Assembly: GCA_017625465.1 (NCBI GenBank)
Contig: JAGAKS010000016.1
Location: 147,034 to 211,033 of the forward strand
Reading direction: 5' to 3'
Length of the DNA stretch: 64,000 bases
Origin: Clostridia bacterium
GTDB taxonomy: Bacteria > Bacillota > Clostridia > TANB77 > CAG-508
Within the stretch, counting starts at the first letter, position 1; each line of letters opens with the position of its first letter. Of the stretch, positions 1-64,000 are shown one piece after another. Position numbers and translations under genes: made by a program. The notes under the pieces were generated by a model that had not been told where the DNA came from, did not search any database, and worked only from the letters and a program-made list of their open reading frames with translations.

Positions 1-2323
1 TTAACGAAACATCATATTCATAAACAAAAATATCTTTTGATTTTGGCAAAATCAAATTATTTTGTTCATTAAAATAATTATTTGTTCTAAACTTAGCTTG
101 TGAAACTAATGAAAAATTAAATTTCTTACAATCTACTAAAACATTTGAAGACAAATCCATTCCCTCTGGTAACGTTTTATTTGTATTATCATAAAAAATA
201 ATATTAGAATAATATAAAAGTGGCATATCTTCTTTAAAATTAAGTTTTATAAGATTAACTGCACCCTCACCAGAATCAATATAATTTTTAAGTTCACTTT
301 CAACATTCATATCAAAAATAGTAAAATCATTTTCATGAATGTTGTCTGTTATTGGTACAACCTTATATAAAGGAATTTCATATTTTGAAGACATTTTGGG
401 AACTGCTCCATCTATGTATGAAATAATACTTAATAATTTTTCTGTAAAATCAAATACATCAATTTTCTTATTAATATTTAAAATTCTAAACTTGCTCTTT
501 TCATTTTCTCTATGACTTTTGCTACCAATGTATTTTATTTTTCTATTATCATTATCAATATTTCCAAAAATATCAAAAACTTCACTATCTATATATAGTC
601 TATGTTTATTAAATTCATTCTTCAAACATGTAAGAGCTGCTTCCATTCTAGGCTTGTCCATATTACCTGCACGAAGCAAATTAATTATTTCTATAAGCTC
701 TGTATTTGCAATATATAAACTATCAGTTTCTTCTTTTGAAAGCTTAACTCTTTGTATTCTATCTATTGCAACACCCATTTCTTCAAAATCCATTTCAAAG
801 TTAAAGGCTTTTTTTATAATAGTTTTGTCATTTTTGTTTGCATTTTCATTTCCCATTTCCAAGCTAAGTTTTTCATCTTTATTAGCAAACTTCCAAAATT
901 CAAAAATACTCTTTTTGTGTTTATCAATTTCTTCAATATAAAGTTCTGCATTTCTCACTTTACTATTTAAATTTTCTAATTTTAATTGCAATGCTTTTAT
1001 ATCTTGTTCTAAATCTTTGTTTTTCTTATCAGCCTTATCTCTAATAGAATATATTACAACTACATCTTCAATTGTATAAAAATTCTTTTCTTCAATTTGA
1101 GATATTGCTGGTTCTATTTCAATAGTTTTAGCTTGCTTACTTTTTTTGTTAGCTTCAACTTCTTTTGCCTTAACTTTTTTACTAGATTTAAAGAAATATT
1201 TAACTTTTCCAAAAAATGTCTTCTTATACTCTAAATATGTTGAAATCTCTTTTTGTTTTTCCAGATATTCTTCTTCCTTTTGTTTTGCTTTTTCCTTTAA
1301 ATCTTCTAATTGTTCTTCTAATTTTTCAGAGTTTTCTTTTAAATCCACAATCGAAGTTTTAGCAATATTATATTGCATTTTTATAAATTCTTCTATATTT
1401 TCATAAGTTACTCTACAATTTTCAAAATAGAATTCTAGTCCATTTTTACTATCAATTTTTGTATCAAAAACGAATCTTGATTTAATCTCAGTTTGTAAAA
1501 TAAATAAAGCTTTTAATAATTTATAAAATTTTAAAGCATCTTCTTTTGTTTCAAGTTTTACTTTATATGTACTTTTAACATTGTTATATACATAAGTATC
1601 TCCAACAATTTGTAATGAAAGTTTATTTTCAGTATCATAAACTTCAAATATTAGAGGCCAATTTTTTGTAAATAGCCATAAATAACTTTCAACATTAGCT
1701 ATTTCATCTCTATTTAAAAGTTCCTCGCTATAATTTACATAGTTTATAGGAACAAAAATTGATGGTGCTACTTTATTTTTAGCTTTTTTATTATGAAATT
1801 CAATTTTCTTTTTTAATAAATATAAAAATTCAGAATAAGTTTCTTCTTTAGTACAAACTAACATAAAATATCTATTTGTACTTGGTGAATAATAAACTTG
1901 CCATAAGTGATCTTTATTATATTTTACTTTGAATGGCTCTGCTTTTTCTAATGATTTTTGAAGCAATGAAATATTTTCAATATCGGATACAGACAAAGAA
2001 TTAATTATTTTAAGGAAAGTAGCATATCTTTCAATATCTTCTTCATCACCTTCTGGATTAAAGAATCTTCCAAGTGGAACAGCTTCTGAATATTTTTTCT
2101 TTATGTCATCACTTCTTAAACATGGTGTAATTAAAATTTCTATTTCATCAATTGAAACATAACGATATACTCTATGGTCTTTATCATTATTAAGTCTTGA
2201 AGTATTAAAATTTAAAGGACTAAAATCTTTTAAAAACTCTGGTATTTTTTCAATATTTAATCCCAAAAAATCTAATTTACTTAATAAATCTCCATTGTTT
2301 GCTGATGCTTTCTTGGCTGGCAT
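1..2323 (-). CDS. Large hypothetical protein, at least 774 aa, with a Lys/Glu-rich coiled-coil central region. The ATG is at 2323..2321 and the C-terminus runs off the window start.
   Basis: Hand translation from ATG 2323 (MPAKKASANNGDLLSKLDFLGLNIEKIPEF...) is preceded by RBS GGGGAGGAAAG. The frame was spot-checked as open at several places and at positions 1-60. It is absent from the ORF track only because it lacks a stop inside the window. Confidence 0.55.
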   Translation of the reverse strand, partial: MPAKKASANNGDLLSKLDFLGLNIEKIPEFLKDFSPLNFNTSRLNNDKDHRVYRYVSIDEIEILITPCLRSDDIKKKYSEAVPLGRFFNPEGDEEDIERYATFLKIINSLSVSDIENISLLQKSLEKAEPFKVKYNKDHLWQVYYSPSTNRYFMLVCTKEETYSEFLYLLKKKIEFHNKKAKNKVAPSIFVPINYVNYSEELLNRDEIANVESYLWLFTKNWPLIFEVYDTENKLSLQIVGDTYVYNNVKSTYKVKLETKEDALKFYKLLKALFILQTEIKSRFVFDTKIDSKNGLEFYFENCRVTYENIEEFIKMQYNIAKTSIVDLKENSEKLEEQLEDLKEKAKQKEEEYLEKQKEISTYLEYKKTFFGKVKYFFKSSKKVKAKEVEANKKSKQAKTIEIEPAISQIEEKNFYTIEDVVVIYSIRDKADKKNKDLEQDIKALQLKLENLNSKVRNAELYIEEIDKHKKSIFEFWKFANKDEKLSLEMGNENANKNDKTIIKKAFNFEMDFEEMGVAIDRIQRVKLSKEETDSLYIANTELIEIINLLRAGNMDKPRMEAALTCLKNEFNKHRLYIDSEVFDIFGNIDNDNRKIKYIGSKSHRENEKSKFRILNINKKIDVFDFTEKLLSIISYIDGAVPKMSSKYEIPLYKVVPITDNIHENDFTIFDMNVESELKNYIDSGEGAVNLIKLNFKEDMPLLYYSNIIFYDNTNKTLPEGMDLSSNVLVDCKKFNFSLVSQAKFRTNNYFNEQNNLILPKSKDIFVYEYDVSL

Positions 2324-2390
2324 TTTCTTTCCTCCCCACTTCTAAAAAATCACAAGCAAAGTATATCATACCTATAAATTTTTATCAATA

Positions 2391-2446
2391 AAAAACAAAA
2401 AAAAGGAACGTCATCCTTAAAAACTTTGAGCGTTCCTTTTTTACAT
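2391..2446. terminator. Rho-independent terminator downstream of thrS. The hairpin AAGGAACG...CGTTCCTT is flanked by A/T runs on both sides.
   Basis: An inverted repeat at 2403-2410 and 2431-2438 has T runs on both strands. Confidence 0.6.
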
Positions 2447-2448
2447 AA

Positions 2449-4221
2449 TTATCTAGCGTAATTATTTACTTCTTCTTTAATTTTTGATAGAAATTCATCA
2501 AATTTCATTTGACCAACATCTCCATCTTTTCTTGTTCTAACACCTACTGCATCATTTTGAACTTCTTTTTCTCCAATAATTAACATATATGGTGTTTTTT
2601 GAAGTTGAGCTTCACGAATTTTGTATCCTATTTTTTCTTGTCTATCATCTAGTTCTACTCTTAAACCTTCTTTTCTAAGTTTTTCTGTTACTGCTTGTGC
2701 ATAATCTTTTTGATTATCTGTAATAGGTAAAACTTTTACTTGGACTGGTGCAAGCCATGTTGGGAAAGCACCTTTTGTCTCTTCAATTAAGAAAGCTAAA
2801 AATCTATCAAATGTACCTAAAATTGCTCTATGAATAACTACTGGTCTATGTTTTTCTCCATCTTCTCCAACATATTCTAGTTCAAATCTTTGTGGTAATA
2901 AGAAATCTAATTGACAAGTAGAAACTGTAACATCATGTCCTAAAGCTGTTTTTATTTGAACATCTAATTTAGGACCATAGAAAGCAGCTTCTCCTTCTGC
3001 TTCATAGAAATCCATTCCTGTTTCTGTTAAAATTTCTCTTAATTGTCTTTCTGCATTTTCCCACATTTCATCATCATCAAAGTATTTTTCTTTATTGTTT
3101 TTATCTCTTAAAGATAATCTAAATGAGTAATCTTTAAATCCAAAATCTTCATAAACTGAAAGAATTAAATCCACAACGTTTTTAAATTCTTCCTTAATTT
3201 GATCTGGTCTTACAAAAAGATGCGCATCATTTTGACACATTTCACGAACTCTTTCAAGTCCGCACACACTTCCACTATCTTCATATCTAAAATCATGTGC
3301 AAGTTCACCAATTCTTATTGGTAATTCTCTATATGAATGCATTTTATTTCTATAAATTAACATGTGGTGAGGACAATTCATAGGTCTTAAAACTATTTCC
3401 TCTTCTCCCATTTTCATAACTGGGAACATATCATCTTTATAGTGCATCCAGTGTCCACTTGTTTTATATAATGAAACATTTGCAAGTGATGGTGTATATA
3501 CATGATTGTAACCCATACTAATTTCTTTATCTTGAATATATCTTTCAAGTAATCTTCTAACTGTTGCTCCTTTTGGCAAGTACATTGGAAGTCCTGAACC
3601 AACTAATTCGTGTGTCATAAATAGTTCTAATTCTTTACCAACTTTTCTATGGTCTCTTTCTTTTGCTTCTGCAAGTTTAGCTAAATATTCATCAACTTCA
3701 CTAGCTTTTGGGAAAGATATACCATAAATTCTTTGAAGCATTTTGTTATGTTCATCACCTCTCCAATATGCACCTGATGAGCTCAATAATTTAACTGCTT
3801 TTACAGCGCCAGTACTTGGTAAATGTGGTCCTCTACAAAGGTCTGTAAAATCACCTTGTTTATAAAAAGATATTACTTCACCTTCTGGTAAATCTTTAAT
3901 TAATTCTACTTTGTATGGTTCTTCTCTTTCTTCCATAAATTTAATTGCTTCTTCTCTTGGAAGTTCAAATCTTTCTAAAGGGAAATCCTCTTTAATTATT
4001 TTTTTCATTTCTTCTTCGATAGCTTTTAAATCATCTTCTGAAAAAGGTTTTTCTACATCAAAATCATAATAGAAACCATTTTCTATAGCAGGTCCTATTG
4101 CTAATTTTGCATTTGGATATAATCTTTTAACAGCTTGTGCCATAATATGAGATGTTGTATGCCAATACATAGACTCCTCAACTTCTGCTGTTCTTCCTCC
4201 ACCTAATTTGATTTTAAACAT
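2449..4221 (-). CDS. thrS: Threonyl-tRNA synthetase. It is 590 aa and starts at the N2/editing domain with no N-terminal TGS domain.
   Basis: Class II aaRS motifs are present together with an HxxxH-type editing-domain region and a C-terminal anticodon-binding domain. A strong RBS AGGAGGAAACAG precedes the ATG and a T-box leader lies upstream. Confidence 0.9.
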
Positions 4222-4224
4222 ACT

Positions 4225-4500
4225 GTTTCCTCCTTAAAAATTAAATTTATATGCTATCTGTTTTTTAATACAAAAAAACCTATAAGCATATAGCTTATAG
4301 GGGTAAGATTTTTCTCACGGTTCCACCCTAATATTTAACTCTTAATAGATTTGTAACGTAATCTTACAACGCCAATTTTTCAATTGGAAACTCCAAGGTA
4401 GTATTTCAAATATGTTTTCTTAAATGTGCTTTCAGCCTACGACACATTCTCTCTATAAGTAACCTTTATTTTACTTGTCCTCTTCACAGTTTACATTTTT
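4225..4500 (-). promoter_or_regulatory. T-box riboswitch leader of thrS. It has the conserved T-box sequence and a terminator/antiterminator.
   Basis: The minus strand reads AATATTAGGGTGGAACCGTGAG (plus 4314..4335), matching the AATTAGGGTGGNACCGCG T-box consensus. A terminator hairpin CCCCTATAAGC...GCTTATAGG plus a U-run lies at 4266..4303. A promoter TTGACA-17-TATTAT lies at 4501..4529 (minus). Confidence 0.7.
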
Positions 4501-4641
4501 ATAATACTACTTTATTTAAAATGTGTCAAGAAAATCTGTAACATTTATGTGTTTTTTGTATTAAATTTAAGTAACATACCGTCCTTTATATCTTTGTTGT
4601 AGTATAATAATTATGTATATTTATATAATGTGAGGAAAATT

Positions 4642-6186
4642 ATGAAATTAAATTTAGATCAAAAAACAAAAAAGAATTTTAAACTATTACAATCTTGCTC
4701 TAAAGTAAAAATTATAGAGCTTACTGAAAAATTAATGCAATTAGAAAAAAAGCAAATTGGCCTTATTTCATCATCTGATGCTTTACATACTTTTCTTGAA
4801 GGTCTTTATCAAGATGAGCATAAATACGACAAGTCTGTAATTGTAAATCCTGATTATAGACAACTAACTACTGTTACTTTACCAAAATCTGATGAATTTT
4901 CACCAGATGAAGATCTTGCACAAGACTATAAAGAATATAGTTATCTTTCTAGAAATATTAGTGGATTAAGAAGAACTCTTGAGGAATATGAACACTTAAA
5001 TGAATTATTATCTACTCGTAAAGTTCCTGTACACGAACTAAATTCTTTTTTATCTTCTTCAAAACATACTAAAAGTTTTAAAAAATTTGCAGATTCTGCC
5101 AGAAAAGAACCTGCTATTGCTTTAAGTTTAAAATATAAAATGTTAGCTAATAGAATTGCTGAAAGAAATGGTATTGCCAATACTGTTTTTTATACTAATA
5201 CAGATTCAACATTTTCTATAAATGACCTTTCTTTATCTTTAAATAAAGATTTTAAAGGTAGAGCAATAAATACTGGTGCAAAAATGTTAGCCGGTCTTGC
5301 ACTTTCAGCTACGCTATATGGTGTAGGTTTTTCTCATGGAAAAAATGCTACACAAGTAACTCAAGGAACTACTGAACCACATACTATAGAAACTACAGTC
5401 GATGAAACATCTGATTATGGTGAGGGCGTTGAAAGTCCAAGTATATTTACAAATGGCGTACAAAACATTGATTCTTATGAAACTGCTTGTCAAGATTACT
5501 TTGAAAAAATATCAGACATATATGCTTATAATACTGGTGAAAGTATCGATTTGTCTAGATATGAGCAAGAAAATATTGGATGGAATAATTCTACTACTAT
5601 ATTTACAGTTAATAATAATGGTAAAACTTATAGAATTTCTGCACAAAGCCACGCTGGCTCTAATTTACAATATTTAAAACAAGCACTTGATGCTACTGGA
5701 CTAGAATATGAAGAAACAACTTCTGCTATTAGCTATATTGTTGATAAAAATGATTCTAGTCGTAGTATTGCTATAGCAGATAGCATAGGTAATCCAGTTC
5801 GTAGTGGAAATATTTTAAGCGGAAAAAACAACGCTTATAACCCACTTTATGTTGCAGGTGGTAGAGATATATTAGTTGCACAAGGTAGAGATGCAAGTAC
5901 ATTAACTGAAGCTGAATGTGTTGGAGCTTACATTACATCAGACCAATATAATATTCAAAATGATGAACTTTCTAGAGCTCTTGGTGAAGTTCAAAATCTT
6001 ACAAGATTCATCAAAAATTCTTTCTATTACAGCAGAAATGGAGAGTCTGATCCATACACAGTAGCTTTATATAGAAATAAATCTCGTAGCTTTGCAGAGG
6101 ACTTTGACGCAAGAATTAATGGACAAACTATAGAAACTCCATCTTCTGCAACAACACCAACTGAACAAGATAATAGCGAAAGATAG
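4642..6186 (+). CDS. Hypothetical single-pass membrane protein of 514 aa. It has a cytoplasmic coiled N-terminal half, one TM segment and an extracellular Ser/Thr/Asn-rich C-terminal half.
   Basis: The ATG at 4642 is preceded by GTGAGGAAAA. One hydrophobic segment is present (AKMLAGLALSATLYGVGF). It is a lone plus-strand gene among minus-strand operons. No family was recognised. Confidence 0.6.
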   Translation: MKLNLDQKTKKNFKLLQSCSKVKIIELTEKLMQLEKKQIGLISSSDALHTFLEGLYQDEHKYDKSVIVNPDYRQLTTVTLPKSDEFSPDEDLAQDYKEYSYLSRNISGLRRTLEEYEHLNELLSTRKVPVHELNSFLSSSKHTKSFKKFADSARKEPAIALSLKYKMLANRIAERNGIANTVFYTNTDSTFSINDLSLSLNKDFKGRAINTGAKMLAGLALSATLYGVGFSHGKNATQVTQGTTEPHTIETTVDETSDYGEGVESPSIFTNGVQNIDSYETACQDYFEKISDIYAYNTGESIDLSRYEQENIGWNNSTTIFTVNNNGKTYRISAQSHAGSNLQYLKQALDATGLEYEETTSAISYIVDKNDSSRSIAIADSIGNPVRSGNILSGKNNAYNPLYVAGGRDILVAQGRDASTLTEAECVGAYITSDQYNIQNDELSRALGEVQNLTRFIKNSFYYSRNGESDPYTVALYRNKSRSFAEDFDARINGQTIETPSSATTPTEQDNSER

Positions 6187-6191
6187 AAATT

Positions 6192-6228
6192 TTAAACATC
6201 AACTAATCTTATAGTTGATGTTTTTTTA
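6192..6228 (+). terminator. Rho-independent terminator of the 4642..6186 gene.
   Basis: Hairpin AAACATCAACTA...TAGTTGATGTTT followed by TTTTTT. Confidence 0.7.
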
Positions 6229-6230
6229 TA

Positions 6231-6262
6231 CAAAAAATCCCAGAATAATCTGGGATTCTTTT
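6231..6262 (-). terminator. Rho-independent terminator downstream of rfbB.
   Basis: Hairpin AATCCCAGA..TCTGGGATT with a T-run on the minus strand. Confidence 0.65.
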
Positions 6263-6265
6263 ATA

Positions 6266-7237
6266 TTATTTATCTAAATATTCTGGATGAGCTAAATACC
6301 AATCTATTGTTTTAACTATACCATCTTCAAATTTAGTTTTTGGAAGCCATCCTAATTCGTTATGAATTTTAGTTGGGTCAATTGCATATCTGTAATCATG
6401 ACCTTTTCTATCTTCAACAAAAGAAATTAAACTTTCTGGTTTATCTAATCTTTTTAATATTAATTTTACAATTTCAATATTTCTCTTTTCATTGTGTCCA
6501 CCAATATTATATCTTTCACCTTTTTTACCATTGTGTAAAACAAGGTCTATTGCTTCACAGTGATCTTCAACAAATAACCAATCTCTTATATTTAATCCTT
6601 CACCATAAACTGGTAATTTTTCATCTTTCAAAGCTGCTGAAATCATGTGTGGTATTAATTTTTCATGGTGTTGATATGGTCCATAGTTGTTTGAACAATT
6701 TGTTACAGAAACATTCATTTTAAATGTTTCACTATAAGCTAATGCTATTAAATCTGAACCAGCTTTTGAAGCTGAATATGGACTGTTTGGTTGAATTGGA
6801 GATGTCTCTGTGAAATATCCTTCTTCACCTAATGTACCATAGACTTCATCTGTAGAAACATGTACAAATTTGTTTTCGCTTCCTTCGCCCCAATATTGTT
6901 TTGCTGCTTCTAATAAAGTATGTGTTCCTATAACATTTGTATGTGTAAATACGAATGGATTTTTTATACTATTATCTACATGAGATTCTGCTGCAAAATG
7001 TACAACACTATCGATATTATATTTTTTGTATGTTTCCATTACAAAATCAAAATCACAAATGTCACCTTGAACAAAAGTTATTTTATCCTTGATTCCATCT
7101 AAATTATGTAAATTTCCAGCATAAGTTAATTTATCAAATACAATAATATTGTATTTTCCTTCATATTTTTTTACCATTAATTCTGCAAAATTTGCACCTA
7201 TAAAACCTGCAGCACCTGTTACTAATATATTTTTCAT
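6266..7237 (-). CDS. rfbB: dTDP-glucose 4,6-dehydratase.
   Basis: An SDR fold is indicated by the Rossmann motif GAAGFIG and a YxxxK motif. The start MKNILVTG overlaps the rfbC stop as TAATG, which indicates translational coupling. Confidence 0.9.
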   Translation of the reverse strand: MKNILVTGAAGFIGANFAELMVKKYEGKYNIIVFDKLTYAGNLHNLDGIKDKITFVQGDICDFDFVMETYKKYNIDSVVHFAAESHVDNSIKNPFVFTHTNVIGTHTLLEAAKQYWGEGSENKFVHVSTDEVYGTLGEEGYFTETSPIQPNSPYSASKAGSDLIALAYSETFKMNVSVTNCSNNYGPYQHHEKLIPHMISAALKDEKLPVYGEGLNIRDWLFVEDHCEAIDLVLHNGKKGERYNIGGHNEKRNIEIVKLILKRLDKPESLISFVEDRKGHDYRYAIDPTKIHNELGWLPKTKFEDGIVKTIDWYLAHPEYLDK

Positions 7238-7800
7238 TATTTCCAAATTTCTCCTTCCGTAAATTCTTTTAATGTTTGCCATTTACCATCTTTTTCAGAT
7301 GTAAGTATTTCACAATCAACTTCTGGCCATTCAATTCCAATTTCAGGATCATTATACATAATTCCTGATTCTGCACTATGATTATATACATCTGTGCATT
7401 TATATGTAAACTCTGCTTCGTCAGATAAAACTAAGAAGCCGTGAGCAAAATATGGTGGTATATAAAACATTTTCTTATTTTCTTCTGAAAGTTCAACACC
7501 AACCCATTTACCATAAGTTGAGCTATTTCTTCTTAAATCAACTGCAACATCAAAAACTCTTCCTTTTATAACTCTAACAAGTTTTCCTTGTGTATTTTCG
7601 ATTTGGAAATGCAATCCTCTTAAAACACCTTTTTTAGATTTTGATTGATTATCTTGAACAAATTCTTCTTTTATTCCAATTTCTTCAAAATCTGGTTTAC
7701 TATATGTTTCCATAAAGTACCCTCTGTTATCTCCAAATACAGTAGGTTCTATTACACAAACACCTTCAATATCAGTATCAATTCTTTTAAATTTTCCCAA
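7237..7800 (-). CDS. rfbC: dTDP-4-dehydrorhamnose 3,5-epimerase.
   Basis: Cupin-fold RmlC signature (RGLHFQ...). It is the right size and sits in operon context. Confidence 0.9.
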   Translation of the reverse strand: MGKFKRIDTDIEGVCVIEPTVFGDNRGYFMETYSKPDFEEIGIKEEFVQDNQSKSKKGVLRGLHFQIENTQGKLVRVIKGRVFDVAVDLRRNSSTYGKWVGVELSEENKKMFYIPPYFAHGFLVLSDEAEFTYKCTDVYNHSAESGIMYNDPEIGIEWPEVDCEILTSEKDGKWQTLKEFTEGEIWK

Positions 7801-7814
7801 TTTCTTTACCCCTT

Positions 7815-8726
7815 TTATTTAAATAATTCACTATTATAAATATCTTTGTATGTATCCCAATCTTGTTCAGCAACTTTTTTCAAATATTTTCCATAGTCAG
7901 TCTTTTTATATTTTTCAGCATATTCTAAAATTGTTTCTTTAGAAATCCATTCGTTTCTATAAGCAATTTCTTCTAAGCAAGCAATTTGAACACCTTGTCT
8001 TAATTCTATAGCTTTAACAAAATCTGATGCATCAGATAATCTATCTGGAGAACCTGTATCAAACCAAGCATATCCATTACCTAAAGGAATAACTTGTAAT
8101 TTTCCTTTTTCCATATAAATTCTGTTAACATCTGTAATTTCTAATTCACCTCTGTCAGAAGGTTTTATTTCTTTAGCAATTTTAACTACTTCATTATCGT
8201 AGAAATAAATTCCAGGAACTGCTAAATTTGATTTTGGAACTTCTGGTTTTTCTTCAATAGAAATAGCTTTTCCAGATTTATCAATTTCAACAACACCATA
8301 AGAAGTTGGATCTGCAACTTGATATCCAAAAATAATTCCACCTTCTTTTAATTTGCTTGCAGCTTTTAAAACTCTTTCAATTCTTGAACCATAAACCATG
8401 TTATCTCCAAGAATTAATGCTACATTATCATCTCCGATAAAATCAGCACCTAATATAAAAGCATCAGCTAGTCCAACTGGTTTTTCTTGAACTTTGTATT
8501 CAAATTTCATTCCAAATCTTGAACCATCTCCTAATAAACTTTGGAATGCTGGTAAGTGAACTGGTGTAGAGATAATTAATACCTCTCTAATTCCAGCCAT
8601 CATCAATGTTGATAATGGATAATAAATCATTGGTTTGTCATAAACTGGTAACATTTGCTTTGAAACAGCTAATGTTATTGGATATAATCTTGTGGCACTT
8701 CCACCTGCTAAAATAATACCTTTCAT
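7815..8726 (-). CDS. rfbA: Glucose-1-phosphate thymidylyltransferase.
   Basis: The N-terminus GIILAGGSATRLYPIT matches the nucleotidyltransferase signature. The likely start is the internal Met MKGIILAGG. Confidence 0.9.
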   Translation of the reverse strand: MKGIILAGGSATRLYPITLAVSKQMLPVYDKPMIYYPLSTLMMAGIREVLIISTPVHLPAFQSLLGDGSRFGMKFEYKVQEKPVGLADAFILGADFIGDDNVALILGDNMVYGSRIERVLKAASKLKEGGIIFGYQVADPTSYGVVEIDKSGKAISIEEKPEVPKSNLAVPGIYFYDNEVVKIAKEIKPSDRGELEITDVNRIYMEKGKLQVIPLGNGYAWFDTGSPDRLSDASDFVKAIELRQGVQIACLEEIAYRNEWISKETILEYAEKYKKTDYGKYLKKVAEQDWDTYKDIYNSELFK

Positions 8727-9586
8727 TATTTTAATTCCTCCTTCAAATATTCTTCTAAAGCTTTCTCCCAAGCCTTTGGATATACACCTATATTGTGTAA
8801 TTTTTCTTTTGATAATTGACTATTTTTTGGTCTGTCTGAAGAAGCAGGATTCATTTCTTTGTATTCTTCAGAAGTTACCGGATTAACTTTTGTTGCTCTT
8901 CCAGCTAATTCCATAATTTTGCATGTAAAATCATACCAAGTTGTAAAACCTTCATTTGTTGAATGATATACACCATATTCTGGTTCTTTTTCCATTATAG
9001 CTTCTATTATTTCACAAAGTGTTGTTGTACAAGTTGGGCTACCATGTTGGTCGCAAACTACACTTAATGTATCATGTGTTTCAGATAATTTAAGCATTGT
9101 CTTTACAAAGTTTTTTCCACCTAATCCATAAAGCCAAGCTGTTCTTAATATATAGTATTTTTCAGCTTTTGCTGCATTTTCTTCTCCTAGTAATTTTGTT
9201 TTACCATAAGCTGTTACTGGAGCTGGCTCCATATCTTCTGTATAAGCTTTTTCTACATCCATTTTTCCATCAAATACATAATCTGTACTAATATGAATAA
9301 GTGTACTATCTGTAGATTTTGCTGCATCTGCAATATTTTCAAGTGCTAAACCATTTACTTTATTTGCTAAATCATAATTTACTTCACATCCATCAACATT
9401 TGTATATGCTGCACAGTTAATTATGAAATCTGGTTTTACATCTTTTGCTTTTGCAAGCACTGCTTCTCTATCACAGATATCTAATGTTTGAAGTGTTGTA
9501 CCTGTAACTTCGTAGATTTTTTCTAATCTTTCTCTAAGTTCTCCTCCAAGCATTCCATCTGCTCCTATTAATAAAACCTTTTTCAT
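8726..9586 (-). CDS. rfbD: dTDP-4-dehydrorhamnose reductase.
   Basis: RmlD-like SDR with an N-terminal GxxGxxG motif. It completes the rfbDACB set. Confidence 0.85.
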   Translation of the reverse strand: MKKVLLIGADGMLGGELRERLEKIYEVTGTTLQTLDICDREAVLAKAKDVKPDFIINCAAYTNVDGCEVNYDLANKVNGLALENIADAAKSTDSTLIHISTDYVFDGKMDVEKAYTEDMEPAPVTAYGKTKLLGEENAAKAEKYYILRTAWLYGLGGKNFVKTMLKLSETHDTLSVVCDQHGSPTCTTTLCEIIEAIMEKEPEYGVYHSTNEGFTTWYDFTCKIMELAGRATKVNPVTSEEYKEMNPASSDRPKNSQLSKEKLHNIGVYPKAWEKALEEYLKEELK

Positions 9587-9705
9587 TTATTTTCCTCCTA
9601 AAATTTTATCTCTTTTAAAAACCATTGTAATTATATCACACGAAATCAAGTTGACAAGCTTTTTCACATCTATTTCACAAAAAAACTTAATTTTTCACAA
9701 TTAGT

Positions 9706-10780
9706 TCACATTACAAAAAACAAAACTGGCGCTGATGATATAACTGACCATATAACCAACAATATTAGTAATACCTTTTTATATCGTTTATCTCCAAAAT
9801 TTATAAACATAAAATATAAAAGTGTTATTAAACAGGCTAAGCCATACATATATCCTCTAGACATAAATATTTCTGGCTTTGGAATTAGAAAATAAAATAC
9901 TAATAATGCAAGTGTCATCCTCATTGAATTTTTTACAGAAAAAATATTTTCATCAATATTAGCTATCATATACATATATAAATATGCAGATGCTAATGAG
10001 ATTGCACTAGCACAAAAGCTCATATTCCATGTATTGTCCCAACCTATAATTTTAAATAATGGTAATTTTGTCATACAGAATATACTTTGTAATACTATAA
10101 CTATAATAAGTGGCATTAAAAATTTCTCATGCTTTTCTGTTTTGTAAACATATACCATTGCTACAATTAAAGACACTGGAAATATTGATAAAAAGCTTGC
10201 ATATAAATATTTGTTTTCCAAATTTAAAAATGGTAAAAACATACTATATCCATAACTAAACAAATATGGTAAACCACTTTCTCCACCTGGATATTTTGAC
10301 ATTTCTATCGAAGAAATTATATTTACAAATATAATTGATATAATAAAGCCAGCAATCAAGCAAAGTATTATCCAAATATAATTCGTTTTTTCTAGTTTCA
10401 ATTTTTGTTTTTTTTCTAATACTAACCATATAGCTAAAGCTACAAAAGTAAGCATTGATAAATTTTTAAAGGCAATTAAATCTCCTTTATCTAAAAAAGC
10501 ATAACTACCTATACAAAAGCCTAATATTGCAATAGATAAAGTCTTTATATATTTATTTTTTGAACATAAAAATTGATTCATACAAATAATACTTAGTTCG
10601 CCTATAATTAAACTCATTGGCACTTCTGTATATACTACAAAAGATGATGCACATACTAAAATTGTACCGTACTATCGCAATTTTTTTATTGTTATTTGTT
10701 AATAATTGCATGAAAAAATATGTAATTATTGCTAATACTAGAAATTTTATTAATGCTATAACATTTGCTCCTATAATCAT
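9706..10780 (-). pseudogene. Polytopic membrane protein that may be an O-antigen/EPS polymerase of the Wzy/EpsG type. It is split into two overlapping frames, 10553..10780 and 9706..10623.
   Basis: The two multi-TM ORFs overlap by 71 nt in different frames. Together they would give a roughly 370-aa protein of the size expected for such enzymes, located next to the rfb operon. Apart from a T7 run at about 10684-10690, which does not fit the required frame change, no homopolymer was found at the junction. Confidence 0.35.
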
Positions 10781-10868
10781 AATTTTTCTCCTTATTTTTT
10801 TACCAAATTATTTATATCATAAAAGCAAAAAAAATGCCATAAATAATTAAATATTTATGACATTTTTA

Positions 10869-11576
10869 TTAATCTTCTAATATCTTCCAACTTCCTATTT
10901 TTTCTGGATAATCTTCAAACAATAAAACTTCTTTTGTTGTAGGATGTTTAAACGAAAGTGAAAAAGCCCATAAAGCTAATTGCTTTCCTCTGCCTCTTGT
11001 ACCATATTTTTGATCACCATATAAACTATGATTTCTACTAGAAAATTGAACTCTAATTTGATGGTGTCTACCGGTATGAAGATTTACTTTTATAACAGAT
11101 AAATTTATTTCTTCATTGTACTTAATAACTTCGTAATCTAGTATTGCTTCTTTTGCATTCTTTTCATTTGGCTTTGCAATTCTACTTGTATTAGTTTTTT
11201 CATTTTTATATAAGTAATCTTTAAAAGTACCTTGTTTCTCTTCCATTTGGCCATCTACAATGCATAAATATTGTTTGTGCATTTCTTTATTTCTAACTTG
11301 TTCACTAAGCCTAGATGCTGCTTTTGAAGTCTTTGCAAATACCATTACTCCACCAGTTGGTCTATCTAATCTATGGACCAAGCCTAAATAAACTTCACCA
11401 GGTTTGTTATATTTTTCTTTTAGATATGCTTTTATGATTGAAAGCATATCTATATCTCCTGTCTTATCTCCCTGTGATGGAATGTTCACTGGTTTTTCTA
11501 CTACTATTATATGATTATCTTCATATATTGCTTTTAAATTTTCCATATTAGCTCTCCCATCTAGCATAAATTCCAC
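10869..11576 (-). CDS. RluA-family pseudouridine synthase.
   Basis: The catalytic motif HRLDRPTGG is present and the size is right. Confidence 0.85.
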   Translation of the reverse strand: MEFMLDGRANMENLKAIYEDNHIIVVEKPVNIPSQGDKTGDIDMLSIIKAYLKEKYNKPGEVYLGLVHRLDRPTGGVMVFAKTSKAASRLSEQVRNKEMHKQYLCIVDGQMEEKQGTFKDYLYKNEKTNTSRIAKPNEKNAKEAILDYEVIKYNEEINLSVIKVNLHTGRHHQIRVQFSSRNHSLYGDQKYGTRGRGKQLALWAFSLSFKHPTTKEVLLFEDYPEKIGSWKILED

Positions 11577-12408
11577 AAGGAAGTACTAAATTACTATCAG
11601 TCATTGGCAATCCTATTTCTCCAGATGATAACTTTCCTTTTTTCATTTTTAATTTTAAACTTAATATATTCTCTAAAACTTTTGAAGAAATTCCCGTAGT
11701 GTATGAATTTATTAAGAAAAATAAAGGATTGTCTGATAACACACCAGAACACAATTCTACTAAATCTGCAATATTGTTTTCAAACTGCCATACTTCTCCA
11801 TTTTTTCCTCTACCGTAAGATGGTGGATCCATAATTATTGCATCATATTTGTTACCACGTCTAATTTCTCTTTGTACAAACTTAGTAACATCATCTATGA
11901 TAAATCTTACTGGTCTTTCACCTAAACCAGAAGAAACTACATTTTCTTTTGCCCAAGTAACCATACCTTTTGAACTATCTACATGACATACAGAAGCTCC
12001 AGCATAACTACAAGCAACTGTTGCACCACCTGTATATGCAAATAAGTTTAAAACTTTTATTTCTCTTTTTGAATTTTGTATTTTATCTATCATCCAATCC
12101 CAATTAACAGCTTGCTCTGGAAATAATCCTGTATGTTTAAAGCCCATTGGTTTTATATTAAAAGTTAAATCTTTATATTTAACTTGCCAAGCTGCTGGTA
12201 ATTTCTTTTTATAATTCCAACTTCCACCACCAGTATTACTTCTACTATATCTAGCATCTGCTTTTTTCCATTTTTCTGGATAAGATTTGTCTTTCCAAAT
12301 AATTTGTGGATCTGGTCTAACTAAAAAAATATTTCCCCATCTTTCTAGCTTTTCACCGTTTGCCATATCTAAAATTTCATAATCTTTCCAATCTCTTGAT
12401 ATATTCAT
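11548..12408 (-). CDS. Class I SAM-dependent RNA methyltransferase of the RlmI/RlmK type.
   Basis: A Rossmann SAM-binding region (VLNLFAYTGG...DPP) is present. It sits in an operon with the pseudouridine synthase. Confidence 0.7.
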   Translation of the reverse strand: MNISRDWKDYEILDMANGEKLERWGNIFLVRPDPQIIWKDKSYPEKWKKADARYSRSNTGGGSWNYKKKLPAAWQVKYKDLTFNIKPMGFKHTGLFPEQAVNWDWMIDKIQNSKREIKVLNLFAYTGGATVACSYAGASVCHVDSSKGMVTWAKENVVSSGLGERPVRFIIDDVTKFVQREIRRGNKYDAIIMDPPSYGRGKNGEVWQFENNIADLVELCSGVLSDNPLFFLINSYTTGISSKVLENILSLKLKMKKGKLSSGEIGLPMTDSNLVLPCGIYARWES

Positions 12409-12458
12409 TTTATCTATTCCTCTTATTACTTAAATTTCTTTTTTATTATACTATAAAT

Positions 12459-13307
12459 TTACATAAAAAAATCTACTATCTCTTTTATAATATTTTCTGG
12501 TGTAGATGCACCTGCCATAATTCCAACTTTTTTGGTATAATCAAAAGCTTCTTTATTTAGGTCTGATACTGTTTGTATAAAAAATACACTATCACAATTT
12601 TTATTTGAAATATCTACTAACTTTCTTGTATTAGCACTATTTTTTCCACCAACTACTATCATATAATCAACTTCTTTTGATATTTCTTCGCACTCTTTTT
12701 GTCTAATTTCTGTACTATTACAAATTGTTTTATCAACTACTACATCAGCCTCTATAAAATTTGTATAAATCTCTTTTTCTAAAATATCAAACGCACTTGA
12801 GCTAAAAGTAGTTTGAGCTACTACATAAACTTTTGAAAGTCCTGTATTTTCAAATTCCATATAAGCATCTAATATATCATCTTCACTTTCTACTACATAA
12901 GAATTCTCTCCAGCAAATCCTAATGTTCCTAATACTTCTGGATGGCCTTTTTCTCCTATTACAATTATAAAACTATCGCTACTTGCTTTTTTTACTTTAT
13001 TGTGAATTACTTTTACATTTCCACATGTCGTATCAATAATTTCTATATTTTTTTCGTGAGCTGTTTCATAAATTTTTTCGCTTTCCCCATGTGCTCTAAT
13101 TATCATTTTAGAACCATTTGGAACGTCTTTTATATCATATACTATTTTTAAACCTTTTGCTTCTAGGCTCTCTATAACTTGTTTATTATGAACTACTTCT
13201 CCTAAACAATATACATTTTCATTTTTTGTAACTGCTTCATCTGTTTTTTGAACTGCAAGTTTTACACCTCCGCAAAAACCTGCATATTTTCCAACTATTA
13301 CTTCCAT
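12459..13307 (-). CDS. ispH: 4-hydroxy-3-methylbut-2-enyl diphosphate reductase.
   Basis: LytB/IspH family with conserved Cys and His residues and the typical length. Confidence 0.85.
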   Translation of the reverse strand: MEVIVGKYAGFCGGVKLAVQKTDEAVTKNENVYCLGEVVHNKQVIESLEAKGLKIVYDIKDVPNGSKMIIRAHGESEKIYETAHEKNIEIIDTTCGNVKVIHNKVKKASSDSFIIVIGEKGHPEVLGTLGFAGENSYVVESEDDILDAYMEFENTGLSKVYVVAQTTFSSSAFDILEKEIYTNFIEADVVVDKTICNSTEIRQKECEEISKEVDYMIVVGGKNSANTRKLVDISNKNCDSVFFIQTVSDLNKEAFDYTKKVGIMAGASTPENIIKEIVDFFM

Positions 13308-13316
13308 ATTTTACCT

Positions 13317-13421
13317 CTAAATTGAACTTAAAACTCCTACAAAACTATATAGCATTCCTAGCATAAATCCAAAAATCATGCTTGTCCCTAACACTAACAT
13401 TCTAAAAAATAGTCTTTTCAT
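13317..13421 (-). CDS. Possible 34-aa hydrophobic micro-protein (MKRLFFRMLVLGTSMIFGFMLGMLYSFVGVLSSI).
   Basis: RBS GGAGGG lies 7 nt before the ATG. The product has a single TM helix. It is not in the ORF track because it is under 60 aa. Confidence 0.3.
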   Translation of the reverse strand: MKRLFFRMLVLGTSMIFGFMLGMLYSFVGVLSSI

Positions 13422-13500
13422 AAAATCCCTCCATACTATTATTTCTTTATAATAATATTCCGTTAGATTTATTCTTATTACTATTTTCAATTTACATATT

Positions 13501-15294
13501 TTAAGAGTTTTCTAATTCTTCTTTAATTTTTTTAGCTAAATCTACATTTATACCTTTTATCTCTGAAATTTCTTCAATACTTGCTTCCTTTATTTTCTGA
13601 ACACTGCCAAATTTTTTAAGTAACAAAGTTCTTTTCTTTTCACCAATACCATCTATATAATCTAGTTTTGATTTTGTCATTTCTTTATCACGAACTTTTC
13701 TGTGATATTCGATAGCAGTATTATGAACTTCATTTTGTAAATTTGTTATAAAATTGAATAAAGTTTCTGAAATATTAAATTCTTCTCTTTCTTCATTTAT
13801 TAAAGCTCTTGTTGAATGCTTATCATCTTTTACCATTCCAAAGACTGGCAAATTAACATTATTTTCAGCCAGAGCTGCTTTAATTGCACGAATTTGAGTA
13901 ATACCACCATCTGCTAAAATTAAATCTGGCAAAGTCCCAAATCCACCTTTTGGATTTTCCAAAGAATGTTTTATTCTTCTAGATACCACTTCTTGCATAC
14001 AACGCGGATCATCTTGACCAAAAACTGTCTTTATCTTAAATCTTCTAGACATATTTTTCTTAACAACTCCGTTATATGCTACGCACATACCTGCAACAAT
14101 AAAATTACCAGATATGTTTGATATATCAAAACTTTCAATTTTCACTGGAATATCATCAAGGTCTAATACTTCTTTTAATTCTGTTAAAATTTCTGTTTTG
14201 TCTTTCAATTTATTTTCTAATGTTATTTTGCTATTTAATTCTGCCATTTCCACAAATCGTAATTTTTCACCTTTTTGCGGACTCTTAAGCTCAACCTTTC
14301 TTTTTGCACTAACTGAAAGCCATTTTTCTAATGAATCTTTATCTTCTAAATCGTACCTAAGCATAATTTTATTTGGTAAATCCATTCTATCCATATAGAA
14401 TTGTTTTATAAAACCAGATACAATTTCTTTTTCTTCCATATCTTTTAATTCTTCAAAAATGTATCTTTCTCTACCAATCATTTTACTGTTTCTTACAAAG
14501 AATATCTCTATACAAGCTGCTATATCGCTCTTATATAAACCTATAACATCAATGTTATTTTCTGAAATATTTGAAATTCGTTGTTTTTCAGTAACTCTTT
14601 CAATTGCTTGAATTTTATCTCTAAGAACAGCTGCCTTTTCATATTCCATGTTTTTAGAGCATTCCATCATATCTTGATTTAATTCAGCAATAATTTGTTC
14701 CACTTTTCCTTCAAGTAACTTTATAATTTGGTCTATCTGCTTTTTATATTCTTCAACTGATACATATTTCATACAAGGCGCTAAACATTTTTTTATATGA
14801 TAATTTAAACAAGCCCTATCCTTATTTTTAAAATTTTTGCATTGCCTAATTTGAAATTTTTCTTTTATAAAAGCTATCATTTCTTTAGCACTACCACTAC
14901 TTGGATATGGTCCAAAATATTTAGCTCCATCATTTAATATTCTTCTAGTCATTGTAACTGTAGGATAATCAGACTTAACATCAATTCTAATATATGGATA
15001 AGTTTTATCATCCTTTAACAAAACATTAAATTTGGGTCTATGTTTTTTTATTAAATTACACTCTAATATTAAAGCTTCATCTTCACTATTTACGACTATA
15101 TATTCAAAATGGTCTACTAATGAGACCATTTTTTCTATTCTAGTTGTTTTATTATTTTTTCTAAAATACTGCCTAACTCTATTGCGAAGAACAATTGCCT
15201 TACCTACATATATAACATTATCATTTTTATCTTTCATAATGTATACGCCAGGTTTGGTTGGAAGCTTTTTAAGTTCTTCCTCAATATTAAACAT
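13501..15294 (-). CDS. uvrC: Excinuclease ABC subunit C.
   Basis: An N-terminal GIY-YIG motif (GVYIMKDKNDNVIYVGKA) and a C-terminal RNase H-like domain plus HhH motif are present. Confidence 0.95.
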   Translation of the reverse strand: MFNIEEELKKLPTKPGVYIMKDKNDNVIYVGKAIVLRNRVRQYFRKNNKTTRIEKMVSLVDHFEYIVVNSEDEALILECNLIKKHRPKFNVLLKDDKTYPYIRIDVKSDYPTVTMTRRILNDGAKYFGPYPSSGSAKEMIAFIKEKFQIRQCKNFKNKDRACLNYHIKKCLAPCMKYVSVEEYKKQIDQIIKLLEGKVEQIIAELNQDMMECSKNMEYEKAAVLRDKIQAIERVTEKQRISNISENNIDVIGLYKSDIAACIEIFFVRNSKMIGRERYIFEELKDMEEKEIVSGFIKQFYMDRMDLPNKIMLRYDLEDKDSLEKWLSVSAKRKVELKSPQKGEKLRFVEMAELNSKITLENKLKDKTEILTELKEVLDLDDIPVKIESFDISNISGNFIVAGMCVAYNGVVKKNMSRRFKIKTVFGQDDPRCMQEVVSRRIKHSLENPKGGFGTLPDLILADGGITQIRAIKAALAENNVNLPVFGMVKDDKHSTRALINEEREEFNISETLFNFITNLQNEVHNTAIEYHRKVRDKEMTKSKLDYIDGIGEKKRTLLLKKFGSVQKIKEASIEEISEIKGINVDLAKKIKEELENS

Positions 15295-15302
15295 AAATTC
15301 TC

Positions 15303-15851
15303 CTATTCTTCTATATAACCAATATAAGGAATGTTTCTTCCTTTTTCGTCTACGTCAAATCCATAACCTACAACAAATTTATCTGGTATGTCAAAAGCTA
15401 CATAGTCTAATGCCACATCCACTTTTCTTCTTTCAACTTTGTTTGCAAGTACTGCAATTTTTAAACATTTTGGATTTTTGCTTAATAAGTATTCTTTTAA
15501 ATAGCTAAGTGTTGTACCAGTATCTATAATATCTTCCACTACTAATACATTTCTTCCTTCAATATCTCTATCTAGATCTTTTTTTACTAATAAGTTTCCT
15601 GTACTTTCTGTTCCTACATAACTTGAAACTTGCATAACTTCAAGTTCAATAGGTGTCTTCATTTTTTTTACAAGATCTACTGTAAAAAATACTGCGCCTT
15701 TTAAAACAGAAATAACAACTACATCTTCTCCTTCAAAGTCTTTGTCTATTTCTGCAGCAACTTCTGCAATTCTTTTTTGAATTTCATCTTCACTTAATAA
15801 TACTGGTAAATTTTCTAACATAACTATTCCTCCGAAAAAAATAAAATACAA
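15303..15851 (-). CDS. hpt: Hypoxanthine-guanine phosphoribosyltransferase.
   Basis: PRPP-binding motif VLVVEDIIDTGTT. Confidence 0.9.
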   Translation of the reverse strand: MYFIFFGGIVMLENLPVLLSEDEIQKRIAEVAAEIDKDFEGEDVVVISVLKGAVFFTVDLVKKMKTPIELEVMQVSSYVGTESTGNLLVKKDLDRDIEGRNVLVVEDIIDTGTTLSYLKEYLLSKNPKCLKIAVLANKVERRKVDVALDYVAFDIPDKFVVGYGFDVDEKGRNIPYIGYIEE

Positions 15852-15929
15852 TTCTATTATAGCACATTATTTCATTTTTTTACAAGATTTTTACACAAAA
15901 AAAGCTCCAAAAGGAGCTTTTTTATCAAT

Positions 15930-16850
15930 TTAGTTCATTTCTACTGCACCAATAATTGAATTAATATCTTCAATATTATGTCTTTTCATATAATCTTCTA
16001 TTCCGGCTATTGCTTTTATACTGCTTTCTGGATCTACTAAATTAGCTGACCCCATAGAAATACACTTTGCACCAGCAAGCATAAATTCTATTGCATCATC
16101 ACCGTTCATAATTCCACCTAATCCCATTACTGGAATTTTAACAGCATGGCTTGCTTGATATACCATTCTAACTGCAACTGGTTTAATGGCTGGACCTGAA
16201 AGTCCACCTGTATTAATGCTTAAAATTGGTTTTCTTTTTTCAATATCTATTTTCATAGCTGTAAGAGTATTTATCAATGAAATACCATCAGCGCCAGCAT
16301 CTTCTGCGCCTTTTGCAGGAAGTGTTATATCTGTTACATTTGGTGTTAATTTTACTATTAAAGGTTTGCTTGTTAAAACTTTTCTACAAGCTGTTGTAAT
16401 TTCTTTAACACCTTCATAAGTTGTTCCAAATGCTAAGCAACCAGCTTTTACGTTTGGACAAGAAAGGTTGATTTCTACACCATCTATTGGAAGTGTATTC
16501 AAAACTTTACAAATTTCGACATAAGCTTCAACAGTTCCTTCTGTTCCACCAAAACAATTTACTATAATTGGTGTATCGAATTTTTTTAGCCAAGGTAAAT
16601 CTACTTCCATAAAATAGTCTAAACCTGGATTTTCAAGTCCTATACAATTCATCATTCCACTGTCTGTTTCACAAATTCTAGGTGGTTTGTTACCTGTTTT
16701 TGGCTTTAAAGATGTACCTTTGGTAATAATTGCACCTAATTTATTTAAGTCTATAAATTCACTATGTCCTCTACCATAACCAAAAGTTCCAGATGCTACA
16801 GTAACAGGATTTTTCATTTTAATTCCACAAAAATCAATTTCTGTTTTCAT
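15930..16850 (-). CDS. pyrD: Dihydroorotate dehydrogenase, catalytic subunit (class 1B).
   Basis: TIM-barrel DHOD motifs are present and pyrK is adjacent. Confidence 0.9.
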   Translation of the reverse strand: MKTEIDFCGIKMKNPVTVASGTFGYGRGHSEFIDLNKLGAIITKGTSLKPKTGNKPPRICETDSGMMNCIGLENPGLDYFMEVDLPWLKKFDTPIIVNCFGGTEGTVEAYVEICKVLNTLPIDGVEINLSCPNVKAGCLAFGTTYEGVKEITTACRKVLTSKPLIVKLTPNVTDITLPAKGAEDAGADGISLINTLTAMKIDIEKRKPILSINTGGLSGPAIKPVAVRMVYQASHAVKIPVMGLGGIMNGDDAIEFMLAGAKCISMGSANLVDPESSIKAIAGIEDYMKRHNIEDINSIIGAVEMN

Positions 16851-16862
16851 ACTTTAAACCTC

Positions 16863-17666
16863 CTATATTATTACTTTCTTTGAATTAAATACTGGTCCAT
16901 GTTGACAAACATAATTGTATTTAACTTCATCTGGATTTTCAGTTACTATTCTAACATTGCAACCTACACAAGCTCCGATTCCACAGCCCATTCTTTCTTC
17001 CAAAGACATTTCACATTTAATGTTTTCAGAATTTGCAAATTCTTGAACTGCTTTAAGCATAGGAAGTGGTCCACATGCAAAAATAATATCTGGTTTTTCT
17101 TTTTTGCAATCCTCTTTTAAAACATTGATTGCATAACCTTTTTCTTTATATGAACCGTCATCAGTTGTTATAACTACGTTGCTTGCAACTTCTTCAAATT
17201 CTTTTTCTAAAGTAACTAAAGATTTGTTTCTAAAGCCCATATACATTGTAGTTTCGGCTCTTCCTTTTAATTCTTTAGCAAGTTCATATAGTGGGTATGT
17301 TCCAATACCGCCACCAATTATTGCTACTTTTTTATAATCTTTTACTGTGAATGCACCATTTCCTAAAGGACCTATGACATTAATTATATCTCCAACTTTT
17401 TTAGTAGATAAAATTTCTGTACCTTTTCCTTTAACTTGAAATATAAATTCCACTGTTCCTTCAGCTTTTTCAATATTATAAATACTAATCGGACGTCTTA
17501 AAAAGGTTTCACCAGTAGTTGATACTTGTATTTCAAGAAATTGTCCAGCTTTTGCTATCTCTGCAATCTCTGGTGCTTTAATTTTAAATTTATAAATTCC
17601 TTCAATAATTTTTTCAGTATCTAAAATTTCGCAATCTAATTTATATTTATAAGCCATGTAATTCAC
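16863..17666 (-). CDS. pyrK: Dihydroorotate dehydrogenase electron-transfer subunit.
   Basis: FAD/NAD-binding domain with a C-terminal Cys cluster (CGIGACVGC). Confidence 0.85.
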   Translation of the reverse strand: MNYMAYKYKLDCEILDTEKIIEGIYKFKIKAPEIAEIAKAGQFLEIQVSTTGETFLRRPISIYNIEKAEGTVEFIFQVKGKGTEILSTKKVGDIINVIGPLGNGAFTVKDYKKVAIIGGGIGTYPLYELAKELKGRAETTMYMGFRNKSLVTLEKEFEEVASNVVITTDDGSYKEKGYAINVLKEDCKKEKPDIIFACGPLPMLKAVQEFANSENIKCEMSLEERMGCGIGACVGCNVRIVTENPDEVKYNYVCQHGPVFNSKKVII

Positions 17667-17672
17667 TCCTAT

Positions 17673-18605
17673 CTATTTATTTTTTATAGCATTATTTAAT
17701 TCATCACGCATACGAATTGCTTCTGCACGAGTTGCTTCTGCAAATTGTTCATCTGTGTATATATCTTTCCATCTATCTGATTTCCAAGCACACATTAAAC
17801 TTCTTGAAGCATTTACTATTCCTCCAAGACCTTTTTCATCAAATCCTAATGCTATATCTTCTGCTTTTCCACCTTGTGCCCCATAACCAGGAATTAGGAA
17901 ATATGATGTAGGCATAATTTTTCTAAGTTCTTCTAATTGTTTTGGATAAGTAGCTCCTACAACTGATGAAATTGAACTATATCCATGTTCTCCGACTAAA
18001 TCTTCTCCCCATATATTTACAAGCTCTGCAACTTTTTCATATACAGTTTTTCCATCTTCTAATTTTAAATCTTGAAGTTCACCAGAAGATTTATTTGAAG
18101 TTTTTACTAATACGAAAATACCTTTTCCATATTTTTTACAATCTTCGACAAAAGGTTTAATTCCGTCTGTTCCTAAATATGGATTTACTGTTACAAAATC
18201 TATATCATAAATTGAGTAATTCATTTCAGCAACAGGAGTTTTTCCAATTGCAGCATTTGAATAAGCTTGAGCTGTTGTTCCTATATCGCCTCTTTTCATA
18301 TCTGCAATAACTATCATTCCTTTATGTTTAGCATATCTGCAAGTTTCGCAAAAAGCTTCAATTCCATAAGTTCCAAACATTTCATAAAAAGCAATTTGTG
18401 GTTTTATTGCTGGTACTATATCGCAAACACTATCTATTAATTTATAGTTATATTCGATAATAGCTCTACAAACATCTCTTAAATCTGTACCATATTTACT
18501 TTTTATACATTCTGGAAGCATATCATAACGTGGATCTAATCCAATTACTGTAGGATTATTCATTTCTTGTATTTTATCTATTAATCTATCTATCGCTGTT
18601 TTCAT
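17673..18605 (-). CDS. pyrF: Orotidine 5'-phosphate decarboxylase.
   Basis: Long type-2 OMPdecase. It sits in pyr operon context. Confidence 0.8.
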   Translation of the reverse strand: MKTAIDRLIDKIQEMNNPTVIGLDPRYDMLPECIKSKYGTDLRDVCRAIIEYNYKLIDSVCDIVPAIKPQIAFYEMFGTYGIEAFCETCRYAKHKGMIVIADMKRGDIGTTAQAYSNAAIGKTPVAEMNYSIYDIDFVTVNPYLGTDGIKPFVEDCKKYGKGIFVLVKTSNKSSGELQDLKLEDGKTVYEKVAELVNIWGEDLVGEHGYSSISSVVGATYPKQLEELRKIMPTSYFLIPGYGAQGGKAEDIALGFDEKGLGGIVNASRSLMCAWKSDRWKDIYTDEQFAEATRAEAIRMRDELNNAIKNK

Positions 18606-19869
18606 AAACTATTCTACCTCCTACAACTGTGTACATTACTTGTCCTTGTAATTCTTTTCCAATCCAAGGTGTATTATGAGATTTTGAAACAATGCTTGCT
18701 TCTTCATAAATATATTTTTTATTTGGATCAAAGATTGTTAAATCTGCAGTAGAGCCTTCTCTAATTTCTCCTCTATTTATTCCTAATAATTTAGCTGGAT
18801 TATATGACATAAGTCTTACCATATCTAAATAATCAATATGTCCTTTAGCAACTAAATTTGTAATTGTTGCAGCTAAAGCAGTTTCAAATCCAATAATGCC
18901 ATTTGGTGCACTAGCTAAACCTTTTGCTTTTTCTTCTTTAGCATGTGGTGCATGGTCTGTAATAATACAATCTATTGTACCATCTTTTAAACCTTCTATT
19001 ATAGCTTTTTTATCTTTTTCTTCACGAAGCGGTGGGTTCATTTTTGCATTTACACCTGAAGTTAAAACTTCATCAACAGTAAAGCTATAATAATGAGGAC
19101 AAGTTTCGCAAGTAACCTTAACTCCTCTTGCTTTTGCACTTCTTATCATATTTACAGATGTTGAAGTGCTGATATGACAAATGTGTGTATGTAAGTTATT
19201 TGTTTCTGCAATTACTATATCACGTGCTGCCATGATTTCTTCTGCTTCTGGTAAAACTCCTTGTACTCCTAATTTATCAGCAATTGGTCCTGCATTTATT
19301 GCGCCAGCTGATACAGATTTTTCTTCACAGTGTTCTGCTAAGAAGCTATTTAGTGAATTTACTTTAATCATAGCTTCTCTAATCATTCTAGCATTTTCTA
19401 CTGGCATTCCATCATCAGAAAATGCACAAGCTCCTGCTTCTAATTGTGCTTCAAAGTCAACTAACTCTTCGCCTTTTTCTCCTACTGTAACGCTTGAATA
19501 AGGCATAACATTACATAAGTTAACTCTTTTTGCTTCATCTATTATTCTTTTTAAAACAATAGCGCTATCTGGAGTAGGTTTTGTATTTGGCATAGGACAA
19601 ATAGTAGTAAAACCACCCTTAACAGCGCTTTTTGATCCAGTTTCTATAGTTTCTTTATGTTCACCACCTGGTTCTCTTAAATGACAATGAACGTCAATCA
19701 TACCTGGCATAATATATAAACCAGAACAATCAACAACTTTAGCATCTTCTGCTTTTATTTCTTTAGCAATTTTTTCAATTTTTCCTTCATCATTTATTAA
19801 AAGGTCAAAAATTTCTTCTGTATTGCTTGCATAGTCTAGTACAGTTCCATTTTTAAATAAAATACTCAT
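18586..19869 (-). CDS. pyrC: Dihydroorotase.
   Basis: Amidohydrolase signature DVHCHLREPG with metal-binding His and Asp residues. Confidence 0.9.
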   Translation of the reverse strand: MSILFKNGTVLDYASNTEEIFDLLINDEGKIEKIAKEIKAEDAKVVDCSGLYIMPGMIDVHCHLREPGGEHKETIETGSKSAVKGGFTTICPMPNTKPTPDSAIVLKRIIDEAKRVNLCNVMPYSSVTVGEKGEELVDFEAQLEAGACAFSDDGMPVENARMIREAMIKVNSLNSFLAEHCEEKSVSAGAINAGPIADKLGVQGVLPEAEEIMAARDIVIAETNNLHTHICHISTSTSVNMIRSAKARGVKVTCETCPHYYSFTVDEVLTSGVNAKMNPPLREEKDKKAIIEGLKDGTIDCIITDHAPHAKEEKAKGLASAPNGIIGFETALAATITNLVAKGHIDYLDMVRLMSYNPAKLLGINRGEIREGSTADLTIFDPNKKYIYEEASIVSKSHNTPWIGKELQGQVMYTVVGGRIVYENSDR

Positions 19870-19937
19870 TTTTCTCTCCTTACATAAATTTTTACTATTT
19901 TATCATTTTAGCATATTTTTTTCAAGTTTTTTAAACA

Positions 19938-19964
19938 AAAAGAAGATAAAAATTTATCTTCTTT
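19938..19964 (-). terminator. Rho-independent terminator after the desulfurase gene.
   Basis: Hairpin AAAGAAGATAAA..TTTATCTTCTTT with a T-run. Confidence 0.65.
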
Positions 19965-19981
19965 TATTTGTCTACTAATTA

Positions 19982-21190
19982 TTAATGACAACCGCTACAG
20001 TTTCCTCCGCATTTACTTGCATATTTGCAAGTTGCCTTTTCTTTCTTTTCCATTTTTCTCAACTTATCTACTACTTCTACTAAAACATCTAATGTATAGT
20101 CAATTTCTTCTTTCGTATTATATTTTCCGATTGAAATTCTAAGTGTTCCTTTAGCAAGCTCATAAGGTATTTCCATTGCTAAAAGCACATGTGATGGTTC
20201 TAATGAACCTGATATACAAACACTACCATTTGAAACACAAATGTCTTTTTCTGCTAAACTATTAATTAAATCTTCGGCATCAATGTCATAAAAAGATACA
20301 TTTACATTTCCTGGTACTCTTTCACTCGCATCACCATTAATTTTTATGCTTTTAATTCTTTTTTGAATTTCTTTTATACAATAATCTTTAAGTTGTATTA
20401 TTTTTGGTATATTTTGGTCAAATTCTTCGTAAGCAAGCTCAATAGCTCTGCCCATTCCAACTATTGCTGGAACATTTTCAGTTCCTGCTCTCTTATTTCT
20501 TTCTTGATTACCACCAACTTGCATTTTTTTAAACTTAAGACCTTTTCTAACATATAATGCACCAACACCTTTTGGTCCGTAAAATTTATGTGCCGATATT
20601 GATAAACTATCAATTTTTTGTGCTTTTACATCTATTTTTATATTTCCTATTGCTTGTACACTGTCTGTATGAAAAAATATGCCATTTTCTCTTGCAATTT
20701 GACCAATCTCACTTATTGGTTGAATTGCACCCATTTCGTTATTTGCATACATTATTGTAATTAAAATAGTTTTATCTGTAATAGAATCTTCTAATTTTTC
20801 TAAATTAATTATTCCATTTTCGTCTACGTCTAAATAAGTAACTTCAAATCCTTCATTTTCTAATTGTCTGCAAGTTTCTAAAACAACAGGATGTTCAATT
20901 CTTGTTGTAATTATATGATTTCCTCTTCTTCTATAACTATATGCCAAGCCTCTAATTGCTGTAATATTGCTTTCTGTACCTCCAGAAGTAAAATAAATTT
21001 CAGAAGGATCTGCATTTATGGCTTTTGCAACTTTTTCTCGTGCTACTTCTATTGCTTGTCTAGCGTTTTTTCCTAAACTATACACACTTGAAGGATTTCC
21101 ATATTCCTCCATAAAATATGGCATCATTTCTTTAAAAACACGCTCATCTAATTTTGTAGTTGCTGCATTATCTAAATAAATTCTTTCCAT
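19982..21190 (-). CDS. Cysteine desulfurase of the NifS/IscS class V aminotransferase type, with a Cys-rich C-terminal tail (CKYASKCGGNCSGCH).
   Basis: A PLP-lysine region (SAHKFYGPKG) and a catalytic Cys loop (SNGSVCISG) are present. Confidence 0.85.
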   Translation of the reverse strand: MERIYLDNAATTKLDERVFKEMMPYFMEEYGNPSSVYSLGKNARQAIEVAREKVAKAINADPSEIYFTSGGTESNITAIRGLAYSYRRRGNHIITTRIEHPVVLETCRQLENEGFEVTYLDVDENGIINLEKLEDSITDKTILITIMYANNEMGAIQPISEIGQIARENGIFFHTDSVQAIGNIKIDVKAQKIDSLSISAHKFYGPKGVGALYVRKGLKFKKMQVGGNQERNKRAGTENVPAIVGMGRAIELAYEEFDQNIPKIIQLKDYCIKEIQKRIKSIKINGDASERVPGNVNVSFYDIDAEDLINSLAEKDICVSNGSVCISGSLEPSHVLLAMEIPYELAKGTLRISIGKYNTKEEIDYTLDVLVEVVDKLRKMEKKEKATCKYASKCGGNCSGCH

Positions 21191-21201
21191 CTTATTCCTC
21201 T

Positions 21202-22239
21202 CTATTTATAAAAATCTTTATATATTAAACTAACATCAACTTGTCTTGGAACAACTCTACCTACACCAATTTCTGTAAATTGCCAAGCTATCATTTTACT
21301 CATCAATTCTTCATTTTCAGTAGGTTCTTGTTCTTCTAATTCTGAATACCAATAATTAGGTATTTTAGTAGTATTATCTATATAGTAAGCTAACCAAAAT
21401 TTTGTAGGAATTGTTCCTAAAAATTCATTTGCTACTTTTGCATTACTATATACAATTGTTTTTAAACCTTTTTGCTCCATTTTTTGTATAAGCTCTGTTA
21501 CTAAAATTGCTCTTTCTTCCCAAATTCCATTTGCTCTACCTCCTGCATCATGCTTTTCAACATCTATAGCTATTGGTAAAATATTATTTTTGTATTTGTT
21601 TTCTTTTAAGAAATCTTCCACGAATTTAATTTCTTCATCTATTTCTTCACTATTTAAGGCCTCATCTAAAAAATATATTCCAAATGGTATATCTAAAAAT
21701 TCACAAGCATCAGCCCAAGTTTGAAATTCAGGGTCTGTATAGAAATTTCCTTTTTCTCCATACCCTCTACCACCTGCTCTTATATAAACATACGTAATAT
21801 TGCTATTTATTAAAAAAGCAGCCATTTCTCCACCTGTATCAAAATTTTTCCCTTTATTGAATTTTGATAAATCTACCATCAAAACTTTTTCTTCATCACT
21901 TGCTTTATAGTAACCTAATGTAGAAGTTAATACATATCCAATTTTATTGTTTATTACTACCTTAGACCACTCTATATTTGTTTTTTCATCAACAAAATCT
22001 TCTAAAACATATACTAAAGTACCTATTGGTAATTCTCTACGAATTTTTACATTTTCCGTTTTAGGTTTTTTATAAAAATCAGCATTTTCTACAATTGTTA
22101 CTGAATGTTTAGCATTAGATACATCAATTGTTCTATTTAAATATTTTACTATTCCAAAAATAAGCAATGATATAGTAAATATTACTATTGCTACAATAAT
22201 TATTAAAATACTTTTTTTATTCAACATATTATTCTCCAT
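21202..22239 (-). CDS. Membrane-anchored GH25 muramidase (lysozyme).
   Basis: An N-terminal TM anchor is followed by a GH25-like catalytic region (DVS...W..Y). Confidence 0.6.
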   Translation of the reverse strand: MENNMLNKKSILIIIVAIVIFTISLLIFGIVKYLNRTIDVSNAKHSVTIVENADFYKKPKTENVKIRRELPIGTLVYVLEDFVDEKTNIEWSKVVINNKIGYVLTSTLGYYKASDEEKVLMVDLSKFNKGKNFDTGGEMAAFLINSNITYVYIRAGGRGYGEKGNFYTDPEFQTWADACEFLDIPFGIYFLDEALNSEEIDEEIKFVEDFLKENKYKNNILPIAIDVEKHDAGGRANGIWEERAILVTELIQKMEQKGLKTIVYSNAKVANEFLGTIPTKFWLAYYIDNTTKIPNYWYSELEEQEPTENEELMSKMIAWQFTEIGVGRVVPRQVDVSLIYKDFYK

Positions 22240-22304
22240 CTATCGTTAGTTCAATTTCTATGATAACATAATATAACAAAAAAAGAAAGTATCTACTTTC
22301 TTTT

Positions 22305-23660
22305 TTAATATATTTCTAATTGTTGTCTAAACAATTCATTAGCTGTTGTATATAAATTCAAATCTTCATTATTCATCAAAATATTTCTTATATTCCAAAG
22401 TCCTAATCCGTGCTCTTTAGAAGAATCTTCCTTTGAAGTATAACCCTTTTCAAATATTTTATCTAAATCTATATTTTTATTATTATAACTGTTTTCTATT
22501 ATAATTAATTTTCTATCAACTTTGGAATCTTGCATAAATTTTACATTGATTATTTTATTCTCTGTATCTTTAGCAGCTTCAATAGCATTATCTAGTAATA
22601 TTCCTAAAATTCTACATATTTCATAATTGTTTTCACATTTTTCTTCTATTTTTGTTAAAACTTCAATATTCATATTAACACTTTGTTCTTTTGCCAAATA
22701 ATATTTATTTGTAACAATACTATAAATCGCAGAATTTTGTATGATTTTAGGATCTAATATTTCCATTTTATTTACTTTAACACAATCCTCTAAAATTGCT
22801 TTACTCATATTTCTGATACCATCAATATTTTCTGCTTCAACATAACCATCTAGCGCCATTACAAAATTAGAAAAGTCATGCTTAAAACCTCTTATACTAT
22901 CATACATAATTGATAAAGTTTTATTATACACTTCTAATGAATGTATTTTTAATTCTTGAGATTCTACCATATTTATTTTTAAAACATTTTGCATACAAAT
23001 ATATATGTATAACATAATATTTAATAAAATTACTGTATATAAAATATCGTGTTTAATGTTCAATAATTGAAATTCTGTAAGAATAGTTAAAAGCATTCCA
23101 ATAGCTGAAATTATATAGATACTATGTCTGCTCTTCCAATTTAGATGATTACTTAAAAATATATGAACTTTCTTTTTTATTAAGACAAAAAGAATTAGTG
23201 CTCTTACTATCATAATAGAAATTTTTAGGCAAAATGTAAACTTAAAATTATATATTCCTTCTATATAATTAGAAACATCATCAAAACATTCAAATAAACA
23301 TTTTGCTAATATACTTTCAACAGTTATTAAAATAACAACATTTAATGTTTCACATAATGCACATTTTTCTGGTGACTGTTTAAAAAATATTTTGGCTACC
23401 GAGAAAGTTATTATAAAACACAAAATTTTATTAAAAGGTGATGGAACTATTAAAAATATTATAAAATGAACTATACCTAATACCGATACAATACTTAAAA
23501 TTTTCTTTTTACTTACCTTTATATTGAATAATTGTATAAAAAGCAATATATCCATTAACGAAGATATAACTGCATAAGACAAATCTAAAATTAACCATTC
23601 TGGCCAACATACCCAAAAATTGCCAATATCTCTATTCTTTAAAAAAGCATCTCCCAACAT
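22305..23660 (-). CDS. AgrC/ComD-like (HPK10) membrane sensor histidine kinase of the GHKL type.
   Basis: A polytopic N-terminal half is followed by a C-terminal N-box (LGILLDNAIEAA) and G-box (GLGLWNI). No LytTR regulator or AgrB/AgrD gene is adjacent. Confidence 0.7.
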   Translation of the reverse strand: MLGDAFLKNRDIGNFWVCWPEWLILDLSYAVISSLMDILLFIQLFNIKVSKKKILSIVSVLGIVHFIIFLIVPSPFNKILCFIITFSVAKIFFKQSPEKCALCETLNVVILITVESILAKCLFECFDDVSNYIEGIYNFKFTFCLKISIMIVRALILFVLIKKKVHIFLSNHLNWKSRHSIYIISAIGMLLTILTEFQLLNIKHDILYTVILLNIMLYIYICMQNVLKINMVESQELKIHSLEVYNKTLSIMYDSIRGFKHDFSNFVMALDGYVEAENIDGIRNMSKAILEDCVKVNKMEILDPKIIQNSAIYSIVTNKYYLAKEQSVNMNIEVLTKIEEKCENNYEICRILGILLDNAIEAAKDTENKIINVKFMQDSKVDRKLIIIENSYNNKNIDLDKIFEKGYTSKEDSSKEHGLGLWNIRNILMNNEDLNLYTTANELFRQQLEIY

Positions 23661-23776
23661 GTTTTATACACCTCTCTATTTTGTACCATATTATTTTAAT
23701 TTATTTCTGTTATGAAATCAATAAAAAAAGTACAAAATAATTCGACAAAAAATGAGTTTTCGTTTTTACTTAATAT

Positions 23777-24241
23777 TTAAAATGGATCAATTTCAAATTC
23801 AATATCTTCTTTACTGAGAATATCGGCATAAACATCTGCTCTTGTATTTTCTTTATCTGACAATATTCCTAGACTAATGATGTTGTTTCCAGCTTCATAA
23901 TCCTCAAAAATACACTTACCCTCTATTTCATCTTCATTTCCAAAATCTATATTTGTAATAAATTGGTGTCCTTCTCCAGTCTTAGTAAATATAATATTGT
24001 TGTATTTTATTTTATCGTCTGATATTCTTTCATATTTCATTTTTTCAATTATTTTTCCTATGTATATAAGTTGATCATCTGGAATTATAACTAAAACTTT
24101 ATCATTATTTAATTCACATTTTACATACGATACTGTTTCATCTTCTTCTATTGAATACCATGTTTTAGTTTCTACTATATACTCTTCACCTTTAATAATG
24201 ATTTGAGTATTTTTATTTAATTTACTTATTAAATTTTCCAT
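23777..24241 (-). CDS. Hypothetical acidic protein of 154 aa.
   Basis: It is an ORF only. No motif was recognised. Confidence 0.4.
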   Translation of the reverse strand: MENLISKLNKNTQIIIKGEEYIVETKTWYSIEEDETVSYVKCELNNDKVLVIIPDDQLIYIGKIIEKMKYERISDDKIKYNNIIFTKTGEGHQFITNIDFGNEDEIEGKCIFEDYEAGNNIISLGILSDKENTRADVYADILSKEDIEFEIDPF

Positions 24242-24305
24242 TTTTTTCTCCTTTTGGGTTCATATGATATATTGAAATATCTACTTTGAAATTCAGTAAA
24301 TATGC

Positions 24306-25664
24306 CTAATTCTTTAGTTCCAGACAAGTTACAACTTCGCAATGATGCGTAAAAGGAAACATATCACATATAGCAACTTTTTCTAAATTATATTGTTCTT
24401 CTAGATATTTTAAATCTCTAGCTAAAGTAGCAGGATTACAACTTACATAAACAATTCTACTAGGTAAGACTTGTAATAATGTATCTAATGCTACTTTATC
24501 ACAACCTTTTCGTGGCGGATCTATAAAAACAACATCTGCTGATAAATTTCTAGTTTTCACAAGTTCTGGTAAAACTTTTTCAACATCTCCTGCAAAAAAC
24601 TCACTATTTTTAATATTATTTATTTTAGCATTTTCTTTTGCATCTTCAATAGCCTCTGGAATAGTTTCAATTCCATATATTTTTTTGACATTATCTGAGG
24701 CAAAAATACCTATAGTTCCTATTCCACAATACAAGTCAAATATTGTCTCTTTCCCCGTTAAATTTGCATATTCTACAGCTTTAGAATACAATTTTTCAGT
24801 TTGAACAGGATTTACTTGATAAAATGAAAGTGGCGAAATTTTAAATTTTTTGTTACCTAAAAAATCATATATATATCCATCACCATAAATAATTTCTGTT
24901 TTATCTCCTAAAATAACATTAGTATTTTTATTATTAATATTTTTGGCAATCGTTTTAATATCCGGATACTTAGATGTTAAAAATTCGACTAACTCTTTTT
25001 CTTTAGGAATATCTTGCATATTAGTAACAAGTGTTACCATTGTCTCATTAGTCTTTTTTCCTTCTCGGATGATTATATGTCTTATACTTCCAGTTAAAGT
25101 TTGTTCGTTATAAACAGGTATATTTTTGTCAATCACAAATTCATAGATAGAATTAGCAATATCTTGAGAACGTTTGTCTTGAATTTTACATTCTTTCGTT
25201 TCTATTATTTTATGAGTTCTAGCCGCATATACTCCCATAACTGCTCTACCATCTTCCGAAACGCCAACCGGATATTGTAACTTATTTCTATAATTATATG
25301 GACTTTCCATTTTTATTACAGAATCAACTTCAACTTTTCTTCCAAGAGCCTTTGATACGGTATTTTCGACTGATATTTTTTTCATATCTATTGTAAAATC
25401 ATAATCTATATGTCTTAATGAGCATCCGCCACATAATCTAGCAGTTTCGCAATCTTCTTCTTTTCTATGTGTAGATTTTTGGGTAATTTCAATTATTTTG
25501 CCAAAAGCATGAGAAGATAACACCTTTAATATTTTAATTTTAACTACTTCACCTTTTATTGAATTAGGAATAAAAACAGGAATACCATCCAACTTAGCAA
25601 TTCCTTCACCTTGAAATCCATTATCTATAATATTTACAACATATTCTTCGTTTTTCTTTAACAT
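24306..25664 (-). CDS. rlmD: 23S rRNA (uracil-C5)-methyltransferase, RlmD/RumA family.
   Basis: An N-terminal TRAM domain, the Fe-S Cys cluster CGGCSLRH and a C-terminal SAM MTase fold with a catalytic Cys are present. Confidence 0.85.
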   Translation of the reverse strand: MLKKNEEYVVNIIDNGFQGEGIAKLDGIPVFIPNSIKGEVVKIKILKVLSSHAFGKIIEITQKSTHRKEEDCETARLCGGCSLRHIDYDFTIDMKKISVENTVSKALGRKVEVDSVIKMESPYNYRNKLQYPVGVSEDGRAVMGVYAARTHKIIETKECKIQDKRSQDIANSIYEFVIDKNIPVYNEQTLTGSIRHIIIREGKKTNETMVTLVTNMQDIPKEKELVEFLTSKYPDIKTIAKNINNKNTNVILGDKTEIIYGDGYIYDFLGNKKFKISPLSFYQVNPVQTEKLYSKAVEYANLTGKETIFDLYCGIGTIGIFASDNVKKIYGIETIPEAIEDAKENAKINNIKNSEFFAGDVEKVLPELVKTRNLSADVVFIDPPRKGCDKVALDTLLQVLPSRIVYVSCNPATLARDLKYLEEQYNLEKVAICDMFPFTHHCEVVTCLELKN

Positions 25665-25762
25665 AACTATCTCCTATTTTACTAACTTTAATATTATATC
25701 ATTAAGTTACTAAAAAGTCACTAATTTTGTCAAAAAAGAAGGATTTCAAGACATGGAAAAAT

Positions 25763-25791
25763 TTGACCGTATAAGCAATTTGTGATATAAT
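25763..25791 (+). promoter_or_regulatory. Near-consensus sigma-A promoter with an extended -10 element (TTGACC, 17 nt, TGATATAAT).
   Basis: TTGACC lies at 25763-25768, followed by an exact 17-nt spacer, a TG at -15/-14 and TATAAT at 25786-25791. Confidence 0.7.
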
Positions 25792-25920
25792 TATATTGTA
25801 CATATTTATTATTCATTACCCATTAAGGGGCTTAACCTAGCTTGTGCATTTTAGCTTTTTTATAACTTGAATATGTACAGTACAATATAGGTTGAGTAAC
25901 GTTTGAAAGGAGTCTTATTT

Positions 25921-26508
25921 ATGACAACACGTATTTGGTTAGACACAGTGGTACTTGCAGCGCTTGATGACGCAAAAGAGGTTCTTGAACGGCTGATTGC
26001 TGAAGGTAAGCAGTTGGTTATCGCCAACACCGCTCTGGACGTCAGAGTCTTTCAGGAGAACATCGATTGGTTTGAGGATCAGCTGGCTGAAGGCAAGATC
26101 AACATCGAAATCTGGAACACTCCGGACGAGATGGTTAGCAAAGAATTCTTCTGGAGTTCTTGCAACATGACATCTGAGCCTTCAACGGATCTGTATGAAG
26201 CAGTCGAAGACTTCCCGAATAAGGAAGCAATCCTGGACATCGCAGATCTGATTTCCGTTTATGGCATGCCGAAAGGTGATTGGGTTATGGGTCCTTGGAC
26301 ACCGCCTGCACCTTTAAGCCCTGAAATTGCCGAAGAGCTTGGAATCTCCACAGCTAGCACCAGAACTGAAGTTCTCGATGCAGCCATGAGCCAGAACAGA
26401 TTTGACCTCTTCAACATCTACAATACCGGCTATTGCACCGGTTTGGCTACGCAGCACAACTGCGACGCCCTACTCAATGTAGATGGCTCCATTACAGAGA
26501 TCGAGTAA
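25921..26508 (+). CDS. Compositionally foreign gene encoding a 195-aa acidic cytoplasmic protein of unknown function (MTTRIWLDTVVLAALDDAKEVLERLIAEGKQLVIANTALD...).
   Basis: Two 60-nt hand counts give 27/60 and 31/60 G+C, against 11/60 in the adjacent native sequence. Codons such as CTG, CCG and GGC are typical of higher-GC genomes. A consensus RBS AAAGGAG lies 8 nt before the ATG. The ORF-track start at 25903 is a TTG that lies within the RBS. Confidence 0.75.
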   Translation: MTTRIWLDTVVLAALDDAKEVLERLIAEGKQLVIANTALDVRVFQENIDWFEDQLAEGKINIEIWNTPDEMVSKEFFWSSCNMTSEPSTDLYEAVEDFPNKEAILDIADLISVYGMPKGDWVMGPWTPPAPLSPEIAEELGISTASTRTEVLDAAMSQNRFDLFNIYNTGYCTGLATQHNCDALLNVDGSITEIE

Positions 26509-26540
26509 GCAATTACTTTATCTGTAGCAAACACAAAATA

Positions 26541-26577
26541 CTCCCCGGACGCTATGTCTGGGGAGTGTTCTTTTTTA
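26541..26577 (+). terminator. Strong rho-independent terminator with a GC-rich stem (CTCCCCGGAC-GCTAT-GTCTGGGGAG) and a T-run.
   Basis: A 10-bp stem with one G-U pair is followed by TGTTCTTTTTT. It may also serve rnr from the opposite strand. Confidence 0.8.
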
Positions 26578-28545
26578 TATTGTTTCATCTGTTTCTGTTA
26601 CCAATTCAAATGCAATTTTTCTAATTAACTTGTTAGCCTCAATAACTCGAATTTTTACCTTATCACCAATCTTAAATACTCTATTTGTTTTTTCTCCAAC
26701 TAAGTTTTTTCTATTTTCATCATAAATATAATATTCATTAGCGCCCATGTTTTCAAATCGAATTAAACCTTCAACCGTACTTTCAAGCTCAACAAACATA
26801 CCAAAGCTTGTAATAGAAGATACTATTCCATCAAATTCTTGTCCAATCTTATCTTCCATAAATTCTGCTTTTTTAATATCTTCTGCCTCACGCTCAGCTT
26901 TTGTTGCAAGCTTCTCACAATCAGAAGATGTTTCTGCATATTTTATAGCTTTTCCTTTTAGCTCTTGCAATCTGTTTTCACTAAGATTATAACCATGCTC
27001 AATATATTCAGAAATAACTCTATGAATAAATAAATCTGGATATCTTCTAATTGGCGAAGTAAAATGACAATAATAGTTACTTGCTATACCAAAATGACCT
27101 TTATTTTCAGCTTCATATCTAGCTATTTTTAAAGTTCTAAGTATTAGTGTTGAAATTACTTTTTCATATTCTGTATCTTTAATTTTATCTAGCACTTCTG
27201 AAAAAGCTTTTGGTCTAATATTATCTTTACTCGCTTTAATTTTATAACCAATATTGAATAAAAATTTATTTGTTTCGTTGATTTTATCTAAATCTGGCTC
27301 TTCATGCACCCTATAAATAAACGGAGCTTCTAACCAATAGAATTTTTCTGCAATAACTTCATTGGCAGTAAGCATAAATTGTTCTATAATTTCGTTTGCA
27401 AAATTCAATTCATATTTTTTTACTTCTATTGCTTTTCCATTTTTATCTAAAACAATTTTACTTTCTGCTATATCTAAATTCAAATAACCTTGTTTTAAGC
27501 GTCTATCTTTCAAAATATGAGCTAATTCTTCCATATCTTTAAAACAAGATATATATTTTTCATATTTTTTAACTACTTCTTTATCTGAATTTGTAATTAT
27601 TTTATAAACATCAGAGTAACTCATTCTTTCAGTTACTCTTATAACAGATTTACAAACATCTGAAGAAATAACATTTCCGTTACCATCAATTTCCATTATA
27701 CATGAAAGTGCAAATCTATCTTCTCCTGCATTTAAGCTACATATTCCATTAGAAAGTTCAAAAGGAAGCATTGGTATAACTCTATCAAACATATATACAC
27801 TTGTACCTCTTTTTACTGCCTCTTTATCTAATACAGAATCTTCTTTTACATAGTAACTAACATCTGCAATATGAACTTCTAAGACGTATGTTCCATCTGC
27901 AGTCTTTTGAACAAAAACAGCATCATCTAAATCTTTGGCATCTTCTCCATCAATAGTAAAAATTGGATGAATATCTCTAAAATCTCTTCTGTTTTTAATA
28001 TCTTTTTTATTTATTTTTTGAGGTATTCCCATTGCTTCTAAAGTAACTGGTAAAGGAAATTCATTTGGCAAAGAAAATTCTTTTATAACACTTAGCATAT
28101 CTACACCAGCTAAGTCTATATTTCCTAGCACTTCTACAATTTCACCCTCTGCATTTTTGCCTTTTTCTGGATATTTTGTAATTTTAGCCACAACTTTATC
28201 ATTATCTCTGGCATTTAAGCATTTATTTTTTGAAATAAAAATATCTGTATCAAATCGTTTATCATCTGGCACAACAAATCCAAAATTTCTACTTTTTTGA
28301 AAAATTCCTACTACAGTATCTTTATCTCTTTTTAATATTTTAACTATTTTTCCTTCTGCTCGTCTTTCTTTAGTTTTAGGTCTAAAAATATTTATTTGAA
28401 CAGTATCTCCGTTTAAAGCTCCATTAACACTTTTAGATGGTATAAACACATCTTCCATTTCTTCGCTTTCAAATTCTACAAAGCCATATCCTTTTTCATT
28501 GGCTCTAAAAATGCCTTCATATTTTCTTTTTTTCTTATTTCCCAC
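26575..28545 (-). CDS. rnr: Ribonuclease R.
   Basis: N-terminal cold-shock/OB domains, the RNB catalytic domain and a C-terminal S1 domain are present. The arrangement secG-rnr is conserved. Confidence 0.9.
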   Translation of the reverse strand: MGNKKKRKYEGIFRANEKGYGFVEFESEEMEDVFIPSKSVNGALNGDTVQINIFRPKTKERRAEGKIVKILKRDKDTVVGIFQKSRNFGFVVPDDKRFDTDIFISKNKCLNARDNDKVVAKITKYPEKGKNAEGEIVEVLGNIDLAGVDMLSVIKEFSLPNEFPLPVTLEAMGIPQKINKKDIKNRRDFRDIHPIFTIDGEDAKDLDDAVFVQKTADGTYVLEVHIADVSYYVKEDSVLDKEAVKRGTSVYMFDRVIPMLPFELSNGICSLNAGEDRFALSCIMEIDGNGNVISSDVCKSVIRVTERMSYSDVYKIITNSDKEVVKKYEKYISCFKDMEELAHILKDRRLKQGYLNLDIAESKIVLDKNGKAIEVKKYELNFANEIIEQFMLTANEVIAEKFYWLEAPFIYRVHEEPDLDKINETNKFLFNIGYKIKASKDNIRPKAFSEVLDKIKDTEYEKVISTLILRTLKIARYEAENKGHFGIASNYYCHFTSPIRRYPDLFIHRVISEYIEHGYNLSENRLQELKGKAIKYAETSSDCEKLATKAEREAEDIKKAEFMEDKIGQEFDGIVSSITSFGMFVELESTVEGLIRFENMGANEYYIYDENRKNLVGEKTNRVFKIGDKVKIRVIEANKLIRKIAFELVTETDETI

Positions 28546-28607
28546 AATTAATAACCTTTCTAAAAAACAAAAAGGGCTAGCAAATTGCCGCCCCTAAATA
28601 TTTCTAA

Positions 28608-28856
28608 TTAAACAACATAAATAATTCCTAAAGCTACATTTAATATAACAAATACTACTGCAAGTATTATTGTTGCTCTTTTTATTTTTCCTTCTTTAGT
28701 TTTACCTTTATTTTTTTCATAAAAGTTGCTAGCAGAAGCTCCCATAACTGTACCTGATGCTCCACTATCTTCTTTTGATTGTTTAGTTATTAAAAATATT
28801 AGTGCAACACAAACGATTAAATATATTGCAATGATTATATTTTTTACTATTTCCAT
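28608..28856 (-). CDS. secG: Preprotein translocase subunit SecG.
   Basis: An 82-aa protein with two TM helices and a Gly-rich loop. It lies upstream of rnr as in many Firmicutes. Confidence 0.7.
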   Translation of the reverse strand: MEIVKNIIIAIYLIVCVALIFLITKQSKEDSGASGTVMGASASNFYEKNKGKTKEGKIKRATIILAVVFVILNVALGIIYVV

Positions 28857-28941
28857 TTAAAAATTCCTCCAAGACTAATTTTGTCAGCTATTATAGTTTA
28901 CCATAAGAAATTATAAAAATCAATATTTTTACACAAATATT

Positions 28942-29574
28942 TTAAACTTCTACACATTTTACAGCAAGTCTTTCACTTTTATTTGCTGTACAAGTAATCA
29001 ATGTTACTTCTTTCTTTCCATCCGTCATTTGACTTGTACAAGAGGAATCATCTTCACTGATTACATCTTTTGCATACACTTTGTATGACACATCATTACC
29101 TTTTGTATCCATAACTTTAACAATATCACCAATAACAAGGTTTGAAAGTTTGCTAAAATATTTAGAATTACCATAATTATGACCTGCTACACAAAAATTT
29201 CCAACTTCATTTGGATCTGCTCCCCAAAATTTAGTTGGTGCAACCTTTAAATTTTCTGCTGAAGAATCTTTAAGTACTGGATATTTTACTCCTAACTTAT
29301 CTATTGAAATTATAGCTATAATTCTTCCTTGCTTACTATATTTATCAATTTCGTCTAATTCTGTATTATTTTTAACTTCATTTTTGGTAACATTTTCTTT
29401 TGCAGGTGGATTATTAGCAATAGTATTTTCCACTTCTTCTAGTTCTGCATATACTTCTGAATATAAAACTGGATCGTAACCTTCACCAGATTTTATTACT
29501 AAAAAACCTATTCCTGCGCAAACTATTATACTTATTAAAATAACATATATGAAGCTTTTATCGTTTTGTTTCAT
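28942..29574 (-). CDS. Sortase (class A/B-like transpeptidase).
   Basis: An N-terminal TM anchor is followed by the catalytic TLITC motif (KEVTLITCTA) and a downstream Arg. Confidence 0.8.
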   Translation of the reverse strand: MKQNDKSFIYVILISIIVCAGIGFLVIKSGEGYDPVLYSEVYAELEEVENTIANNPPAKENVTKNEVKNNTELDEIDKYSKQGRIIAIISIDKLGVKYPVLKDSSAENLKVAPTKFWGADPNEVGNFCVAGHNYGNSKYFSKLSNLVIGDIVKVMDTKGNDVSYKVYAKDVISEDDSSCTSQMTDGKKEVTLITCTANKSERLAVKCVEV

Positions 29575-30055
29575 CTTTCATTCCTACTTTTTTATTATAC
29601 ATAGAAAATGCAATTAATATTGCTGATGCTACAAAAATTGTTACTAAAAATGTATTTTTTAAAGTATAATTGCTTCCAGTATTAGGTAATTTACCATTAG
29701 ATTTTGAAGTATCTTTTCCTACTGGTAATGTATTTCTTATTTTTGACCAATCTACTTCGTTTGTAGTGTTAGTTGTATTTGTTGTATTTGTTGTGTTGGC
29801 TGTATTAGTAGTATTTGTATTTGTATCTGTATTAGTATTTGTGTCTGCTGTTGTAGTATTAGTTGTATTAGTATCAGCCGGTGTTGTATTAGTATTAGTA
29901 TCTACATTTTCTGTTGTTGTATTTGTTGGGTCTTCAACTGTTGCATCAACTCTAGTAACAAACAAATTACTTACAGTTGCTAAAACTATTGCTACTGTAA
30001 ATATAACCAAAACTTTTTTAAATCCGCTCATATATAAATCTCCTATCTTATCCAT
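29558..30055 (-). CDS. Small Thr/Asn-rich cell-wall-anchored protein with an LPNTG sorting signal.
   Basis: A signal/TM N-terminus is followed by TNT/TNTT repeats, then GKLPNTGS, a hydrophobic segment and a KK...KR tail. It overlaps the sortase gene by 17 nt, which indicates an operon. Confidence 0.75.
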   Translation of the reverse strand: MDKIGDLYMSGFKKVLVIFTVAIVLATVSNLFVTRVDATVEDPTNTTTENVDTNTNTTPADTNTTNTTTADTNTNTDTNTNTTNTANTTNTTNTTNTTNEVDWSKIRNTLPVGKDTSKSNGKLPNTGSNYTLKNTFLVTIFVASAILIAFSMYNKKVGMKDETKR

Positions 30056-30156
30056 ATATTATAATTTTACAGAATATGACAAAGAATTGCAATAAAATTT
30101 AAGTTACATTTATATTACAAAAGCCTAACACTTTTGTGTTAGGCTAAGTTATGGTT

Positions 30157-32934
30157 CTATTTTAAATTTTCGCTACATCTATGACAAACACCTGGATGTT
30201 CATGATCCTCTCCTACAGTCTCTAAATACATCCAACATCTCTCACATTTTTGACCTGGTGCTTTTTCTACTCTTACTCCAATTTCTACTTCTTCGTCTTC
30301 GTTTCTTCTATTTCTTTGAACCTCAACAGCAGATACAATAAATATTTCAGCTAAGACACTTTCATTTTCTTTTAAGAAATCGTATTCTTCACCTTCTGCA
30401 AATAGTAAAACTTTTGCTTCAAGAGAAAGACCTATTTCTTTATTTGCTCTAGCTTCTTCAAGCTTTTTAGCGACAATATCTTTAACTTTAATTAATCTAG
30501 ACCATTTTAAAGCTATTGCTTCATTTTCATATTTGCTATTTACTTTGGGATAATATTCAAGCATAACACTTTCTGTGTTTTCACCTTTTTTATGTGGCAT
30601 ATAACTCCAAATTTCTTCTGCTGTAAAGCATGTCATTGGAGCTAAAATTCTAACTAAAGCTGATAAAATTTCATACATAGTTGTTTGAGCAGCTCTTCTT
30701 TCTAATGAATTTGGTTTTGATGTATAAAGTCTATCTTTTATAATATCTAGGTAGAAAGCACTCATATCAACTACACAGAATTGATTTATAGCTTGATATG
30801 CATTGTGGAAATCATAACTGTCATAAGCATCTGTACAATCTTTAATTAGCTTATTAAGTTTTGTTAATGCCCATTTATCAATTTCTTGTAAATCTTCATA
30901 AGCAACTGGATTATCAACATCAAAATCGTTAATATTTCCTAAAATATATCTTGCAGTATTTCTTATTTTTCTATAAACTTCTGTAACTTGTTTAATTATA
31001 TTTTTAGAAACACTAACATCTGATTTATAATCTGATGATAATACCCAAAGCCTTAATACATCTGCACCTGATTCTTTTATAATTTCTTGTGGTGCTACAA
31101 CATTTCCAACAGATTTTGACATTTTTCTGCCTTGCTCATCTACTGTATAACCATGTGTTAAAACTTCTTTATAAGGTGCTACACCTTTTGTTGCAACTGA
31201 TGTTAAAAGTGAAGATTGGAACCATCCTCTGTATTGGTCACTTCCCTCTAAATACATATTTGCTGGTGGAAGTCCACGTTCTGCAACAACTGATTCATGT
31301 GTTGAACCAGAATCAAACCAAACATCCATAATATCTGTTTCTTTTTTGAATTCTGTACATCCACAAGCAGAACATTTTGCTCCTTCTGGCATAAGTTCTT
31401 TTTCTGTTAAACCAAACCAAGCATTTGAACCTTGTTCTTTAAATATTTTTTGAATTTTTTCTAAGCTTTCATCTGTAACATATTCTTTTTCACATTCTTT
31501 ACAATAGAAAACAGGTATTGGAACTCCCCAAGTTCTTTGACGAGAAATACACCAATCGTTTCTATCTTCAACCATTTTAGAAATTCTTTCTTCTCCCCAA
31601 GCTGGATACCATTTAACTGTTTTTATTGCATCTAATGTTTCTTTTCTAAATCCATCAACAGAAGCAAACCATTGATTTGTTGCTCTGAATATAACTGGAT
31701 TTTTACATCTCCAGCAATGTGGATATGAGTGATTTACTTTTTGTGCAGCAAGTAAGAAGCCGTTTTCATCTAACCATTTGATAATTTCTTTATCAGATTT
31801 GGCATAATACATATCTTTAAATGGTCCAGCACCTTCGCCTCTTTGAACACCTTTGCTATCAACAGTAACTATAATATCCAAATTATTTTTTAATCCACAC
31901 AAATAGTCTTCTTTACCATAACCAGGAGCTGTATGAACTGCACCTGTACCAGTGCCTAATTCAACTAAAATTGTATCATCACTACCTAAAACAACTACTG
32001 AATCTCTATCTAAGAATGGATGTCTACACATAACACCTTCTAGTTCTGTTCCATCAAATTCTTTTTCTATTTTATATTCTTCAATTTCTGCTATTTTCAT
32101 AACACTTTCTACTAATTCACTAGCCATAATTAGTTTTTCTTTGCCTGTATTTACAATAGCATATTTATAATCTGGTCCAATAGTAATAGCAAGGTTTCCT
32201 GGTAAAGTCCAAGGTGTTGTTGTCCAAATTACAACATAAGTATCTTTTGCATCAAATAATCCTTTACTGTCTTTTACAGGGAATTTAACATAAGCAGTAT
32301 TTGAATTTACATCTTTATATTCAATTTCTGCTTCAGCTAAAGCTGTTTCACAATCAGTACACCAATAAACTGGTTTTAAACCTTTATATATGTATCCTTT
32401 TTGATACATTTTTGAAAACACACCAATTTGTTTTGCTTCCATTTGTGGTTGATATGTTATGTATGGATTTTCCCAATCTCCTAATATACCTAAACGTTTG
32501 AAACCTTCTGTTTGTTTGTCTTTATAATCCATAGTAAATTTTTTACATGTATCTCTAAATTCATTTACTGGTATTGCATCTCTATTTAAACCTAATTTTT
32601 CTATTGCTTTCTTTTCAGTAGGCATTCCATGTGTATCATAACCAGGAATAAATGGTGTGTAAAAACCTTTTAAGTTTTTGTATCTTACAATAGTATCTTT
32701 TAATACTTTATTTAAAGCATGTCCTATATGAATTTCACCATTAGCATAAGGTGGGCCATCATGTAAAACAAAAGGCTCCTTTCCTTCATTTTTCTTTAAC
32801 ATTTTTTCATATAAGCCATTTTCAAAAACTCTTGATTGTGTTTTGGGTTCATTTTCTGGTAAATTTGCTCTCATTGGGAAATCTGTTTTTGGCAAATTTA
32901 ATGTTTGGCTATAATCTTGCTTTTCTTCACTCAT
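30157..32934 (-). CDS. ileS: Isoleucyl-tRNA synthetase.
   Basis: HIGH (HIGHALN) and KMSKS motifs are present, with a C-terminal Zn-finger Cys pair. The length is 925 aa. Confidence 0.95.
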   Translation of the reverse strand: MSEEKQDYSQTLNLPKTDFPMRANLPENEPKTQSRVFENGLYEKMLKKNEGKEPFVLHDGPPYANGEIHIGHALNKVLKDTIVRYKNLKGFYTPFIPGYDTHGMPTEKKAIEKLGLNRDAIPVNEFRDTCKKFTMDYKDKQTEGFKRLGILGDWENPYITYQPQMEAKQIGVFSKMYQKGYIYKGLKPVYWCTDCETALAEAEIEYKDVNSNTAYVKFPVKDSKGLFDAKDTYVVIWTTTPWTLPGNLAITIGPDYKYAIVNTGKEKLIMASELVESVMKIAEIEEYKIEKEFDGTELEGVMCRHPFLDRDSVVVLGSDDTILVELGTGTGAVHTAPGYGKEDYLCGLKNNLDIIVTVDSKGVQRGEGAGPFKDMYYAKSDKEIIKWLDENGFLLAAQKVNHSYPHCWRCKNPVIFRATNQWFASVDGFRKETLDAIKTVKWYPAWGEERISKMVEDRNDWCISRQRTWGVPIPVFYCKECEKEYVTDESLEKIQKIFKEQGSNAWFGLTEKELMPEGAKCSACGCTEFKKETDIMDVWFDSGSTHESVVAERGLPPANMYLEGSDQYRGWFQSSLLTSVATKGVAPYKEVLTHGYTVDEQGRKMSKSVGNVVAPQEIIKESGADVLRLWVLSSDYKSDVSVSKNIIKQVTEVYRKIRNTARYILGNINDFDVDNPVAYEDLQEIDKWALTKLNKLIKDCTDAYDSYDFHNAYQAINQFCVVDMSAFYLDIIKDRLYTSKPNSLERRAAQTTMYEILSALVRILAPMTCFTAEEIWSYMPHKKGENTESVMLEYYPKVNSKYENEAIALKWSRLIKVKDIVAKKLEEARANKEIGLSLEAKVLLFAEGEEYDFLKENESVLAEIFIVSAVEVQRNRRNEDEEVEIGVRVEKAPGQKCERCWMYLETVGEDHEHPGVCHRCSENLK

Positions 32935-32949
32935 AACATTTATCTCCTT

Positions 32950-33230
32950 TTCTTTTTATTTACAAAAAACAAAAAGGTCACTCGCCTATAGGACGAATGA
33001 CCGTGTTACCACCTAAATTCAAAAATTATTTAATAATAATTTTCCTCTAATTTCTTTAACGCAGAATTACGAATATGTTTACTTTAATTTTCAACATATT
33101 AGCTCTAAGGTGATAATAAATAAGTTGTTTTCTGCTAAAATCTCACCAACCTTTAGCTCTCTTTAGATACTTCTTATTTACCGTGTCCTTGTCTTTGCTT
33201 TTTAATATTTACATAAATATATTACCACTT
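32950..33230 (-). promoter_or_regulatory. T-box riboswitch leader of ileS.
   Basis: The minus strand reads AATTTAGGTGGTAACACGG, which matches the T-box consensus. A terminator hairpin GGTCATTCGTCCTATAGGCGAGTGACC at 32974..33000 is followed by a U-run. A promoter TTGACA-18-TAATAT lies at about 33212..33246. Confidence 0.7.
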
Positions 33231-33250
33231 TTAACTTTAATTTGTCAATA

Positions 33251-33946
33251 TTAATCTTGCAAATCTTCTATTTCTTGCACTTTTGTTATATTGTTAATTG
33301 AAAGTAAATCTGATAATAATCTGTTTTTGTTTATTTCATCTCTGTGCTTTCCAGTAATTTTTATGTAATTTATTGAATTTTCTTCTTCAATCATTATTTC
33401 TTTAACTTCAATTTTATTTCTATCTAAAAATATTTGTACCTCATTCATAACTTCTTTTGGAGTAGGAGTTTCTACATGTAAATTTATTGTATGGAAATGT
33501 CCTACTTTTTCTGAAATCGAACTTGAATGTTTAAGTACTACATAAACAACAGCCGTAGCTATAATTCCACTAAGATATAGTCCAGCGCCTACGCACAATC
33601 CTATACATGTTATAGCAAGCAAACTTGCTGCAGTTGTAAGACCTTTAACATTAAAACCATCTTTTAAAACAGTTCCTGCTCCTAAGAAACCAATACCTGA
33701 TAATAATTGTGCTGGAATTCTACTAAAGTCTGTACTGCCAGATATTTCCGCTATTTTATGTGCACACACTACTGTAAGTACAGCACTCATACCTACTAAT
33801 ACGTGTGTTCTAAAACCTGCTGGTTTACTTAATGCAGCTCTTTCCAATCCTATAAAGCCAGCCAATATGTAAATTAAAATTAATTTAATTAGAACGTCTA
33901 TTGGTTCTAATTGTATAAAGTTTTGTAATAAATAAATGAAATTCAA
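33251..33946 (-). CDS. MgtC/SapB family membrane protein.
   Basis: An MgtC-like N-terminal TM core (GLERAALSKPAGFRTHVLVG) is followed by a soluble C-terminal domain. Confidence 0.7.
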   Translation of the reverse strand: MNFIYLLQNFIQLEPIDVLIKLILIYILAGFIGLERAALSKPAGFRTHVLVGMSAVLTVVCAHKIAEISGSTDFSRIPAQLLSGIGFLGAGTVLKDGFNVKGLTTAASLLAITCIGLCVGAGLYLSGIIATAVVYVVLKHSSSISEKVGHFHTINLHVETPTPKEVMNEVQIFLDRNKIEVKEIMIEEENSINYIKITGKHRDEINKNRLLSDLLSINNITKVQEIEDLQD

Positions 33947-34011
33947 TTTTGCCTCCTCTTTTCTTCTTTTGTTTGTTTTTATTATATATTTTATCTAAAA
34001 AATTTACAATG

Positions 34012-34134
34012 TTATTTTTTAGATTTAGTCATTTTTTCCATTTTTTTCGCCTGTTCTTTTTGCTTATCTATTGGTAGCCAAACATCAAATGTACAAACAA
34101 ATTCACCATATTTTGTTGTTTCTTCTTCATTCAT
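34012..34134 (-). CDS. Possible 40-aa protein (MNEEETTKYGEFVCTFDVWLPIDKQKEQAKKMEKMTKSKK).
   Basis: RBS AAAGGAG lies 8 nt before the ATG. It is under 60 aa and therefore not in the ORF track. Confidence 0.3.
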   Translation of the reverse strand: MNEEETTKYGEFVCTFDVWLPIDKQKEQAKKMEKMTKSKK

Positions 34135-34181
34135 AATATTCTCCTTTCGAAAATATTATGCACGAAAAAAATATAAATATT

Positions 34182-35042
34182 CTAAATAGGATTTACATGT
34201 ATAACGGTTAAGTATACTTCATCAATCTCCTTGTCAATTTCTTTTTCTAATTTATCAGCAATTTCATGGCTTTCAAAAGTAGTCATATTTCCATCTACAA
34301 AAATAGAAAATGAAATTTGGTATTGATATCCAACTGGAGTTGCGTTAAAGTGAGTTACTTTTTGTATTTCTTTATGCTTTTTGATAATTTCATATACTTC
34401 TTGTTTAGTTCTTTCATCAAAACATTTATCCATTAACACATCGTAACTTTGTATAAATATTTTAGCTGCTGAGATTAAAATCCATGTAGATATTCCAATA
34501 CCTACAACGCCATCAATCCAATATATTCCAGCTAATGAAAGTAAGCAAGAGATTAAGTTACATGAGGTAACAAAACAATCATTTCTATGATCCTCTGAGT
34601 TTGCTTTTATTAACAGATTATTTAATTTTTTAGCCATTCTATTTGTATAAATAAATAGTAAAAACTTAACGCAAATAGTGACAATACATACTACCACAAG
34701 CCACATTGAAAATTCATATTTTGTATGATAAATCAAACTTAAAATTGCATCTTTTATTATAACAAATGACATTAAAATCATAGCAATACTTATAAGCATA
34801 GAAAATATATATTCTGCTTTTCCATGACCTAAATTATGATCTTCATCATAAGGTTTGCTGGCTATTTTATTACCTATAAAAGTTAAAAGTGAAGAAAATA
34901 TATCTCCCGCGCTATTAAAGCTATCTGCTATCATTGCTTGGCTTCCACTCATAAAACCTACAATTGCTTTAATTACAAGCAAAAATATATTTCCTATTAT
35001 TCCTAAAATACTAGCTATTTTTACACTTTTAAATCTATCCAT
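34182..35042 (-). CDS. Cation diffusion facilitator (CDF) family metal efflux transporter.
   Basis: A TM domain with His/Asp metal-site residues is followed by a C-terminal cytoplasmic domain. The length is about 286 aa. Confidence 0.7.
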   Translation of the reverse strand: MDRFKSVKIASILGIIGNIFLLVIKAIVGFMSGSQAMIADSFNSAGDIFSSLLTFIGNKIASKPYDEDHNLGHGKAEYIFSMLISIAMILMSFVIIKDAILSLIYHTKYEFSMWLVVVCIVTICVKFLLFIYTNRMAKKLNNLLIKANSEDHRNDCFVTSCNLISCLLSLAGIYWIDGVVGIGISTWILISAAKIFIQSYDVLMDKCFDERTKQEVYEIIKKHKEIQKVTHFNATPVGYQYQISFSIFVDGNMTTFESHEIADKLEKEIDKEIDEVYLTVIHVNPI

Positions 35043-35193
35043 ATAAATACCTCGAATATTTGATAACTATCTTATTATATTAACACAAAAATACATATGT
35101 ATCAATAGCAAAAATCATTTTTATTTATTAAAATAAAAACAACAGAGCTACTAACGAGAATCGTTAGTAGCCTTTGCATAAATGAGAATTACA

Positions 35194-35823
35194 TTAAATT
35201 AAAGAAACGTTTTCGAGAATTATTGCTGGAATTTCAGGTAAGCAATGATCCCTTGCAAAAAGTACACAATTGTAGCCATCAAGCAACCGCATATTTTTGT
35301 CCAAAATAACGGGTCGTGGCAATCTGTGATACTTGTTATGGAACTCTAAAATACGATGATATCGTTTACCGCGAAGTTCTGTGCTGGCAAGTTGATAATC
35401 AATAGACCATACATCAACCATTGTAAACCATTTCTTTGGCAGAACAAATCCTCTTTCATGAAAAATATAGTTGCGATTTTCTAGCACTTCTTTGCGGTAC
35501 TGCTTTTGCTCTTTAGGCCTCAACTTTAAAAAGTGAAAATATTCATCACGAGTTAAATTTCCCTTTTCTGAGTTACAAGGTGAACAAGATGGAAAAAGAT
35601 TATTAACAATACTAATGCCACCAGCGTCCCTTGGGTAAGCATGGTCAATAGTTCTTGTTTCCTTCCTAAGCTTTTTATCGCAATAATAGCAACGGTGGTT
35701 CTTAGTTGCGTATGTGAGCTCGTACATTAAATCCTCAAAACGTACATTCTCATAAATAAGCAATTCTCCATTTATAACCTCTGCATATCGCATCCGAAAT
35801 TTGTTGGGTAATTCCATAATCAT
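35194..35823 (-). CDS. HNH endonuclease domain protein.
   Basis: The HNH motif reads CYYCDKKL...HAYPRDAGG...N...CSPCNSEKG. The RBS GGAGGG supports a start at MIMELPNKF. A 60-nt hand count gives about 37% G+C, higher than the neighbouring sequence. Confidence 0.7.
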   Translation of the reverse strand: MIMELPNKFRMRYAEVINGELLIYENVRFEDLMYELTYATKNHRCYYCDKKLRKETRTIDHAYPRDAGGISIVNNLFPSCSPCNSEKGNLTRDEYFHFLKLRPKEQKQYRKEVLENRNYIFHERGFVLPKKWFTMVDVWSIDYQLASTELRGKRYHRILEFHNKYHRLPRPVILDKNMRLLDGYNCVLFARDHCLPEIPAIILENVSLI

Positions 35824-35930
35824 AGTACATCCCTCCAATAAAAAAATGCAAAGCATCGTTTATAAGTGTCTTTAATAGTATATCATAAAATGTTTGATTT
35901 TTCAAGCAAAATATTGATTTCTATGAAAAA

Positions 35931-36692
35931 CTACCTTTTTAATCCATTCAAATATTGCTTTTGTTCTGGAGTTATTCTATAACTTTCTCTAGCTTTTTGA
36001 ATAGTTTTATTATGAACCCATTTATCTAGTTTATTTTCCTCAATGTATATAATAGTTTTCTCCCATTGTTTTGCTAATGCCGTTGCAAAAAACCACGCTA
36101 TCATCATTTGAACATAGTATTCTTCTGAATGAATATTAGCAGGAATTTCTAAATATTCTGGTTTAAAATCTTCGTCAAGGAAATGACTCATTAACATTTC
36201 TATACCAAATCTACAAGTATATATTTCTTTAGATGCAGACCACAATTTTATTTTTTCAATTAATTTTTATTTGTTTTTATTAAATATTTTGGGAGACATT
36301 ATGTCACACACTGCCCAATTATCTACATAAGGTAAAAACTTATCTACTTCTTTTATACAAATATCAAAATCTTTAATTTCTGAAATTAATAACCCATGCA
36401 ACATATTTTCATCATAATATTCATGTGGTAGTACTTTTAAAAATAGTTTTGCTTCTTCATCTTTTATATATTGTTTTGCTAATTTTCTTACTTCTGGCAC
36501 TCTAACACCAATAAATTTTTCTTTAGAAACAGTAGGCGTTAATTTACTTTGAAATTCAGCATATTCTTTATCTTGTAATTCAAATAATTTATTTAATATT
36601 TCCATAACTTTAATTCCTTTTATTTTGTAAATTTTCTGCTTTTTTAGTCTGCTTTTCTTTTTCACTATACCATTATTAAATAATTGGTTCAA
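35931..36692 (-). pseudogene. DNA alkylation repair enzyme (AlkC/AlkD-like HEAT-repeat glycosylase family) split into two frames, 36267..36692 and 35931..36245.
   Basis: Consecutive N-terminal and C-terminal fragments lie in different frames and are separated by a stop. This may be a frameshift or a sequencing error. Confidence 0.45.
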
Positions 36693-36726
36693 TAAAATAA
36701 CAAAATTTTCTTCAAAATTAGTTGTT

Positions 36727-37713
36727 TTAACAAATAGTTAAATATTTTTGTGGTATGAATACTTTATCTAGTGTTTTTTGTCTTACTGCATTTGTTATTA
36801 TTTCTATAATACTACTTGGATTTTTCTTGATATAGCTTTTCAATTCCTTATTATCTATTATCAATTCATTGCATATTTCTTCATATACTTGATTTATTAT
36901 ATTCACAACTTTGCTCTTATCTTTATTTTCAAGCATTAAATATATTTCATTCAATTCAGATATAGAAATGCATAAATCTTGTATATTTCTTTTCACTAAT
37001 TTACAAGCAATTATTTCTAGTAGCACTACCTCAAAAATATTAATAATTAAATCTTTATAATCTTGTGAATATCCATATAGTAAATACTTTATTTTTTCTT
37101 CAGAAAATTTTTTACAAAATAGATTTTCTAAATATATTGAGCTCAAATATTCTTTTATAAACTCGACTCCTTCAAGTTTTCCTATTAAATTATTATATAA
37201 CGGATAATCGGCTGTTATTTTCATATCTTGTGCTTTAAAATCTGGGTCATATATTTTTAGGAACCCTTGAATTCCGCCAATTATTGTATCATTATAAGTA
37301 TCATTTTCGATGTTCAATTTGTTTTCTTTTACTCTAATATACATTATTCTAATTATATTTAGCATTCTATCTATCTTTTTTCTTCCTTCTCGATATGCTA
37401 TTTTTACACCTTGTCCTTTAATATTCTTTACAGCCTCATCTGGATTTTTAAATGATTTTAAATATATGCTTATTGTATAAATATTAGAATTCGATATATC
37501 TTCCAGAATTTCTTTTCTAATAGAACTACTATCTAATCCGTTATATTTATATACAATTTCATCTAGCAACTGTAAAATCTGTATTTGTAAATTCAAAATA
37601 TCAGTCTCTGTAATCATTTTTTCTTCATAAGCTGCTTCTATTAAACTATTAAAATAGTTTTTTTCATCTAAGTTTTTTCTTTTTATGGTACTGATAATAT
37701 CAATTTCATTCAT
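36727..37713 (-). CDS. Hypothetical protein of 328 aa.
   Basis: It is an ORF only and is tightly linked to the next gene. Confidence 0.5.
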   Translation of the reverse strand: MNEIDIISTIKRKNLDEKNYFNSLIEAAYEEKMITETDILNLQIQILQLLDEIVYKYNGLDSSSIRKEILEDISNSNIYTISIYLKSFKNPDEAVKNIKGQGVKIAYREGRKKIDRMLNIIRIMYIRVKENKLNIENDTYNDTIIGGIQGFLKIYDPDFKAQDMKITADYPLYNNLIGKLEGVEFIKEYLSSIYLENLFCKKFSEEKIKYLLYGYSQDYKDLIINIFEVVLLEIIACKLVKRNIQDLCISISELNEIYLMLENKDKSKVVNIINQVYEEICNELIIDNKELKSYIKKNPSSIIEIITNAVRQKTLDKVFIPQKYLTIC

Positions 37714-37729
37714 TATCTGTTATTATAAT

Positions 37730-38494
37730 TTATTTTGTTCTCTCATTTTCATCTTTTTGTATATTTTCTAATTCTTTTTCTTTTATTTGAGTTTTAAAAC
37801 ATTGTGCAAAATTAACAAAATATTCTTCCACCTCTTCAGCTGTAGTATGTTCATCGACTGGCATTCGCAAAAATACGGCCTCTGTAGAACTATCTGTCCA
37901 AGGATATAATAGAACAATATGTCTTTTTTCAAATTCAATTAATTTTTCTTCAACTTCTATATTTCGAGGAATTTCTTCTTCACTTAAAATTGTTCTTAAA
38001 AAATCATAATCATATTTTCCTATTCTTAAAGAAAATTCTATATTACCATCCATTTCTGTAGGATGTACAAACCAAATTGCTTTTTCGCCTACTTTTTCTC
38101 CATCTTTTCCAATTCGTCCTTCAAGCTCAAATAATAAATCTTTATTCTCATCAGATAACGTATTAAAATTAAGCATTATCCATGCATAACCATTACCTGC
38201 TTCTAAAAATAAATGATTCTCAAATAATTTATCAAAACTTCCATATACATCTTCTTTTTCTATTCTTTTTTCGCCATCTCTTAGAACATTATTTTTATTA
38301 GCACTGCTCATTACTGTTTCTATTCCTTTTTCTTTAAAAACTTTGCAGGCTTTTCTTAATGGTAATTCTATTATTTTATCTATTATATCAACTTTACTAT
38401 CTTGTTGTAATAGATTAACTGCTGGTTCATTGATTGGTTCAATTTCTTTTATTAGCATTAAACATCTCCTTTTTAATGTTTTCGTTCTAATCAA
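37730..38494 (-). CDS. Hypothetical protein of 254 aa.
   Basis: It is an ORF only. Confidence 0.5.
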   Translation of the reverse strand: MIRTKTLKRRCLMLIKEIEPINEPAVNLLQQDSKVDIIDKIIELPLRKACKVFKEKGIETVMSSANKNNVLRDGEKRIEKEDVYGSFDKLFENHLFLEAGNGYAWIMLNFNTLSDENKDLLFELEGRIGKDGEKVGEKAIWFVHPTEMDGNIEFSLRIGKYDYDFLRTILSEEEIPRNIEVEEKLIEFEKRHIVLLYPWTDSSTEAVFLRMPVDEHTTAEEVEEYFVNFAQCFKTQIKEKELENIQKDENERTK

Positions 38495-38616
38495 GTAAAC
38501 TTTTTATATTTTCATAACTCTCTACTTTAATATTGATATTTTTTGATAATTCCTCTGCATAAAGTATAGAATTTATATAAATAGTAATGAAAATGTTAAC
38601 TTGTTCAAATATAATT

Positions 38617-38952
38617 TTAATCCATTAAAAAAGTTGGATTCATATATTTATAGCCCGATGTTATTTGATTTTGTGGAATAAAATCTTCTTTTCCTATAAT
38701 TACTTTTAATTCTTCCATATTTACTGGTTTATATATACAACTTAAATAATCCATTAACCTAAACAATCTAGTTCTATTTGAAAATCTAAAAAAAATATTT
38801 CTGTTAAAATCAATATCATAAATATAATCTTTGTTTTCAATCTCATCATCATAATCAAAAATTATAAAATTTTCATTTGAATTAGAAATATCTTTTATTG
38901 TATATGGTGTAAAACACCACATATTGTAATCCTCCATTGCAGAGTATGACAT
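38617..38952 (-). CDS. Hypothetical protein of 111 aa.
   Basis: It is an ORF only. Confidence 0.35.
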   Translation of the reverse strand: MSYSAMEDYNMWCFTPYTIKDISNSNENFIIFDYDDEIENKDYIYDIDFNRNIFFRFSNRTRLFRLMDYLSCIYKPVNMEELKVIIGKEDFIPQNQITSGYKYMNPTFLMD

Positions 38953-38989
38953 TCTATCTTCACAAGTTCTTAATACTCTTTCAAACTCT

Positions 38990-39235
38990 TCATCTTCCTT
39001 TTAATTCATTAATCGAGTTTTCTTTTTTAAATACAATTCTTTGTGGTTTTTCTTTGTATTGTTCGTTATTAAAACTTTGATACTTACCTTCATATTCTTT
39101 TTCATCTAATTCCACTGCTTGTCTTTTGCTTTCTATGATTTTCATTTCATTATTCTTTTGATATAATATGGCTATAATAACGCAAACAAATACTATCGCA
39201 ATGACTATGATAAAATATTTAATATATTTTTTCAT
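38990..39235 (-). CDS. Small membrane protein of 81 aa.
   Basis: An N-terminal TM helix is followed by a charged C-terminus. Confidence 0.35.
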   Translation of the reverse strand: MKKYIKYFIIVIAIVFVCVIIAILYQKNNEMKIIESKRQAVELDEKEYEGKYQSFNNEQYKEKPQRIVFKKENSINELKGR

Positions 39236-39595
39236 ATATAATCTCCTCTTTAAATTATTATCGAACTCATTATATCATAATCATTATATATTTGTGAATG
39301 CTTATCACAGCAAAGAACATTGTAATCTATTGACTTTATTTAAAATTCATAGTAAAATAAAAATAAGAAATGGAGAAACCACAAGATGTGGTTTGCCGAT
39401 TATATGTAAAAAACACATTGAACCGCCAAGTTACAGATGTGTTTTTTTATTGTCTATTTACTCAAAATTATAACCAGTATAATTAAGGCAAATACTATAA
39501 TAGTTTCAACAACTAAGCCAAACAAAAGTAAGTAAATTATTGCTAACATACCATTATGCAAGTCTTATGTAGACCGAATTAGCAAACCTTACAGG

Positions 39596-39628
39596 CATAA
39601 GAAAAAGCGAGTTTTACAACTCGCTTTT
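39596..39628 (-). terminator. Terminator downstream of tRNA-Leu.
   Basis: Hairpin AAGCGAGTT-GTAA-AACTCGCTT plus a T-run on the minus strand. Confidence 0.7.
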
Positions 39629-39630
39629 AA

Positions 39631-39713
39631 TGGTGCGGTAGAGAGGACTTGAACCCCCACGGTCTCCCACTAGATCCTAAGTCTAGCGCGTCTGCCAGTT
39701 CCGCCACTACCGC
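39631..39713 (-). tRNA. tRNA-Leu (anticodon UAG), type II with a long variable arm and an encoded CCA.
   Basis: A hand-folded cloverleaf gives GCGGTAG...anticodon loop CTTAGGA...variable arm...GGTTCAAGTCC...CTACCGCACCA. Confidence 0.85.
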
Positions 39714-39777
39714 GTGTTAGTATTCCTAACAACATTAATATTTTAGCACAACAATATTTCAAAGTCAAGACATATAT

Positions 39778-40728
39778 TTAAAATATCTCGTAAAAATTTT
39801 TAAATACATAACCTTGTTCTCTTAAATATCTTATAACTTCTGGCAAAGCTTCTACTGTTACTTGTTTATCACTAGCATCATGCATTAAAACAACTATTGT
39901 ATCGTCACCTTCCATAGTTAGTTTTAATTCATTTAATTGGTCTTCTACTGTATTTTTTCCTTCTGCATCACCAGTCATGCAATTCCAATTAGTATGTGAA
40001 ACTCCATAAGAATTTAATACACTTTTTGACTCAGCCTTTACATCTGAATATTTTCCACCTGATGAACCGCCCGGATATCTAAACAAATACATTCTATAAT
40101 CTTCTATTCCAAGAGCCGCTCTTACAGCATTTTCACAATCAACATATTCTCCAAAAATTGTATCTACGGATCTATAAATTTTGGAATATGAATGTGAATA
40201 TCCATGATTTGCTATGTAATGTCCTTCTTCATACGCTCTTTTTACTAAGTTTGGATACATATTTACTCTGGCTCCAACAACAAAGAAAGTTGCAGGCACA
40301 TTTTCATTTTTTAATATATCTAATATTTGTGGTGTAATTGTTGCGGATGGACCATCATCAAAAGTTAAATATGCTACTTTTTCTGTTGAATAATATAAAT
40401 TTTTTATTTCTTCTTGTGCATTTTCATTATATTCTGGTATAAATTTTGATTTAATTCTTTCTGCACTATGTTTTGCAATTTGAACGTGTGCTGTTTTTAA
40501 GGTCTTTTCTTCACCAGCAACAGCTTGAACATCAGTTGGTTCTGCTGCAACATATTCAGTATCTTGAACAGGTTTAGAAATTTTATTATAACTTAATACA
40601 AAACTTCCTACTAAAATTATAAAACAAGATACAACAGAAGTAATAAAAATAGCTACTTTTTTCACATTTAATCTAGGCTCATCATATATATTTGTTAGTC
40701 GTGTTTCATTATGATTATCATATAACAT
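39778..40728 (-). CDS. Polysaccharide (peptidoglycan GlcNAc) deacetylase, NodB-homology domain, membrane-anchored.
   Basis: An N-terminal TM helix and NodB motifs (YLTFDDGPS, HGYSHS) are present. Confidence 0.85.
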   Translation of the reverse strand: MLYDNHNETRLTNIYDEPRLNVKKVAIFITSVVSCFIILVGSFVLSYNKISKPVQDTEYVAAEPTDVQAVAGEEKTLKTAHVQIAKHSAERIKSKFIPEYNENAQEEIKNLYYSTEKVAYLTFDDGPSATITPQILDILKNENVPATFFVVGARVNMYPNLVKRAYEEGHYIANHGYSHSYSKIYRSVDTIFGEYVDCENAVRAALGIEDYRMYLFRYPGGSSGGKYSDVKAESKSVLNSYGVSHTNWNCMTGDAEGKNTVEDQLNELKLTMEGDDTIVVLMHDASDKQVTVEALPEVIRYLREQGYVFKNFYEIF

Positions 40729-40825
40729 TTCTACTACCTCCTTCTATATATTATACATCATTATTATATTTTTGCAATGTATATTTTTAGAAAATTTAAG
40801 AGCCTTTTTATAAGGCTCTTAAATA

Positions 40826-43525
40826 CTATTCTCCACCATTTATTTTTAATAATTTAAAAATTTCCACAATTACAACAGGAGTAAATACTAAGCAAATTGT
40901 TTCAATTAATTTTTCTGCTGGAAGTAAAACTATTCCAAAAATATCTCTTAAAACTGGTATTAGTAATACTGCAAACATTAATACAGCAGAAGCAAATATG
41001 GCAAGCAACAATTTATCATTATTAAATGGATTTGTAGTAAATACAGATTTTAAATTATTTCTTATATTAAATACATGTACAAGCTCTGAAAATGCTAAAA
41101 CTGTAAATGCCATAGTTTGAGCCACTTGTATTTTATACATTGGTTCTCCATCTACTGCCAAACCTAAAATAAATGCTGTAAGAGTAATTAGCCCTATCAT
41201 AACTCCTTGATATATAAGTCTATATGTCATGCCTTTTGTAAATATTCCTTTTGTCTTTTTCATAGGCTTTTTATTCATAACATCTTTTTCTGCCGGATCA
41301 ACTGCTAAAGCCAATGCTGGAAGTGAATCTGTTACTAAGTTTATCCATAGAATTTGTATTGGAAGTAATGGTTCTAATGCGCTTATATAGTCTGGTGTAA
41401 TTCCAAATTTATTTGCTAATATTGGTGTTAGCATAATAGCTATGAATAATACAACTATTTCTCCAATATTGCTTGATAATAAGAAATGAATAGCTTTTAA
41501 AATATTGCTATATATTCTTCTACCTTCTTCTACTGCTGAAACAACTGTTGCAAAGTTGTCGTCTGTTAAGATAACATCTGCTGCTTCTTTTGAAACATCA
41601 GTACCAACAATTCCCATTGCACAACCAATATCAGCTTTTTTAAGAGCTGGTGCATCATTAACACCATCACCAGTCATAGCAACTATTTCTCCATTGGCTT
41701 GCCATGCTTTTACTATTCTAACTTTATGCTCTGGTGAAACTCTGGCATAAACTGAAATATTTCTTACTCTTTGAATTAATTCTTCGTCAGAAATTTTTTC
41801 AAGTTCAGCTCCTGTTATTGCTTCATCTCCTTCTTGTAAAATTCCTAATTCTTTTGCAATAGCTGAAGCAGTAATTTTATGGTCACCAGTAATCATAACA
41901 GTTTTTATACCTGCTGAAATACATTTATTAACGGCATCTTTAACTTCTACTCTTGGTGGGTCTATCATTGCAACCATACCAGCAAAAATTAAATTGCTTT
42001 CTATTTCTTCCATTTCGCTATCTGTTGGCTCATGATCTAATTCTTTATAAGCCATTGCTAAAACTCTTAAAGCATTTTCAGCAAGTTTTTTATTTTCTTC
42101 TTCTACTATTTTTTTATAGTTTTCTAAATCTGTTTTTATTTCACCATTAAAAGAATAGCTATCACAACAGCTTAATAATTCATCAAGTCCGCCTTTAGTA
42201 TAGACAAAATATTTATCTCCTAATTTATTTACTGTTGTCATTAATTTTCTATCTGAATCAAATGGAATTTCTTTAACTCTTGGCATTTCACTATATATTT
42301 CATCTGTGCAATTTAATTTAAAGCCCATATCTACCAAAGCTGTTTCAGTAGGGTCACCTGTCAAAGTTCCATCTTCTGCAATTTTTGTATCATTACATAA
42401 CATACATGCTTCTAAAACTTTTTTGCCTTCTTCGTCTAAAGCTTTAATTTCTTCTATATCTGATAATTTTCCATTAACGAAAAATTTAAGAACTGTCATC
42501 TTGTTTTGTGTTAATGTACCAGTTTTATCTGAACATATAACAGATGCACTACCTAATGTCTCAACTGCTGGTAATTTTTTTACAATGGCATTTCTTTTAA
42601 CCATTCTTTGTACACCAATAGCTAAAACAATAGTTGACACTGCTGCTAAACCTTCTGGAATAGCTGCAACAGCAAGTGATACTGCTGTCATAAACATATG
42701 AATAGGTTCTTTACCATATAAAGTACCTACTATAAATATAAGTACACATATAGCTAATGCAACAATTCCTAATGTTTTTCCTAAGTTGTTTAACTTTATT
42801 TGAAGCGGTGTTGCTGAATCTTCTGTCTCATTAATCATAGAAGCAATTTTTCCAACTTCTGTATTCATACCTGTTTCAACAACAATACCTTTTCCTCTAC
42901 CATAAGTAATTAAGCTAGAAGAAAATAAAATATTTTTTCTGTCCCCTAAACTTATTTCTTCATCTTCAATCTTATCTGAAAATTTGTCTACTGGAACAGA
43001 TTCACCTGTCATAGCCGCTTCTTGTGATTTTAAATTAATAGCTTCTATAATTCTTAAATCAGCTGGAATAAAATCTCCTGTATCTAAAACTACTATATCT
43101 CCGGGAACAAGTTCTGCAGATTGTACTATTTCTAATTTTCCATTTCTTATAACCTTTGCAACATGACTACTCATTTTTTGAAGTGCTTCCAAAGATTTTT
43201 CTGCTTTATTCTCTTGAGCCACACCAATTATAGCATTTACAATAACTACTATTAAAATAATAATTGAATCAGTAAAGCCTTCCCCTTCTTTCACACCAAC
43301 AATTCCTGAAACAATTGCTGCAATTATAAGTACAATTATCATAAAGTCTTTGAACTGTTCCAAAAATTTAACAAGTAAACTTTTTTTCTTTTTTGCTTTT
43401 AGTTCGTTTGAGCCATATTTTTCTCTTCTTTTTACAACATCTTCTGAACTCAAACCTTTTTCTAAATCTGTTTCAAGTTCTTTTGCTGTTTCTTCAATTG
43501 TAAGATTAAACCATTTTTTGCTCAT
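40826..43525 (-). CDS. P-type Ca2+-transporting ATPase (PMCA/SERCA-like, type IIA).
   Basis: DKTGTLT, TGDGVNDAPALKKADIG and TGES motifs are present, with 10 TM segments. The start MSKKWF is supported by RBS GAGGAGG. Confidence 0.9.
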   Translation of the reverse strand: MSKKWFNLTIEETAKELETDLEKGLSSEDVVKRREKYGSNELKAKKKKSLLVKFLEQFKDFMIIVLIIAAIVSGIVGVKEGEGFTDSIIILIVVIVNAIIGVAQENKAEKSLEALQKMSSHVAKVIRNGKLEIVQSAELVPGDIVVLDTGDFIPADLRIIEAINLKSQEAAMTGESVPVDKFSDKIEDEEISLGDRKNILFSSSLITYGRGKGIVVETGMNTEVGKIASMINETEDSATPLQIKLNNLGKTLGIVALAICVLIFIVGTLYGKEPIHMFMTAVSLAVAAIPEGLAAVSTIVLAIGVQRMVKRNAIVKKLPAVETLGSASVICSDKTGTLTQNKMTVLKFFVNGKLSDIEEIKALDEEGKKVLEACMLCNDTKIAEDGTLTGDPTETALVDMGFKLNCTDEIYSEMPRVKEIPFDSDRKLMTTVNKLGDKYFVYTKGGLDELLSCCDSYSFNGEIKTDLENYKKIVEEENKKLAENALRVLAMAYKELDHEPTDSEMEEIESNLIFAGMVAMIDPPRVEVKDAVNKCISAGIKTVMITGDHKITASAIAKELGILQEGDEAITGAELEKISDEELIQRVRNISVYARVSPEHKVRIVKAWQANGEIVAMTGDGVNDAPALKKADIGCAMGIVGTDVSKEAADVILTDDNFATVVSAVEEGRRIYSNILKAIHFLLSSNIGEIVVLFIAIMLTPILANKFGITPDYISALEPLLPIQILWINLVTDSLPALALAVDPAEKDVMNKKPMKKTKGIFTKGMTYRLIYQGVMIGLITLTAFILGLAVDGEPMYKIQVAQTMAFTVLAFSELVHVFNIRNNLKSVFTTNPFNNDKLLLAIFASAVLMFAVLLIPVLRDIFGIVLLPAEKLIETICLVFTPVVIVEIFKLLKINGGE

Positions 43526-43728
43526 AAAAACCTCCTCTTGCATTTTAATATAACTATACTTAATCAAAAAGACTTTTAAAGAATTTTATTTCTTTAAAAG
43601 TCTCACTCCCATTAATTTGGGTTTACTAACCAGATTTTCATCGGATATGTTGGTTAGCAAATTATAGTTACTCCCTCTTAATTACATTATGTATTATATA
43701 TATAAATTTAAAATTTATCAAGTATTTT

Positions 43729-46056
43729 TTAAAATTTACTATATTTAGTTTTAGGATACAAATTTTCTTCTAGATACTCATCTGTAAACTTAGCTTCTGC
43801 TTCTTTTTTAGCTTTTTCCTCTTCTTTTCTAATTCGTTCTTCTTCACGAATTTTAGCAAGTTCCGCTTCCTTTTTAGCCTTTTCTTCTGCCATTATCGCT
43901 GCTTTTTTGGCTCTTTCTTCAGCTATAATCGCTGCTTGCTTTGCTTTTTCTTCGTTAGCCAATCTTTTTTCTTCTGCTCTTTTTAATTTTTCTTCTTCTT
44001 TTTTTATGCGTTCTTCTTCTCTAATTTTCGCAAGTTCAGCATTTCTTATAGCTTTGGCTTCTGATTTAGCCTTATTTTCCTCTGCTTTAGTAACTTTATA
44101 TTCCTGATATTTTTTTGAAAATTCTTCTTTTTTTATTTTCATGTTTTCTGCTAATTCATTTTTCTTAACCAGCGCTTTTTCTTTAAATATATTAACTTTT
44201 TTATTCCATTCTTCTTTTCTTTGTGCCTTCTTTTCTAAATTTTCTTTTCGTTTAACAGCATTTTCTTCTTCTTTTTTCTTTTTCATTTCCATTTTCAAAG
44301 CTAATTCTTGTTCTTTTTTTAATTTATCTTCTTCACGTTTTTTAGCAAGTTCTGCTTCCCTTTTAGCTTTTTCTTCTGCCATTATTGCATCTTCTTTGGC
44401 TTTTTCTTCTGCTATAATTTTAGCTTGCTTTGACTTTTCTTCTGCAATGATTTGTGCTTGTTTAGCTTTTTCTTCTTTCTCTTGTTGCTTTTTCTGAATT
44501 TTTTCTATTTGGGCTTGTTCTTCGAATTGTATCTGTTCAAGTGTTTTGGCTGATGAAAGTCTTTTATTAAGAGTTTTTATCTTTCTTAAAAGATTTTTAA
44601 ACCATTGTTTTACCATATCTATTTTTTCTTTTTCAAACTTTATGCACTTTTCATACCATGACAATTTAATTTCATTAGAATAATAATAATTACTTATATA
44701 TAAATCATTTTCCATTGAAACTCCATTTAAAACAGTTCCAATTACTTTACCACCAACATTTTCTATATCTGTTTTTGCTTTTATTAAATTATCTTTTTTA
44801 GTTTTATTATATGATGCTACTAATAAAGTTTTTACAAGTAGTCTACTTAACAATAAAGAATCTGTAATTGGAAGAATAGGAGCACCATCAAAAATTACTA
44901 CATCATAATATTGCTTTAAATTATCAATTAGCTCCACTAATTTTGTTGATTCTAATAACTCTGCTGGATTTGGTGGAACACTACCAGCTGTTATTACATC
45001 TAAATTCTCTATATTAGTCTTTTTGATATATTCACCTAAATGCCAGTTTATTTCCATTCCATTAGAATCTATATTAGAAATATAATTAGAAAGTCCATTT
45101 TTATTTGGAATATTAAATACCAAGGCTTGTCTTCCACGTCTCATATCTGAATCTACTAAAACAACTTTTTTACCTGCTTGTGCAAAAGTAATAGCTAAAT
45201 TTGCTGATACATAACTTTTTCCTTCGCCAGCTAAACAACTAGTAACTAACAAAGTTTGTGCCCCTTTTGTATTTATACTGCTAAATTGCACATTCGTTCT
45301 TAGTGTTCTAAAAGTTTCTGATATTATCGATTTATTCTCTGTAAAAGTAATAATTTCACTTTTTTTCTTTTTGTCCAAAGGAATAGTTATCAAGTTTTTT
45401 ACTTTTAATATTTCTTCTATATCTTCTGCACTTTTTACTGTATTATCTAAAACATTATATATAAATACATACGTAGCAGCAATAATAATTCCTAAACAAA
45501 TAAATATTGTAATATCTCTACTATGATTTATATTATATGGCTCTGTTGGAACTGTTGGTTCATCTATAACATAAACATTATCAATTTTATAAATTTCTTT
45601 TACTTGTTCTGAAAAAACTTCTACTACTTTTGTAACAATATTTTTAGCCACTTGTCCACTAGGATTTGAAACTGATATTGCTAATAAATCTGAATTATTT
45701 ACTCTATCAACTGAAACTGATTCCATAAGCATTTCAAGGCTTATATCTACACCTAAATTATCTTTTACTTGCTCCATAATAGTTCTACTTTTAACTAATT
45801 CGCTATAAGTTAAAATCAAACTTGAATTAAGTGTTAAATCAGACTCTGTTATAGTACCATTATTATCTAAAGTTTGCCCATTAACAGAAGAACTAACTTT
45901 TCCCAAAATAATAGTAGCAGTAGAACTATATAGTGGTTTAGTATAATTATATGTATATACTATTCCTACAATAATTGAAATAACAATAATAGCAATAAGA
46001 CTTATCTTTTTTCTCTTTATTACTGTTAATAAATCTTTTAAATTTAGCTCTTCCAT
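43729..46056 (-). CDS. Capsular/exopolysaccharide co-polymerase fusion of a Wzz chain-length domain and a BY-kinase (tyrosine autokinase), with a roughly 310-aa Lys/Glu/Ala-rich repetitive C-terminal extension.
   Basis: Two TM segments flank a periplasmic Wzz-like region. Walker A (GEGKSYVSANLA), A' (VVLVDSDMRRG) and B (VVIFDGAP) motifs are present, and a Tyr cluster SNYYYSNE is followed by KAKQA/IIAEEKAK repeats. Confidence 0.85.
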   Translation of the reverse strand: MEELNLKDLLTVIKRKKISLIAIIVISIIVGIVYTYNYTKPLYSSTATIILGKVSSSVNGQTLDNNGTITESDLTLNSSLILTYSELVKSRTIMEQVKDNLGVDISLEMLMESVSVDRVNNSDLLAISVSNPSGQVAKNIVTKVVEVFSEQVKEIYKIDNVYVIDEPTVPTEPYNINHSRDITIFICLGIIIAATYVFIYNVLDNTVKSAEDIEEILKVKNLITIPLDKKKKSEIITFTENKSIISETFRTLRTNVQFSSINTKGAQTLLVTSCLAGEGKSYVSANLAITFAQAGKKVVLVDSDMRRGRQALVFNIPNKNGLSNYISNIDSNGMEINWHLGEYIKKTNIENLDVITAGSVPPNPAELLESTKLVELIDNLKQYYDVVIFDGAPILPITDSLLLSRLLVKTLLVASYNKTKKDNLIKAKTDIENVGGKVIGTVLNGVSMENDLYISNYYYSNEIKLSWYEKCIKFEKEKIDMVKQWFKNLLRKIKTLNKRLSSAKTLEQIQFEEQAQIEKIQKKQQEKEEKAKQAQIIAEEKSKQAKIIAEEKAKEDAIMAEEKAKREAELAKKREEDKLKKEQELALKMEMKKKKEEENAVKRKENLEKKAQRKEEWNKKVNIFKEKALVKKNELAENMKIKKEEFSKKYQEYKVTKAEENKAKSEAKAIRNAELAKIREEERIKKEEEKLKRAEEKRLANEEKAKQAAIIAEERAKKAAIMAEEKAKKEAELAKIREEERIRKEEEKAKKEAEAKFTDEYLEENLYPKTKYSKF

Positions 46057-46195
46057 TTACTCTCCTCTTAATCTAAAAAAATAAAGACACAAATAAAAAC
46101 TTTATTTGCATCTTTTGTAAAACCTTTAATTTTAAATTATTCTATCACGGATTGTACTAAATATCAAGAACTTTTTGCATATTACGATACTTTTT

Positions 46196-47062
46196 TTATT
46201 TTAAAAATTTTGTTTTAATAAAACCACATCTTTGACATAAATCTTCAACTAATTCTTTCTTTTCAAATCCTGAAATTATGGCTTTTGCTCTATCACTTTC
46301 GATAATATCTTTTAAAGTGGTAGTAAATATATTTCCCAAACAAATATTGCTATCTGCATCTAAACAACAAGGCACTACATCACCGTTAGATAAAATTGCA
46401 ATTTGATTTCTCAATCCATAACATTTTCCAGTTTTAGCAATAACATCACCATTAATATCTGGCCACACAAACTCTATATCTTGATTCAAAAAAATATTTT
46501 TATCTAATTCAATAAAGTCATTTTTCTTCGCTTTTTTAAAAATATTTTGAATACCATATTTTTCACCAAGTTTTATCAAAACATTTTTATTTATATCATT
46601 GTTTTCTATTTTATCTAAATTCCATAACCTATATGAAATGATAATATTAGTGTTTTGCTGTATTTTATCAACACCTTCAAAAACATTTTCTAAATATTTT
46701 TCTTCATCAACATTATTTTGCTCAGCAGAGTGTAAAGAAATATTAATTTGTCTAATACTCTTTGAATTTAAAATAACTTCTATTTTTTTGCTTAATAGAG
46801 TAGCATTTGTTGTAATATTAACTTTCAAATTATACTTTTCAGCAATATCTAAAATTTCTTTTAAATTTGGATGTAAGAAAGGCTCACCTTTAACGTGCAA
46901 AGCAATTAAATTTGTATAACCAATTACTTCTTTAACTACCTTTTCAAATTCTCCTACCTGCATAAATCTATCTGCTCTTGTTGTTTTACTACAAAATGAA
47001 CAATTTAGATTACACATATTTGTTATTTCTATATATACTTTTAAAAATCTTCTTTTTTCCAT
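46196..47062 (-). CDS. Radical SAM protein with a C-terminal SPASM/twitch Cys cluster, 288 aa.
   Basis: CNLNCSFC matches the CX3CX2C motif near the N-terminus. C-terminal CCLDADSNICLGN...CQRCG is characteristic of a SPASM auxiliary cluster. Confidence 0.75.
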   Translation of the reverse strand: MEKRRFLKVYIEITNMCNLNCSFCSKTTRADRFMQVGEFEKVVKEVIGYTNLIALHVKGEPFLHPNLKEILDIAEKYNLKVNITTNATLLSKKIEVILNSKSIRQINISLHSAEQNNVDEEKYLENVFEGVDKIQQNTNIIISYRLWNLDKIENNDINKNVLIKLGEKYGIQNIFKKAKKNDFIELDKNIFLNQDIEFVWPDINGDVIAKTGKCYGLRNQIAILSNGDVVPCCLDADSNICLGNIFTTTLKDIIESDRAKAIISGFEKKELVEDLCQRCGFIKTKFLK

Positions 47063-47081
47063 AATTTACCACACATAACAA

Positions 47082-47108
47082 AAAAAGAAGCTTTTCAGCT
47101 TCTTTTTC
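47082..47108 (-). terminator. Terminator after the 47120..47515 gene.
   Basis: Hairpin AAAGAAGCTTTTCAGCTTCTTT with a T-run on the minus strand. Confidence 0.65.
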
Positions 47109-47119
47109 TAATATTTTAA

Positions 47120-47515
47120 TTAGATATTATAATCTGTAACTTTTTTGTAAGCATAAACTGCTGAACCTACAAATGCTATTGCTATTAAAACAATTGATGT
47201 TGTATTTGCACTACCTGCATAAGGTAATTTGCTTGAATTTGTTGATGAATTATAGCTACTTGTATTTGTTTTGTTTGTAGCTCCTACAACATTTGATTTG
47301 TTTGTATTTGTAGTTGTATTTAACTTAGTAGCATTAGTATTTGTTGTATTTGATTTATTAGTATTTGTATTAGATTTATTTGTATTTGAAGCGCCAATTT
47401 GAACTGTACCTGATTCTGATGTATTATCAGAAGATAATTCAGTTGCAAGTGAACTTGCGCTACTTATAACTAATATTAATAATACAATTGAAATTACACT
47501 TAAAAATTTTTTCAT
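47120..47515 (-). CDS. Small secreted Asn/Thr/Ser-rich surface protein with a C-terminal sorting-like signal (SKLPYAGS, then a TM segment, then KK).
   Basis: A signal peptide is followed by NT(N)K repeats. It is a paralogue-like counterpart of the LPNTG protein at 29558..30055. Confidence 0.6.
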   Translation of the reverse strand: MKKFLSVISIVLLILVISSASSLATELSSDNTSESGTVQIGASNTNKSNTNTNKSNTTNTNATKLNTTTNTNKSNVVGATNKTNTSSYNSSTNSSKLPYAGSANTTSIVLIAIAFVGSAVYAYKKVTDYNI

Positions 47516-47677
47516 TCTCTAAAATCTCCCATCTTACTATATATTATATTAAAACAATTTGTTTTTTATTCAATCTATATATATTATAACAATAATTATT
47601 TTGCAATGCAAGTATTTTTTTACCTTTTTTGTAAAATTTCACCAAAATTTCACAAAAATAGCTAATTTCAAGCATTT

Positions 47678-48772
47678 TTATACATTAAATCTAAATAAAA
47701 CAATATCTCCATCTTGCATAATATATTCTTTTCCTTCTGAACGAATTAAACCTTTTTCTCTTGCTGTGACCATTGAACCATCACATTTCATCAATTCATC
47801 AAAAGAAACAACCTCTGCTCTAATAAATCCTCTTTCTATATCTGAATGAATTTTCCCAGCAGCTTGTGGCGCTTTTGTTCCAATTTTAATAGTCCACGCT
47901 CTTACCTCTGGTTCTCCAGCTGTTAAGAATGACATAAGTCCTAACAGTTTATAACTTGCCTTTATTAGTTTATCTAGACCAGATTCTTCAAGTCCAAGAG
48001 CTTCTAACATTTCTTGCTTATCTTCATTTTCTAAAGTGCTAAGTTCTTCTTCTATTTTTACACATAAAGGAATAACTTCCGCATTTTCATTTTTTGCAAA
48101 TTCTTTTACTTTAACAAAATTTTCATTAGTTTCAGGATTTGAAAGCTCATTCTCTGAAACATTGGCAACATACATAATTGGCTTTAAAGTAAGCAAGAAT
48201 GCTTCTTTTAAAACTTCTTTTTCTTCATCTGTATATGTTAAAGAACGAGCAGCTTTTCCTGCTTCTAAGGCTGTTTTTACTTTTTCCAAAGTTTCTACTT
48301 CGAAACCATACTTTTTATCAGCTTTTAACATCTTTCTAGCTCTATCTAGTCTTTTCTCTATTGTTTCCAAATCTGCAAAAACTAATTCTAAATTTATTGT
48401 TTCAATATCTCTAAGCGGATCAACACTGCCATCAACATGTACAATATTAGAATTTTCAAAACATCTAACAACTTCTAATATGCTATCTACTTCTCTAATA
48501 TGTGACAAAAATTTATTTCCTAAACCTTCACCCTTGCTAGCGCCTTTTACTAATCCAGCAATATCAACAAATTCTACTACTGCTTTTGTTACTTTTTGAG
48601 GTTGATAAATTTCTGCAAGTTTATCAACCCTTTCATCTGGAACTGGTACAACTCCAACATTTGGTTCAATTGTACAAAATGGATAATTTGCACATTCTGC
48701 TCCTGCCTTTGTTATACTGTTAAAAAGTGTACTTTTTCCAACATTTGGAAGTCCTACAATTCCTATTTTCAT
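47678..48772 (-). CDS. ychF: Redox-regulated ATPase YchF (Obg-family GTPase).
   Basis: The N-terminal G1 motif GLPNVGKST, a TGS C-terminal domain and a length of 364 aa are present. Confidence 0.9.
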   Translation of the reverse strand: MKIGIVGLPNVGKSTLFNSITKAGAECANYPFCTIEPNVGVVPVPDERVDKLAEIYQPQKVTKAVVEFVDIAGLVKGASKGEGLGNKFLSHIREVDSILEVVRCFENSNIVHVDGSVDPLRDIETINLELVFADLETIEKRLDRARKMLKADKKYGFEVETLEKVKTALEAGKAARSLTYTDEEKEVLKEAFLLTLKPIMYVANVSENELSNPETNENFVKVKEFAKNENAEVIPLCVKIEEELSTLENEDKQEMLEALGLEESGLDKLIKASYKLLGLMSFLTAGEPEVRAWTIKIGTKAPQAAGKIHSDIERGFIRAEVVSFDELMKCDGSMVTAREKGLIRSEGKEYIMQDGDIVLFRFNV

Positions 48773-48782
48773 ATTTAACTCC

Positions 48783-50891
48783 TTATCTACCTATCTTTTT
48801 ACAATATTTTTCAAACATTGCTGCAGCTTCAGCTCTGGTTGCTGTACCTTTTGGATTCAAAGTCTTATCTTCATTGCCAGTAATTACGCCAGCTCCTACT
48901 GCCCATTTCATTTGATTTAATGCATAATTTGATACACTACTTTTATCTTTAAATGAATTTAACTCATTTATATGCCAGGTTGATTTTCCTTTATATTTAG
49001 CATAATTATATAATATTATAGCTAAATCTTGTCTAAGTACACTATCACCTGCACCAAAAGTACCGTTTTCATATCCATTAACAATTTTATTATCTGTTGC
49101 CCATTTTACTGCTTTATAATAGTATTTACGATTATCTTGAACATCTGGGAACTTTGGTGTTCCATTAACTGTAGGCTCACCTTCCATTCTATAAAGAATT
49201 GTTACTAACATCCCTCTTGAAAGCTCATTGCCTGGTACAAAAGTTGTTTTTGATGTTCCTGTAATTATGTAGTTTTTACTACAATATTTTACTGCTTCAT
49301 AATACCAACTATCTGGTGCTACATCTGTAAAAGATAAATCTGTTGTCTTTACATAATATACACCCTTAACACCCGTACCATCTTTAGCTGTAGCTGTTAT
49401 TGTAGATTTTCCAAGAGCTTTTCCTGTTACATTTCCAGAAGCATCTACTGTTGCAACATTTGTATCACTACTACTCCATGTTACATTTTTATTTGTTGCA
49501 TTACTTGGAGATACATTAGCTGTTAATTTTGTAGTTGTACCCAAAGGTACAATTGAATTTCCAGTTATATTTATTGAACTTACTAAAGTTCTATCTATAT
49601 ATTCATTTGGTGTTGAACTACCAGAATTACTTCCTTGTCCTATTGTTTGTATGAAATTTCTAGCAACATAACCTGTAAGACCTTTTCCATCAGTTCCATC
49701 AGCAATAACTAAGTCCCAGTAATATCCTCCACTTTGCACATTTCCTCTTGATAATACTTTTACATTTACTCCTTGTGCAATACTGCCTATGTGTGCAGAA
49801 GTTATATCTTGTCTTGAACGCACTTTTAATCCACCATTTGCTGTAACTTTTGCTATATCATAAGTTATTGAATTTACAGTAGCCGTACTAGGTCTTGATT
49901 GAGCTGTTACAGGCATATTAGTATATAAAGGAATTATAAAAGTATGGTTTCCAGTTATTTGCCCATTTATTTTATAGTTATCTCTTAATTTTCTTCCTTC
50001 ATTTTCAGCTGATAAAATACTTTGCGCATATTGATGTGAAAACAAACTTGGTTCATGTACTACATTAAATTTTTGATAATAACATGTGTTTTGTCCTCTA
50101 CCTATATACTCCTCTTTACAGAATTTTGCTCCACCTAAGATTGATAATCTTTTAGTTGTCCAACCTTCTTCTGCTGCTTTATTTGTACCATTTGTGATTA
50201 TAGCAGATATACTATTTCCATAAGCCTCAATATTAAAAAAATTATAATATGTAACACCATTTTTTACAACGCCATCACTTAAAGTAGAACCATCTCTACC
50301 ATGCTCTGTAAGCATTTTAGCAACTAAATAATAGCCATTTATGTTATATGCTTGGCTAGCCTCTACTATTGCTCTAGCACACTCCTCGTGATCTAAGAAA
50401 GTACCAGCAATAACTCTTACTACATCATCATAAGTAACATCTGGTGATTCTAAACTTTTAAATTGAAAAACACTATCATCAGAAATAGAATTTCTAGGAT
50501 CCATCATATATTTTAAAGCTTCCATTGAAGCACAACGTAAACTTCCATTATCATAAGATTTTGTGCCACAAACTGGGCAAAACCACATTCCAGAATATTT
50601 TTCGCCTACATTAAATAAATTTTTTGGAGAAGCACCATGCCCTTGATATTCACGAATTATCGCTTCATTCCAATCAATTCCTGTATTATAGAATTGAAAA
50701 TTATAACCTGAATGTGCATTTTTTAAATTATTAACCATACCAGAAATTCCTGGACACATTCTTTCTGCATCACTTATTGATACATATTGTCCTGCATTAA
50801 CAATATTTCCAAGCCCTTCAAAAGTTGATAATATTATATATAAAGACATTATTAAAATTAGAGTAATTGAAACTATTCTTCTTAATTTCAT
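48783..50891 (-). CDS. Secreted cell-wall hydrolase with a GH73-like glucosaminidase domain, an SH3b-like domain, a Big_2 domain and three C-terminal SLH repeats.
   Basis: A signal peptide is present. MLTEHGRDGS...YYNFFNIEAY resembles the GH73 catalytic region. VTWSSSDTNVATV indicates Big_2. There are three roughly 55-aa SLH motifs. Confidence 0.65.
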   Translation of the reverse strand: MKLRRIVSITLILIMSLYIILSTFEGLGNIVNAGQYVSISDAERMCPGISGMVNNLKNAHSGYNFQFYNTGIDWNEAIIREYQGHGASPKNLFNVGEKYSGMWFCPVCGTKSYDNGSLRCASMEALKYMMDPRNSISDDSVFQFKSLESPDVTYDDVVRVIAGTFLDHEECARAIVEASQAYNINGYYLVAKMLTEHGRDGSTLSDGVVKNGVTYYNFFNIEAYGNSISAIITNGTNKAAEEGWTTKRLSILGGAKFCKEEYIGRGQNTCYYQKFNVVHEPSLFSHQYAQSILSAENEGRKLRDNYKINGQITGNHTFIIPLYTNMPVTAQSRPSTATVNSITYDIAKVTANGGLKVRSRQDITSAHIGSIAQGVNVKVLSRGNVQSGGYYWDLVIADGTDGKGLTGYVARNFIQTIGQGSNSGSSTPNEYIDRTLVSSINITGNSIVPLGTTTKLTANVSPSNATNKNVTWSSSDTNVATVDASGNVTGKALGKSTITATAKDGTGVKGVYYVKTTDLSFTDVAPDSWYYEAVKYCSKNYIITGTSKTTFVPGNELSRGMLVTILYRMEGEPTVNGTPKFPDVQDNRKYYYKAVKWATDNKIVNGYENGTFGAGDSVLRQDLAIILYNYAKYKGKSTWHINELNSFKDKSSVSNYALNQMKWAVGAGVITGNEDKTLNPKGTATRAEAAAMFEKYCKKIGR

Positions 50892-51068
50892 ATTTTTCCT
50901 CCTTTTTAGTCATCATTTGCATTTTACTCTAATTAGTATATATGTATTTTCGACAAAAGTCAAACCTTTTTAAGCAGTATATTTATTAAATTTTCTCGAT
51001 TTTTAAAGAAAAAACTTACTAATTTTTACTAGTATTTGACATTATGCTTTTTTATTTTTATATGCAAC

Positions 51069-51120
51069 AAAAAAAGCAATGAATAATCATTACTTTTTCA
51101 TTTCGTTGGAGCTCTCAGCC
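51069..51120. repeat. Direct repeat A: a copy of the last 14 nt of tRNA-Thr plus its roughly 37-nt terminator, with 51/52 identity to 54661..54712.
   Basis: By-eye alignment gives AAAAAAGCAATGAATAATCATTACTTTTTCATTT[C/T]GTTGGAGCTCTCAGCC. Confidence 0.8.
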
Positions 51121-51304
51121 TTACTCAACAGCTTAGAAATATTGATTTCAAGCCTTTTTCATTTAAAAAAGGAGTAAATTGGGAGCAGTAATTATAATTT
51201 TTAATAATCCTATAAAATTTTGTATAGCTTTATTTATCATAATGTCATAAACATACATGTAATTTGTCTTATATTATAAAACTGTATTTTAATTATGTTA
51301 AATC

Positions 51305-51730
51305 TTAAAAAATATTAATTTCACTATCTAAAATCGTAGTAATAAATAAATCCATATCATTGTGCAATTCCTCTTTTCTTTCAATTACTTCCATTAAAGA
51401 ACTCTCTTGTAATTCGTGAACAATTTTATTTCTTAACACTCTTACAGCTTTTTCTCCTCTCTTGTCAGTTTTTGACCATAATCGTGTGAGTAATTTAGGA
51501 TTATTAAAATTTATTTCATAAAAAGAAATTGCTTTTTTAATATCATTTAAAGAACATGGTATTGTTTCTTCTTCATATTCCTCCCCTATTAAATCTAAAT
51601 ATTTTTTTATAATTTGTTTACAAATAATTTCACATTTAATATATTTCTCTAAAAATTCAAATACAACCGTTCTATTATTATCAGTATTTAAAATATTATT
51701 TGCTCTTTCAATTATTTTATTTATTTTCAT
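51305..51730 (-). CDS. Hypothetical protein of 141 aa with a possible HEPN-like Rx4H motif (RNKIVH).
   Basis: It is an ORF inside the tRNA-flanked islet. The motif is at VLRNKIVHEL. The assignment to HEPN is an inference. Confidence 0.4.
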   Translation of the reverse strand: MKINKIIERANNILNTDNNRTVVFEFLEKYIKCEIICKQIIKKYLDLIGEEYEEETIPCSLNDIKKAISFYEINFNNPKLLTRLWSKTDKRGEKAVRVLRNKIVHELQESSLMEVIERKEELHNDMDLFITTILDSEINIF

Positions 51731-52129
51731 TGTTACCTCATTTTTTATTCTTATATTAATCCGACAACTTACTATTTATCTATGCTAATTTATATCATAA
51801 AAGCACTCCTTTGACTAGTCATATTTATAAATATTATAAAGAGCTAAAAACTTCGCTCTTTTTATGATTTTATCTTTCTTTCAAATCTTTATATACTTGT
51901 CTTGCAAAAGCATATAATTCATAACTTTTTATCCATTTCAGCATCATGCAATAATACTTTTGCCATTTTTTCTTCAAGCATTTCTTATTTTCCCTTTTCT
52001 TTTAATTCTTCAAATAATAAATTGATTTTTAAAATTCCATAACTGATTATGTATTGAAAGTTTTACAGTTTAAGGATGCTAATATTATAAATTAAAAAAA
52101 GACAAATTTACAATACTCAAAATTAGAAA

Positions 52130-52969
52130 TTATACTTTAATACTATTATTCAATTTATTTTTTACATTATATAAAATAGCAAATACAATTCGCTTAGGAC
52201 TTGGTTTGTATAAACTATATTCTCCTAAATATTCTAATAATTTCTTTTCTTCGCACTCTATGTATAACATATTAACTGCATAGCTGATATTACTCTTTAT
52301 ATTACTTATTTTTTTATGATATTTTTCTGCAATAATAGGATAAATGTCAGTTTCTAAGTTAATATTACAATCATTTTCTAAATTATACGCTATATAAATT
52401 GTATCAATTAAATATGTAACTCCTCTATACGATATTGTTACATTTAAGTATTTTAATTCATTTTCTATTGCTTTTACTACAGCATTATTTCTTGTTAATG
52501 ATGAGTAAAAACTTTTTTCTATTATTTTGGTGGTAGCTAATTTATTCACAATATTACTAATTGTTTCCATATCATTTTGTATTTCTATAAACGCATATAC
52601 ATCTAAATTTTCTTTACTATTAATTAAATGTTGATTAGAAATTACTATGGTAGATTTCAAATAAAATTGTAGCATTTTGTTCTCTTCTAAAATTTTATAA
52701 TCGATAGAATCAGAGTTTATTAATATTATATCAATCGTAGTACTTTTACTAACGTCATATAATTCCTCCAATTCTGTAAGTAATCCAGCTACTCTTAAAT
52801 TATTATTTTTACTATTTAAAAAGTTAATTAAATATCTAGAATAATCAAAATCTTTGCTAATTATCACAATATTTATCATACTATAATCCTCCATATATAT
52901 ATTAGACTGTTTTTTATATAAAAAAAGTTGCAAAAAATTATATTTTTTTGCATTATTATTCATCGTCAA
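52130..52969 (-). CDS. Spo0A C-terminal-domain-like transcription regulator with a degenerate receiver-like N-terminal half.
   Basis: The C-terminal 110 aa align by eye to the Bacillus Spo0A_C domain. YLNVTISYRGVTYLIDTI corresponds to HIKGYLYLREAI, IYPIIAEKYHKK...AVNMLY corresponds to LYPDIAKKFNTT...AIEVAW, and KPSPKRIVFAIL corresponds to KPTNSEFIAMVA. Confidence 0.6.
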   Translation of the reverse strand: MTMNNNAKKYNFLQLFLYKKQSNIYMEDYSMINIVIISKDFDYSRYLINFLNSKNNNLRVAGLLTELEELYDVSKSTTIDIILINSDSIDYKILEENKMLQFYLKSTIVISNQHLINSKENLDVYAFIEIQNDMETISNIVNKLATTKIIEKSFYSSLTRNNAVVKAIENELKYLNVTISYRGVTYLIDTIYIAYNLENDCNINLETDIYPIIAEKYHKKISNIKSNISYAVNMLYIECEEKKLLEYLGEYSLYKPSPKRIVFAILYNVKNKLNNSIKV

Positions 52970-53172
52970 AAATTATTAAAATATTTCAAATATATCGTTC
53001 TTATCTATCTAACTTGATAATCTAAAATAGAAATTATGGAATTCTCATCAAAAAAGCACCAAATTTAAGTTAATAAAAATTAGGAACAACATTAAAGTTG
53101 TTCCTAATTTTTATTAATTTAAATATGAAATTTAATAATAAAATATTCTTATTTATTTACAATTAAATATCT

Positions 53173-53643
53173 TTAATTATATGTATAAGAACCATAAGCA
53201 TTAACATTATAATCTTTATATATAGTCATATATATATATACAGTTGTATTGTTACTGCCTATTTCATTCGCTGTCCAACTAATAGATTGCATAGAATTGT
53301 TTGGTACGCTATATGTAGGTCCAATTACAGTTACTTTGTCACTTTTAAATAAACATACTTGCATAGTATATCCACTTGTTTGTGTTACATTTAATGTTAT
53401 TCCACCATTGCTTGAACGATTTACTTTTATTAGTTTTGAATGATTAAAAGTATAATTGAACGGAACAACAGCTCTTTCTCTTTCACTTATTGTTATTTCT
53501 TCTGGTGTTAAATATGGTATCATTTCTTGAGCATCTTCAACAATTGACATTTCTTCTGTTGCTTGGCAAGCAATTGGAAAATATATAATTGTTGTTAAAA
53601 TCATTACTACAGTAATTATTTTTTTTACAATATTCATACACAT
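53173..53643 (-). CDS. Small secreted protein of 156 aa.
   Basis: A signal peptide is present and the body is Ser/Thr/Asn/Tyr-rich. Confidence 0.45.
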   Translation of the reverse strand: MCMNIVKKIITVVMILTTIIYFPIACQATEEMSIVEDAQEMIPYLTPEEITISERERAVVPFNYTFNHSKLIKVNRSSNGGITLNVTQTSGYTMQVCLFKSDKVTVIGPTYSVPNNSMQSISWTANEIGSNNTTVYIYMTIYKDYNVNAYGSYTYN

Positions 53644-53865
53644 TTACCTCCTAAAATTTTAAGAATATTTTATCACAATATTATGATATCAAAAATAATA
53701 ATATTAGTATCAAAAAGATAAAAAAGTTTCAAAAGTTGTAAAAGTTTAAAAATACAAATATTTAAATTTATAAAAAGCATCTATATTTGTTGAAAAGAAA
53801 AATAGTTATATGATATAATAATTAAAAATGTTTATGTCTTGAATTAAACTCAAAAGGGGGATTTT

Positions 53866-54564
53866 ATGAAAAAATTTATATGTTCAATTATTATTTTAAT
53901 TATTTTGTCAATTACTTTTTTGACCATTCGAGAAATAAAAATTAATACACATGAAAAAATAGATAATTCTATGACAATGTCTCAAGATGATGTGTTAGAA
54001 TTACTAAAAAAAGGAGCTACATATAATAATTATTCTAGAACACGAATAAATAATGAAAGTAAAGAAGAACTGTTCTATAAAGATGGTATTTTAGCTTCTT
54101 ATTTAGATTCTAAAATTCAATACTGGATGAACTTATCTAATGAAAACAAGGAAATGATACTATTTAATAATGAAACAGCATCCATTATCGAGGATTTTGA
54201 AAATATCGAATTTTCAAACGAGTTTTCTCAATTAGGATATTATATTGCTATATTTGATACAAATAATTTCAATTTTGAATATATTGGAAAAACAACTATA
54301 AATGGTAGAACTACTATTATTGCAAAAAGTGTTTCAAAAGATAATAATTTTTCTAAAATGGAATTAAAATATTATATTGATGAACTTACAGGAGTAGTTA
54401 TAAAAAGAATTAATACTTTTAAATTTCTATGTATAACAAAACAAACTCAAAGTTTTGATAGAGGAATAAAATTTGACAATGTTACAGATGAGCAAATAAG
54501 AAAACCAAACTTAAATGATTATGAAATTGATACATCTCATTTTCCATCTTTAGAAATATGGTAA
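53866..54564 (+). CDS. Secreted or membrane-anchored hypothetical protein of 232 aa.
   Basis: An N-terminal signal anchor is present. RBS GGGGGA precedes the ATG. Confidence 0.5.
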   Translation: MKKFICSIIILIILSITFLTIREIKINTHEKIDNSMTMSQDDVLELLKKGATYNNYSRTRINNESKEELFYKDGILASYLDSKIQYWMNLSNENKEMILFNNETASIIEDFENIEFSNEFSQLGYYIAIFDTNNFNFEYIGKTTINGRTTIIAKSVSKDNNFSKMELKYYIDELTGVVIKRINTFKFLCITKQTQSFDRGIKFDNVTDEQIRKPNLNDYEIDTSHFPSLEIW

Positions 54565-54660
54565 AAAGGTACTTATAAGTACCTTTTTTATCTTTCTTTT
54601 AAATCTACATATATTTGTTATGCTAAATGATAATTCTCATGAATAGTTTTAAAACAAAAT

Positions 54661-54712
54661 AAAAAAGCAATGAATAATCATTACTTTTTCATTTTGTTGG
54701 AGCTCTCAGCCA
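54661..54712. repeat. Direct repeat B: the tRNA-Thr 3' end plus terminator, the partner of 51069..51120.
   Basis: See repeat A. Confidence 0.8.
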
Positions 54713-54773
54713 GAATCGAACTGGCGACCCCAGCCTTACCATGGCTGTGCTCTACCTACTGAGCTATGGGAGC
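54698..54773 (-). tRNA. tRNA-Thr (anticodon GGU) with an encoded CCA.
   Basis: A hand fold gives D-arm GCTCAGTAGGTAGAGC, anticodon loop ATGGTAA, T-arm GCCAGTTCGATTCTGGC and acceptor GCTCCCA/TGAGAGC with one C-A mismatch. Confidence 0.75.
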
Positions 54774-54782
54774 ATACCCCAA

Positions 54783-55433
54783 TTACTCAAAAAATTCTCC
54801 ATTTTCTAAAAATTTAACAGCTTTTTTTCTAATTCTTTGAATTGCATTATCAACAGATTTTATTGGTGTATCTAATTTTGATGCGATATCATTATAGCTT
54901 TCACCTTGTATATATCTATTTAAAACTTGTTTTTCAAAAGAACTTAGACTTTCATCTATTTTACTTTCTACAAATTCTAAATATTCTTTTTTAGTAATAG
55001 TATCTAATGGATCTTCTACTGTTTTAGTATCTAAAACATCCATAACAGTTGTATCATCATTTTCCTCATAGGCTGACAAGTTAAGTGAAAAAGATGAATT
55101 AAGCGGTATGTGTTTTTGCCTATTTGAACTTTTTATTGCTGTAATCAATTGTCTTTCAATACATAAATTTGCAAAAGTTTTAAAAGAATTTTGTTTTTCT
55201 CCATCATAAGATTTTATGGCTTTATAAAGGCCAATTAATCCTTCTTGTGCCATATCTTCTTTTTCAGCACCTATAATGTAAAACTTATTTGCTTTCATAT
55301 TAACAATGTCTTTATATCTTTCAAATAAACATGCTTGAGCATACTTATCCCCTGTTTTAATTTTTTCAACAAGTTCTTCGTCTGTATTATTTTCGTATTT
55401 ATTTGCAAAAGAATATAATTCTTTGTTTTGCAT
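54783..55433 (-). CDS. sigH: RNA polymerase sporulation sigma factor sigma-H.
   Basis: Sigma-70 regions 2 and 4 are present (DMAQEGLIGLYKAIKSYD and YNDIASKLDTPIKSVDNAIQRIRKK). A 217-aa form begins at MQNKELY after RBS AGGAGGT, so the ORF-track 5' extension is rejected. Confidence 0.8.
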   Translation of the reverse strand: MQNKELYSFANKYENNTDEELVEKIKTGDKYAQACLFERYKDIVNMKANKFYIIGAEKEDMAQEGLIGLYKAIKSYDGEKQNSFKTFANLCIERQLITAIKSSNRQKHIPLNSSFSLNLSAYEENDDTTVMDVLDTKTVEDPLDTITKKEYLEFVESKIDESLSSFEKQVLNRYIQGESYNDIASKLDTPIKSVDNAIQRIRKKAVKFLENGEFFE

Positions 55434-55545
55434 AAGTTTACCTCCTGCTGAATATATGCCTATTATATTGAGAAAAGTCACTGATGTCAATAGGTTTCGT
55501 AAAATTAATAAAAAAAAGAAGACTATTCCTAGTCTTCTTTGACAA

Positions 55546-57087
55546 TTATTTTGCATAATCAATAACACGAGATTCTCTAATAACGTTTACTTTGATTTGT
55601 CCTGGATATTCCATTTCATTTTCAACACGTTTAGCAACTTCTCTAGCCATTATTACCATATCACTATCAGATACTTTATCAGGTTTAACGATAAGTCTTA
55701 CTTCACGACCTGCTTGAATTGCAAATGATTTTTCAACACCTTCAAATGAATCTGCAATTTCTTCTAGTTTCTCTAATCTCTTAATATAAGATTCTAAAGT
55801 TTCTCTTCTTGCACCTGGTCTTGAAGCTGATATTGCATCAGCAGCTTGTACAAGTACTGCTTCTAATGATTGAGGTTCGATATCTCCATGATGAGCTCCA
55901 ACAGCATTGATAACTAAATCTGATTCTTTGTATTTTTTTAATATATCAACACCAATTTCAACGTGAGTACCTTCCATATCATGGTCTAATGCTTTTCCTA
56001 TATCATGTAATAAACCAGCGCGTCTTGCTAATTTTGGATTTAAACCGATTTCATCAGCCATAATTCTAGCTAAATTTGAAACTTCGATTGAATGGTTTAA
56101 TACATTTTGTCCATAACTTGTTCTGTATTTTAATTTTCCTAGTAACTTGATTAAATCTGGATGTAAGTTGTTAACACCTGCTTCCATAACTGCTCTTTCA
56201 CCTTCTGATTTGATTTCAGCTTCAATTTCTTCTTTGGCTTTTTCAACCATTTCTTCAATTTTAGCTGGGTGAATTCTTCCATCATCAATAAGTTTTTCCA
56301 AAGTACGTTTAGCTACTTCTCTTCTTAATGGATCAAATCCAGATATGATAACTGCTTCAGGTGTATCATCTATAATTAAATCTATACCTGTTAATGTTTC
56401 AAGAGTTTTTATATTTCTACCCTCTCTACCAATTATTCTACCTTTCATTTCATCATTTGGAAGGGAAACAACTGAGACTGTTGTTTCAGAAGTATGGTCA
56501 GCTGCACATTTTTGAATAGCAAAACTTATAATTTCTCTTGCATTTTTTGTTGCTTCTTCTTTTGCTTTAGCTTCTAAGTCTTTGATTAAGCTTGCTTTTT
56601 CGTTTGAAATTTCTCTATCTAAGTCGCTTAATAATTGTGCTTTTGCTTGTTCTTCTGTTAAACCAGAAATACGTTGTAATTCTTCAAGCTCTTTTGCAAT
56701 TGCATGCTCAAGTTCTTGTTTTTTTCTTTCTGTTTCTGCGAATTTCTTTTCTAGTTCTTTTTCTTTTCCTTCAAAAATAAGAGTTCTTTTTTCTAAATTT
56801 TCTTCCTTTTGAATTAATCTCTTTTCTTGTACTTGAATGTCGCCTCTTCTTTCTTTAATCTCTTTATCTAATTCATTTCTAATTTGAAGAACTTCTTCTT
56901 TTGCTCTAATAAGCTCTTCTTTTTTTAAGTTTTCAGCTTCTAATTTAACACTTTCAATTAATCTGTTTGCTTCTCTTTCTGCACTTTGAATTTTTGATTC
57001 TGCAATTTTCTTTCTAATAAAAACACCAACTGGTATGAAAATTACAGCTGAGATTAGAATAGTGGCAACAATAATTAAAATTTGCAT
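55546..57087 (-). CDS. rny: Ribonuclease Y.
   Basis: An N-terminal TM helix, a coiled coil, a KH domain and an HD domain (HHGD...) are present. Confidence 0.9.
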
Positions 57088-57290
57088 AATTATTTACCTC
57101 TTTTCTATTAAATTTTCAATGTACAAATAAATTATTTTATAAGCATTTCCTAATTATATAATTTATATTGTATTTTTTCCTATGATATTATTTTATATGT
57201 ATTTATTCAAACTGTCAAGTGTTTTTAAAGCAAAAACGGACTAGAATGGCATTTTATGCCTTTCTAATCCATTTTATTTAACTTTTTTAA

Positions 57291-58172
57291 TTATGCTCTT
57301 GGATGAGCTTTATTATATATATCTTTTAAATTTTCTTTTTGAAATTGCATATATACTTGTGTTGAAGAAATATCAGAATGTCCAAGCATTGATTGAACAG
57401 CTTTTATTTCTGCACCATTTTGTAAAAGATGTGTTGCAAATGAATGTCTTAAAACGTGTGGTGTAATGTCTTTTGAAATATGTGCTTGTTCTTTATAAAA
57501 TTTAACAATTTTCCAAAAACCTTGTCTTGTAAGTCTTTTACCATTTACATTAACAAATAAAGCTTCTGTTTTATCATCTTTTATTAAAATTGGTCTAGCT
57601 TTTTCAATATATTCTGTTAATGCTTTCATTGAAATTGAACCTAATGGAATGTTTCTCTTTTTGAAGCCTGTATCACAAACAACAAAAGATTCTTTCATAT
57701 TAACATCAGAAATATTTAAAGAAATAATTTCAGTAACTCTCATACCTGTAGCATACGCAAATTCTAACATTGCCTTATCTCTAATACCTTTTAAATCTAC
57801 ATTGCTTGGTTGTTCTAATAAAAGCTCTACTTCTTTTGCTGTTAATATGCTAGGAACTTTTTTCTCAACTTTTGGTGATTGAACTCCAATAGTTGGATCT
57901 TTTTTTATTTTTTTAGTTTTTACTAGAAATGTATAGAAAGATCTAATAGTAGCTAAATTTCTAGATATTGTTGAAGTTTTTTTGTTAAGTTTTTTTAGAT
58001 GTTCAAAATATTTATCTATATCATCACTATCTACTTTTAGATAGTTAATTTTATTTTCTTCAATGTATTCTTGATATTGCAATATATCTCTTTTGTAAGA
58101 TTGTAAAGTATTGTTAGATAATTTCTTATCGTTTTCCAAAAAGTCTAAAAATAGTTTGATTTGTTTTTCCAT
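57291..58172 (-). CDS. xerD: Tyrosine recombinase XerD.
   Basis: C-terminal R..HxxR..Y catalytic residues are present (HVLRHSFATHLL...TQVY). It is linked to spoIIM as in many Clostridia. Confidence 0.8.
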   Translation of the reverse strand: MEKQIKLFLDFLENDKKLSNNTLQSYKRDILQYQEYIEENKINYLKVDSDDIDKYFEHLKKLNKKTSTISRNLATIRSFYTFLVKTKKIKKDPTIGVQSPKVEKKVPSILTAKEVELLLEQPSNVDLKGIRDKAMLEFAYATGMRVTEIISLNISDVNMKESFVVCDTGFKKRNIPLGSISMKALTEYIEKARPILIKDDKTEALFVNVNGKRLTRQGFWKIVKFYKEQAHISKDITPHVLRHSFATHLLQNGAEIKAVQSMLGHSDISSTQVYMQFQKENLKDIYNKAHPRA

Positions 58173-58282
58173 TGCTCTTAATTCTCCAATCTATACATTT
58201 ATTAAAAATCTCATGCAAATTTATTAAATTTACATAAGACATATATTATATATATCAAATTACTTTCAAAAAGTAAAGCTTT

Positions 58283-58936
58283 TTACACAAATTTTTTCAA
58301 AAAAATCAATATGTTTGTAGACAGATATACTTCTAATATGCTTGATATAACGACCAAAGCCATTGAAATTAACATAATTACCGTATGTCTTAGTAATTCC
58401 TGTTTTACGTTAATTAAATTTTTAGTAATTCTTATGTAAAGTTTTATACCACTTTCTGCTAAAATAAAAATAGCTGGAATAAATAAAATGTTTTGAATCA
58501 GAAGTGACGAAAATACAAATATGCTCCCGCTCTTAGCACCTAAACTTATAATAATTGCAGAAATGGTATATCCCAAAGAAAAGCCTTTGTATAAAATGCA
58601 AAAATACACAAAAATACTGCCTATTATTGTACATCCTAAAAACCATATTATCAAAACAAATATAACATTTTGCTTTATGCTTTTTAATAAACAATCTAAC
58701 ATATTTACATTTTCTGCACTTTGCAAATTTTCTCTTATTGAATTTATGTAAGAATTAATTTCTAATAATCCATTTTCGTTAGTATGATTTATTACAAAAA
58801 TTCCTAATAGCATTCCTACAAAAAACACAATTAAAATAATGAAAAAATTCTTTTTATTACTTAATAGATAGTTATATAATACACTCTTTCCTCTCATCTT
58901 ATTACCTTTCACCTTTGTAAAGTCTATTCGTTGCAT
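58283..58936 (-). CDS. spoIIM: Stage II sporulation protein M.
   Basis: A polytopic membrane protein of the right size with a SpoIIM-like topology. Confidence 0.65.
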   Translation of the reverse strand: MQRIDFTKVKGNKMRGKSVLYNYLLSNKKNFFIILIVFFVGMLLGIFVINHTNENGLLEINSYINSIRENLQSAENVNMLDCLLKSIKQNVIFVLIIWFLGCTIIGSIFVYFCILYKGFSLGYTISAIIISLGAKSGSIFVFSSLLIQNILFIPAIFILAESGIKLYIRITKNLINVKQELLRHTVIMLISMALVVISSILEVYLSTNILIFLKKFV

Positions 58937-59024
58937 ATTAGAAAAAGAACTATTTATTAACTATTTTCATAATATATTGTCTTAAAATATTGATAAAATT
59001 CAAATTTTTAATTATAATAATCTT

Positions 59025-59894
59025 ATGAGAAAATTTAAAGTTACTGAAAAATATAATAATAAAAAATTAAATACTGTTATTTTAGAAACTTTTAATACAT
59101 TAAACCCTAATGTATTATATAAAGCTCTTCGTAAAAAAGATATTAGAATTAATAATGTAAAAGTTTCTGAAAACCAAGTAGTTCATACAGGTGATGAAAT
59201 TACTGTATATATTGTTGATGACCTTCTTTATAAAAAACCTCAAATTGAATTAAAAGTTCTTTATGAAGATAACAATATTATTGCTTTTTACAAACCAGAC
59301 AATATTTCTGTTACAGAAGATGCTTCTTTCACATTTACTTTTACTTCAATTGTAAAAGAACAATATGGTAACAATTTAGAACCTTGTCACCGATTAGATA
59401 GAAATACTACTGGAATAATTTTATACAGTAAAAATGAGCAAGCACTTGAAATTTTATTAGATAAATTTAAAAACAAAGAAATAGAAAAACATTATATTGC
59501 AAGAGTATATGGAATTGTTCATAAAGAGCATGAAATTCTTAGAGACTATCTTTTTAAAGATAGTAAAAAAAGCTTAGTATATATTTCTGATGCACCTAAA
59601 AAAGACTATTTGCCTATTATTACAGAATATACTGTTATTAGTAGGAATTATGAAGAAAATACCACTACTTTAGATATCAATCTTCATACTGGCAGAACAC
59701 ATCAAATTAGAGCTCATTTGGCTCATATAGGCTATCCGATTATTGGTGATGGTAAATATGGCAATAACGAGATAAATAAGAAATTTGGCCTAAAAACTCA
59801 AGATTTAACTAGCTACAAAATCAAATTCAAATTCAAAACTAATAGTGGAATATTAAATTATTTGAATGACAAAGAAATAGAGATAAAAAAATAA
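59025..59894 (+). CDS. RluA-family pseudouridine synthase.
   Basis: The catalytic motif HRLDRNTTGIIL is present. Confidence 0.8.
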   Translation: MRKFKVTEKYNNKKLNTVILETFNTLNPNVLYKALRKKDIRINNVKVSENQVVHTGDEITVYIVDDLLYKKPQIELKVLYEDNNIIAFYKPDNISVTEDASFTFTFTSIVKEQYGNNLEPCHRLDRNTTGIILYSKNEQALEILLDKFKNKEIEKHYIARVYGIVHKEHEILRDYLFKDSKKSLVYISDAPKKDYLPIITEYTVISRNYEENTTTLDINLHTGRTHQIRAHLAHIGYPIIGDGKYGNNEINKKFGLKTQDLTSYKIKFKFKTNSGILNYLNDKEIEIKK

Positions 59895-59926
59895 TCTTAC
59901 CTAGTTCGTAAGATTATTTTTTGTTT

Positions 59927-61753
59927 TTATTTGAAGAATTCTTGAAATTCTTCTTCTGAAATTGTTTCTCTTTCTAATAATGCCATAGCAACTTGATCTA
60001 AAATATCTCTATGCTCAATTAAGATTTTTTGAGCTGTTATATAAGCATTATCTATAAGAAGTTTAATTTGTTCACCAACCTCATTTAAAATGTTTTCACC
60101 ATACATTTGTAATTCATAAGGTTCATTTACCTTCAAAGAAATTTGCCCTAAGCTATCGCTCATACCATAGATAGTAAGCATATCTCTAGCAATACCAGTT
60201 GCAACTTCTATATCATTACTTGCACCAGTTGAAATTTCATTTAAAGATATTTTCTCTGCGGCTCTACCTCCCATCAAAGCAACCATTTTTTCTAGCAATT
60301 CCGTTCTTGAAATATAAAATTTGTCTTCGTTAGTTTTATACATTGTATAACCGCCAGCTAAGCCTCTTGGTATAATTGAAACCTCTTTTACATCTGTTTG
60401 AGTAGGTAAAAATTTACTAACTACGGCATGTCCTGCTTCATGATAAGCTGTTAATTTTTTATCTTTTTCTGAAACTACTCTGTTGTGTTTTTCTAAACCA
60501 ACTGTAATTTTCTTTACAGCACTTTCTATATCTGCTTTTGTGATTGCTTCATTCTTTTCTCTTGCAGCAATGATTGCAGCTTCATTTAAAACATTTGCAA
60601 GTTCTGCTCCTGTAAAACCAGCAGTATCTCCAGCAAATTCTCTAAAATTAACGTCATCTGCAATCTTTTTGTTTTTGCTATGAAGTTTTAATATTTCTTC
60701 TCTACCATTTAAGTCTGGTGCTGGAATTGTAATTTGTCTATCAAATCTTCCCGGTCTTAATAAAGCTTTATCAAGCATTTCTGGTCTATTTGTTGCAGCT
60801 AGTACTATAATAGTTTCATTACTAGCAAAACCATCCATTTCAACTAATAATTGATTCAATGTTTGATTGTTTTCACTTTCTGCTCCACTACCACTTGTTC
60901 TTCTTGAACCGATTGCATCAATTTCATCTATAAATATAATACATGGTGCCATTTTTTTAGCTTTTTCAAATAATTTTCTTACCCTAGAAGCTCCAAGTCC
61001 AGCAAACATTTCGATAAATTCAGAACCACTCATTGAAATAAATGGAACTCCGGCTTCTCCTGCAATTGCCTTAGCAATTAATGTTTTACCTGTACCTGGT
61101 TTACCATATAGTAAAATTCCTTTTGGAATTTTAGCACCCATATCTAAGTATGCTTTTGGATTTTTTAAGAAATCTACAATTTCAATAAGCTCGCTTTTTT
61201 CTTCATCTAATCCAGCTACATCTTCAAATTTTACTCCTGTTTTTTTATTTTCTTCTCCGCCATATACTTTTCCGTTGCTGTCACCACCAAGACCTTGCAT
61301 TTTAAATATCATTATCATCAATACAACAAGTAAAATAGTTGGTAACATTGAAAAAATTGTATCAGAAGTTTTTAAAATAGGATTTACACTCTCTTGTTTT
61401 AAATCTACTTTAACATTTTCTTTATCGACCTTTTCTTGTATAAATTCTGTAAAAGCTTGTAAACTTGGAACTAAAACAGTTTTTTGTCTATCTTTTTCTT
61501 CGCCTTCACCTTTATAAGTAACTGTTATTGAATTGCTACCAGTTGTCATTTTTATTTTTTCTATTTTATCTTCATTTATATCTGTAATTAATTCTGTATA
61601 GGCAACTTCTTTTTCTTTTCCCTCACTGTACATCTTGTAACCGAAAAAAACTGCAATAGCTAATGCCACAATTGCTACTATAATTAAAAGCACTGTTAAA
61701 AACTTGTCTTGTTTTTGGTCATCTTTTTTATTGTTATTTTTATTGCTTGACAT
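59927..61753 (-). CDS. ftsH: ATP-dependent zinc metalloprotease FtsH.
   Basis: AAA+ Walker A (GKPGTGKT), an SRH region and the Zn motif HEAGHA are present. The start was chosen at MSSNKNNN after RBS AAGGAGG. The 56-aa Lys/Arg extension in the ORF track is rejected. Confidence 0.9.
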   Translation of the reverse strand: MSSNKNNNKKDDQKQDKFLTVLLIIVAIVALAIAVFFGYKMYSEGKEKEVAYTELITDINEDKIEKIKMTTGSNSITVTYKGEGEEKDRQKTVLVPSLQAFTEFIQEKVDKENVKVDLKQESVNPILKTSDTIFSMLPTILLVVLMIMIFKMQGLGGDSNGKVYGGEENKKTGVKFEDVAGLDEEKSELIEIVDFLKNPKAYLDMGAKIPKGILLYGKPGTGKTLIAKAIAGEAGVPFISMSGSEFIEMFAGLGASRVRKLFEKAKKMAPCIIFIDEIDAIGSRRTSGSGAESENNQTLNQLLVEMDGFASNETIIVLAATNRPEMLDKALLRPGRFDRQITIPAPDLNGREEILKLHSKNKKIADDVNFREFAGDTAGFTGAELANVLNEAAIIAAREKNEAITKADIESAVKKITVGLEKHNRVVSEKDKKLTAYHEAGHAVVSKFLPTQTDVKEVSIIPRGLAGGYTMYKTNEDKFYISRTELLEKMVALMGGRAAEKISLNEISTGASNDIEVATGIARDMLTIYGMSDSLGQISLKVNEPYELQMYGENILNEVGEQIKLLIDNAYITAQKILIEHRDILDQVAMALLERETISEEEFQEFFK

Positions 61754-61763
61754 TTTCTCCTCC

Positions 61764-62828
61764 TTATATTTCTGAACCATCTGGTTCTCTGTTAATAACT
61801 GGGTCTTGTTCTTCCTTATCTTTTTCTTTCTTTTTCTTCTTTTCTTCTTCTTTGTTCTCTCTATCTTCTTCCTCTTCTTTATCTTTTTGCTCTTGTAATT
61901 CTTTTTTAACTTCTTCCTCAACTTTATATATTTTTTGAAGTTCCATTTGTTGTTTTATTAAATCTGATTTAATAATTAAAATTGCTGCAACAAGATAAAT
62001 ATAGGCAATTAATAAATACATAATATTAAAGTATTCAATTACAAAACCAGTTAAGCTAAATACCACTGTATATGCTGTACTTAATATTATTGATAAAGTT
62101 ATTGCATAAATTGAAAGCACTAATGTTTTTAAGAAATTTAAAGGAATTCCCACAATTCTAGTTGTTAAATATCCGAAAATAGCTAGCATTAAAATATCAG
62201 AAACATATGTTATTACATTAACAAAATATAAAGATAAAGCAACTGCTATAAAATAAGTTGTGTCTATTCCTGAAACTCCAATATTATCTATCAATTGTAC
62301 CAAATCTTCTTTATTGTTTATGTTTAAATCATACATATCATTGATTTGACTGTAAGAAATTTCTGAAAATTGACCTGCTTCTTGTACTATTATTTCATCT
62401 TGTAAGAAAATTATAGCATAAGAATAATCTTTTACTTTATTTTTATAGTTTTCTTTTACTCCATCTGTCATTTCAGTTTCTGTGTTTATTATGTTATATA
62501 AATCTATGTCTTTATCATAACCTTCCGCATAATTTGCAAACCTAACTTTTCCATTTTCATAAGTAAAGTCTGGAAGTTCGCTTACTAAATAACTATATGC
62601 CTTATTTACTATTTTACTAAAATGATAAGTAGAAACACATGCTAAAACTAGCGAAATCAATAAAATTAATATTAAAAAATATTTTATTGAAACACTGGTT
62701 TTTTCTAATATAAATTCTCCATATTTTTCAACATTAAAAATTGATCTTTTTAGTCTCATAAAAAATCCAATTTGTTTTGATTTATTTGCATCTGTGAATT
62801 TTATTTCTTTGCTTTCCTTTTTCTTCAT
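61764..62828 (-). CDS. Polytopic membrane protein with a Lys/Glu-rich charged C-terminal tail.
   Basis: Five to six TM helices are followed by EEVKKELQEQKDKEEEEDRENKEEEKKKKKEKDKEE. Confidence 0.5.
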   Translation of the reverse strand: MKKKESKEIKFTDANKSKQIGFFMRLKRSIFNVEKYGEFILEKTSVSIKYFLILILLISLVLACVSTYHFSKIVNKAYSYLVSELPDFTYENGKVRFANYAEGYDKDIDLYNIINTETEMTDGVKENYKNKVKDYSYAIIFLQDEIIVQEAGQFSEISYSQINDMYDLNINNKEDLVQLIDNIGVSGIDTTYFIAVALSLYFVNVITYVSDILMLAIFGYLTTRIVGIPLNFLKTLVLSIYAITLSIILSTAYTVVFSLTGFVIEYFNIMYLLIAYIYLVAAILIIKSDLIKQQMELQKIYKVEEEVKKELQEQKDKEEEEDRENKEEEKKKKKEKDKEEQDPVINREPDGSEI

Positions 62829-62906
62829 TAGTTATACTCCCTTTTTATATTATTACTTACATAAAGTGGTGGCAAATTAAGTAAAACTTCATCACCAACT
62901 TTAATA

Positions 62907-63938
62907 TCAGCTCCAGTAATATCTATAATTGCATGGTACATACCGAACTCGTCCTATTATTTTATAATATTTATCGTTTATTTTTACTTTTATAGAGTTA
63001 TCTTTAAAAATTTTCTTAAACTCTATAAGTGTAGCTATTATATTATCTTTAAAAGAAAAACTATCTCTAGATTTTTTTATAAACAAACCATCTTGATAAC
63101 CAATTGGAATTATAGCGATTTTTGTTTCTCTTTTTACTTTATAGCTATTACTGTAACTTATATTATAACCTTTTGGAACTGTTTTTATTTCTTCTATATT
63201 TGTTTTTAAAACACCAATAGGTTTTAAGCCTATATTTTTAATTAAAGTTCTACCTTGAAAAGCTGAACCTATTCGTACTGCGTTTAATCTCATATCTGGA
63301 TATTTTAGTGCCGCTGTACTTGATGATACATGTAGTATTCCTGGTTCATACCCAGAAGCTTTTATTCCTGCAACAACATCTAAAAATCTATTAAATTGCT
63401 TTCTTGTCCACTTTTCATCAATAGGTTTAGAAAAATGAGTAAATATCCCTGTAATTTTTAATCTTTTTACTTCTTCATAGCAATCTATTATTTCAGTATT
63501 ATCATATAAAAAGCCATATCTCCCAAGACCTGTATCAATTTTTATATGACACTCTGCCTCTTCATTTCTTCTTTCTAAAATTTCTTCAGTTTTATGAAGT
63601 TCTTCTAAACATCCTATTGTAAGAATAATTTTATTATCTAGCAAAGCTTCTATTTCATTTTCATTTGATACTGGACAAAGCATTAGTATTTTGCAATCTA
63701 TTTTAGCTTTTCTTAAAGCAATTGCTTCATCTACTGTTGAAACTGCTAAAAAATTAATACCATTTTCAATTAAAAATTTAGAAAATTGGATAAGGTCAAG
63801 GCCCATTCCATTACCTTTTACAACAGCAATAATTTGAGTCTTGTTACCATTATCATCTTTTTCTTCACCTATAACAATATCTTTTATAATTTTTATATTG
63901 TTTTTTAAATCTTTTTTACTAATTTCTATTTTTTTCAT
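62907..63938 (-). CDS. alr: Alanine racemase-like PLP enzyme. Its C-terminus is probably disrupted by a 1-nt frameshift near 62950.
   Basis: The N-terminal PLP-lysine region (AVVKGNGMG) and overall Alr-like layout are present. After KIIGRV, the +1 frame continues GMYHAIIDITGADIKVGDEV, which resembles the Alr C-terminus. Confidence 0.6.
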   Translation of the reverse strand: MKKIEISKKDLKNNIKIIKDIVIGEEKDDNGNKTQIIAVVKGNGMGLDLIQFSKFLIENGINFLAVSTVDEAIALRKAKIDCKILMLCPVSNENEIEALLDNKIILTIGCLEELHKTEEILERRNEEAECHIKIDTGLGRYGFLYDNTEIIDCYEEVKRLKITGIFTHFSKPIDEKWTRKQFNRFLDVVAGIKASGYEPGILHVSSSTAALKYPDMRLNAVRIGSAFQGRTLIKNIGLKPIGVLKTNIEEIKTVPKGYNISYSNSYKVKRETKIAIIPIGYQDGLFIKKSRDSFSFKDNIIATLIEFKKIFKDNSIKVKINDKYYKIIGRVRYVPCNYRYYWS

Positions 63939-64000
63939 TTATTTACTCATTATTTTTTTCTTTAATTTTCTAATTGTTCTAAATGCTTTTTCAGAAAACT

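What the first reader, a model, noticed from the sequence alone, without database searches (positions are those of the whole stretch)
25763..26577. Single-gene compositional island: a foreign-codon gene with consensus expression signals inserted between rlmD and rnr
Seen in the sequence: the 588-bp ORF at 25921..26508 is about 45-52% G+C by hand count on two 60-nt stretches. The flanking intergenic DNA is about 18% and the window as a whole is under 30%. It uses CTG, CCG, GGC and ACC codons that are rare elsewhere in the window. It is framed by a near-perfect sigma-A promoter (TTGACC, 17 nt, TGATATAAT), a consensus RBS (AAAGGAG, 8 nt, ATG) and a GC-rich intrinsic terminator. The 195-aa acidic product (MTTRIWLDTVVLAALDDAKEVLERLIAEGKQ...GYCTGLATQHNCDALLNVDGSITEIE) matches no family I can recognise. 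No integrase, transposase or flanking repeat is visible. It is therefore either a very recent horizontal acquisition from a roughly 50% GC donor or an engineered cassette. It is the only plus-strand unit in a 20-kb minus-strand block.
Basis: seen in the sequence. Interest (0 to 1): 0.85.

Follow-up and report, generated by a model that had tools for sequence, protein, structure and literature searches.

The report
Persistently GC-rich orphan gene cassette
A single self-contained gene with about 48% G+C sits in a 28% G+C gut Clostridia genome; it is natural and old, not engineered or freshly acquired, its alleles recombine, and its family keeps G+C-rich codons in AT-rich hosts for reasons not yet known.

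Summary
ORF 25921-26508 has 48.3% G+C and GC3 0.54; other genes in the window have GC3 of about 0.10-0.17. It has an extended -10 promoter, a ~125-nt leader, a consensus Shine-Dalgarno sequence and a GC-rich terminator that abuts the rnr stop codon.

The window comes from a natural MAG (protein MBO5398113.1), and the exact unit recurs in independent samples. Diverged alleles (81-90% aa identity, dN/dS ~0.15) occupy the same site and form recombination mosaics. The closest species representative has an empty site. Two others carry a 45%-identical relative in the opposite orientation with GC3 0.75. A host whose RNase R is only 45% identical has a homologous unit at the same locus (GC3 0.50). A 25%-identical member elsewhere also forms a G+C spike.

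Between distant members, synonymous codon choice is fully randomised, yet GC3 stays at 0.5-0.75. High G+C is therefore a persistent trait of most of the family. It is not a fresh transfer scar.

The parts
24306..25664 (-). Flanking gene: TRAM + m5U RNA methyltransferase (RlmD/RumA type). It is the constant neighbour of this subfamily of the cassette.
   Evidence: Pfam TRAM, tRNA_U5-meth_tr and Methyltransf_31. The family ORF lies immediately upstream of this gene in the window, L001, L008, L018, L019, L104 and L109.
25693..25721 (-). Promoter of the methyltransferase gene (GTGACT, 17 nt, TGATATAAT), divergent from the cassette promoter. It is present wherever the cassette is present and absent at the empty site in L017.
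   Evidence: Promoter scan. Homologous sequence lies upstream of the methyltransferase gene in L018, L104 and L109. In L017, rnr and the methyltransferase gene are 50 bp apart with no such promoter.
25763..25791 (+). Cassette promoter: -35 TTGACC, 17-nt spacer, extended -10 TGATATAAT.
   Evidence: 11 of 12 hexamer matches plus TG. The same -35 / 17 nt / TGnTATAAT design is found in L001, L008, L010, L109, L018, L019, L104 and L097.
25798..25920 (+). ~123-nt AT-rich leader (G+C 0.30). Its 5' end (TGTACATATT, 25797-25806) is complementary to AATATGTACA (25871-25880). A second conserved helix pairs 25830-25839 with 25888-25897. The Shine-Dalgarno AAAGGAG is at 25906-25912.
   Evidence: Inverted repeat I3; MFE fold. 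The helices are conserved in the window lineage and L109 but have no compensatory changes. Non-coding homology W vs L109 has z = 10.1. No Rfam match.
25921..26508 (+). 195-aa ORF for an acidic (pI 4.1, net charge -24) cytoplasmic protein of an unnamed family, with G+C 0.483 and GC3 0.536. A recombination breakpoint lies near 26200 when compared with allele L010.
26537..26577 (+). GC-rich intrinsic terminator (15-bp stem, 3-nt loop, T-run). The T-run overlaps the stop codon of the convergent rnr gene, so it probably terminates both transcripts.
   Evidence: Terminator scan. The stem keeps pairing through compensatory differences among alleles W, L008 and L001. Equivalent GC-rich terminators are present in L018, L104, L097 and L109.
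26575..28545 (-). Flanking gene: RNase R (rnr), convergent with the cassette.
   Evidence: Pfam OB_RNB, CSD2, RNB and S1 for the L001 orthologue. It is 97% identical to L001 and 91% to L017.

Best explanation
This is a natural, autonomous single-gene accessory unit. It resembles a phage moron (own promoter, own terminator, non-host composition, inserted between two genes that are adjacent in relatives) but lies in a housekeeping stretch of the chromosome of an uncultured gut Clostridia lineage.

The unit consists of a near-consensus sigma-A promoter with an extended -10, a ~125-nt leader whose 5' end is base-paired, a consensus Shine-Dalgarno sequence, a 195-codon ORF, and a GC-rich bidirectional terminator. 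Together these should give strong expression without an activator and a long-lived mRNA.

The product is an acidic cytoplasmic two-domain protein of a small uncharacterised family. The N-terminal domain is Rossmann-like, with conserved Asp/Asn/Thr at the C-terminal ends of the strands (D8, N36, T37, D40). The C-terminal domain is helical and carries a nearly invariant QHxC motif (H179, C181). This layout is typical of a metal- or ligand-binding enzyme site, but the activity is unknown.

Shown:
- The gene is an old resident of the site upstream of the methyltransferase gene.
- Its distribution is patchy: present, absent, or replaced by a distant family member in the opposite orientation.
- Its alleles are exchanged by homologous recombination, so its genealogy is decoupled from the flanking genes.
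- G+C-rich codon usage has persisted through complete synonymous turnover in several AT-rich hosts.

Inferred:
- The high G+C is held against the host's A/T mutation pressure by a force acting on overall coding composition, not on specific sites. I think the most likely force is selection for a stable, structured, nuclease-resistant mRNA.
- The fast, mosaic, patchy evolution fits a conflict-type accessory function (immunity, anti-nuclease, or a self-limiting hydrolase).
For: Autonomy and composition.

Natural origin and replication across samples.

Protein-coding and constrained: dN/dS 0.14-0.24; AF2 pLDDT 96.4 with a 48-sequence alignment.

Patchy occupancy of one site:
- Empty in L017, L041, L043, L044 and L051.
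- A native Lys/Glu-rich gene fills it in L020-L039 and L042.
- A 45%-identical member in the opposite orientation with GC3 0.75 fills it in L018, L019 and L104.

Decoupled genealogy:
- ORF dS 0.4-1.05 against flank dS 0.10-0.32 in the window lineage.
- ORF dS 0.49 against flank dS 0.77-1.28 for L018 vs L019.
- A breakpoint inside the ORF near 26200 and two C-terminal haplotypes plus hybrids.

Long residence: L109 has the same methyltransferase(-) / ORF(+) / rnr(-) arrangement and homologous non-coding DNA (z = 10.1). Its ORF is 48% identical and its RNase R 45% identical.

Persistence of G+C:
- GC3 is 0.47-0.76 in 5 separate lineages whose host genes have GC3 0.07-0.26.
- Codon choice at identical residues between distant members equals chance, so synonymous sites are saturated.
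- No member was seen in a G+C-rich host in any of the contexts examined (15 family genes, about 10 lineages).
- Family amino-acid composition (GARP/FYMINK 0.3-1.3) is not that of high-G+C organisms.

The G+C step is confined to the coding sequence and the terminator; leaders are 0.30-0.38.

mRNA design:
- 5'-end stems in all three leader types, with an A-T to G-C compensatory change between L018 and L019.
- Coding sequences fold better than their own synonymous shuffles: z -1.1 to -4.6, mean about -2.0, against -0.65 for 12 host genes.
Against: - Composition is not universal in the family: L108 (GC3 0.24, host 0.22), L009 (0.28) and the second L101 copy (0.35) are near-native. The series 0.75, 0.54, 0.28, 0.24 can also be read as stages of amelioration.
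- My direct tests of the substitution process are not robust. Parsimony polarisation (18 A/T to G/C vs 17 G/C to A/T) is subject to an artefact that is gross in the flanking genes (72 vs 2). The two-state likelihood model rejects the host equilibrium (p = 0.002) but also gives a wrong, inflated equilibrium for the flanks.
- The only two very recent polymorphisms are both G/C to A/T.
- The extra folding stability is modest and overlaps the host distribution.
- Leader helices show no covariation (0 of 25 pairs).
- No expression data exist.
- Protein function is unknown: no family, fold or neighbour gives it away.
- I could retrieve DNA for only about 15 of roughly 90 family clusters, so an unseen G+C-richer reservoir cannot be excluded.
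Confidence: 0.5

Rival explanations
1. Serial recent horizontal acquisition with ordinary neutral amelioration. The family lives in an unsampled pool of about 50-60% G+C (organisms or mobile elements) and is repeatedly delivered into AT-rich Clostridia. Each copy then decays toward host composition.
For: Strong compositional contrast. Empty site in the nearest species. Patchy distribution. A graded series of GC3 values, 0.75 / 0.47-0.58 / 0.35 / 0.28 / 0.24. A model with the host equilibrium fixed still fits with a root GC3 of 0.67. A G+C-rich sequence under A/T pressure is expected to show about 2.5 times the flank dS, which explains part of the rate excess (inference). Two of two recent polymorphisms are G/C to A/T.
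Against: No member was found in a G+C-rich context in any of the contexts examined (15 family genes, about 10 lineages). None was found in 185,579 species genomes by a subfamily pattern, in IMG/VR, in JGI metagenomes, or in phage or plasmid collections. The W and L109 units share locus and non-coding homology yet are saturated at synonymous sites, and both have GC3 ~0.5. L018 and L019 both keep GC3 0.75 although their flanks have dS ~1. L018-type proteins have a low-G+C-type amino-acid composition with GC1 0.51-0.54 and GC2 0.36. Transfer into the same site by flank homology needs AT-rich donors.
Confidence: 0.25
2. A recombination hotspot with GC-biased gene conversion. The ORF is a hotspot for exchange between diverged alleles, and biased repair of heteroduplex mismatches drives G+C upward without any selection on the mRNA.
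For: Clear mosaicism and decoupled genealogies. In bacteria, recombining genes have higher GC3, mostly through non-optimal G/C-ending codons (PMC4450053). The elevation here also involves non-optimal G-ending codons. The high-divergence tract coincides with the ORF plus terminator, as does the G+C step. No site-specific synonymous constraint was found.
Against: The bacterial association reported in that paper is an average GC3 difference between recombining and non-recombining core genes, and H. pylori shows none. Whether biased conversion could sustain a shift as large as the one here (0.12 to 0.54-0.75) was not evaluated. L108 and L009 are not elevated. The rnr 3' end also shows recombination tracts but has GC3 0.12.
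Confidence: 0.12
3. An engineered or laboratory cassette, or an assembly chimera.
For: Textbook-quality promoter, Shine-Dalgarno sequence and terminator around a codon-foreign ORF.
Against: The source is a MAG. Identical junctions appear in at least 6 independent assemblies. There are natural allelic series, compensatory changes in the terminator stem, and homologous units in other uncultured species. There is no match to any plasmid.
Confidence: 0.01
4. The G+C-rich segment is really a structured non-coding RNA gene, and the ORF is incidental.
For: G+C-rich islands in AT-rich Firmicutes are a classic signature of structured RNAs. The unit has its own promoter and terminator. MFE z = -2.7 against dinucleotide shuffles.
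Against: dN/dS ~0.15 with the reading frame intact in all homologues down to 22% identity. The protein model is very confident. No Rfam match. Synonymous positions are randomised between distant members, so no base pairs are conserved.
Confidence: 0.02

Closest known systems
Phage morons (HK97 gene 15 type; defined in PMC3594210)
   Same: An independent transcription unit with its own promoter and terminator. Its G+C differs from the surrounding genes. It is inserted between two genes that are adjacent in related genomes. It carries an accessory gene of initially unknown function. No dedicated mobility gene is present.
   Different: It is not in a phage or prophage: the neighbours are ileS, secG, rnr and an rRNA/tRNA methyltransferase gene. 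No family member was found in phage or viral collections. The same site is occupied in both orientations, and the alleles recombine like a polymorphic chromosomal locus. The composition difference has persisted and is not merely a sign of recent transfer.
Single-gene genomic islets or ORFan horizontal acquisitions undergoing amelioration (Lawrence-Ochman model; my own knowledge, not from a tool)
   Same: Atypical G+C and codon usage, patchy phylogenetic distribution, an empty site in a close relative, and faster protein evolution than the flanks.
   Different: Amelioration predicts decay toward host GC3 on the time-scale of synonymous saturation. Here, saturated lineages at one locus still have GC3 0.5-0.75.
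Polymorphic conflict loci maintained by recombination (orphan immunity genes, pherotype loci; my own knowledge, not from a tool)
   Same: Diverged allele classes sit at one chromosomal site between conserved genes. There are mosaic alleles, presence/absence polymorphism, an acidic product, and tandem diverged paralogues in one relative (L101).
   Different: No cognate toxin, secretion system or signalling gene is nearby. Conserved Asp/His/Cys residues at a Rossmann-type site suggest an enzyme, not a simple binder. The compositional anomaly is not a feature of those loci.
PIN-like and HAD-like Rossmannoid hydrolase domains

Membership tests
Phage moron | Own promoter and own terminator flanking the gene | tested here: met
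   Consensus-type promoter at 25763-25791 and intrinsic terminator at 26537-26577. The same design recurs in homologous units. These are sequence predictions only; there are no transcript data.
Phage moron | Nucleotide composition differs from the surrounding genes | tested here: met
   GC3 0.536 against ~0.12. It is the only region of the window with 300-nt G+C >= 0.40.
Phage moron | An insertion relative to related genomes ('more DNA') | tested here: met
   rnr and the methyltransferase gene are 23-90 bp apart in L017, L025, L041, L043, L044 and L051.
Phage moron | Resides in a phage or prophage genome and spreads among phages | tested here: not met
   The flanks are housekeeping genes. There are no hits in INPHARED, PLSDB or IMG/VR for five subfamilies, and no BFVD structural match.
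Integrative genomic island or integron cassette | Integrase or transposase, a tRNA/att target, and flanking direct repeats or attC | tested here: not met
   No such gene adjoins the unit in any locus. No conserved terminal repeats were found; the best inverted pair is an A-run against a T-run and is not conserved among alleles. The nearest tRNA genes are more than 13 kb away.
PIN-domain nuclease | Match to a PIN profile or fold, with the conserved acidic residues | tested here: not met
HAD-superfamily phosphatase or nucleotidase | Motif I DxDx[TV] at the end of strand 1, plus a profile match | tested here: not met
Known anti-phage defence or toxin-antitoxin components | Match to a PADLOC or PHROG model, or a defence-type gene partner | tested here: not met
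   No PADLOC or PHROG family at E <= 1. The unit is a single gene. The weak hit to the nuclease inhibitor Nin (E = 0.075) vanished with the broader profile.
Structured non-coding RNA or cis-regulatory leader (Rfam) | Covariance-model match or covariation-supported structure | tested here: not met
   There is no Rfam match for the ORF or the leaders. Zero of 25 leader pairs show compensatory change. Synonymous sites are randomised between distant members.

The most novel reading that the evidence does not exclude
The coding composition of this gene family is actively held far from the host's mutational equilibrium (GC3 0.5-0.75 against ~0.1), as part of an mRNA built to survive and be translated when ordinary A/U-rich host messages are not. 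The design comprises a sequestered 5' end, a strong Shine-Dalgarno sequence, a G+C-rich structured body and a strong 3' hairpin. Such a message would suit a conflict or stress gene that must work while A/U-directed ribonucleases (host toxins, phage enzymes, or possibly its own PIN-like product) are active. This would be a natural case of gene-specific, composition-level synonymous selection running opposite to the host's codon bias.
Probability: 0.22. Interest if true: 0.8.

Novelty: new variant of a known kind. Interest (0 to 1): 0.6.

Why it matters
Compositional outliers are routinely taken as proof of recent horizontal transfer. Here the anomaly has outlasted complete synonymous turnover at a fixed chromosomal site in several AT-rich lineages. 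If that holds up, it is a counter-example to the amelioration clock. It would also be a tractable system for asking what can hold a single bacterial gene 40 GC3 points from its genome: mRNA-level selection, biased gene conversion, or an unseen reservoir.

Separately, the finding defines a small, unnamed family of acidic proteins in gut Clostridia. The family has a very confident predicted structure without any solved or viral structural relative, a conserved Asp/Asp/His/Cys constellation, and the population genetics of a conflict locus. It is a reasonable target for functional discovery.

Tried and rejected
1. Parsimony polarisation of synonymous changes. The ORF gave a balanced 18:17, which looked decisive. 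The same method on the flanking genes gave an impossible 72:2. This is mis-polarisation under strong base-composition bias, so I do not rely on it.

2. Two-state non-stationary likelihood model. For the ORF it gave an equilibrium GC3 of 0.54 and rejected the host value at p = 0.002. On the flanks it returned 0.2-0.5 when the true GC3 is ~0.10. The model is misspecified, probably through rate heterogeneity among sites. I report it as suggestive only.

3. Weak PDB sequence hit to the B. subtilis DNA-entry nuclease inhibitor (4mqd, E = 0.075). It disappeared with the 48-sequence profile, so it was chance.

5. Phage or plasmid origin. blastn and tblastn against INPHARED and PLSDB, five IMG/VR scans and one JGI metagenome scan were all negative.

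6. Terminal repeats or att sites: none credible.

7. Conserved RNA structure inside the ORF: rejected by the codon-sharing test. A conserved leader structure is unproven.

8. Very recent polymorphisms among near-identical copies: only 2-3 differences, too few to test.

9. Leader homology between the window and L009: not significant on 103 nt. L009 is placed at this locus by gene context only.

10. A first folding-shuffle script timed out and was re-run.
Full report

Yes. The ORF at 25921-26508 (+) encodes 195 aa. Its G+C is 0.483 and GC3 is 0.536. The window overall is 0.279. Forty-seven other ORFs of at least 150 aa have GC3 of 0.096-0.22, apart from one HNH endonuclease gene at 0.326. It is the only place in the 64 kb where a 300-nt window reaches 0.40 G+C.

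- TTGACC, 17 nt, TG-n-TATAAT at 25763-25791.
- AAAGGAG 8 nt before the ATG.
- A 15-bp GC-rich hairpin with a T-run (26537-26577) that overlaps the stop codon of the convergent rnr gene.

The flanking genes are a TRAM + m5U RNA methyltransferase gene and RNase R. The minus-strand block it interrupts is about 47 kb, not 20 kb. The adjacent intergenic DNA is 22-26% G+C, not 18%.

**2. It is a real protein gene of an unnamed family.**

No Pfam, NCBIfam, PHROG or PADLOC model matches. None of 48 family members hits Pfam either. A word-indexed search of 5.8 billion proteins found 4 relatives. An exhaustive profile search of 1.84 billion representatives found 61 clusters, all about 185-215 aa.

Conserved residues lie at the C-terminal ends of the N-domain strands (D8-T9, N36-T37, D40, W65-D69) and in a C-terminal QHxC motif (H179, C181). 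From general knowledge of Rossmann-like folds, this layout is typical of a ligand or metal site. The family is mostly acidic, with median pI 4.9; this member has pI 4.1 and net charge -24. The structured-RNA reading is rejected. The frame is preserved down to 22% identity, there is no Rfam match, and synonymous positions are randomised between distant members.

**3. It is neither engineered nor a chimera.**

The exact protein is NCBI MBO5398113.1, a hypothetical protein of a Clostridia bacterium MAG on a 291-kb contig. The identical unit with identical junctions was assembled from at least six other samples. The host clade is a set of uncultured gut Clostridia MAGs from mouse, rabbit, chicken, sheep and human, near Candidatus Scatovivens.

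**4. History at the locus.**

- *Same site, diverged alleles.* Four alleles (81-90% aa identity) sit between the methyltransferase gene and rnr, with nearly identical promoter and leader.
- *Empty sites.* In the closest species representative (L017, RNase R 91%), rnr and the methyltransferase gene are 50 bp apart, and the methyltransferase promoter is also missing. L025, L041, L043, L044 and L051 are likewise adjacent.
- *A native alternative.* Most relatives with RNase R at 72-79% identity carry an AT-rich Lys/Glu-rich ~155-aa gene in the gap.
- *A xenologue in the other orientation.* L018, L019 and L104 (RNase R 86-87%) carry a family member only 45% identical. It is on the same strand as rnr and has its own TTGCCA / TGGTATAAT promoter, a 136-nt leader, a GC-rich terminator, and GC3 of 0.75. 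The methyltransferase promoter beside it is homologous to the window's.
- *A distant host with the same arrangement.* L109 has RNase R only 45% identical and different genes beyond it. It still has methyltransferase(-) / ORF(+) / rnr(-). Its ORF is 48% identical with GC3 0.505, against host GC3 of 0.07-0.13. Its upstream non-coding DNA is homologous to the window's: local alignment z = 10.1, with 0 of 400 shuffles reaching the score.
- *L009.* This 58%-identical member (GC3 0.28) lies next to the Lys/Glu-rich gene and a flavin-reductase-like gene, as in L034, so it is at the same locus.

**5. The ORF's genealogy is decoupled from its flanks.**

In the window lineage, ORF dS is 0.41-1.05, while rnr, ileS, secG and the sortase gene have dS of 0.10-0.32. 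For L018 vs L019 the relation reverses: the ORF has dS 0.49 and the flanks 0.77-1.28.

W and L010 differ at 0-5 sites per 60 nt up to about 26200, and at 11-21 per 60 nt beyond it. Against L008 and L001, the high-divergence tract starts at the ORF start and ends just past the terminator. At the protein level, an invariant N-terminal half is combined with two C-terminal haplotypes and hybrids. These patterns show recombination between diverged alleles. They do not fit local hypermutation.

**6. High G+C is a family trait, though not a universal one.**

| Group | GC3 | Host GC3 |
|---|---|---|
| Window lineage | 0.47-0.54 | ~0.12 |
| L109 | 0.505 | 0.07-0.13 |
| L018 type (L018, L019, L104) | 0.75-0.76 | 0.13-0.23 |
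| L097 (25% identical, unrelated neighbourhood, own extended -10 promoter, 200-nt leader, GC-rich terminator) | 0.58 | 0.09-0.15 |
| L101a / L102 / L103 | 0.47-0.53 | 0.23-0.30 |
| L108 (exception) | 0.24 | 0.22 |
| L009 (exception) | 0.28 | 0.13-0.24 |
| Second L101 copy (exception) | 0.35 | not measured |

No member was found in a G+C-rich context. The family's GARP/FYMINK ratios (0.3-1.3) do not look like proteins from high-G+C organisms. L018-type genes combine GC3 0.75 with GC1 0.51-0.54 and GC2 0.36. The composition step is confined to the coding sequence and the terminator stem; leaders are 0.30-0.38.

**7. Is it decaying or maintained?**

My first two tests do not stand up. Parsimony polarisation gave a balanced 18:17 for the ORF. 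The same procedure gave 72:2 in the flanks, a known mis-polarisation artefact. A non-stationary two-state likelihood model gave an equilibrium GC3 of 0.54 for the ORF and rejected 0.125 (LRT 9.55, p = 0.002). It returned 0.2-0.5 for flanks whose GC3 is 0.10, so it is misspecified. I treat both results as suggestive only.

The more robust argument is comparative. Between W and L009, L109, L018 or L108, codon identity and G/C-vs-A/T class at identical residues equal the per-amino-acid chance expectation (p = 0.14-0.74). Close pairs such as W-L001 and L101a-L102 remain strongly correlated. Synonymous sites have therefore turned over completely. The present GC3 must reflect the equilibrium of the process under which that happened. 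W and L109 are homologous in place (locus and non-coding DNA), and both reside in hosts with GC3 ~0.1. L018 and L019 also keep 0.75 across flank dS of about 1.

The remaining ways out are an unsampled G+C-richer reservoir with repeated import, GC-biased gene conversion at a recombination hotspot (PMC4450053), or selection on overall coding composition. One search also shows there is no site-specific synonymous constraint. Any selection must therefore act on bulk properties, not on particular base pairs.

**8. mRNA design (inference).**

All G+C-rich members with upstream DNA share a -35 / 17 nt / TGnTATAAT promoter and a 125-210-nt leader whose 5' end is paired:
- Long-range TGTACATATT / AATATGTACA in W and L109.
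- A local hairpin in L018 and L019 with an A-T to G-C compensatory change.
- TTTGGCGA / TCGCCAAA in L097.

From established work on Bacillus mRNA decay (my knowledge), 5'-terminal stems, strong Shine-Dalgarno sequences and 3' hairpins protect messages from RNase J1, RNase Y and 3' exonucleases.

The coding sequences fold more stably than their own synonymous shuffles, with z of -1.1 to -4.6 and a mean of about -2.0. Twelve host genes average -0.65 (sd 0.92). In absolute terms the ORF folds at about -184 kcal/mol, while 600-nt host segments fold at about -100. The first 12 codons of the window ORF have GC3 of 0.33, and the rest 0.55. That suggests the gene has adapted in place for translation initiation, although L109, L018 and L097 do not show such a dip. 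This evidence is consistent with a message built for stability, but it is modest and there are no expression data.

**9. Comparison with known systems.**

The unit meets three of the four features of a phage moron as defined in PMC3594210: its own promoter and terminator, deviant G+C, and insertion relative to related genomes. It fails the fourth, because it is chromosomal and has no phage links. It lacks the integrase, att sites or repeats of genomic islands. It is not a member of the PIN, HAD, defence or Rfam families tested.

**10. Verdict.**

The 'engineered' and 'very recent' readings are not supported. The best reading is a long-resident, recombining, moron-like accessory gene of an uncharacterised acidic protein family, whose G+C-rich codon usage persists in AT-rich hosts. 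The cause of that persistence, and the protein's function, remain open.

Noticed in passing
window 35194-35856 (-): A 220-aa HNH endonuclease gene (PF14279/PF01844) is the only other GC3 outlier in the window (0.326 against ~0.12). It may be another foreign or mobile gene.
   Followed up: partly
window 32986-33204 (-) and 4296-4496 (-): Two T-box leaders score above the Rfam gathering threshold. The first lies upstream of ileS.
   Followed up: no
window 29558-30055 (-) and 28942-29574 (-): A 165-aa Thr/Asn-repeat protein with an LPNTG sorting motif overlaps the start of a sortase gene. This looks like a dedicated sortase-substrate pair. The substrate has no Pfam match.
   Followed up: no
L020 8005-8466 and equivalents in L022-L039 and L042; L009 762-1160: More distant relatives have a native AT-rich gene for a Lys/Glu-rich ~155-aa protein (no Pfam match) in the rnr-methyltransferase gap. 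In L009 it sits beside the family ORF.
   Followed up: partly
L103 3-605 and 630-1190: A group II intron-type reverse transcriptase (YADD motif) lies directly upstream of a family member whose N-terminus is replaced. This suggests an intron insertion into the 5' end of the gene.
   Followed up: no
L101 136-780 and 1115-1807; L102 507-725: One relative carries two tandem, diverged family paralogues (33% identical; GC3 0.53 and 0.35). In this subfamily a G+C-rich 72-aa ORF with no Pfam match immediately precedes the gene.
   Followed up: partly
L018 8869-9972; L104 10738-11844; L105 10475-11308: The methyltransferase gene beside the L018-type cassette is 368 aa (277 aa in L105), against 452 aa in the window. 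It may be truncated or remodelled at the C-terminus.
   Followed up: no
window 26600-26840 (3' part of rnr): Copies that are otherwise identical to the window across the cassette (L011, L013) differ at 3-8 sites per 60 nt here. Recombination tracts therefore also end inside rnr.
   Followed up: partly
window 26053-26055 and 26452-26454 (Gln45, Gln178): Both family-wide conserved glutamines are encoded by CAG in all nine sequences compared, including the two members with near-native AT-rich composition, where I would expect CAA to dominate. This may be a codon-specific constraint.
   Followed up: no
window 22305-24241 (-) vs L008 474-1145: The genes beyond the methyltransferase also vary among close relatives. 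The window and L011 have a 154-aa ORF (the window also has a GHKL, AgrC/LytS-like kinase gene beyond it, where the L011 contig ends). L008 has an HD-domain gene instead.
   Followed up: no

Follow-up and report, generated by a model that had tools for sequence, protein, structure and literature searches.

The 64,000-nt stretch of DNA analysed here (the window; from contig JAGAKS010000016.1 of a Clostridia bacterium) carries, between ileS and secG, a two-gene unit that is probably a working, translationally coupled sortase-substrate pair with its own promoter, in which the substrate is the headless member of a family with variable heads. This substrate, referred to below as the cargo, represents a small, lineage-specific family in its headless form; members of the family combine a conserved anchoring module with either no head or one of several unrelated heads. 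The anchoring module comprises a Thr/Asn stalk, a DWS motif, an (L/I)PxTGS signal and a tail overlapping the sortase start.

A previous reading of the window from sequence only had described a sortase/LPNTG unit of two genes that overlap by 17 nt, and both ORFs were indeed found on the minus strand (28942..29574 and 29558..30055). On the coding strand, the LPNTG gene lies 5' of the sortase gene and not downstream of it, as had been stated. The cargo is most likely 157 aa long, because its homologues all start with MSG(L/F)KK and an AGGAGA sits 7 nt before the ATG at 30031, and the 165 aa given earlier correspond to the longest ORF only. The features of the locus are:

28942..29574, minus strand: sortase gene (210 aa) with an N-terminal membrane helix, a linker of ~55 aa and a catalytic domain (residues 86-210); TLITC at 28990..29004
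29558..30031, minus strand: cargo gene, encoding a headless Thr/Asn-rich LPNTG precursor of 157 aa (longest ORF to 30055, 165 aa)
29942..30031, minus strand: putative signal peptide, residues 1-30 (MSGFKKVLVIFTVAIVLATVSNLFVTRVDA), with predicted cleavage after VDA
29759..29929, minus strand: Thr/Asn tract, residues 35-91 (57 aa, 30 T and 16 N), almost only ACA, ACT and AAT codons
29690..29758, minus strand: conserved pre-anchor segment EVDWSKIRNT-LPVGKDTSKSNGK, from the homologue alignment and P0141
29675..29689, minus strand: LPNTG sorting motif, followed by Ser (LPNTGS), read from the sequence
29561..29653, minus strand: hydrophobic membrane segment (TFLVTIFVASAILIAFSM) and charged tail YNKKVGMKDETKR, from alignment, sequence and predicted structure
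30039..30044, minus strand: cargo ribosome-binding site AGGAGA, read from the sequence
30064..30092, minus strand: candidate promoter of sigma-70 type for the cargo-sortase unit (TTGCAA, 17 nt, TAAAAT)
30122..30145, minus strand: intrinsic terminator of ileS (10-bp stem, then TTTTGT), which parts ileS from the cargo-sortase unit
47120..47515, minus strand: second candidate sortase substrate (131 aa) with a putative signal peptide, a Thr/Asn/Ser-rich tract, LPYAG, a membrane segment and a YKKVTDYNI tail

The ileS terminator is the sole terminator-like site within 28400..30400 (shuffle mean 0.4) and is kept in the relative L081. The candidate promoter is plausible because it is placed between this terminator and the cargo ribosome-binding site; it matches 9 of 12 consensus positions, which is a consensus match only, as 13 such sites occur in the region against 10.8 expected. 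The AGGAGA of the cargo is conserved in L081 and L084. The ribosome-binding site of the sortase (AGGA, 29582..29585) sits inside the cargo tail codons. These codons double as the sortase ribosome-binding site and the start of the sortase reading frame, and this dual role accounts for the near invariance of the cargo tail. The overlap measures 17 nt in the window, in L081, L085-L087, L089, L091, L092 and L094 and in several near-identical strains; in L083, L090 and L105, three relatives of greater divergence, it measures 14 nt. Together, these observations support that the sortase and a single LPXTG-type substrate form one translationally coupled unit.

The assignment of the TLITC protein as a sortase was borne out by a match to Pfam PF04203 (84.6 bits, cut-off 26.6, residues 89-209) and by a His/Cys/Arg triad (H132, C195 within TLITC, and R202) that is invariant in 26 aligned sequences. 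It also passes TIGR01076 (sortase_fam; 39.9 versus a cut-off of 39.35). An AlphaFold model, with a pLDDT of ~62-89 over the catalytic domain, adopts the eight-stranded beta-barrel fold of sortases, and Foldseek searches with this model returned many sortase structures at a probability of 1.00 and with TM-scores on the target of up to 0.74. The best-superposed structures were SrtA of L. rhamnosus (TM-score 0.74, 30% identity) and L. monocytogenes, with TM-scores on the target of 0.73-0.74 and an rmsd of 2.5-3.0 A. None of the NCBIfam class models was reached, neither for class C (NF033745, 55.1 bits versus 160) and class D (NF033746, 39 versus 165; NF058671, 48.7 versus 140) nor for classes E, F and GN (NF033747, 55.2 versus 160; NF033748, 24.1 versus 166; TIGR03784, 47.4 versus 158), and no class A model was among the NCBIfam matches of the window sortase. 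The specificity of the enzyme is therefore inferred from its neighbouring gene. Here, the substrate trait of class D, an LPxTGS- or LPNTA-type signal in the same operon, is present as the LPNTGS on the overlapping upstream gene.

Although the pair had been considered an unusual surface module, the closest solved sortase is encoded in a similar setting. Among PDB sequences, the window sortase matched SrtD of C. perfringens best (4D70; 46 bits, E 3.4e-11; 28% identity in Foldseek). This enzyme shares an operon with CPE_RS01465, a hypothetical wall-anchor protein that has LPQTGS at its end (PMC4498605). Both LPNTGS and LPQTGS were treated as class D signals in that study, in which CpSrtD highly preferred LPQTGS among four motifs tested, LPNTGS included (PMC4498605). 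The likeness thus extends to an operon with an LPxTGS anchor protein, the signal being LPNTGS in the window and LPKTGS in relatives. In contrast, sequence similarity to CpSrtD is low, the window sortase scores far under the NCBIfam class D cut-offs, and its cargo is a 157-aa domain-less Thr/Asn stalk whose gene overlaps that of the sortase by 17 nt. With the class A sortases and LPXTG proteins of Firmicutes (PMC3297441), the pair shares a membrane-anchored Cys transpeptidase with a His/Cys/Arg triad and a TLxTC motif, as well as a substrate with a (here putative) signal peptide, LPXTG, hydrophobic segment and basic tail. Class A enzymes, however, are usually unlinked to their many substrates, whereas here one substrate gene belongs to the same translational unit.

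In agreement with the architecture proposed before, the cargo has a putative N-terminal hydrophobic signal sequence, a Thr/Asn tract, GKLPNTGS, a hydrophobic segment and the tail YNKKVGMKDETKR. Its signal peptide region, in which K5K6 are followed by a hydrophobic stretch and VDA, is predicted to be helical (AlphaFold) and is nearly invariant among homologues that are 39-97% identical overall. A Thr/Asn-rich tract is present as described, but it spans 57 aa instead of ~90 aa. The pre-anchor segment contains a DWS(K/Q)(I/V/L)RNT motif common to most of the cargo family, with a short helix predicted at ORF residues 103-107 (AlphaFold). L, P, T and G of the sorting motif are invariant in 18 aligned sequences, and relatives carry LPKTGS or IPKTGS. 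LPNTG is followed by seven residues, an 18-aa hydrophobic stretch and YNKKVGMKDETKR, which is the layout of an LPXTG sorting signal within the ~40 C-terminal residues. At E-values up to 0.1, the curated anchor models (Pfam Gram_pos_anchor and TIGR01167) did not report the cargo, so that it is the motif and the architecture by which the sorting signal is recognised.

Searches of Pfam, NCBIfam and the PDB placed the cargo in no family. It resembles the Enterococcus proteins EF2685/EF0750 (NF053819) in being a very small sortase substrate (profile length 105 aa) that consists largely of low-complexity sequence plus an anchor, but its score of 16.1 bits (E 0.012) falls short of the cut-off (47), so that it is not a member. 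The AlphaFold model of the cargo has a pLDDT below 50 over residues 37-98 and contains only terminal helices and no folded domain, which agrees with the description of a minimal stalk protein: a domain-less Thr/Asn substrate. The predicted wall-linked product of ~88 aa would be a disordered, acidic, Thr/Asn-rich stalk ending in the short conserved DWSKIRNT segment. Whether it is exposed at the surface is uncertain, because a chain of ~88 aa may not reach beyond a thick wall.

The relatives of the pair define the family more closely. We found 17 cargo homologues of 132-171 aa, and in a library of 1.84 billion proteins about 6 of 18 matches were true family members. Where the contig extends far enough, the pair lies between ileS (upstream) and secG-rnr (downstream) in every relative whose sortase is at least 52% identical, and this placement spans a genus-level clade; the ileS/secG-rnr context was absent around 80 more distant sortases. 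The matches listed in a scan of GTDB genomes were all distant sortases (at most 58% identity, over the catalytic domain only), lying in unrelated contexts and none of them from the window's own species. Neither the 157-aa cargo nor the LPYAG protein occurs as an exact sequence in the protein collection searched, and genomic contexts were reached via the sortase for the cargo and via P0137 for the LPYAG protein. When the C-terminal 68 aa served as phmmer query, large proteins with repeated "SPDGLTWTKYNNTIPxxSDTTSTNGRIPLG" units were matched as well, at E-values of 1e-3 to 3e-8, summed over 3-7 stretches; this was treated as short-motif or compositional similarity and not as homology.

At the same locus, three proteins carry N-terminal heads: L083/P0138 (261 aa), L091/P0141 (356 aa) and L105/P0176 (415 aa). 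BLASTP comparisons between them revealed similarity confined to the C-terminal anchor region, and the heads share none. On a neighbour-joining tree of the sortases (no support values, partial sequences included), headed and headless forms are interleaved. A single derived clade of headless forms was rejected, as the headed L091 falls among headless lineages on this tree. It had been noted that the protein might turn out to be a fragment of a larger adhesin in homologues. Larger, headed relatives do occur at the same locus, but the headless form is intact and under purifying selection, and hence not a fragment. In an alignment anchored on the LPxTGS motif, dN/dS was 0.23-0.39 for the signal peptide and sorting signal, and 0.02-0.16 for the catalytic domain of the sortase.

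These data also bear on the possibility that the headless gene is the decaying stalk left by an adhesin after loss of its head. It would then be kept only because the sortase has its ribosome-binding site and start codon in the 3' end of this gene, the sortase itself serving other substrates such as the 131-aa LPYAG protein. Such decay would fit with the heads of same-locus relatives and with the tail, whose best-conserved part is exactly the overlap with the sortase translation signals. Moreover, one relative (L084), found as a single locus in a metagenome scan with cargo alignment, has lost the module by a deletion of the sortase and most of the cargo gene, which makes the module dispensable. 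The LPYAG gene, ~17 kb from the pair in the same window, provides a second candidate substrate: its product is 59% identical in the anchor region to P0137 (LPSTG), and P0137 and a similarly built protein (L011:6774-7145) each adjoin a sortase. The earlier claim of a single cargo thus holds for the operon but not for the window, given this second small Thr/Asn/Ser-rich LPYAG candidate. Nevertheless, the overlap includes neither the signal peptide nor the LPxTG/membrane segment, yet both show the low dN/dS values given above and are nearly invariant in at least four diverged headless lineages. Apart from the clean L084 deletion, which removed the sortase as well, no frameshifted or truncated copy of the cargo was present in ~20 contigs, and the interleaving on the sortase tree indicates that headlessness does not go back to a single recent loss. 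We therefore consider decay improbable and a functional sortase-substrate pair the better reading.

The Thr/Asn tract had further been taken for a near-periodic, slippage-prone DNA array. If it were a contingency repeat of this kind, the stalk would rapidly expand and contract, and its size would vary within populations. Tandem Repeats Finder did report overlapping imperfect arrays in 29760..29875 (periods 6, 9, 12, 18, 27 and 48; 60-84% matches; scores 50-115), but the periodicity did not rise above that of codon shuffles: when the codon order of the tract was shuffled 2000 times, 3-97% of the shuffles equalled or surpassed its autocorrelation at lags 3-48. The longest perfect tandems were 23 nt (period 9) and 16 nt (period 6), the former compared to a codon-shuffle mean of 16.7 (p about 0.10). 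The "array" is the look of ACA, ACT and AAT codons and contains no true repeated unit.

Cargo length does vary within the species. In the group with sortases at least 96% identical, alleles of 142, 146, 149, 152/153, 157 and 161 aa occur, the tract is the sole cargo segment carrying indels between them, and its substitution density is ~2-fold that of its flanks, all as expected from slippage. However, only strains that diverge by a few percent showed these length differences (142-161 aa). In six independent metagenome contigs whose divergence from the window is 0-0.6%, the 157-aa cargo is identical, with no indel and at most one synonymous change, and four samples of another clone (149-aa allele) were mutually identical. 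Tract length is thus constant among the six close samples and differs between more distant alleles. The divergent L102 allele is a recombination mosaic with its breakpoint inside the tract, and on/off switching is impossible since the repeat units are all multiples of three. A simple-sequence contingency locus is marked by a long perfect tandem that varies among near-identical strains, and the tract has neither property. Rapid slippage is not supported because close strains keep an identical cargo and length differs only at a few percent divergence, and we regard a contingency repeat as very unlikely. Instead, in-frame indels and recombination alter the length of the tract over the time in which strains and species diverge. 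The sortase-dependent pilus loci of Bifidobacterium breve likewise concern a sortase-linked surface structure of a gut commensal, with repeat-mediated variation at issue. They are described as subject to an ON/OFF switch by replication slippage (PMC9187656), in contrast to the in-frame indels, repeats of at most 23 nt and unvarying close strains of the window locus.

Several class C sortases were among the top Foldseek matches, and the NCBIfam class C model was one of the two best class matches, as would be expected if the cargo were a pilus-like subunit that a class C polymerase joins head to tail. This is highly improbable given the class C score of 55 bits against 160 and full-length rmsd values of 11-14 A for the class C matches; the matches that superpose well (2.5-4 A) are to class A, D and E enzymes and cover their catalytic barrel. 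In addition, the cargo has neither a folded pilin domain nor a conserved lysine (many homologues have Q in place of the K of DWSK), and there is one substrate gene here versus two or three in pilus loci. Equally remote is a sortase accessory membrane factor like actinobacterial SafA, which would protect the sortase without being a substrate: there are precedents for small membrane proteins in genetic linkage with a housekeeping sortase (PMC9282373), and the gene is tightly coupled to the sortase. Against it, the sorting signal of the cargo is complete in its architecture and its L, P, T and G are invariant, relatives bear large extracellular heads on the same module, and the cargo sequence lacks the FPW motif through which SafA is reported to work (PMC9282373).

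For a functional sortase-substrate pair, knowledge of the sortase family suggests the following course. Sec would export the 157-aa precursor, whose C-terminal hydrophobic segment and KK tail would retain it in the membrane; the co-expressed membrane sortase would then, through His132, Cys195 and Arg202, cut LPNTGS between Thr and Gly and link the ~88-aa product to peptidoglycan. Glycosylation of the stalk is speculative, and so is a hydrophilic surface layer formed by it. A functional analogy, though no homology, exists to Cnm of S. mutans (bioRxiv 10.1101/2021.06.09.447825), a wall-anchored adhesin with an O-glycosylated Thr-rich or low-complexity stalk, and to the glycosylated LPXTG protein GspA of A. 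oris (PMC6381275). In both, a low-complexity segment rich in hydroxy amino acids lies between a functional head and the LPXTG anchor. GspA of Actinomyces oris is sortase-anchored, and glycosylation is its main known property (PMC6381275). These proteins are larger, Cnm has a folded collagen-binding head and a glycosylation enzyme has been identified for them (an LCP enzyme in A. oris), whereas the window protein is a stalk only and has no such enzyme linked to it. Among ~30 larger ORFs of the window scanned with Pfam (up to ~54 kb), none was a glycosyltransferase or LCP gene. All that the scan showed in this respect were dTDP-rhamnose genes of the rmlABCD type (6266..9586) and a Wzz/kinase-like gene (43729..46056).

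A further-reaching and rather doubtful interpretation is that the ileS-secG locus acts as a modular display cassette, with a fixed anchor and a private sortase, in which heads are swapped or absent through recombination in the Thr/Asn tract. The headless product would then be no degenerate adhesin but a functional, mucin-like and possibly glycosylated wall polymer (a protein surface brush). This idea derives from the L102 mosaic, the three unrelated heads, the interleaved headed and headless forms and the purifying selection on the headless form, none of which demonstrates it.

Overall, the locus is an ordinary sortase-plus-substrate operon of an uncultured gut Clostridia lineage, and its value is mostly descriptive. 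The tract offers a clean worked example of a Thr/Asn low-complexity sequence that looks slippage-prone and is stable between close strains. The locus also defines a small, lineage-specific family of wall-anchored proteins with a conserved anchor module and variable or absent heads. Should the headless stalk turn out to be a glycosylated polymer at the cell surface, it would be moderately interesting with regard to how the outer surface of gut Firmicutes is built.

The minus strand carries every gene around the cargo–sortase pair, in a window of 27.9% G+C.

Features around the cargo–sortase pair, 5' to 3' on the coding strand
30157..32934, minus strand: ileS, the 5'-most of this gene row
30122..30145, minus strand: terminator-like hairpin at the end of ileS, the only one in the region
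30064..30092, minus strand: promoter-like site TTGCAA-17-TAAAAT, after the terminator-like hairpin
29558..30055, minus strand: small ORF encoding the cargo (longest reading), between ileS and the sortase gene
30039..30044, minus strand: ribosome-binding site AGGAGA, 7 nt before the second in-frame ATG at 30031
28942..29574, minus strand: sortase, 3' of the cargo gene and 5' of secG
28608..28856, minus strand: secG, 3' of the sortase gene
26575..28545, minus strand: RNase R, 3' of secG

These ORF coordinates bear out the 17-nt overlap described in the sequence-only reading, but not the gene order given there: on the coding strand the cargo gene lies upstream, not downstream, of the sortase gene. 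The 165 aa attributed to the cargo is merely the longest ORF; because AGGAGA precedes the ATG at 30031 and all cargo homologues begin at this position with MSG(L/F)KK, the product is most likely 157 aa long. The final cargo codons double as the sortase ribosome-binding site (AGGA, 29582..29585) and the first sortase codons, which argues for translational coupling of the two genes and accounts for the near invariance of the cargo tail, KKVGM(K/T)DETKR, among homologues. NCBI proteins MBO5398116.1 and MBO5398118.1 are identical to the window sortase and ileS product, respectively. A T-box leader (32986..33204, minus strand; 110.9 bits, gathering score 93) lies upstream of ileS, and another (4296..4496, minus strand; 96.3 bits) upstream of a class II tRNA synthetase gene (2449..4221) that looks like threonyl-tRNA synthetase. 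On the strand opposite to rnr, a 201-aa ORF (25903..26508, plus strand) has 46–49% G+C compared with the window average of 28%; it matched no Pfam family above cut-off, and ORFs of similar length occupy the equivalent place in contigs L081 (197 aa) and L083 (195 aa).

Segments of the 157-aa cargo, encoded on the minus strand
Residues 1–30: predicted signal peptide
Residues 31–34: short acidic start, TVED
Residues 35–91: Thr/Asn tract with 30 T and 16 N
Residues 92–114: EVDWSKIRNT-LPVGKDTSKSNGK
Residues 115–119: LPNTG, followed by Ser
Residues ~127–144: hydrophobic segment
Residues 145–157: tail YNKKVGMKDETKR

Once the signal peptide is removed and the sortase has cut, only ~88 aa would be left in the wall-linked product. 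AlphaFold gave pLDDT <50 throughout the Thr/Asn tract and placed helices only at the two termini and, over five residues, at DWSKI; the cargo reached no Pfam or NCBIfam family. Residues VDWSKIRNTLPVGKDTSKSNGKLP (29690..29761) resemble repeated LTWTKYNNTIPxxSDTTSTNGRIPLG units of large multi-repeat proteins (P0175 and P0177–P0187; E 1e-3 to 3e-8, summed over 3–7 stretches), sharing the pattern W-x-K-x-x-N-T-[LI]-P...D-T...G-[KR]-[LI]-P, a likeness that is probably short-motif or compositional. As relatives have simply RNTLPKTGS at this position, the window clade seems to have either a 13-aa insertion or a duplicated sorting motif whose first copy (LPVG) is degenerate.

The sortase, the only one in the 64-kb window, has a membrane helix at its N-terminus, followed by a ~55-aa linker of low conservation and a catalytic domain scoring 84.6 bits against Pfam Sortase (cut-off 26.6). 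His132, Cys195 (in TLITC) and Arg202 are invariant in an alignment of 26 homologues, and the AlphaFold model shows the sortase barrel. In structural superposition, the best PDB matches of the model were class A enzymes, among them L. rhamnosus SrtA (TM-score on target 0.74, 30% identity), and C. perfringens SrtD (28% identity), the latter (PDB 4D70, 46 bits) also being the closest solved relative by sequence. None of the NCBIfam sortase class models was reached (top scores 55 bits, cut-offs of 160); the enzyme was accordingly not placed in class D and is filed only as a sortase, under no particular class.

The sequence-only reading had described the tract as a near-periodic array prone to slippage. 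Tandem Repeats Finder indeed reported overlapping imperfect arrays (periods 6–48, 60–84% matches), but the tract uses almost only ACA, ACT and AAT codons, and when their order was shuffled 2000 times, autocorrelation at lags 3–48 was equalled or exceeded in 3–97% of shuffles. The longest perfect tandem (23 nt; shuffle mean 16.7, p ~0.10) was likewise not unusual, and the apparent periodicity is therefore compositional. For the isolate comparison suggested in the sequence-only reading, the exact window sortase protein was found on 12 contigs. Six independent samples (L096, L097, L099, L101, L103 and L104), 0–0.6% divergent from the window over 1.4–3.7 kb, encode the same 157-aa cargo, free of indels and with a single synonymous change at most, and a 149-aa allele from a second clone occurs in four samples identical to one another over 1.5–4.4 kb. 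Cargo lengths (142, 146, 149, 152/153, 157 and 161 aa) differ only between strains with ~3–6% divergent flanking DNA, and solely within the Thr/Asn tract, where substitution density is about twice that of its flanks. The expected size variation among close strains was thus not found, and a contingency repeat was rejected. The allele of contig L102, compared over window positions 28800..30700, is mosaic through recombination, and the breakpoint falls within the tract: the upstream part (the end of ileS, the intergenic region, the signal peptide and the tract) diverges by 5.6–9.4%, the downstream part (cargo C-terminus, sortase, spacer) by 0–0.5%. Counting only what precedes the tract, divergence is 5.6–8.6%, compared with 0.2–0.5% between the cargo C-terminus and the end of the sortase. 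The tract is a low-complexity region prone to indels and recombination on an evolutionary timescale.

Wherever the contig reaches, cargo genes paired with sortases at least 52% identical to that of the window occupy the same slot, with ileS (85–99% identical across the clade) upstream and secG–rnr downstream; the two genes overlap by 17 nt in most relatives and by 14 nt in L083, L090 and L105. Among the matches listed, none of the 80 more distant sortases, from species-representative genomes of uncultured gut Clostridia, had ileS, secG or rnr within 6 kb. At ~87–91% ileS identity, the sortases are 52–78% and the cargos 39–51% identical; the module is evolving far more rapidly than the genes beside it. 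When 1.84 billion representatives were scanned in full by HMMER, using the last 68 aa of the cargo as query, only about six true family members emerged, and the family is small and lineage-restricted.

The conserved anchoring part consists of the Thr/Asn stalk, usually DWSxxRNT, (L/I)PxTGS, the membrane segment and the tail overlapping the sortase gene. Headless cargos of 132–164 aa occur in the window clade, L090, L092 and L094, and N-terminal heads of ~120 aa in L083 (P0138–P0140; 261 aa), ~215 aa with a different signal peptide in L091 (P0141; 356 aa) and ~340 aa in L105 (P0176; 415 aa). BLASTP of P0141 against P0176 and of P0138 against P0141 found similarity solely in the C-terminal anchor region. 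Headed and headless forms interleave when the sortases are placed on a simple neighbour-joining tree; heads were therefore gained or lost more than once. With dN/dS of 0.23–0.39 for the cargo signal peptide and sorting signal (sortase catalytic domain, 0.02–0.16), the headless gene is maintained and not a wreck. The module is dispensable in at least one lineage, since a clean deletion in L084 (ileS 89%; region L084:3863-4259) begins directly behind the signal peptide and extends to the end of the sortase; of the cargo gene, a 50-aa remnant ORF that retains the conserved signal peptide is left between ileS and secG.

The claim that the sortase has a single cargo held within the operon, but not clearly within the window, where a motif scan revealed a second candidate substrate:

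47120..47515, minus strand: 131-aa protein with signal peptide, Thr/Asn/Ser-rich tract, LPYAG, hydrophobic segment and YKKVTDYNI tail

Its anchor region is 59% identical to P0137 (LPSTG; contig L107), and a protein at L011:6774-7145 (LPKTG), without significant BLASTP similarity, is built alike; P0137 and the L011 protein are each encoded convergent to a sortase ~43% identical to that of the window. Small stalk-only sortase substrates thus recur in this group, and the window sortase may serve the 157-aa cargo as well as the 131-aa protein. The candidate is flanked by genes at 46196..47062 and 47678..48772 (both minus strand), one presumably a YchF-like GTPase gene and the other encoding a radical SAM/SPASM enzyme, an odd pairing of small secreted protein and SPASM maturase that may be coincidental. 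At 48783..50891 (minus strand), a 702-aa wall protein carries three SLH domains, a Big_2 domain and a weak glucosaminidase match; the organism thus relies on non-covalent SLH anchoring as well as on sortase anchoring.

Gene structure, motifs, coupling, conservation, selection and allele behaviour are directly supported; by analogy with established sortase biology (PMC3297441), the cargo would be exported via Sec, retained by its C-terminal segment, cut between Thr and Gly by Cys195 and passed to a peptidoglycan precursor. Any role of the anchored 88-aa acidic Thr/Asn chain, including O-glycosylation, is speculative. The Thr-rich stalk of the S. mutans wall protein Cnm is O-glycosylated (bioRxiv 10.1101/2021.06.09.447825), and in Actinomyces oris an LCP enzyme glycosylates the sortase-anchored protein GspA (PMC6381275). 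A scan of the ~30 larger window ORFs turned up neither a glycosyltransferase nor an LCP gene. Only two glycan-related loci were seen in the window, neither linked to the cargo: an rmlABCD-type cluster of four dTDP-rhamnose synthesis genes (6266..9586, minus strand), 20 kb away, and a gene for a 775-aa Wzz/ATPase-like protein with a long Lys/Glu-rich repetitive C-terminal half (43729..46056, minus strand).

For a B. breve sortase-dependent locus, genuine slippage is described as an ON/OFF switch (PMC9187656); in contrast, the window tract is in-frame and therefore cannot turn expression on or off. C. perfringens SrtD is reported to share one operon with an LPQTGS protein, LPNTGS and LPQTGS being treated as class D signals (PMC4498605), and with one sortase and one substrate per operon and an LPxTGS signal, the window module would work like this system. 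Such an operon is thus an already-known arrangement, and the points of mild interest are the selected headless form, a fixed anchor-plus-sortase cassette that carries swappable heads, and the position of the recombination breakpoint inside the tract.

Follow-up and report, generated by a model that had tools for sequence, protein, structure and literature searches.

A variable accessory segment beside a tRNA-Leu gene of a Clostridia bacterium, with one uncharacterised family of predicted nucleases

We analysed a stretch of 64,000 nucleotides from a Clostridia bacterium, referred to below as the window, and concentrated on the variable interval of 4.6 kb that separates its tRNA-Leu(UAG) gene from a CDF metal-efflux gene. 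The features of this interval and its borders are listed in Table 1. A previous sequence-only reading had suggested that the interval is a horizontally acquired, possibly defence-related islet. The adjacency to the tRNA (ARAGORN, Rfam), the HNH domain of the endonuclease (Pfam) and all of the listed open reading frames were confirmed, though several of the frames have to be interpreted differently. The ORFs at 38990-39235 (81 aa) and 38617-38952 (111 aa), taken for separate genes, are the halves of one gene for a 209-aa membrane-anchored protein without any Pfam or PADLOC match. The 254-aa ORF at 37730-38494 exists as well, but its start is most likely at 38458, judging by the homologues. The resulting 242-aa protein (p254) has no Pfam domain, and its gene carries an independent frameshift in L022, a contig of the sister lineage. 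The ORF next to it, previously uncharacterised, could be assigned to DUF6179. The decayed AlkD-like gene does match PF08713, but it is interrupted by an in-frame stop codon and not by a frameshift.

Table 1. Features of the variable interval and its borders in window coordinates.
Feature	Position	Strand	Details
tRNA-Leu(UAG)	39631-39713	-	ARAGORN and Rfam; right-hand border of the interval
Hairpin followed by T-run, terminator-like	39600-39626	-	directly 3' of the tRNA; read from the sequence
45-nt stretch	39478-39522	-	100% identical to L019 8115-8159 (blastn, alignment)
Pseudogene, 209-aa protein with N-terminal membrane anchor	38617-39235	-	alignment to L001
242-aa protein (p254), intact, large conserved family	37730-38458	-	start according to homologues
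Deletion junction, sole remaining copy of AGATAATGAAT	37708-37718	-	comparison with L001
DUF6179 gene, intact, partner missing	36727-37713	-	Pfam PF19677, E 9e-81
AlkD-like pseudogene (PF08713, DNA_alkylation)	35931-36605	-	in-frame TAA at 36267-36269
Sigma-A-type promoter of the HNH gene	35877-35905	-	TTGAAA-17-TATACT with TG extension; pattern scan
HNH nuclease gene, 209 aa	35194-35823	-	GC 36%, GC3 0.32
Intrinsic terminator after the HNH gene	35146-35172	-	12-bp stem followed by T-run; pattern scan
CDF (cation-efflux) gene	34182-35042	-	Pfam Cation_efflux and ZT_dimer; left-hand border

A pattern scan of positions 34900-39900 returned a single terminator-like site, the one after the HNH gene. 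It made no call for the hairpin behind the tRNA, which has a comparable counterpart at the matching place in L003. The 45-nt stretch contains a weak promoter-like match (TTGGCT-16-TATAGT, pattern scan) and had no match in viral contigs. Its copy in L019 lies immediately beyond a mobilisable element, and the sequences on either side of it do not align between the window and L019.

To describe the interval in relatives we used blastn. For L003, L019 and L002 both flanks were collinear with the window at about 80-87% nucleotide identity. The homology to L003 and L019 stops at about 39626-39631, which is the 3' end of the tRNA-Leu gene, and for all three relatives it picks up again at 35042-35053, the CDF start codon. 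The gene content between the two breakpoints is entirely different from that of the window. L003 carries SPL, a pentapeptide-repeat protein, HAD and Tag. In L002, whose contig begins just upstream, we observed a pentapeptide-repeat protein, HAD and Tag, and in L019 a serine recombinase, TnpV, MobC, a relaxase, TMEM164 and NT5C, the serine-recombinase/relaxase element abutting the tRNA. As the flanks are collinear and the cargo of the relatives is unrelated to that of the window, we regard the interval as a replacement hot spot, and the alignments support a non-core, variable, tRNA-adjacent position. In chromosomal hot spots and genomic islets, conserved core genes enclose a variable segment, in many cases next to a tRNA gene. 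The interval resembles them in its collinear core flanks, the sharp break at the tRNA 3' end, the different cargo in each of three lineages and the mobile element found at the site in one relative. It differs in that integrase, att repeat and foreign oligonucleotide signature are missing and the cargo consists of clade-native families under purifying selection.

The gene order of the block is kept in the same-species contig L001 (99.3-99.96% identity) and in the sister-lineage contigs L021-L024 (91-96% nucleotide identity across the block), with DUF1697 replacing the membrane-anchored 209-aa gene near the tRNA in L022. In the sister lineage the block is conserved and under purifying selection, with dN/dS values of 0.13 for HNH, 0.06 for AlkD, 0.18 for DUF6179 and 0.11 for DUF6323. 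The dS of AlkD and HNH (0.42-0.50) exceeds that of the flanks (0.11-0.22), which could mean that recombination brought this sub-segment in from a relative that had diverged further. The closest outgroups show a CDF identity of only 79-83%; the lineage that changed may be that of the window or that of the relatives, and the block as a whole may have come by transfer into the ancestor that the window shares with its sister lineages.

A classical genomic island, in which the whole 4.6-kb block integrated site-specifically at the tRNA-Leu 3' end and subsequently lost integrase and att sites, is in our judgement very unlikely. It would fit the location beside the tRNA, the exact break of homology, the recombinase-bearing element at the orthologous tRNA of L019 and the tRNA-proximal genes that vary even in the sister contig L022. 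However, no copy of the tRNA-Leu 3' end was found anywhere in the 64-kb window, in agreement with the earlier inspection by eye, nor did we detect meaningful direct or inverted repeats or an integrase or recombinase among the window's Pfam matches. Genes of Tn4451-type mobilisable transposons (large serine recombinase, TnpV, Mob), a set of which directly follows the tRNA in L019 and a similar set of which lies beside a p254 homologue in L036, are all absent from the window. Furthermore, the gene families of the block are widespread and chromosomal in related Clostridia, where they occupy unrelated loci, and the block therefore did not travel as a unit. Individual modules are likely to be somewhat mobile, since both the HNH gene and the DUF6323-DUF6179 pair are found in many different neighbourhoods across lineages.

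The atypical composition of the HNH gene might also be counted in favour of an island. We measured a G+C content of 36.2% (about 37% by the earlier hand count) and a GC3 of 0.32 against about 0.13; over the window's 48 long ORFs GC3 averages 0.144, with most values at 0.10-0.17. The compositional shift is real for this gene, but the other five of the six block genes are ordinary (GC3 0.10-0.20), and the di- and tetranucleotide signatures of the block deviate from the window mean by less than 1 SD. The G+C excess runs along the whole HNH gene and is accompanied by host-rare codons: AGA accounts for 18% of Arg codons (background 85%) and AAG for 50% of Lys codons (background 11%). In five further lineages the HNH gene shows a GC3 of 0.22-0.38 compared to 0.09-0.15 for its neighbours, so that the shift recurs in 6/6 directly compared lineages, and it was also seen in 20/22 metagenome loci. 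We conclude that the excess is a family trait produced by gene-wide rare codons and not the mark of a GC-richer donor. Being family-wide, it says nothing on transfer into this genome.

The HNH protein is the one unusual gene product of the interval and represents an uncharacterised family of two-domain predicted nucleases. Its N-terminus holds an HNH domain with two CxxC pairs, D60-H61, N75 and N84. The C-terminus adopts a degenerate ParB/Srx fold that was detected solely by structure comparison and gave no match to a Pfam ParB model at E<=0.01. At the position of the ParB motif it reads DGYN, without the arginine of DGQQR or GxxR. We found 52 full-length homologues and about 116 clusters at E<=1e-30, nearly all of 208-230 aa. 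In 17 loci the gene is equipped with a promoter, a leader and a Shine-Dalgarno sequence of its own; the promoter layout TTGnnn-N17-(T)ATGATAnnnT recurs upstream of the homologues in 16 loci other than the window. The gene occurs in at least nine different neighbourhoods. Its core position beside yunB/sipL and rpsI-rplM is kept in at least five lineages at 49-57% identity, and in L063 the gene separates spoIIIAA from spoIIIAB within the spoIIIA operon. Phages and plasmids gave no full-length match, and we read the family as chromosomal and autonomous.

These observations also bear on a selfish origin, i.e. a free-standing homing-type endonuclease cassette that inserted between genes and still shows the foreign codon usage of its origin. 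A promoter and terminator of its own, the foreign-like GC3 in every host, the several neighbourhoods and the position inside the spoIIIA operon would be expected of such a cassette. The dN/dS of 0.13 points instead to purifying selection at the level of the host, every locus examined holds one copy, and full-length copies are absent from introns and inteins as well as from phages and plasmids. The stable position spans lineages whose synonymous sites are necessarily saturated. Over such a span the codon usage of a donor ought to have disappeared, and the bias must therefore be actively maintained. We consider a homing cassette most improbable.

Enzymes of the GmrSD type comprise several hundred residues, in contrast to the about 210 aa of the HNH protein. 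Like the Type IV restriction enzymes GmrSD, BrxU and SspE, which combine a DUF262 ParB/Srx NTPase with a DUF1524 HNH domain (PMC4619093), it joins a ParB/Srx-type fold and a His-Me/HNH nuclease domain in one polypeptide, with the order reversed so that HNH comes first. A 2025 survey of the ParB fold lists ParB-CTPase-fold/HNH fusions as novel, uncharacterised bacterial architectures (PMC12704722). The present protein agrees with them in being bacterial and chromosomal and in pairing a ParB-type fold with a PF01844 HNH domain, and differs in that its ParB-like domain falls below Pfam detection. A Cas9/IscB identity was rejected: the scores of 34-40 bits fall far short of the family cut-offs (175-375), and RuvC, bridge helix and guide-RNA locus are lacking.

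The likeness to GmrSD raises the question of a defence islet, with the HNH protein as a compact single-gene nuclease system, DUF6323-DUF6179 as a two-gene defence or toxin-antitoxin-like module and the lesions described below as a cost of carriage. Besides the two shared folds, the promoter-to-terminator cassette in varied neighbourhoods, the atypical codon usage, the faster evolution of the HNH gene (dN 0.055 compared to 0.004-0.009 in the flanks) and the hot-spot location are compatible with this. So is the DUF6323 gene, which overlaps and precedes DUF6179 in nine loci with upstream sequence, that is in all others examined (among them L001, L021, L022, L024 with its 5' end cut at the contig edge, and L041-L043), while the neighbourhood changes. 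On the other hand, PADLOC identified no system in the block. For the HNH protein it gave only weak, generic HNH-domain matches to PtuB and PDC-M01B (E>=4e-8) and none of the GmrSD type. A PtuA-like ATPase does not occur in the vicinity, the other block proteins had no PADLOC match, and DUF262 and DUF1524 had no Pfam match. The DGYN motif lacks the arginine, and the stable core position is unusual for a defence gene. DUF6179 has 524 homologues, and identities of 76-95% among the best 120 of these lie far above typical defence-gene conservation. Moreover, the loss of DUF6323 has left it unaltered, and this speaks against a toxin that was released from its antitoxin. We thus consider the suggested role in defence unlikely.

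The comparison of the window assembly with one metagenome contig, L001, revealed three lesions. An 11-bp deletion near 39002 splits the membrane-anchored 209-aa gene, which is one continuous ORF in L001 (218-847). Between two 11-bp copies of AGATAATGAAT (L001 1746-1756 and 2399-2409) 643 bp are missing, and with them the DUF6323 gene (L001 1941-2411). The sequence-only reading had missed this deletion. Finally, a GAA to TAA change separates the two AlkD pieces, which share a frame (36692-36245 = 447 = 3 x 149), and cuts the protein after codon 112 of 224. Another G to T change lies 10 bp away (substitutions at 36279 and 36269). Both are absent from L001, where the gene encodes an intact 224-aa protein. 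Over 5288 bp no other substitution separates the window from L001, and together with the two deletions these two make up all differences over about 7 kb. We therefore interpret the AlkD pseudogene as a strain-specific nonsense mutation and not as old decay, and it no longer serves as a sign of acquisition. The intact allele matches the HEAT-like-repeat alkylpurine DNA glycosylases AlkD/AlkC nearly end to end (Pfam E 2.6e-20, compared to 9.6e-12 for the N-terminal piece of the truncated window copy). Its W-x3-D motif (DNWAVCD) lies where Bacillus cereus AlkD has its catalytic Trp and Asp; phmmer found no PDB chain for this distant protein.

Taken together, positions 35054-39625 are probably a lineage-specific accessory segment in a chromosomal replacement hot spot that is neither mobile nor recently foreign today: a mostly ordinary variable segment with one uncharacterised nuclease family. 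Its intact form is that of L001, with four independent modules: the membrane-anchored and 242-aa proteins, the translationally coupled DUF6323-DUF6179 pair, the AlkD-type glycosylase and the self-contained HNH gene. All belong to families that reside on the chromosomes of related spore-forming gut Clostridia of low GC, and across the lineage purifying selection preserves them. In the window strain three modules have just been knocked out, by the frameshifting deletion, by a microhomology-mediated deletion and by the new stop codon, and the block is therefore dispensable under the conditions of this strain, or its loss was favoured. The rare HNH codons may be kept because they hold down the translation of a nuclease that could be toxic, or have another family-intrinsic cause. 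The protein itself would be a Zn-stabilised beta-beta-alpha-metal nuclease joined by a long helix tether to a minimal ParB/Srx domain. As this domain has no phosphate-binding arginines, its part is probably to recognise DNA or a partner, or to dimerise, and not to act as a canonical NTP switch.

Two further observations concern the contigs of the same species. The sample that yielded L001 also yielded L097, in which 6 of 1949 bp differ on the opposite side of the tRNA, and the comparison strain is therefore non-clonal or the sample contains several strains. All five same-species short-read contigs (5/5) end within the tRNA-Leu gene, at 39678 or 39684.

The interval between the tRNA-Leu gene and the CDF (cation-efflux) gene is a true, sharply bounded hot spot of replacement. 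We scanned a genome collection with the CDF protein as query. No same-species genome was found in it; relatives were found at 79-83% protein identity. Three relatives (L003, L002 and L019) are collinear with the window on both flanks, at 80-87% nucleotide identity. The conserved flank consists of an ATPase, a polysaccharide deacetylase and tRNA-Leu on one side and of CDF, MgtC (not in L003), a T-box leader, IleRS and RNase R on the other. Homology ends at ~39626 and restarts at 35042-35053, that is, exactly at the 3' end of the tRNA and at the start codon of CDF. In all three relatives the interval is occupied by other genes: L003 carries a spore photoproduct lyase, a pentapeptide-repeat protein, a HAD hydrolase and the 3-methyladenine glycosylase Tag; L002, whose contig begins just upstream, carries a pentapeptide-repeat protein, a HAD hydrolase and Tag; and L019 carries a large serine recombinase, TnpV, MobC/NikA, a relaxase and an HTH protein, followed by TMEM164 and NT5C. 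The L019 element (1128-8114) is a Tn4451-like mobilisable element and lies directly after the orthologous tRNA-Leu. As different cargo sits between the same flanks, the interval is a hot spot of replacement, which makes it a well-bounded chromosomal example in uncultured gut Clostridia with three alternative cargoes.

Features of the block between tRNA-Leu and CDF, with the source of each family assignment
Feature	Position	Strand	Evidence
tRNA-Leu(UAG)	39631-39713	minus	
209-aa gene	38617-39235	minus	
242-aa protein	37730-38458	minus	
DUF6179	36727-37713	minus	Pfam, E 9e-81
PF08713 DNA-alkylation-repair protein (AlkD), N-terminal half	36267-36605	minus	Pfam
HNH domain protein	35194-35823	minus	Pfam
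CDF	34182-35042	minus	

The flanks themselves also differ in places. MgtC (33251-33946 in the window) is kept in L002 and L019 and is missing in L003, where the IleRS T-box leader comes straight after CDF (10861-11050). A Wzz/tyrosine-kinase gene lies between the deacetylase gene and tRNA-Leu in L003 and L019 and is not there in the window. These differences indicate indels on both sides of the tRNA. A 45-nt stretch (39478-39522) is shared at 100% identity with L019 8115-8159; elsewhere the two genomes are ~82% identical, and the sequence on either side of the stretch cannot be aligned. In the window the stretch is located 109 nt downstream of tRNA-Leu, and in L019 it directly follows the mobilisable element. 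It was not found in viral contigs and might belong to an attachment site or represent a conserved promoter. A small toxin, encoded by a 31-aa hydrophobic ORF over it (~39458-39550), was considered and rejected: L019 keeps the 45 nt and not the frame. We also observed that every same-species short-read contig breaks within tRNA-Leu, five independent ones from five samples ending at 39678-39684. The intact same-species metagenome contig L001 begins at 39452. The assembly break is perhaps caused by a repeat (other copies of tRNA-Leu or the 45-nt element) or by strain heterogeneity.

A variable segment next to a tRNA could also be what is left of an eroded classical island, and the sequence-only reading had proposed a horizontally acquired islet. 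The variability next to the tRNA is real; a recent horizontal origin is opposed by the missing recombinase, the native signature and the synteny in the sister lineage, and the eroded-island explanation conflicts with at least two of the tested features. Among the ORFs of at least 81 aa in 35100-39630 we detected no recombinase with Pfam, NCBIfam or PHROGs. The mismatch pattern and the repeat searches agree with the earlier statement that no repeat of the tRNA end flanks the block: a 24-mer (3 mismatches) and a 15-mer (2 mismatches) of the 3' end match the tRNA itself alone, and the general repeat search returned chance-level AT-rich pairs and nothing meaningful. The window has a G+C content of ~28%, and nearly all genes of the 30-50 kb stretch are on the minus strand. 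The mean GC3 over its 48 long ORFs is 0.144 (majority 0.10-0.17). With 36.2% G+C and a GC3 of 0.32 the HNH gene is indeed raised, as had been noticed by eye, and it is the only part of the block that departs from the host: the other block genes show GC3 values of 0.10-0.20, and in the GC and k-mer scan proposed as a check, 35-39.6 kb deviates from the window mean by no more than 1 SD in both its dinucleotide and its tetranucleotide signature.

The window's most extreme outlier in composition, by a wide margin, lies elsewhere. It is a 201-aa acidic ORF (25903-26508, plus strand) with 47.7% G+C and a GC3 of 0.53, flanked by the genes of a TrmA-like methyltransferase and RNase R, and all its neighbours are on the other strand. 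It has no match in Pfam, PADLOC or Rfam, and the ~0.9-kb gap holding it does not align with L003, L019 or L002.

Alignment to related genomes, which had been suggested as a further check, gave a divided answer: L003, L002 and L019 carry other cargo, whereas the block is conserved in L001 and in the sister lineage. Four sister-lineage contigs (L021-L024, 91-96% nucleotide identity) share the gene order 242-aa protein, DUF6323, DUF6179, AlkD, HNH, CDF, MgtC, IleRS. Across the sister-lineage split dN/dS is 0.06-0.18 for the block genes, compared to 0.02-0.04 for the flanks; in the lineage these genes are functional, conserved and subject to purifying selection. Together these results speak against the block having entered the window's lineage recently. 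The least stable part of the block is its tRNA-proximal end; in L022 a DUF1697 gene takes the place of the 209-aa gene and the gene of the 242-aa protein is frameshifted. Compared to L021, AlkD and HNH show dS values of 0.42-0.50, as against 0.11-0.22 for IleRS, MgtC, CDF and DUF6179, and the AlkD-HNH spacer differs by a 300-bp indel bearing a 49-aa ORF. This suggests a sub-segment with a different history, e.g. recombination, and the divergence would fit an exchange of alleles within the clade. As a whole the region is ordinary, with a variable segment next to the tRNA.

The 7.7-kb contig L001 was retrieved by exact-protein look-up of DUF6179. It is 99.3-99.96% identical to the window, and over ~7 kb we counted four differing events in total. 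An 11-bp deletion near 39002 divides the 209-aa gene, whose protein has an N-terminal membrane anchor; all ORFs listed earlier downstream of tRNA-Leu(UAG) are present, and two that were taken as separate (38990..39235 and 38617..38952, 81 and 111 aa) are the halves of this one gene. A further 643 bp, flanked by two copies of AGATAATGAAT, have been deleted (junction 37708-37718), and with them the gene of a 156-aa DUF6323 protein that overlaps the start of DUF6179, leaving the window with DUF6179 and without its partner. The third event, a G to T substitution at 36269, converts a GAA codon of AlkD to TAA. AlkD thereby ends in frame at codon 113 of 224; what had been reported as a frameshift is a nonsense codon. 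The fourth event, G to T at 36279, lies 10 bp away and replaces Lys with Asn. Three of the four events are gene-destroying, and the number of silent changes in the shared 7 kb is zero. The intact L001 allele of AlkD matches PF08713 at E 2.6e-20; the window copy has no full-length match in an intact frame and, with TAA at codon 113, is therefore a pseudogene.

The window strain has thus undergone three recent inactivations, and three losses of function in one strain are worth a second look. The strain is probably losing a dispensable accessory block, and the region would then capture accessory-gene loss under way. The two strains are not clones, because a contig from the L001 sample on the other side of the tRNA differs at 6 SNPs in 1.9 kb. 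Both base substitutions between the window and L001 within 5.3 kb are G to T and 10 bp apart inside AlkD; the pair (36269 and 36279) looks like one clustered mutational event.

The HNH gene belongs to a two-domain nuclease family with a family-wide bias towards rare codons. All homologues are ~210 aa long and can be aligned over their full length, at 44-89% identity. Searching 1.84 billion representative proteins with a profile returned 116 clusters at E<=1e-30, almost all with 208-230 aa; the clusters are drawn at 50% identity. In the AF2 model (pLDDT 95) the N-terminal domain is HNH and the C-terminal one ParB/Srx, and no solved chain has both. The N-terminal domain is a His-Me finger with a beta-beta-alpha-metal core, a catalytic His, Asn residues and two CxxC zinc ligand pairs; both CxxC pairs, D60-H61, N75 and N84 are conserved in the family. 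Given these catalytic residues, the nuclease is probably active. The C-terminal half, for which there is no Pfam model, has the ParB/Srx fold and lacks its phosphate-binding arginine motif (GxxR, DGxHR or DGQQR). The ParB motif at this position is GERR, and that of DUF262 is DGQQR. The family has LLDGYN there, an equivalence judged by the order of strands and helices and by known ParB motifs; in this sequence D, G and N never vary, both L and the Y are at least 90% conserved, and Arg and His are absent. Such a degenerate domain would be expected to serve recognition or dimerisation rather than NTP switching, and the role of an arginine-less ParB/Srx domain in a nuclease makes the family a tractable target that is worth a second look.

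In its combination of folds the protein resembles the GmrSD-type Type IV systems (PMC4619093). However, these have DUF262 at the N-terminus and DUF1524 at the C-terminus, an order that is reversed here in a protein about one third the size, and we obtained no DUF262 or DUF1524 match in Pfam and no match to the PADLOC GmrSD model. The fold combination also recalls the ParB-fold/HNH fusions given as novel in PMC12704722. We found no literature on the HNH-ParB/Srx family itself, and nothing specific on HNH genes with sporulation neighbours or on rare-codon nucleases. A relationship to IscB/Cas9 was discarded, as the NCBIfam matches were far under the cut-offs and covered the HNH domain only, and Rfam returned no guide-like RNA.

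The sequence-only reading had taken the raised G+C as a sign of transfer. Exact-protein look-up gave five more lineages, in which the HNH homologue has a GC3 of 0.22-0.38 and its neighbours 0.09-0.15, and the metagenome scan found the excess in 20/22 loci. The bias is a shift towards host-rare codons: AGA accounts for 18% of the Arg codons compared to 85% in the background, CGN and AGG together for 82% in the window lineage, and AAG for 50% of the Lys codons compared to 11%. The excess is diffuse over the gene (variance 0.019, binomial expectation 0.013) and antisense ORFs are absent, which speaks against rare codons placed at particular sites and against an RNA element within the gene. As the lineages are merely ~50% identical in protein, synonymous sites must be saturated. 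A donor composition could not outlast this saturation, so the bias has to be maintained, and the high G+C is not evidence of transfer into the window genome. The anomaly tracks the gene family in most of the lineages compared and becomes visible only if homologues are compared inside their own genomes; for genome scans it follows that one tRNA-adjacent gene with raised G+C need not be a recent transfer. Why a gene keeps rare codons across deep divergence is a question this family lets one ask; the rare codons might limit the dosage of the nuclease.

Upstream of HNH, 17 loci share an extended -10 promoter (TTGnnn-N17-(T)ATGATAnnnT), a ~45-nt leader and the Shine-Dalgarno sequence AAGGAGG, and the window copy is followed by a clean terminator; by these predicted signals the gene appears to be an autonomous unit. 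The neighbourhoods vary, and sporulation genes recur in them: HNH stands between sipL-yunB and rpsI-rplM in at least five lineages, after DUF421 and DUF4363, before fba and smpB, or, with its own promoter, inside the spoIIIA operon between spoIIIAA and spoIIIAB (L063 4992-5648). A sporulation sigma-factor promoter was rejected, since the upstream regions have sigma-A-type extended -10 promoters. This predicted type argues for vegetative expression, so we treat the sporulation link as a lead only. In a human-gut lineage with HNH before fba and smpB, GC3 is raised in the genes directly upstream as well (0.24-0.43; L068 887-4770, L087 1810-4825). One of these genes encodes a beta-CASP metallo-beta-lactamase nuclease and another a protein of ~480-506 aa, which has no Pfam match in L068; L085 has the same arrangement without those upstream genes.

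An autonomous nuclease gene in changing neighbourhoods might be a selfish homing cassette. That account is in conflict with at least two tested features. No full-length protein occurs in viral contigs (IMG/VR), INPHARED phages or PLSDB plasmids (tblastn for the latter two). A phage or plasmid origin was rejected, as these collections yield only partial HNH-domain matches. We consider it unlikely that all of the following holds: that HNH-ParB/Srx is a new single-polypeptide nuclease class of spore-forming gut Clostridia, acting either as a mini reversed GmrSD analogue or as a nickase linked to genome maintenance or sporulation; that selected rare codons curb its dosage despite a strong promoter and Shine-Dalgarno sequence; and that the triple loss reflects selection and not chance.

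A defence islet, the function that had been thought possible, would account for a nuclease among uncharacterised genes. It too conflicts with at least two tested features. PADLOC-DB 2.0, applied to all block proteins including the intact L001 alleles, gave generic HNH-domain matches to PtuB and PDC-M01B alone; a PtuA-like or M01A partner is absent, and no known defence system is formed. DUF6323 has a below-noise match to the PADLOC AbiEi model (E 0.009). The earlier observation is largely real and mis-described in three details; of its interpretation, the variable segment beside a tRNA is right, and neither a recent horizontal origin nor a defence function is supported.

Pfam assigned no family to the other block proteins, and PADLOC and PHROGs give merely generic HNH matches. 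The gene families of the block are native to related lineages. DUF6179 has 524 homologues (best 120 of 524 at 76-95% identity), and an overlapping DUF6323 precedes it in 9/9 other loci with upstream sequence, in surroundings wholly different from lineage to lineage. The 242-aa protein has 483 homologues, with 50-98% identity among the 120 listed. A profile search found no PDB relatives of the 242-aa family or DUF6179, and no paper on DUF6179 or DUF6323 was found. The pair, like the 242-aa family, is common, conserved and wholly uncharacterised, and DUF6323-DUF6179, always paired, is worth a second look. A homologue of the 242-aa protein adjoins cotJB/cotJC in two other lineages. At L036 an element with a serine recombinase and Mob_Pre, similar to that of L019, lies between cotJB and the homologue; L038 is without the element.

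Follow-up and report, generated by a model that had tools for sequence, protein, structure and literature searches.

How did a small gene islet with no recombinase of its own come to lie between two copies of the 3' end of a tRNA-Thr gene and its terminator, and could it still move? We addressed this question in a 64-kb stretch of DNA from a Clostridia bacterium (hereafter the window), combining repeat, terminator and domain searches with a comparison of the same interval in related species. The reading that we prefer, at a probability of roughly 45%, is that the islet is a CIME-type remnant, att-flanked and not autonomous, situated at a recurrent insertion hotspot.

A duplicated tRNA-Thr end and terminator

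The following features define the repeat.

51069-51120, no strand: distal repeat copy, attR-like, with a displaced 14-nt tRNA fragment and a terminator copy (repeat finder, sequence reading)
54660-54711, no strand: tRNA-proximal repeat copy, attL-like, with the 14-nt tRNA 3' end and a 38-nt hairpin terminator (repeat finder, sequence reading)
54698-54773, minus strand: intact tRNA-Thr(GGU) gene (ARAGORN, Rfam)

The tRNA gene was confirmed by ARAGORN (tRNA-Thr, anticodon GGT) and by the Rfam tRNA model (62.8 bits), and its last 14 nt (54698-54711) form part of the proximal repeat copy. By sequence reading, the two copies of the core are identical at 51 of 52 positions. The first-pass annotation had proposed this duplication with the correct distal interval and identity, whereas its proximal interval (54661-54712) was one base off and its estimate of about 37 nt downstream of the tRNA measured 38 nt. 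The single mismatch lies between position 51104 (C on the plus strand, G on the tRNA strand) and position 54695 (T on the plus strand, A on the tRNA strand). With degenerate extensions, which reach 51053 in the distal copy and 54644 in the proximal one, the repeat finder reported 68 nt at 88% identity with a spacing of 3591 (51053-51120 and 54644-54711).

The 14-nt tRNA piece of the core, GGCTGAGAGCTCCA, comprises the last 3 nt of the T-stem, the acceptor strand, the discriminator and the CCA. The displaced fragment has the same, direct orientation as the intact gene, the geometry by which tRNA islands are mapped from an intact tDNA and a displaced 3' fragment (PMC4383910). The core also runs 38 nt past the tRNA into host-specific terminator sequence. 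Past the tRNA the core forms a strong hairpin that leads into a U-tract, with folding energies of -24.4 kcal/mol (z = -5.5, 21-bp stem) for the proximal copy and -17.2 kcal/mol (z = -3.6) for the distal copy. The tRNA was the sole match in an Rfam scan of the islet region, which revealed no other non-coding RNA.

A 33-nt part of the core occurs exactly twice in the window when up to 3 mismatches are allowed, against 0 expected from shuffles, and the 14-nt tRNA piece likewise occurs exactly twice at up to 2 mismatches, against 0.06 expected. The alternative named at first pass, two copies of a common terminator family, was thus ruled out by the presence of only two copies in the window and none in the shuffles. 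The duplication itself was upheld by the repeat finder, ARAGORN, Rfam and the shuffles.

Composition of the islet and relatives of its genes

Between the repeats lie four genes and three non-coding features.

51121-54659, no strand: islet proper, four genes, no recombinase (GC, ORFs, domain scans, module homologies)
51305-51730, minus strand: p141, 141 aa, all-helical, with an RNKIVH (Rx4H) motif (homologues, AF2 model)
51868-51920, no strand: internal degenerate copy (about 81%) of the islet-side arm (repeat finder, local alignment)
52130-52879, minus strand: 249-aa regulator with a C-terminal Spo0A_C DNA-binding domain (Pfam PF08769)
53060-53127, no strand: palindrome between the p156 and Spo0A_C-like genes (terminator scan)
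53173-53643, minus strand: p156, small protein with an N-terminal hydrophobic signal or anchor (ORF list)
53866-54564, plus strand: p232, with an N-terminal membrane anchor or signal (ORF list, Pfam)
54586-54636, no strand: islet-side arm adjoining the proximal repeat (repeat finder, terminator scan, local alignment)

The islet spans 3,539 bp and has a GC content of 21.7%, compared with 27.9% in the window and 28-33% in the flanking genes; the DNA between the repeats is compositionally foreign. Its genes point in both directions and have individual promoters and terminators, and no further ORF longer than 46 aa was found between the repeats. Searches with Pfam, PHROGs and PADLOC detected no recombinase domain in the four ORFs and no int, xis or conjugation genes in the islet. 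Together with the ORF scan, these results agree with the first-pass annotation on the four ORFs and on the absence of a recombinase.

p141 carries an Rx4-6H motif, R100-N-K-I-V-H105, in which R100 and H105 are invariant in 12 homologues. Its match to the PADLOC CARF_HEPN profile was weak (E = 0.021), and it matched no Pfam family, HEPN included, and no PDB sequence. The AF2 model was all-helical with a low pLDDT of 65.8, and a Foldseek search with it returned no significant match, the HEPN toxins 6m6w and 8xdj appearing only at E = 6-8. We regard p141 as a candidate, unproven HEPN protein. The gene belongs to a discrete module (about 51261-51781) with 90-96% DNA identity to copies in two other contexts, one of which is conjugative-element-like, and a homologue with 89% identity adjoins genes for RadC-LPD11 and DUF3991-Toprim proteins.

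The Spo0A_C assignment of the regulator, made at first pass, was corroborated by PF08769 over residues 138-227 (E = 8.6e-9; 35.8 bits against a gathering cutoff of 25); its N-terminal region is predicted, from sequence reading, to be receiver-like. The closest homologues of the regulator (66-68% identity) are found in two ICE-like loci, among genes for VirB4/TraG-type ATPases, sortases and CHAP hydrolases. Two of the four islet genes, those for the Spo0A_C-like regulator and p141, therefore have their closest relatives in conjugative-element-like DNA. Neither tRNA-Thr nor a copy of the core was present in the parts of the ICE-like loci that were compared.

p156 is an orphan, with no family match in Pfam or PHROGs and no homologue in any locus compared. 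p232 showed a weak Pfam LolA_like match (E = 0.0045, below cutoff), and its module (53785-54591) shares 79% identity with DNA from an unrelated context in another locus. As judged from these module homologies, the islet is a mosaic: its cargo is a patchwork of unrelated single-gene modules, not a coherent element.

The palindrome consists of two 34-nt arms, 91% complementary and with no spacer between them, and looks like a bidirectional terminator. The islet-side arm follows the p232 terminator hairpin (54563-54588). Its internal degenerate copy gave a local alignment score of 51, against a shuffle mean of 23.7 (sd 3.7, maximum 39), and may be a trace of two-step accretion. A degenerate internal core proposed beside this copy was rejected, since its alignment score of 29 was not above the shuffle maximum of 40.

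The tRNA-Thr interval in related species

Three chromosomal genes frame the comparison.

48783-50891, minus strand: SLH- and Big_2-domain cell-wall hydrolase, weakly matching glucosaminidase (Pfam)
54783-55433, minus strand: sigma-70-family sigma factor, just upstream of the tRNA (Pfam Sigma70_r2 and r4_2)
57291-58172, minus strand: xerD-type tyrosine recombinase (Pfam, synteny)

The sigma factor, with orthologues in 23 loci, served as the anchor for the comparative loci. The islet was absent from all related species examined, and the interval from tRNA-Thr to ychF differed in every one. In three loci ychF directly follows tRNA-Thr, in five others 3.4-4 kb of different genes lie between the two, and in the sister species, represented by strains L002 and L035, a methylase gene and a different SLH protein precede the hydrolase orthologue. 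This orthologue is 75% identical in L035, and the region upstream of the hydrolase (about 51027 to 50883) is orthologous to its sister-species counterpart (score 79 against a shuffle maximum of 46). No integrase was seen adjoining the islet or next to tRNA-Thr in about 10 related loci, nor any integrase-bearing element at this tRNA-Thr in relatives.

The first-pass annotation had suggested searching relatives for an empty site. Related species proved to be free of the islet, but they carry other DNA at the site, and exact-protein look-ups with ychF, the sigma factor, the hydrolase and the islet proteins yielded no conspecific empty site in a very small sample. The only matches were contigs of the source MAG and short Logan contigs ending at the repeat. 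In this very small sample, every recorded contig with the host species' sigma factor or hydrolase also carries the islet. Genome and metagenome scans with the sigma factor found no second strain of the host species.

No tyrosine recombinase other than XerD was detected in the window (phmmer of XerD against window ORFs of at least 100 aa). Because the sigH-rny-xerD-spoIIM block is syntenic and 88% identical in the islet-free sister species, the gene is chromosomal, as had been supposed at first pass for this neighbor 2.5 kb away.

At the orthologous tRNA-Thr terminator of the sister species, L035 carries a 773-bp HEPN-MNT cassette, with no accompanying recombinase, flanked by a duplication of the hairpin (27/28 identity), and L002, which is 97-99% identical to L035, has an empty site at the same terminator. 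Terminator-duplicating insertion at this site is thus recurrent and polymorphic. The span of the repeat differs between the species, at 52-68 nt including tRNA bases in the host but about 28-45 nt of hairpin only in L035. Since the segment duplicated in L035 contains no tRNA bases, a crossover that targets the tRNA is excluded in the sister species. As for the host repeat, its terminator half is host sequence with an orthologous counterpart in that species. Given this orthology and a sister cassette flanked by the hairpin alone, the crossover seems to have taken place in the terminator and not in the tRNA. The same two observations justify an earlier remark that identity extending so far into the terminator is unusual for an att core.

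The two L035 hairpin copies and that of L002 differ in ways that point to a cassette arriving with a slightly different hairpin of its own, and to an exchange resolved at the 3' edge of the homology. Immediately upstream, L035 also contains a 131-nt tandem duplication (98% identity) of the spacer between sigma factor and tRNA together with the first 23 nt of the tRNA.

Origin of the islet

As a CIME-type remnant, the islet would have begun as a small, horizontally acquired set of accessory genes inserted by recombination at the tRNA-Thr(GGU) 3' end and terminator. The insertion would have regenerated the tRNA end beside the gene and displaced a second copy of tRNA end and terminator to the far side, producing the 52-bp direct repeats as attL- and attR-like sites. 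We infer that a site-specific recombinase made the insertion, that the recombinase gene subsequently disappeared and that accretion enlarged the islet. The islet would then be a decayed integrative or conjugative element, possibly assembled in two accretion steps, and any mobility left to it would depend on a recombinase acting in trans or on RecA acting on the repeats.

The suggestion of a decayed integrative element, already made at first pass, agrees with the real repeat, the foreign DNA, the absence of a recombinase and the two genes with ICE-like relatives; on the other hand, no circular form, cognate integrase or attP was found. When viral contigs were scanned for exact copies of the window hairpin, none was found, and a distant-mode search of plasmid and phage collections with the whole islet matched the tRNA only. 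The sister-species hairpin did match one phage-like contig, where it serves as a gene terminator. This match is likely due to chance because a terminator built of an A-tract, a 7-bp stem, a GAAA loop and a T-tract has few free positions. A remnant also has to contend with the repeat itself: any attP arriving with an element would have had to match this host almost perfectly over 52 bp, and the 14 tRNA bases of the core match the host species' own T-stem variant.

By structure alone, the islet resembles a CIME in that direct repeats containing a tRNA 3' end (51/52) flank a small island in which integration and transfer genes are absent. Some of its cargo has relatives on conjugative-element-like DNA, and the internal degenerate arm copy, a possible trace of accretion, fits the tandem accretion described for CIME and IME arrays (PMC5704250). 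Unlike a CIME, it has no known cognate ICE or integrase of the same att specificity, its repeat reaches far into host-specific terminator sequence, and its cargo is a module patchwork with no recognizable truncated ICE backbone; the att sites are putative. Compared with Islander tRNA islands (PMC4383910), the islet shares the intact tDNA, the direct displaced 3' fragment and the foreign DNA between them. It differs in failing the integrase filter, in its very small size of 3.5 kb, and in a tRNA part of only 14 nt that starts inside the 3' strand of the T-stem, whereas the usual Islander crossover classes are centered on the anticodon or T-stem region (PMC4383910).

RecA-driven capture through terminator homology is a serious rival, which we consider possible though on the whole doubtful. 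Here the terminator, with or without the tRNA end, would act as a short portable homology: circular or linear DNA with a near-identical copy, for example from the same locus of a related strain, would integrate by a RecA crossover with no dedicated recombinase ever involved, and recombination between the repeats could delete it again. The repeat is indeed host sequence, with a hairpin orthologous in the sister species and tRNA bases of the host's T-stem variant, and its length and content differ between the two species, as expected of homology events and not of a fixed att core. Neither the islet nor the HEPN-MNT cassette has a recombinase, the cargo is a mosaic, and the hairpin differences between L035 and L002 suggest a cassette-borne hairpin resolved at the 3' edge of homology. 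However, 28-52 bp is near or below the length at which RecA recombines efficiently, the origin of a host-terminator copy on an unrelated cassette is left unexplained, and a displaced tRNA fragment is what site-specific integration classically produces.

A local tandem duplication of the tRNA 3' end and terminator, by slippage or unequal exchange, followed by illegitimate insertion of foreign DNA with no mobile element, appears unlikely. The locus is prone to duplication, as the 131-nt tandem duplication in L035 illustrates, and a patchwork of independently derived modules would suit such an origin, but at least two independent events would have had to fall exactly at the duplicate junction in two species. 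Moreover, no strain shows a bare tandem terminator duplicate, 51/52 identity requires a recent duplication or gene conversion, and the empty and occupied alleles of L002 and L035 differ by exactly one repeat plus the cassette.

A more speculative reading, to which we attach little probability, is that the tRNA-Thr terminator hairpin is a cassette-capture site in this group of gut Clostridia. Small recombinase-less cassettes, such as HEPN-MNT in the sister species and the p141/Spo0A_C/p156/p232 mosaic in the host, would each bring a hairpin copy, enter at the 3' edge of the resident hairpin and so double it, by a hairpin-directed mechanism acting in trans. As in integron cassettes and integrase-less attC clusters, a site able to form a hairpin would follow the cassette, insertion at a hairpin would leave one on either side, and toxin-antitoxin cargo occurs, here in the sister-species cassette. 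Unlike integron cassettes, the islet has no IntI and contains several genes in both orientations with their own promoters and terminators. Direct reading showed the hairpin to be a plain terminator of 28-44 nt, a perfect short hairpin without the R''-L''...L'-R' architecture of attC, and GTTRRRY to be absent at both islet boundaries.

An Xer-dependent module of the IMEX or dif-module type, in which host XerC/XerD would act on the palindromic hairpin and mobilize the cassette, is highly improbable: the hairpin formally parses as two inverted arms around a center (11-6-11 nt) and xerD lies 2.5 kb away, but any 28-nt hairpin with a 4-nt loop parses in this way, the arms AAAAAGTAATG and CATTGCTTTTT are unlike the conserved XerD arm TTATGTWAA, and xerD sits in a syntenic housekeeping block that the islet-free relative shares. 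A Xer/dif site at the repeats was ruled out on sequence: a dif-like pattern matched the window 14 times, where 12.5 matches were expected, and never at the repeats. Acinetobacter plasmids carry modules that lack a recombinase and have Xer sites at their ends (PMC6449649, PMC7399989), and they resemble the present cassettes in their small size, their toxin-antitoxin pairs, their short palindromic bounds and the host recombinases proposed to move them. In contrast to these modules, the islet is chromosomal and lies beside a tRNA, its hairpin has no dif-like sequence or recognizable XerC and XerD arms, and its repeats are direct terminator copies, not alternating XerC/XerD-oriented sites.

By itself the islet is an unremarkable genome scar. 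Its presence shows the tRNA-Thr/ychF interval to be a gene-flux hotspot in an uncultured lineage of gut Clostridia, and it is of a type that Islander and other island finders relying on an integrase would overlook. Comparison offers the more useful lead: different recombinase-less cassettes lie at one and the same terminator hairpin in two sister species, each beside a duplicated hairpin, and one of these cassettes is polymorphic between near-identical strains. If a dedicated mechanism, not decay or RecA, lies behind this pattern, it would offer a testable route for the spread of small toxin-antitoxin and regulator cassettes in Firmicutes. To our knowledge, Firmicutes are without integrons; the capture-site reading, if true, would describe a functional Firmicutes analogue of integron and dif-module systems, building small defense and regulatory islets beside a tRNA.

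tRNA-Thr repeat and the content of the islet

The tRNA-Thr gene with anticodon GGT, proposed in the first-pass annotation, was recovered at 54698-54773 on the minus strand by both ARAGORN and Rfam (62.8 bits), and it was the only match in the Rfam search for non-coding RNAs. Within 49000-57000, a repeat finder returned one outstanding direct repeat (51053-51120 and 54644-54711; 68 nt, 88%, spacing 3591). Reading the sequence revealed a near-perfect core, 51069-51120 versus 54660-54711, in which 51 of 52 positions are identical and the sole mismatch lies at 51104/54695. This core covers the 3'-terminal 14 nt of tRNA-Thr (GGCTGAGAGCTCCA) and 38 nt downstream, the latter forming a hairpin followed by a U-tract (proximal copy, on the tRNA side: -24.4 kcal/mol, z = -5.5; distal copy, on the hydrolase side: -17.2 kcal/mol, z = -3.6). 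The earlier claim of a duplicated tRNA 3' end plus terminator thus held at 51/52 identity; its first interval was exact, and its second was one base off.

The first-pass annotation had suggested that two copies of a common terminator family would undo this reading. A 33-nt piece of the core occurs exactly twice in the 64-kb window at ≤3 mismatches (shuffle expectation 0), as does the 14-nt tRNA piece at ≤2 mismatches (0.06), and with a copy number of two in the window, a dispersed terminator with many copies was ruled out. The repeat is real and was correctly described, and the islet that it brackets is truly foreign. An empty site would have the junction ...GGCTGAGAGCTCCAACAAAATGAAAAAGTAATGATTATTCATTGCTTTTTTTGTTGCATATAAAAATAAAAAAGC, and a circular form ...CTGTTGAGTAAGGCTGAGAGCTCCAACGAAATGAAAAAGTAATGATTATTCATTGCTTTTTTATTTTGTTTTAAAAC.

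The distal tRNA fragment followed by TTAC reads CAGCCTTAC (GTAAGGCTG on the tRNA strand), which also matches the anticodon loop and stem of the tRNA (window 51116-51124 versus 54731-54739). One possibility is that the distal fragment originally extended to the anticodon loop and that a deletion between two GGCTG repeats later removed 24 nt; alternatively, with only four extra matching bases, the match may be due to chance.

The islet (51121-54659) spans 3,539 bp and has a GC content of 21.7%, below that of the window (27.9%) and of the flanking genes (28-33%). It carries four genes, and no further ORFs longer than 46 aa were found between the repeats.

Genes of the islet
51305-51730, minus strand: p141, no family match, Rx4H motif
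52130-52879, minus strand: Spo0A_C-like regulator, 249 aa, Pfam PF08769 above cutoff (E = 8.6e-9)
53173-53643, minus strand: p156, N-terminal signal or anchor, orphan
53866-54564, plus strand: p232, N-terminal anchor, weak LolA_like match below cutoff

No recombinase, transposase, or transfer domains were detected in these four genes using Pfam, PHROGs, and PADLOC, in agreement with the recombinase-free content first described. The assignment of the regulator also stood, with PF08769 above cutoff. For p141, earlier regarded as a possible HEPN protein, the motif is present (RNKIVH, with R100 and H105 invariant among homologues), no HEPN profile matched, and the AF2 model (pLDDT 65.8) gave no significant structural match; its identity as a HEPN protein is a guess. 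Between the p156 and Spo0A_C-like genes lies a 34+34-nt palindrome without a spacer (53060-53127; 91% complementary), which is far beyond the usual length of a terminator.

The window contains a single tyrosine recombinase, xerD, a housekeeping gene outside the islet. Its chromosomal nature, previously presumed, was borne out by the sigH-rny-xerD-spoIIM block, which is 88% identical in L002, a strain of the sister species.

Mosaic origin of the islet modules

The p141 module comprises the gene and approximately 45 nt on each side (51261-51781). It shares 92% DNA identity with a chromosomal locus in a Clostridia species common in the human gut, where GNAT/Fic genes lie on one side and dCMP deaminase/PolA genes on the other with no tRNA nearby, and 90% identity with copies that have RadC-LPD11 and DUF3991-Toprim genes as neighbours, as is typical of conjugative elements. 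Between these two sets, identity is 96%. Besides the window, copies were located in the fetched comparison loci at L045:9941-10476, L057:1085-1620, and L056:1-476. The gene with its short flanks appears as a sharply bounded single-gene module with 90-96% DNA identity across three unrelated contexts, and no repeats or hairpins were visible at its edges.

The Spo0A_C-like module (52129-52948) is 77-79% identical at the DNA level to genes inside ICE-like loci encoding a VirB4/TraG-type ATPase, a sortase, a CHAP hydrolase, and a Y-family polymerase, while remoter copies adjoin ECF sigma/anti-sigma pairs. The closest homologues of the regulator are in ICE-like loci from gut metagenomes (L018:1-20750 and L021:1-16653, from contigs of 58 kb and 31 kb), which also carry an ABC transporter and an ECF sigma factor with a DUF4179 anti-sigma factor. 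The p232 module (53785-54591) matches, at 79% identity, a gene in an unrelated setting, that of an ABC transporter, and p156 had no relatives in any fetched locus. Plasmid and phage collections yielded no match to the islet beyond the tRNA.

The islet-side arm next to the proximal repeat (54586-54636) has a degenerate internal copy at 51868-51920, between p141 and the regulator gene (alignment score 51, shuffle maximum 39). Such a copy is what two-step tandem accretion would leave. A "degenerate core" beside it was not significant and was dropped.

The same terminator in related genomes

Using the sigma-factor gene beside the tRNA as an anchor, we compared 23 related loci and found the interval between tRNA-Thr and ychF to be hypervariable. 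The ychF start lies approximately 50 nt past tRNA-Thr in two loci (L003 and L037) and approximately 200 nt past it in L004, and in five others (L010, L013, L039, L041, and L043) tRNA-Thr is followed by 3.4-4 kb of unrelated genes (membrane protein, Ldh, and others). In the sister species (strains L002 and L035), whose sigma factor is 94% identical to that of the window, a methylase gene and a 1,050-aa SLH protein follow, and past the latter L035 encodes an SLH hydrolase orthologous (75%) to that of the window. Neither the islet nor the tRNA fragment was present in these loci. Because the region upstream of the hydrolase (window ~51027 to 50883) is orthologous in the sister species, the distal flank is native chromosome. 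All contigs on record with this species' sigma factor or hydrolase, among which there is no second genotype, carry the islet, and Logan contigs break at the repeat; a 3.6-kb contig of the islet is present in SRR12529196 and in other samples. Elsewhere in the window, a 775-aa ORF (43729-46056) has long K/E/A-rich repeats (AEEKAK..., ELAKIREEE...) in its C-terminal half, and its N-terminal half appears to resemble a capsular-polysaccharide chain-length regulator or tyrosine kinase.

In the sister species, tRNA-Thr is directly followed by a hairpin whose stem is the same as in the window and whose loop differs, which makes the terminator half of the repeat orthologous chromosomal sequence. The 14 tRNA bases of the repeat match the T-stem variant of the window's own species.

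The two sister-species strains are 97-99.5% identical, and L035 contains an extra 773 bp immediately after the tRNA-Thr terminator. This insert is a toxin-antitoxin cassette with genes for a HEPN protein (PF05168, E = 1e-16) and for an MNT nucleotidyltransferase (PF18765, E = 4e-14). On either side lies a copy of the hairpin (7726-7753 and 8499-8526; 27/28 identity), and the duplicated segment includes no tRNA bases. L002 has a single hairpin and an empty site (L035:7726-8526 versus L002:7622-7680). The second hairpin copy of L035 differs from L002 at several positions in and just past the hairpin amid surroundings that are ~98% identical, suggesting that the cassette carried its own hairpin and that the exchange was resolved at the TATAT immediately 3' to the U-tract. 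In the window, the one variable position of the repeat is A in the proximal copy, as in the sister species, and G in the distal copy; this single base is compatible with the L035 geometry.

A tandem duplication of 131 nt (98%) in L035 (7400-7661) covers the sigma-factor/tRNA spacer together with 23 nt from the 5' end of tRNA-Thr, so that a fragment of the tRNA 5' end precedes the intact gene. The duplication, if it is real and not an assembly artefact, marks the locus as prone to duplication. Further along (L035:8915-10884), an Eco57I-type N6-adenine methylase gene precedes a 192-aa ORF, possibly forming a restriction-modification pair; in L002 (7860-9302), a ~738-bp deletion joins both frames into one 480-aa protein, suggesting that the system is inactivated. 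On a phage-like contig (L044, IMGVR_UViG_3300031994_000322; features at 128-431 and 4896-4920), one terminator matches the 25-nt core of the second L035 hairpin that served as query. The contig also carries a tRNA-Trp and an amber-reading tRNA with a CTA anticodon, which ARAGORN calls Pyl, a hint of stop-codon recoding.

Origin of the islet

Foreign DNA very likely recombined into the tRNA-Thr 3' end and terminator, duplicating that segment. In the model that we favour, the islet is a decayed and non-autonomous remnant with flanking att sites, of the cis-mobilizable element (CIME) type (PMC5704250); a site-specific recombinase would have inserted it and then been lost, or would act in trans. 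This model draws support from the displacement of a tRNA fragment, from cargo related to ICEs, from the internal copy of the arm, and from an insertion that is polymorphic between strains of the sister species; the decayed integrative element, one of the options first raised, is in that respect favoured. However, none of the relatives showed an integrase-bearing element at this tRNA, and a search for an attP copy in viral contigs, plasmid and phage collections, and the fetched parts of the ICE-like loci was negative. These absences weaken the CIME model and speak for the leading alternative, in which RecA-type recombination would have used the short homology of the terminator at a hotspot. The same applies to the identity with the host-specific terminator, which we agree is unusually long for an att core, and to the hairpin-only repeat of the sister species. 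Local duplication followed by insertion is a third option. A Xer/dif module and, on reading the sequence, an integron cassette were rejected, as their defining sequence features are absent.

The islet is an integrase-less islet beside a tRNA, a CIME-like scar in an uncultured gut Clostridia bacterium. The lead that it offers is that, in two sister species, recombinase-less cassettes were recurrently inserted at a shared terminator, with the hairpin duplicated.
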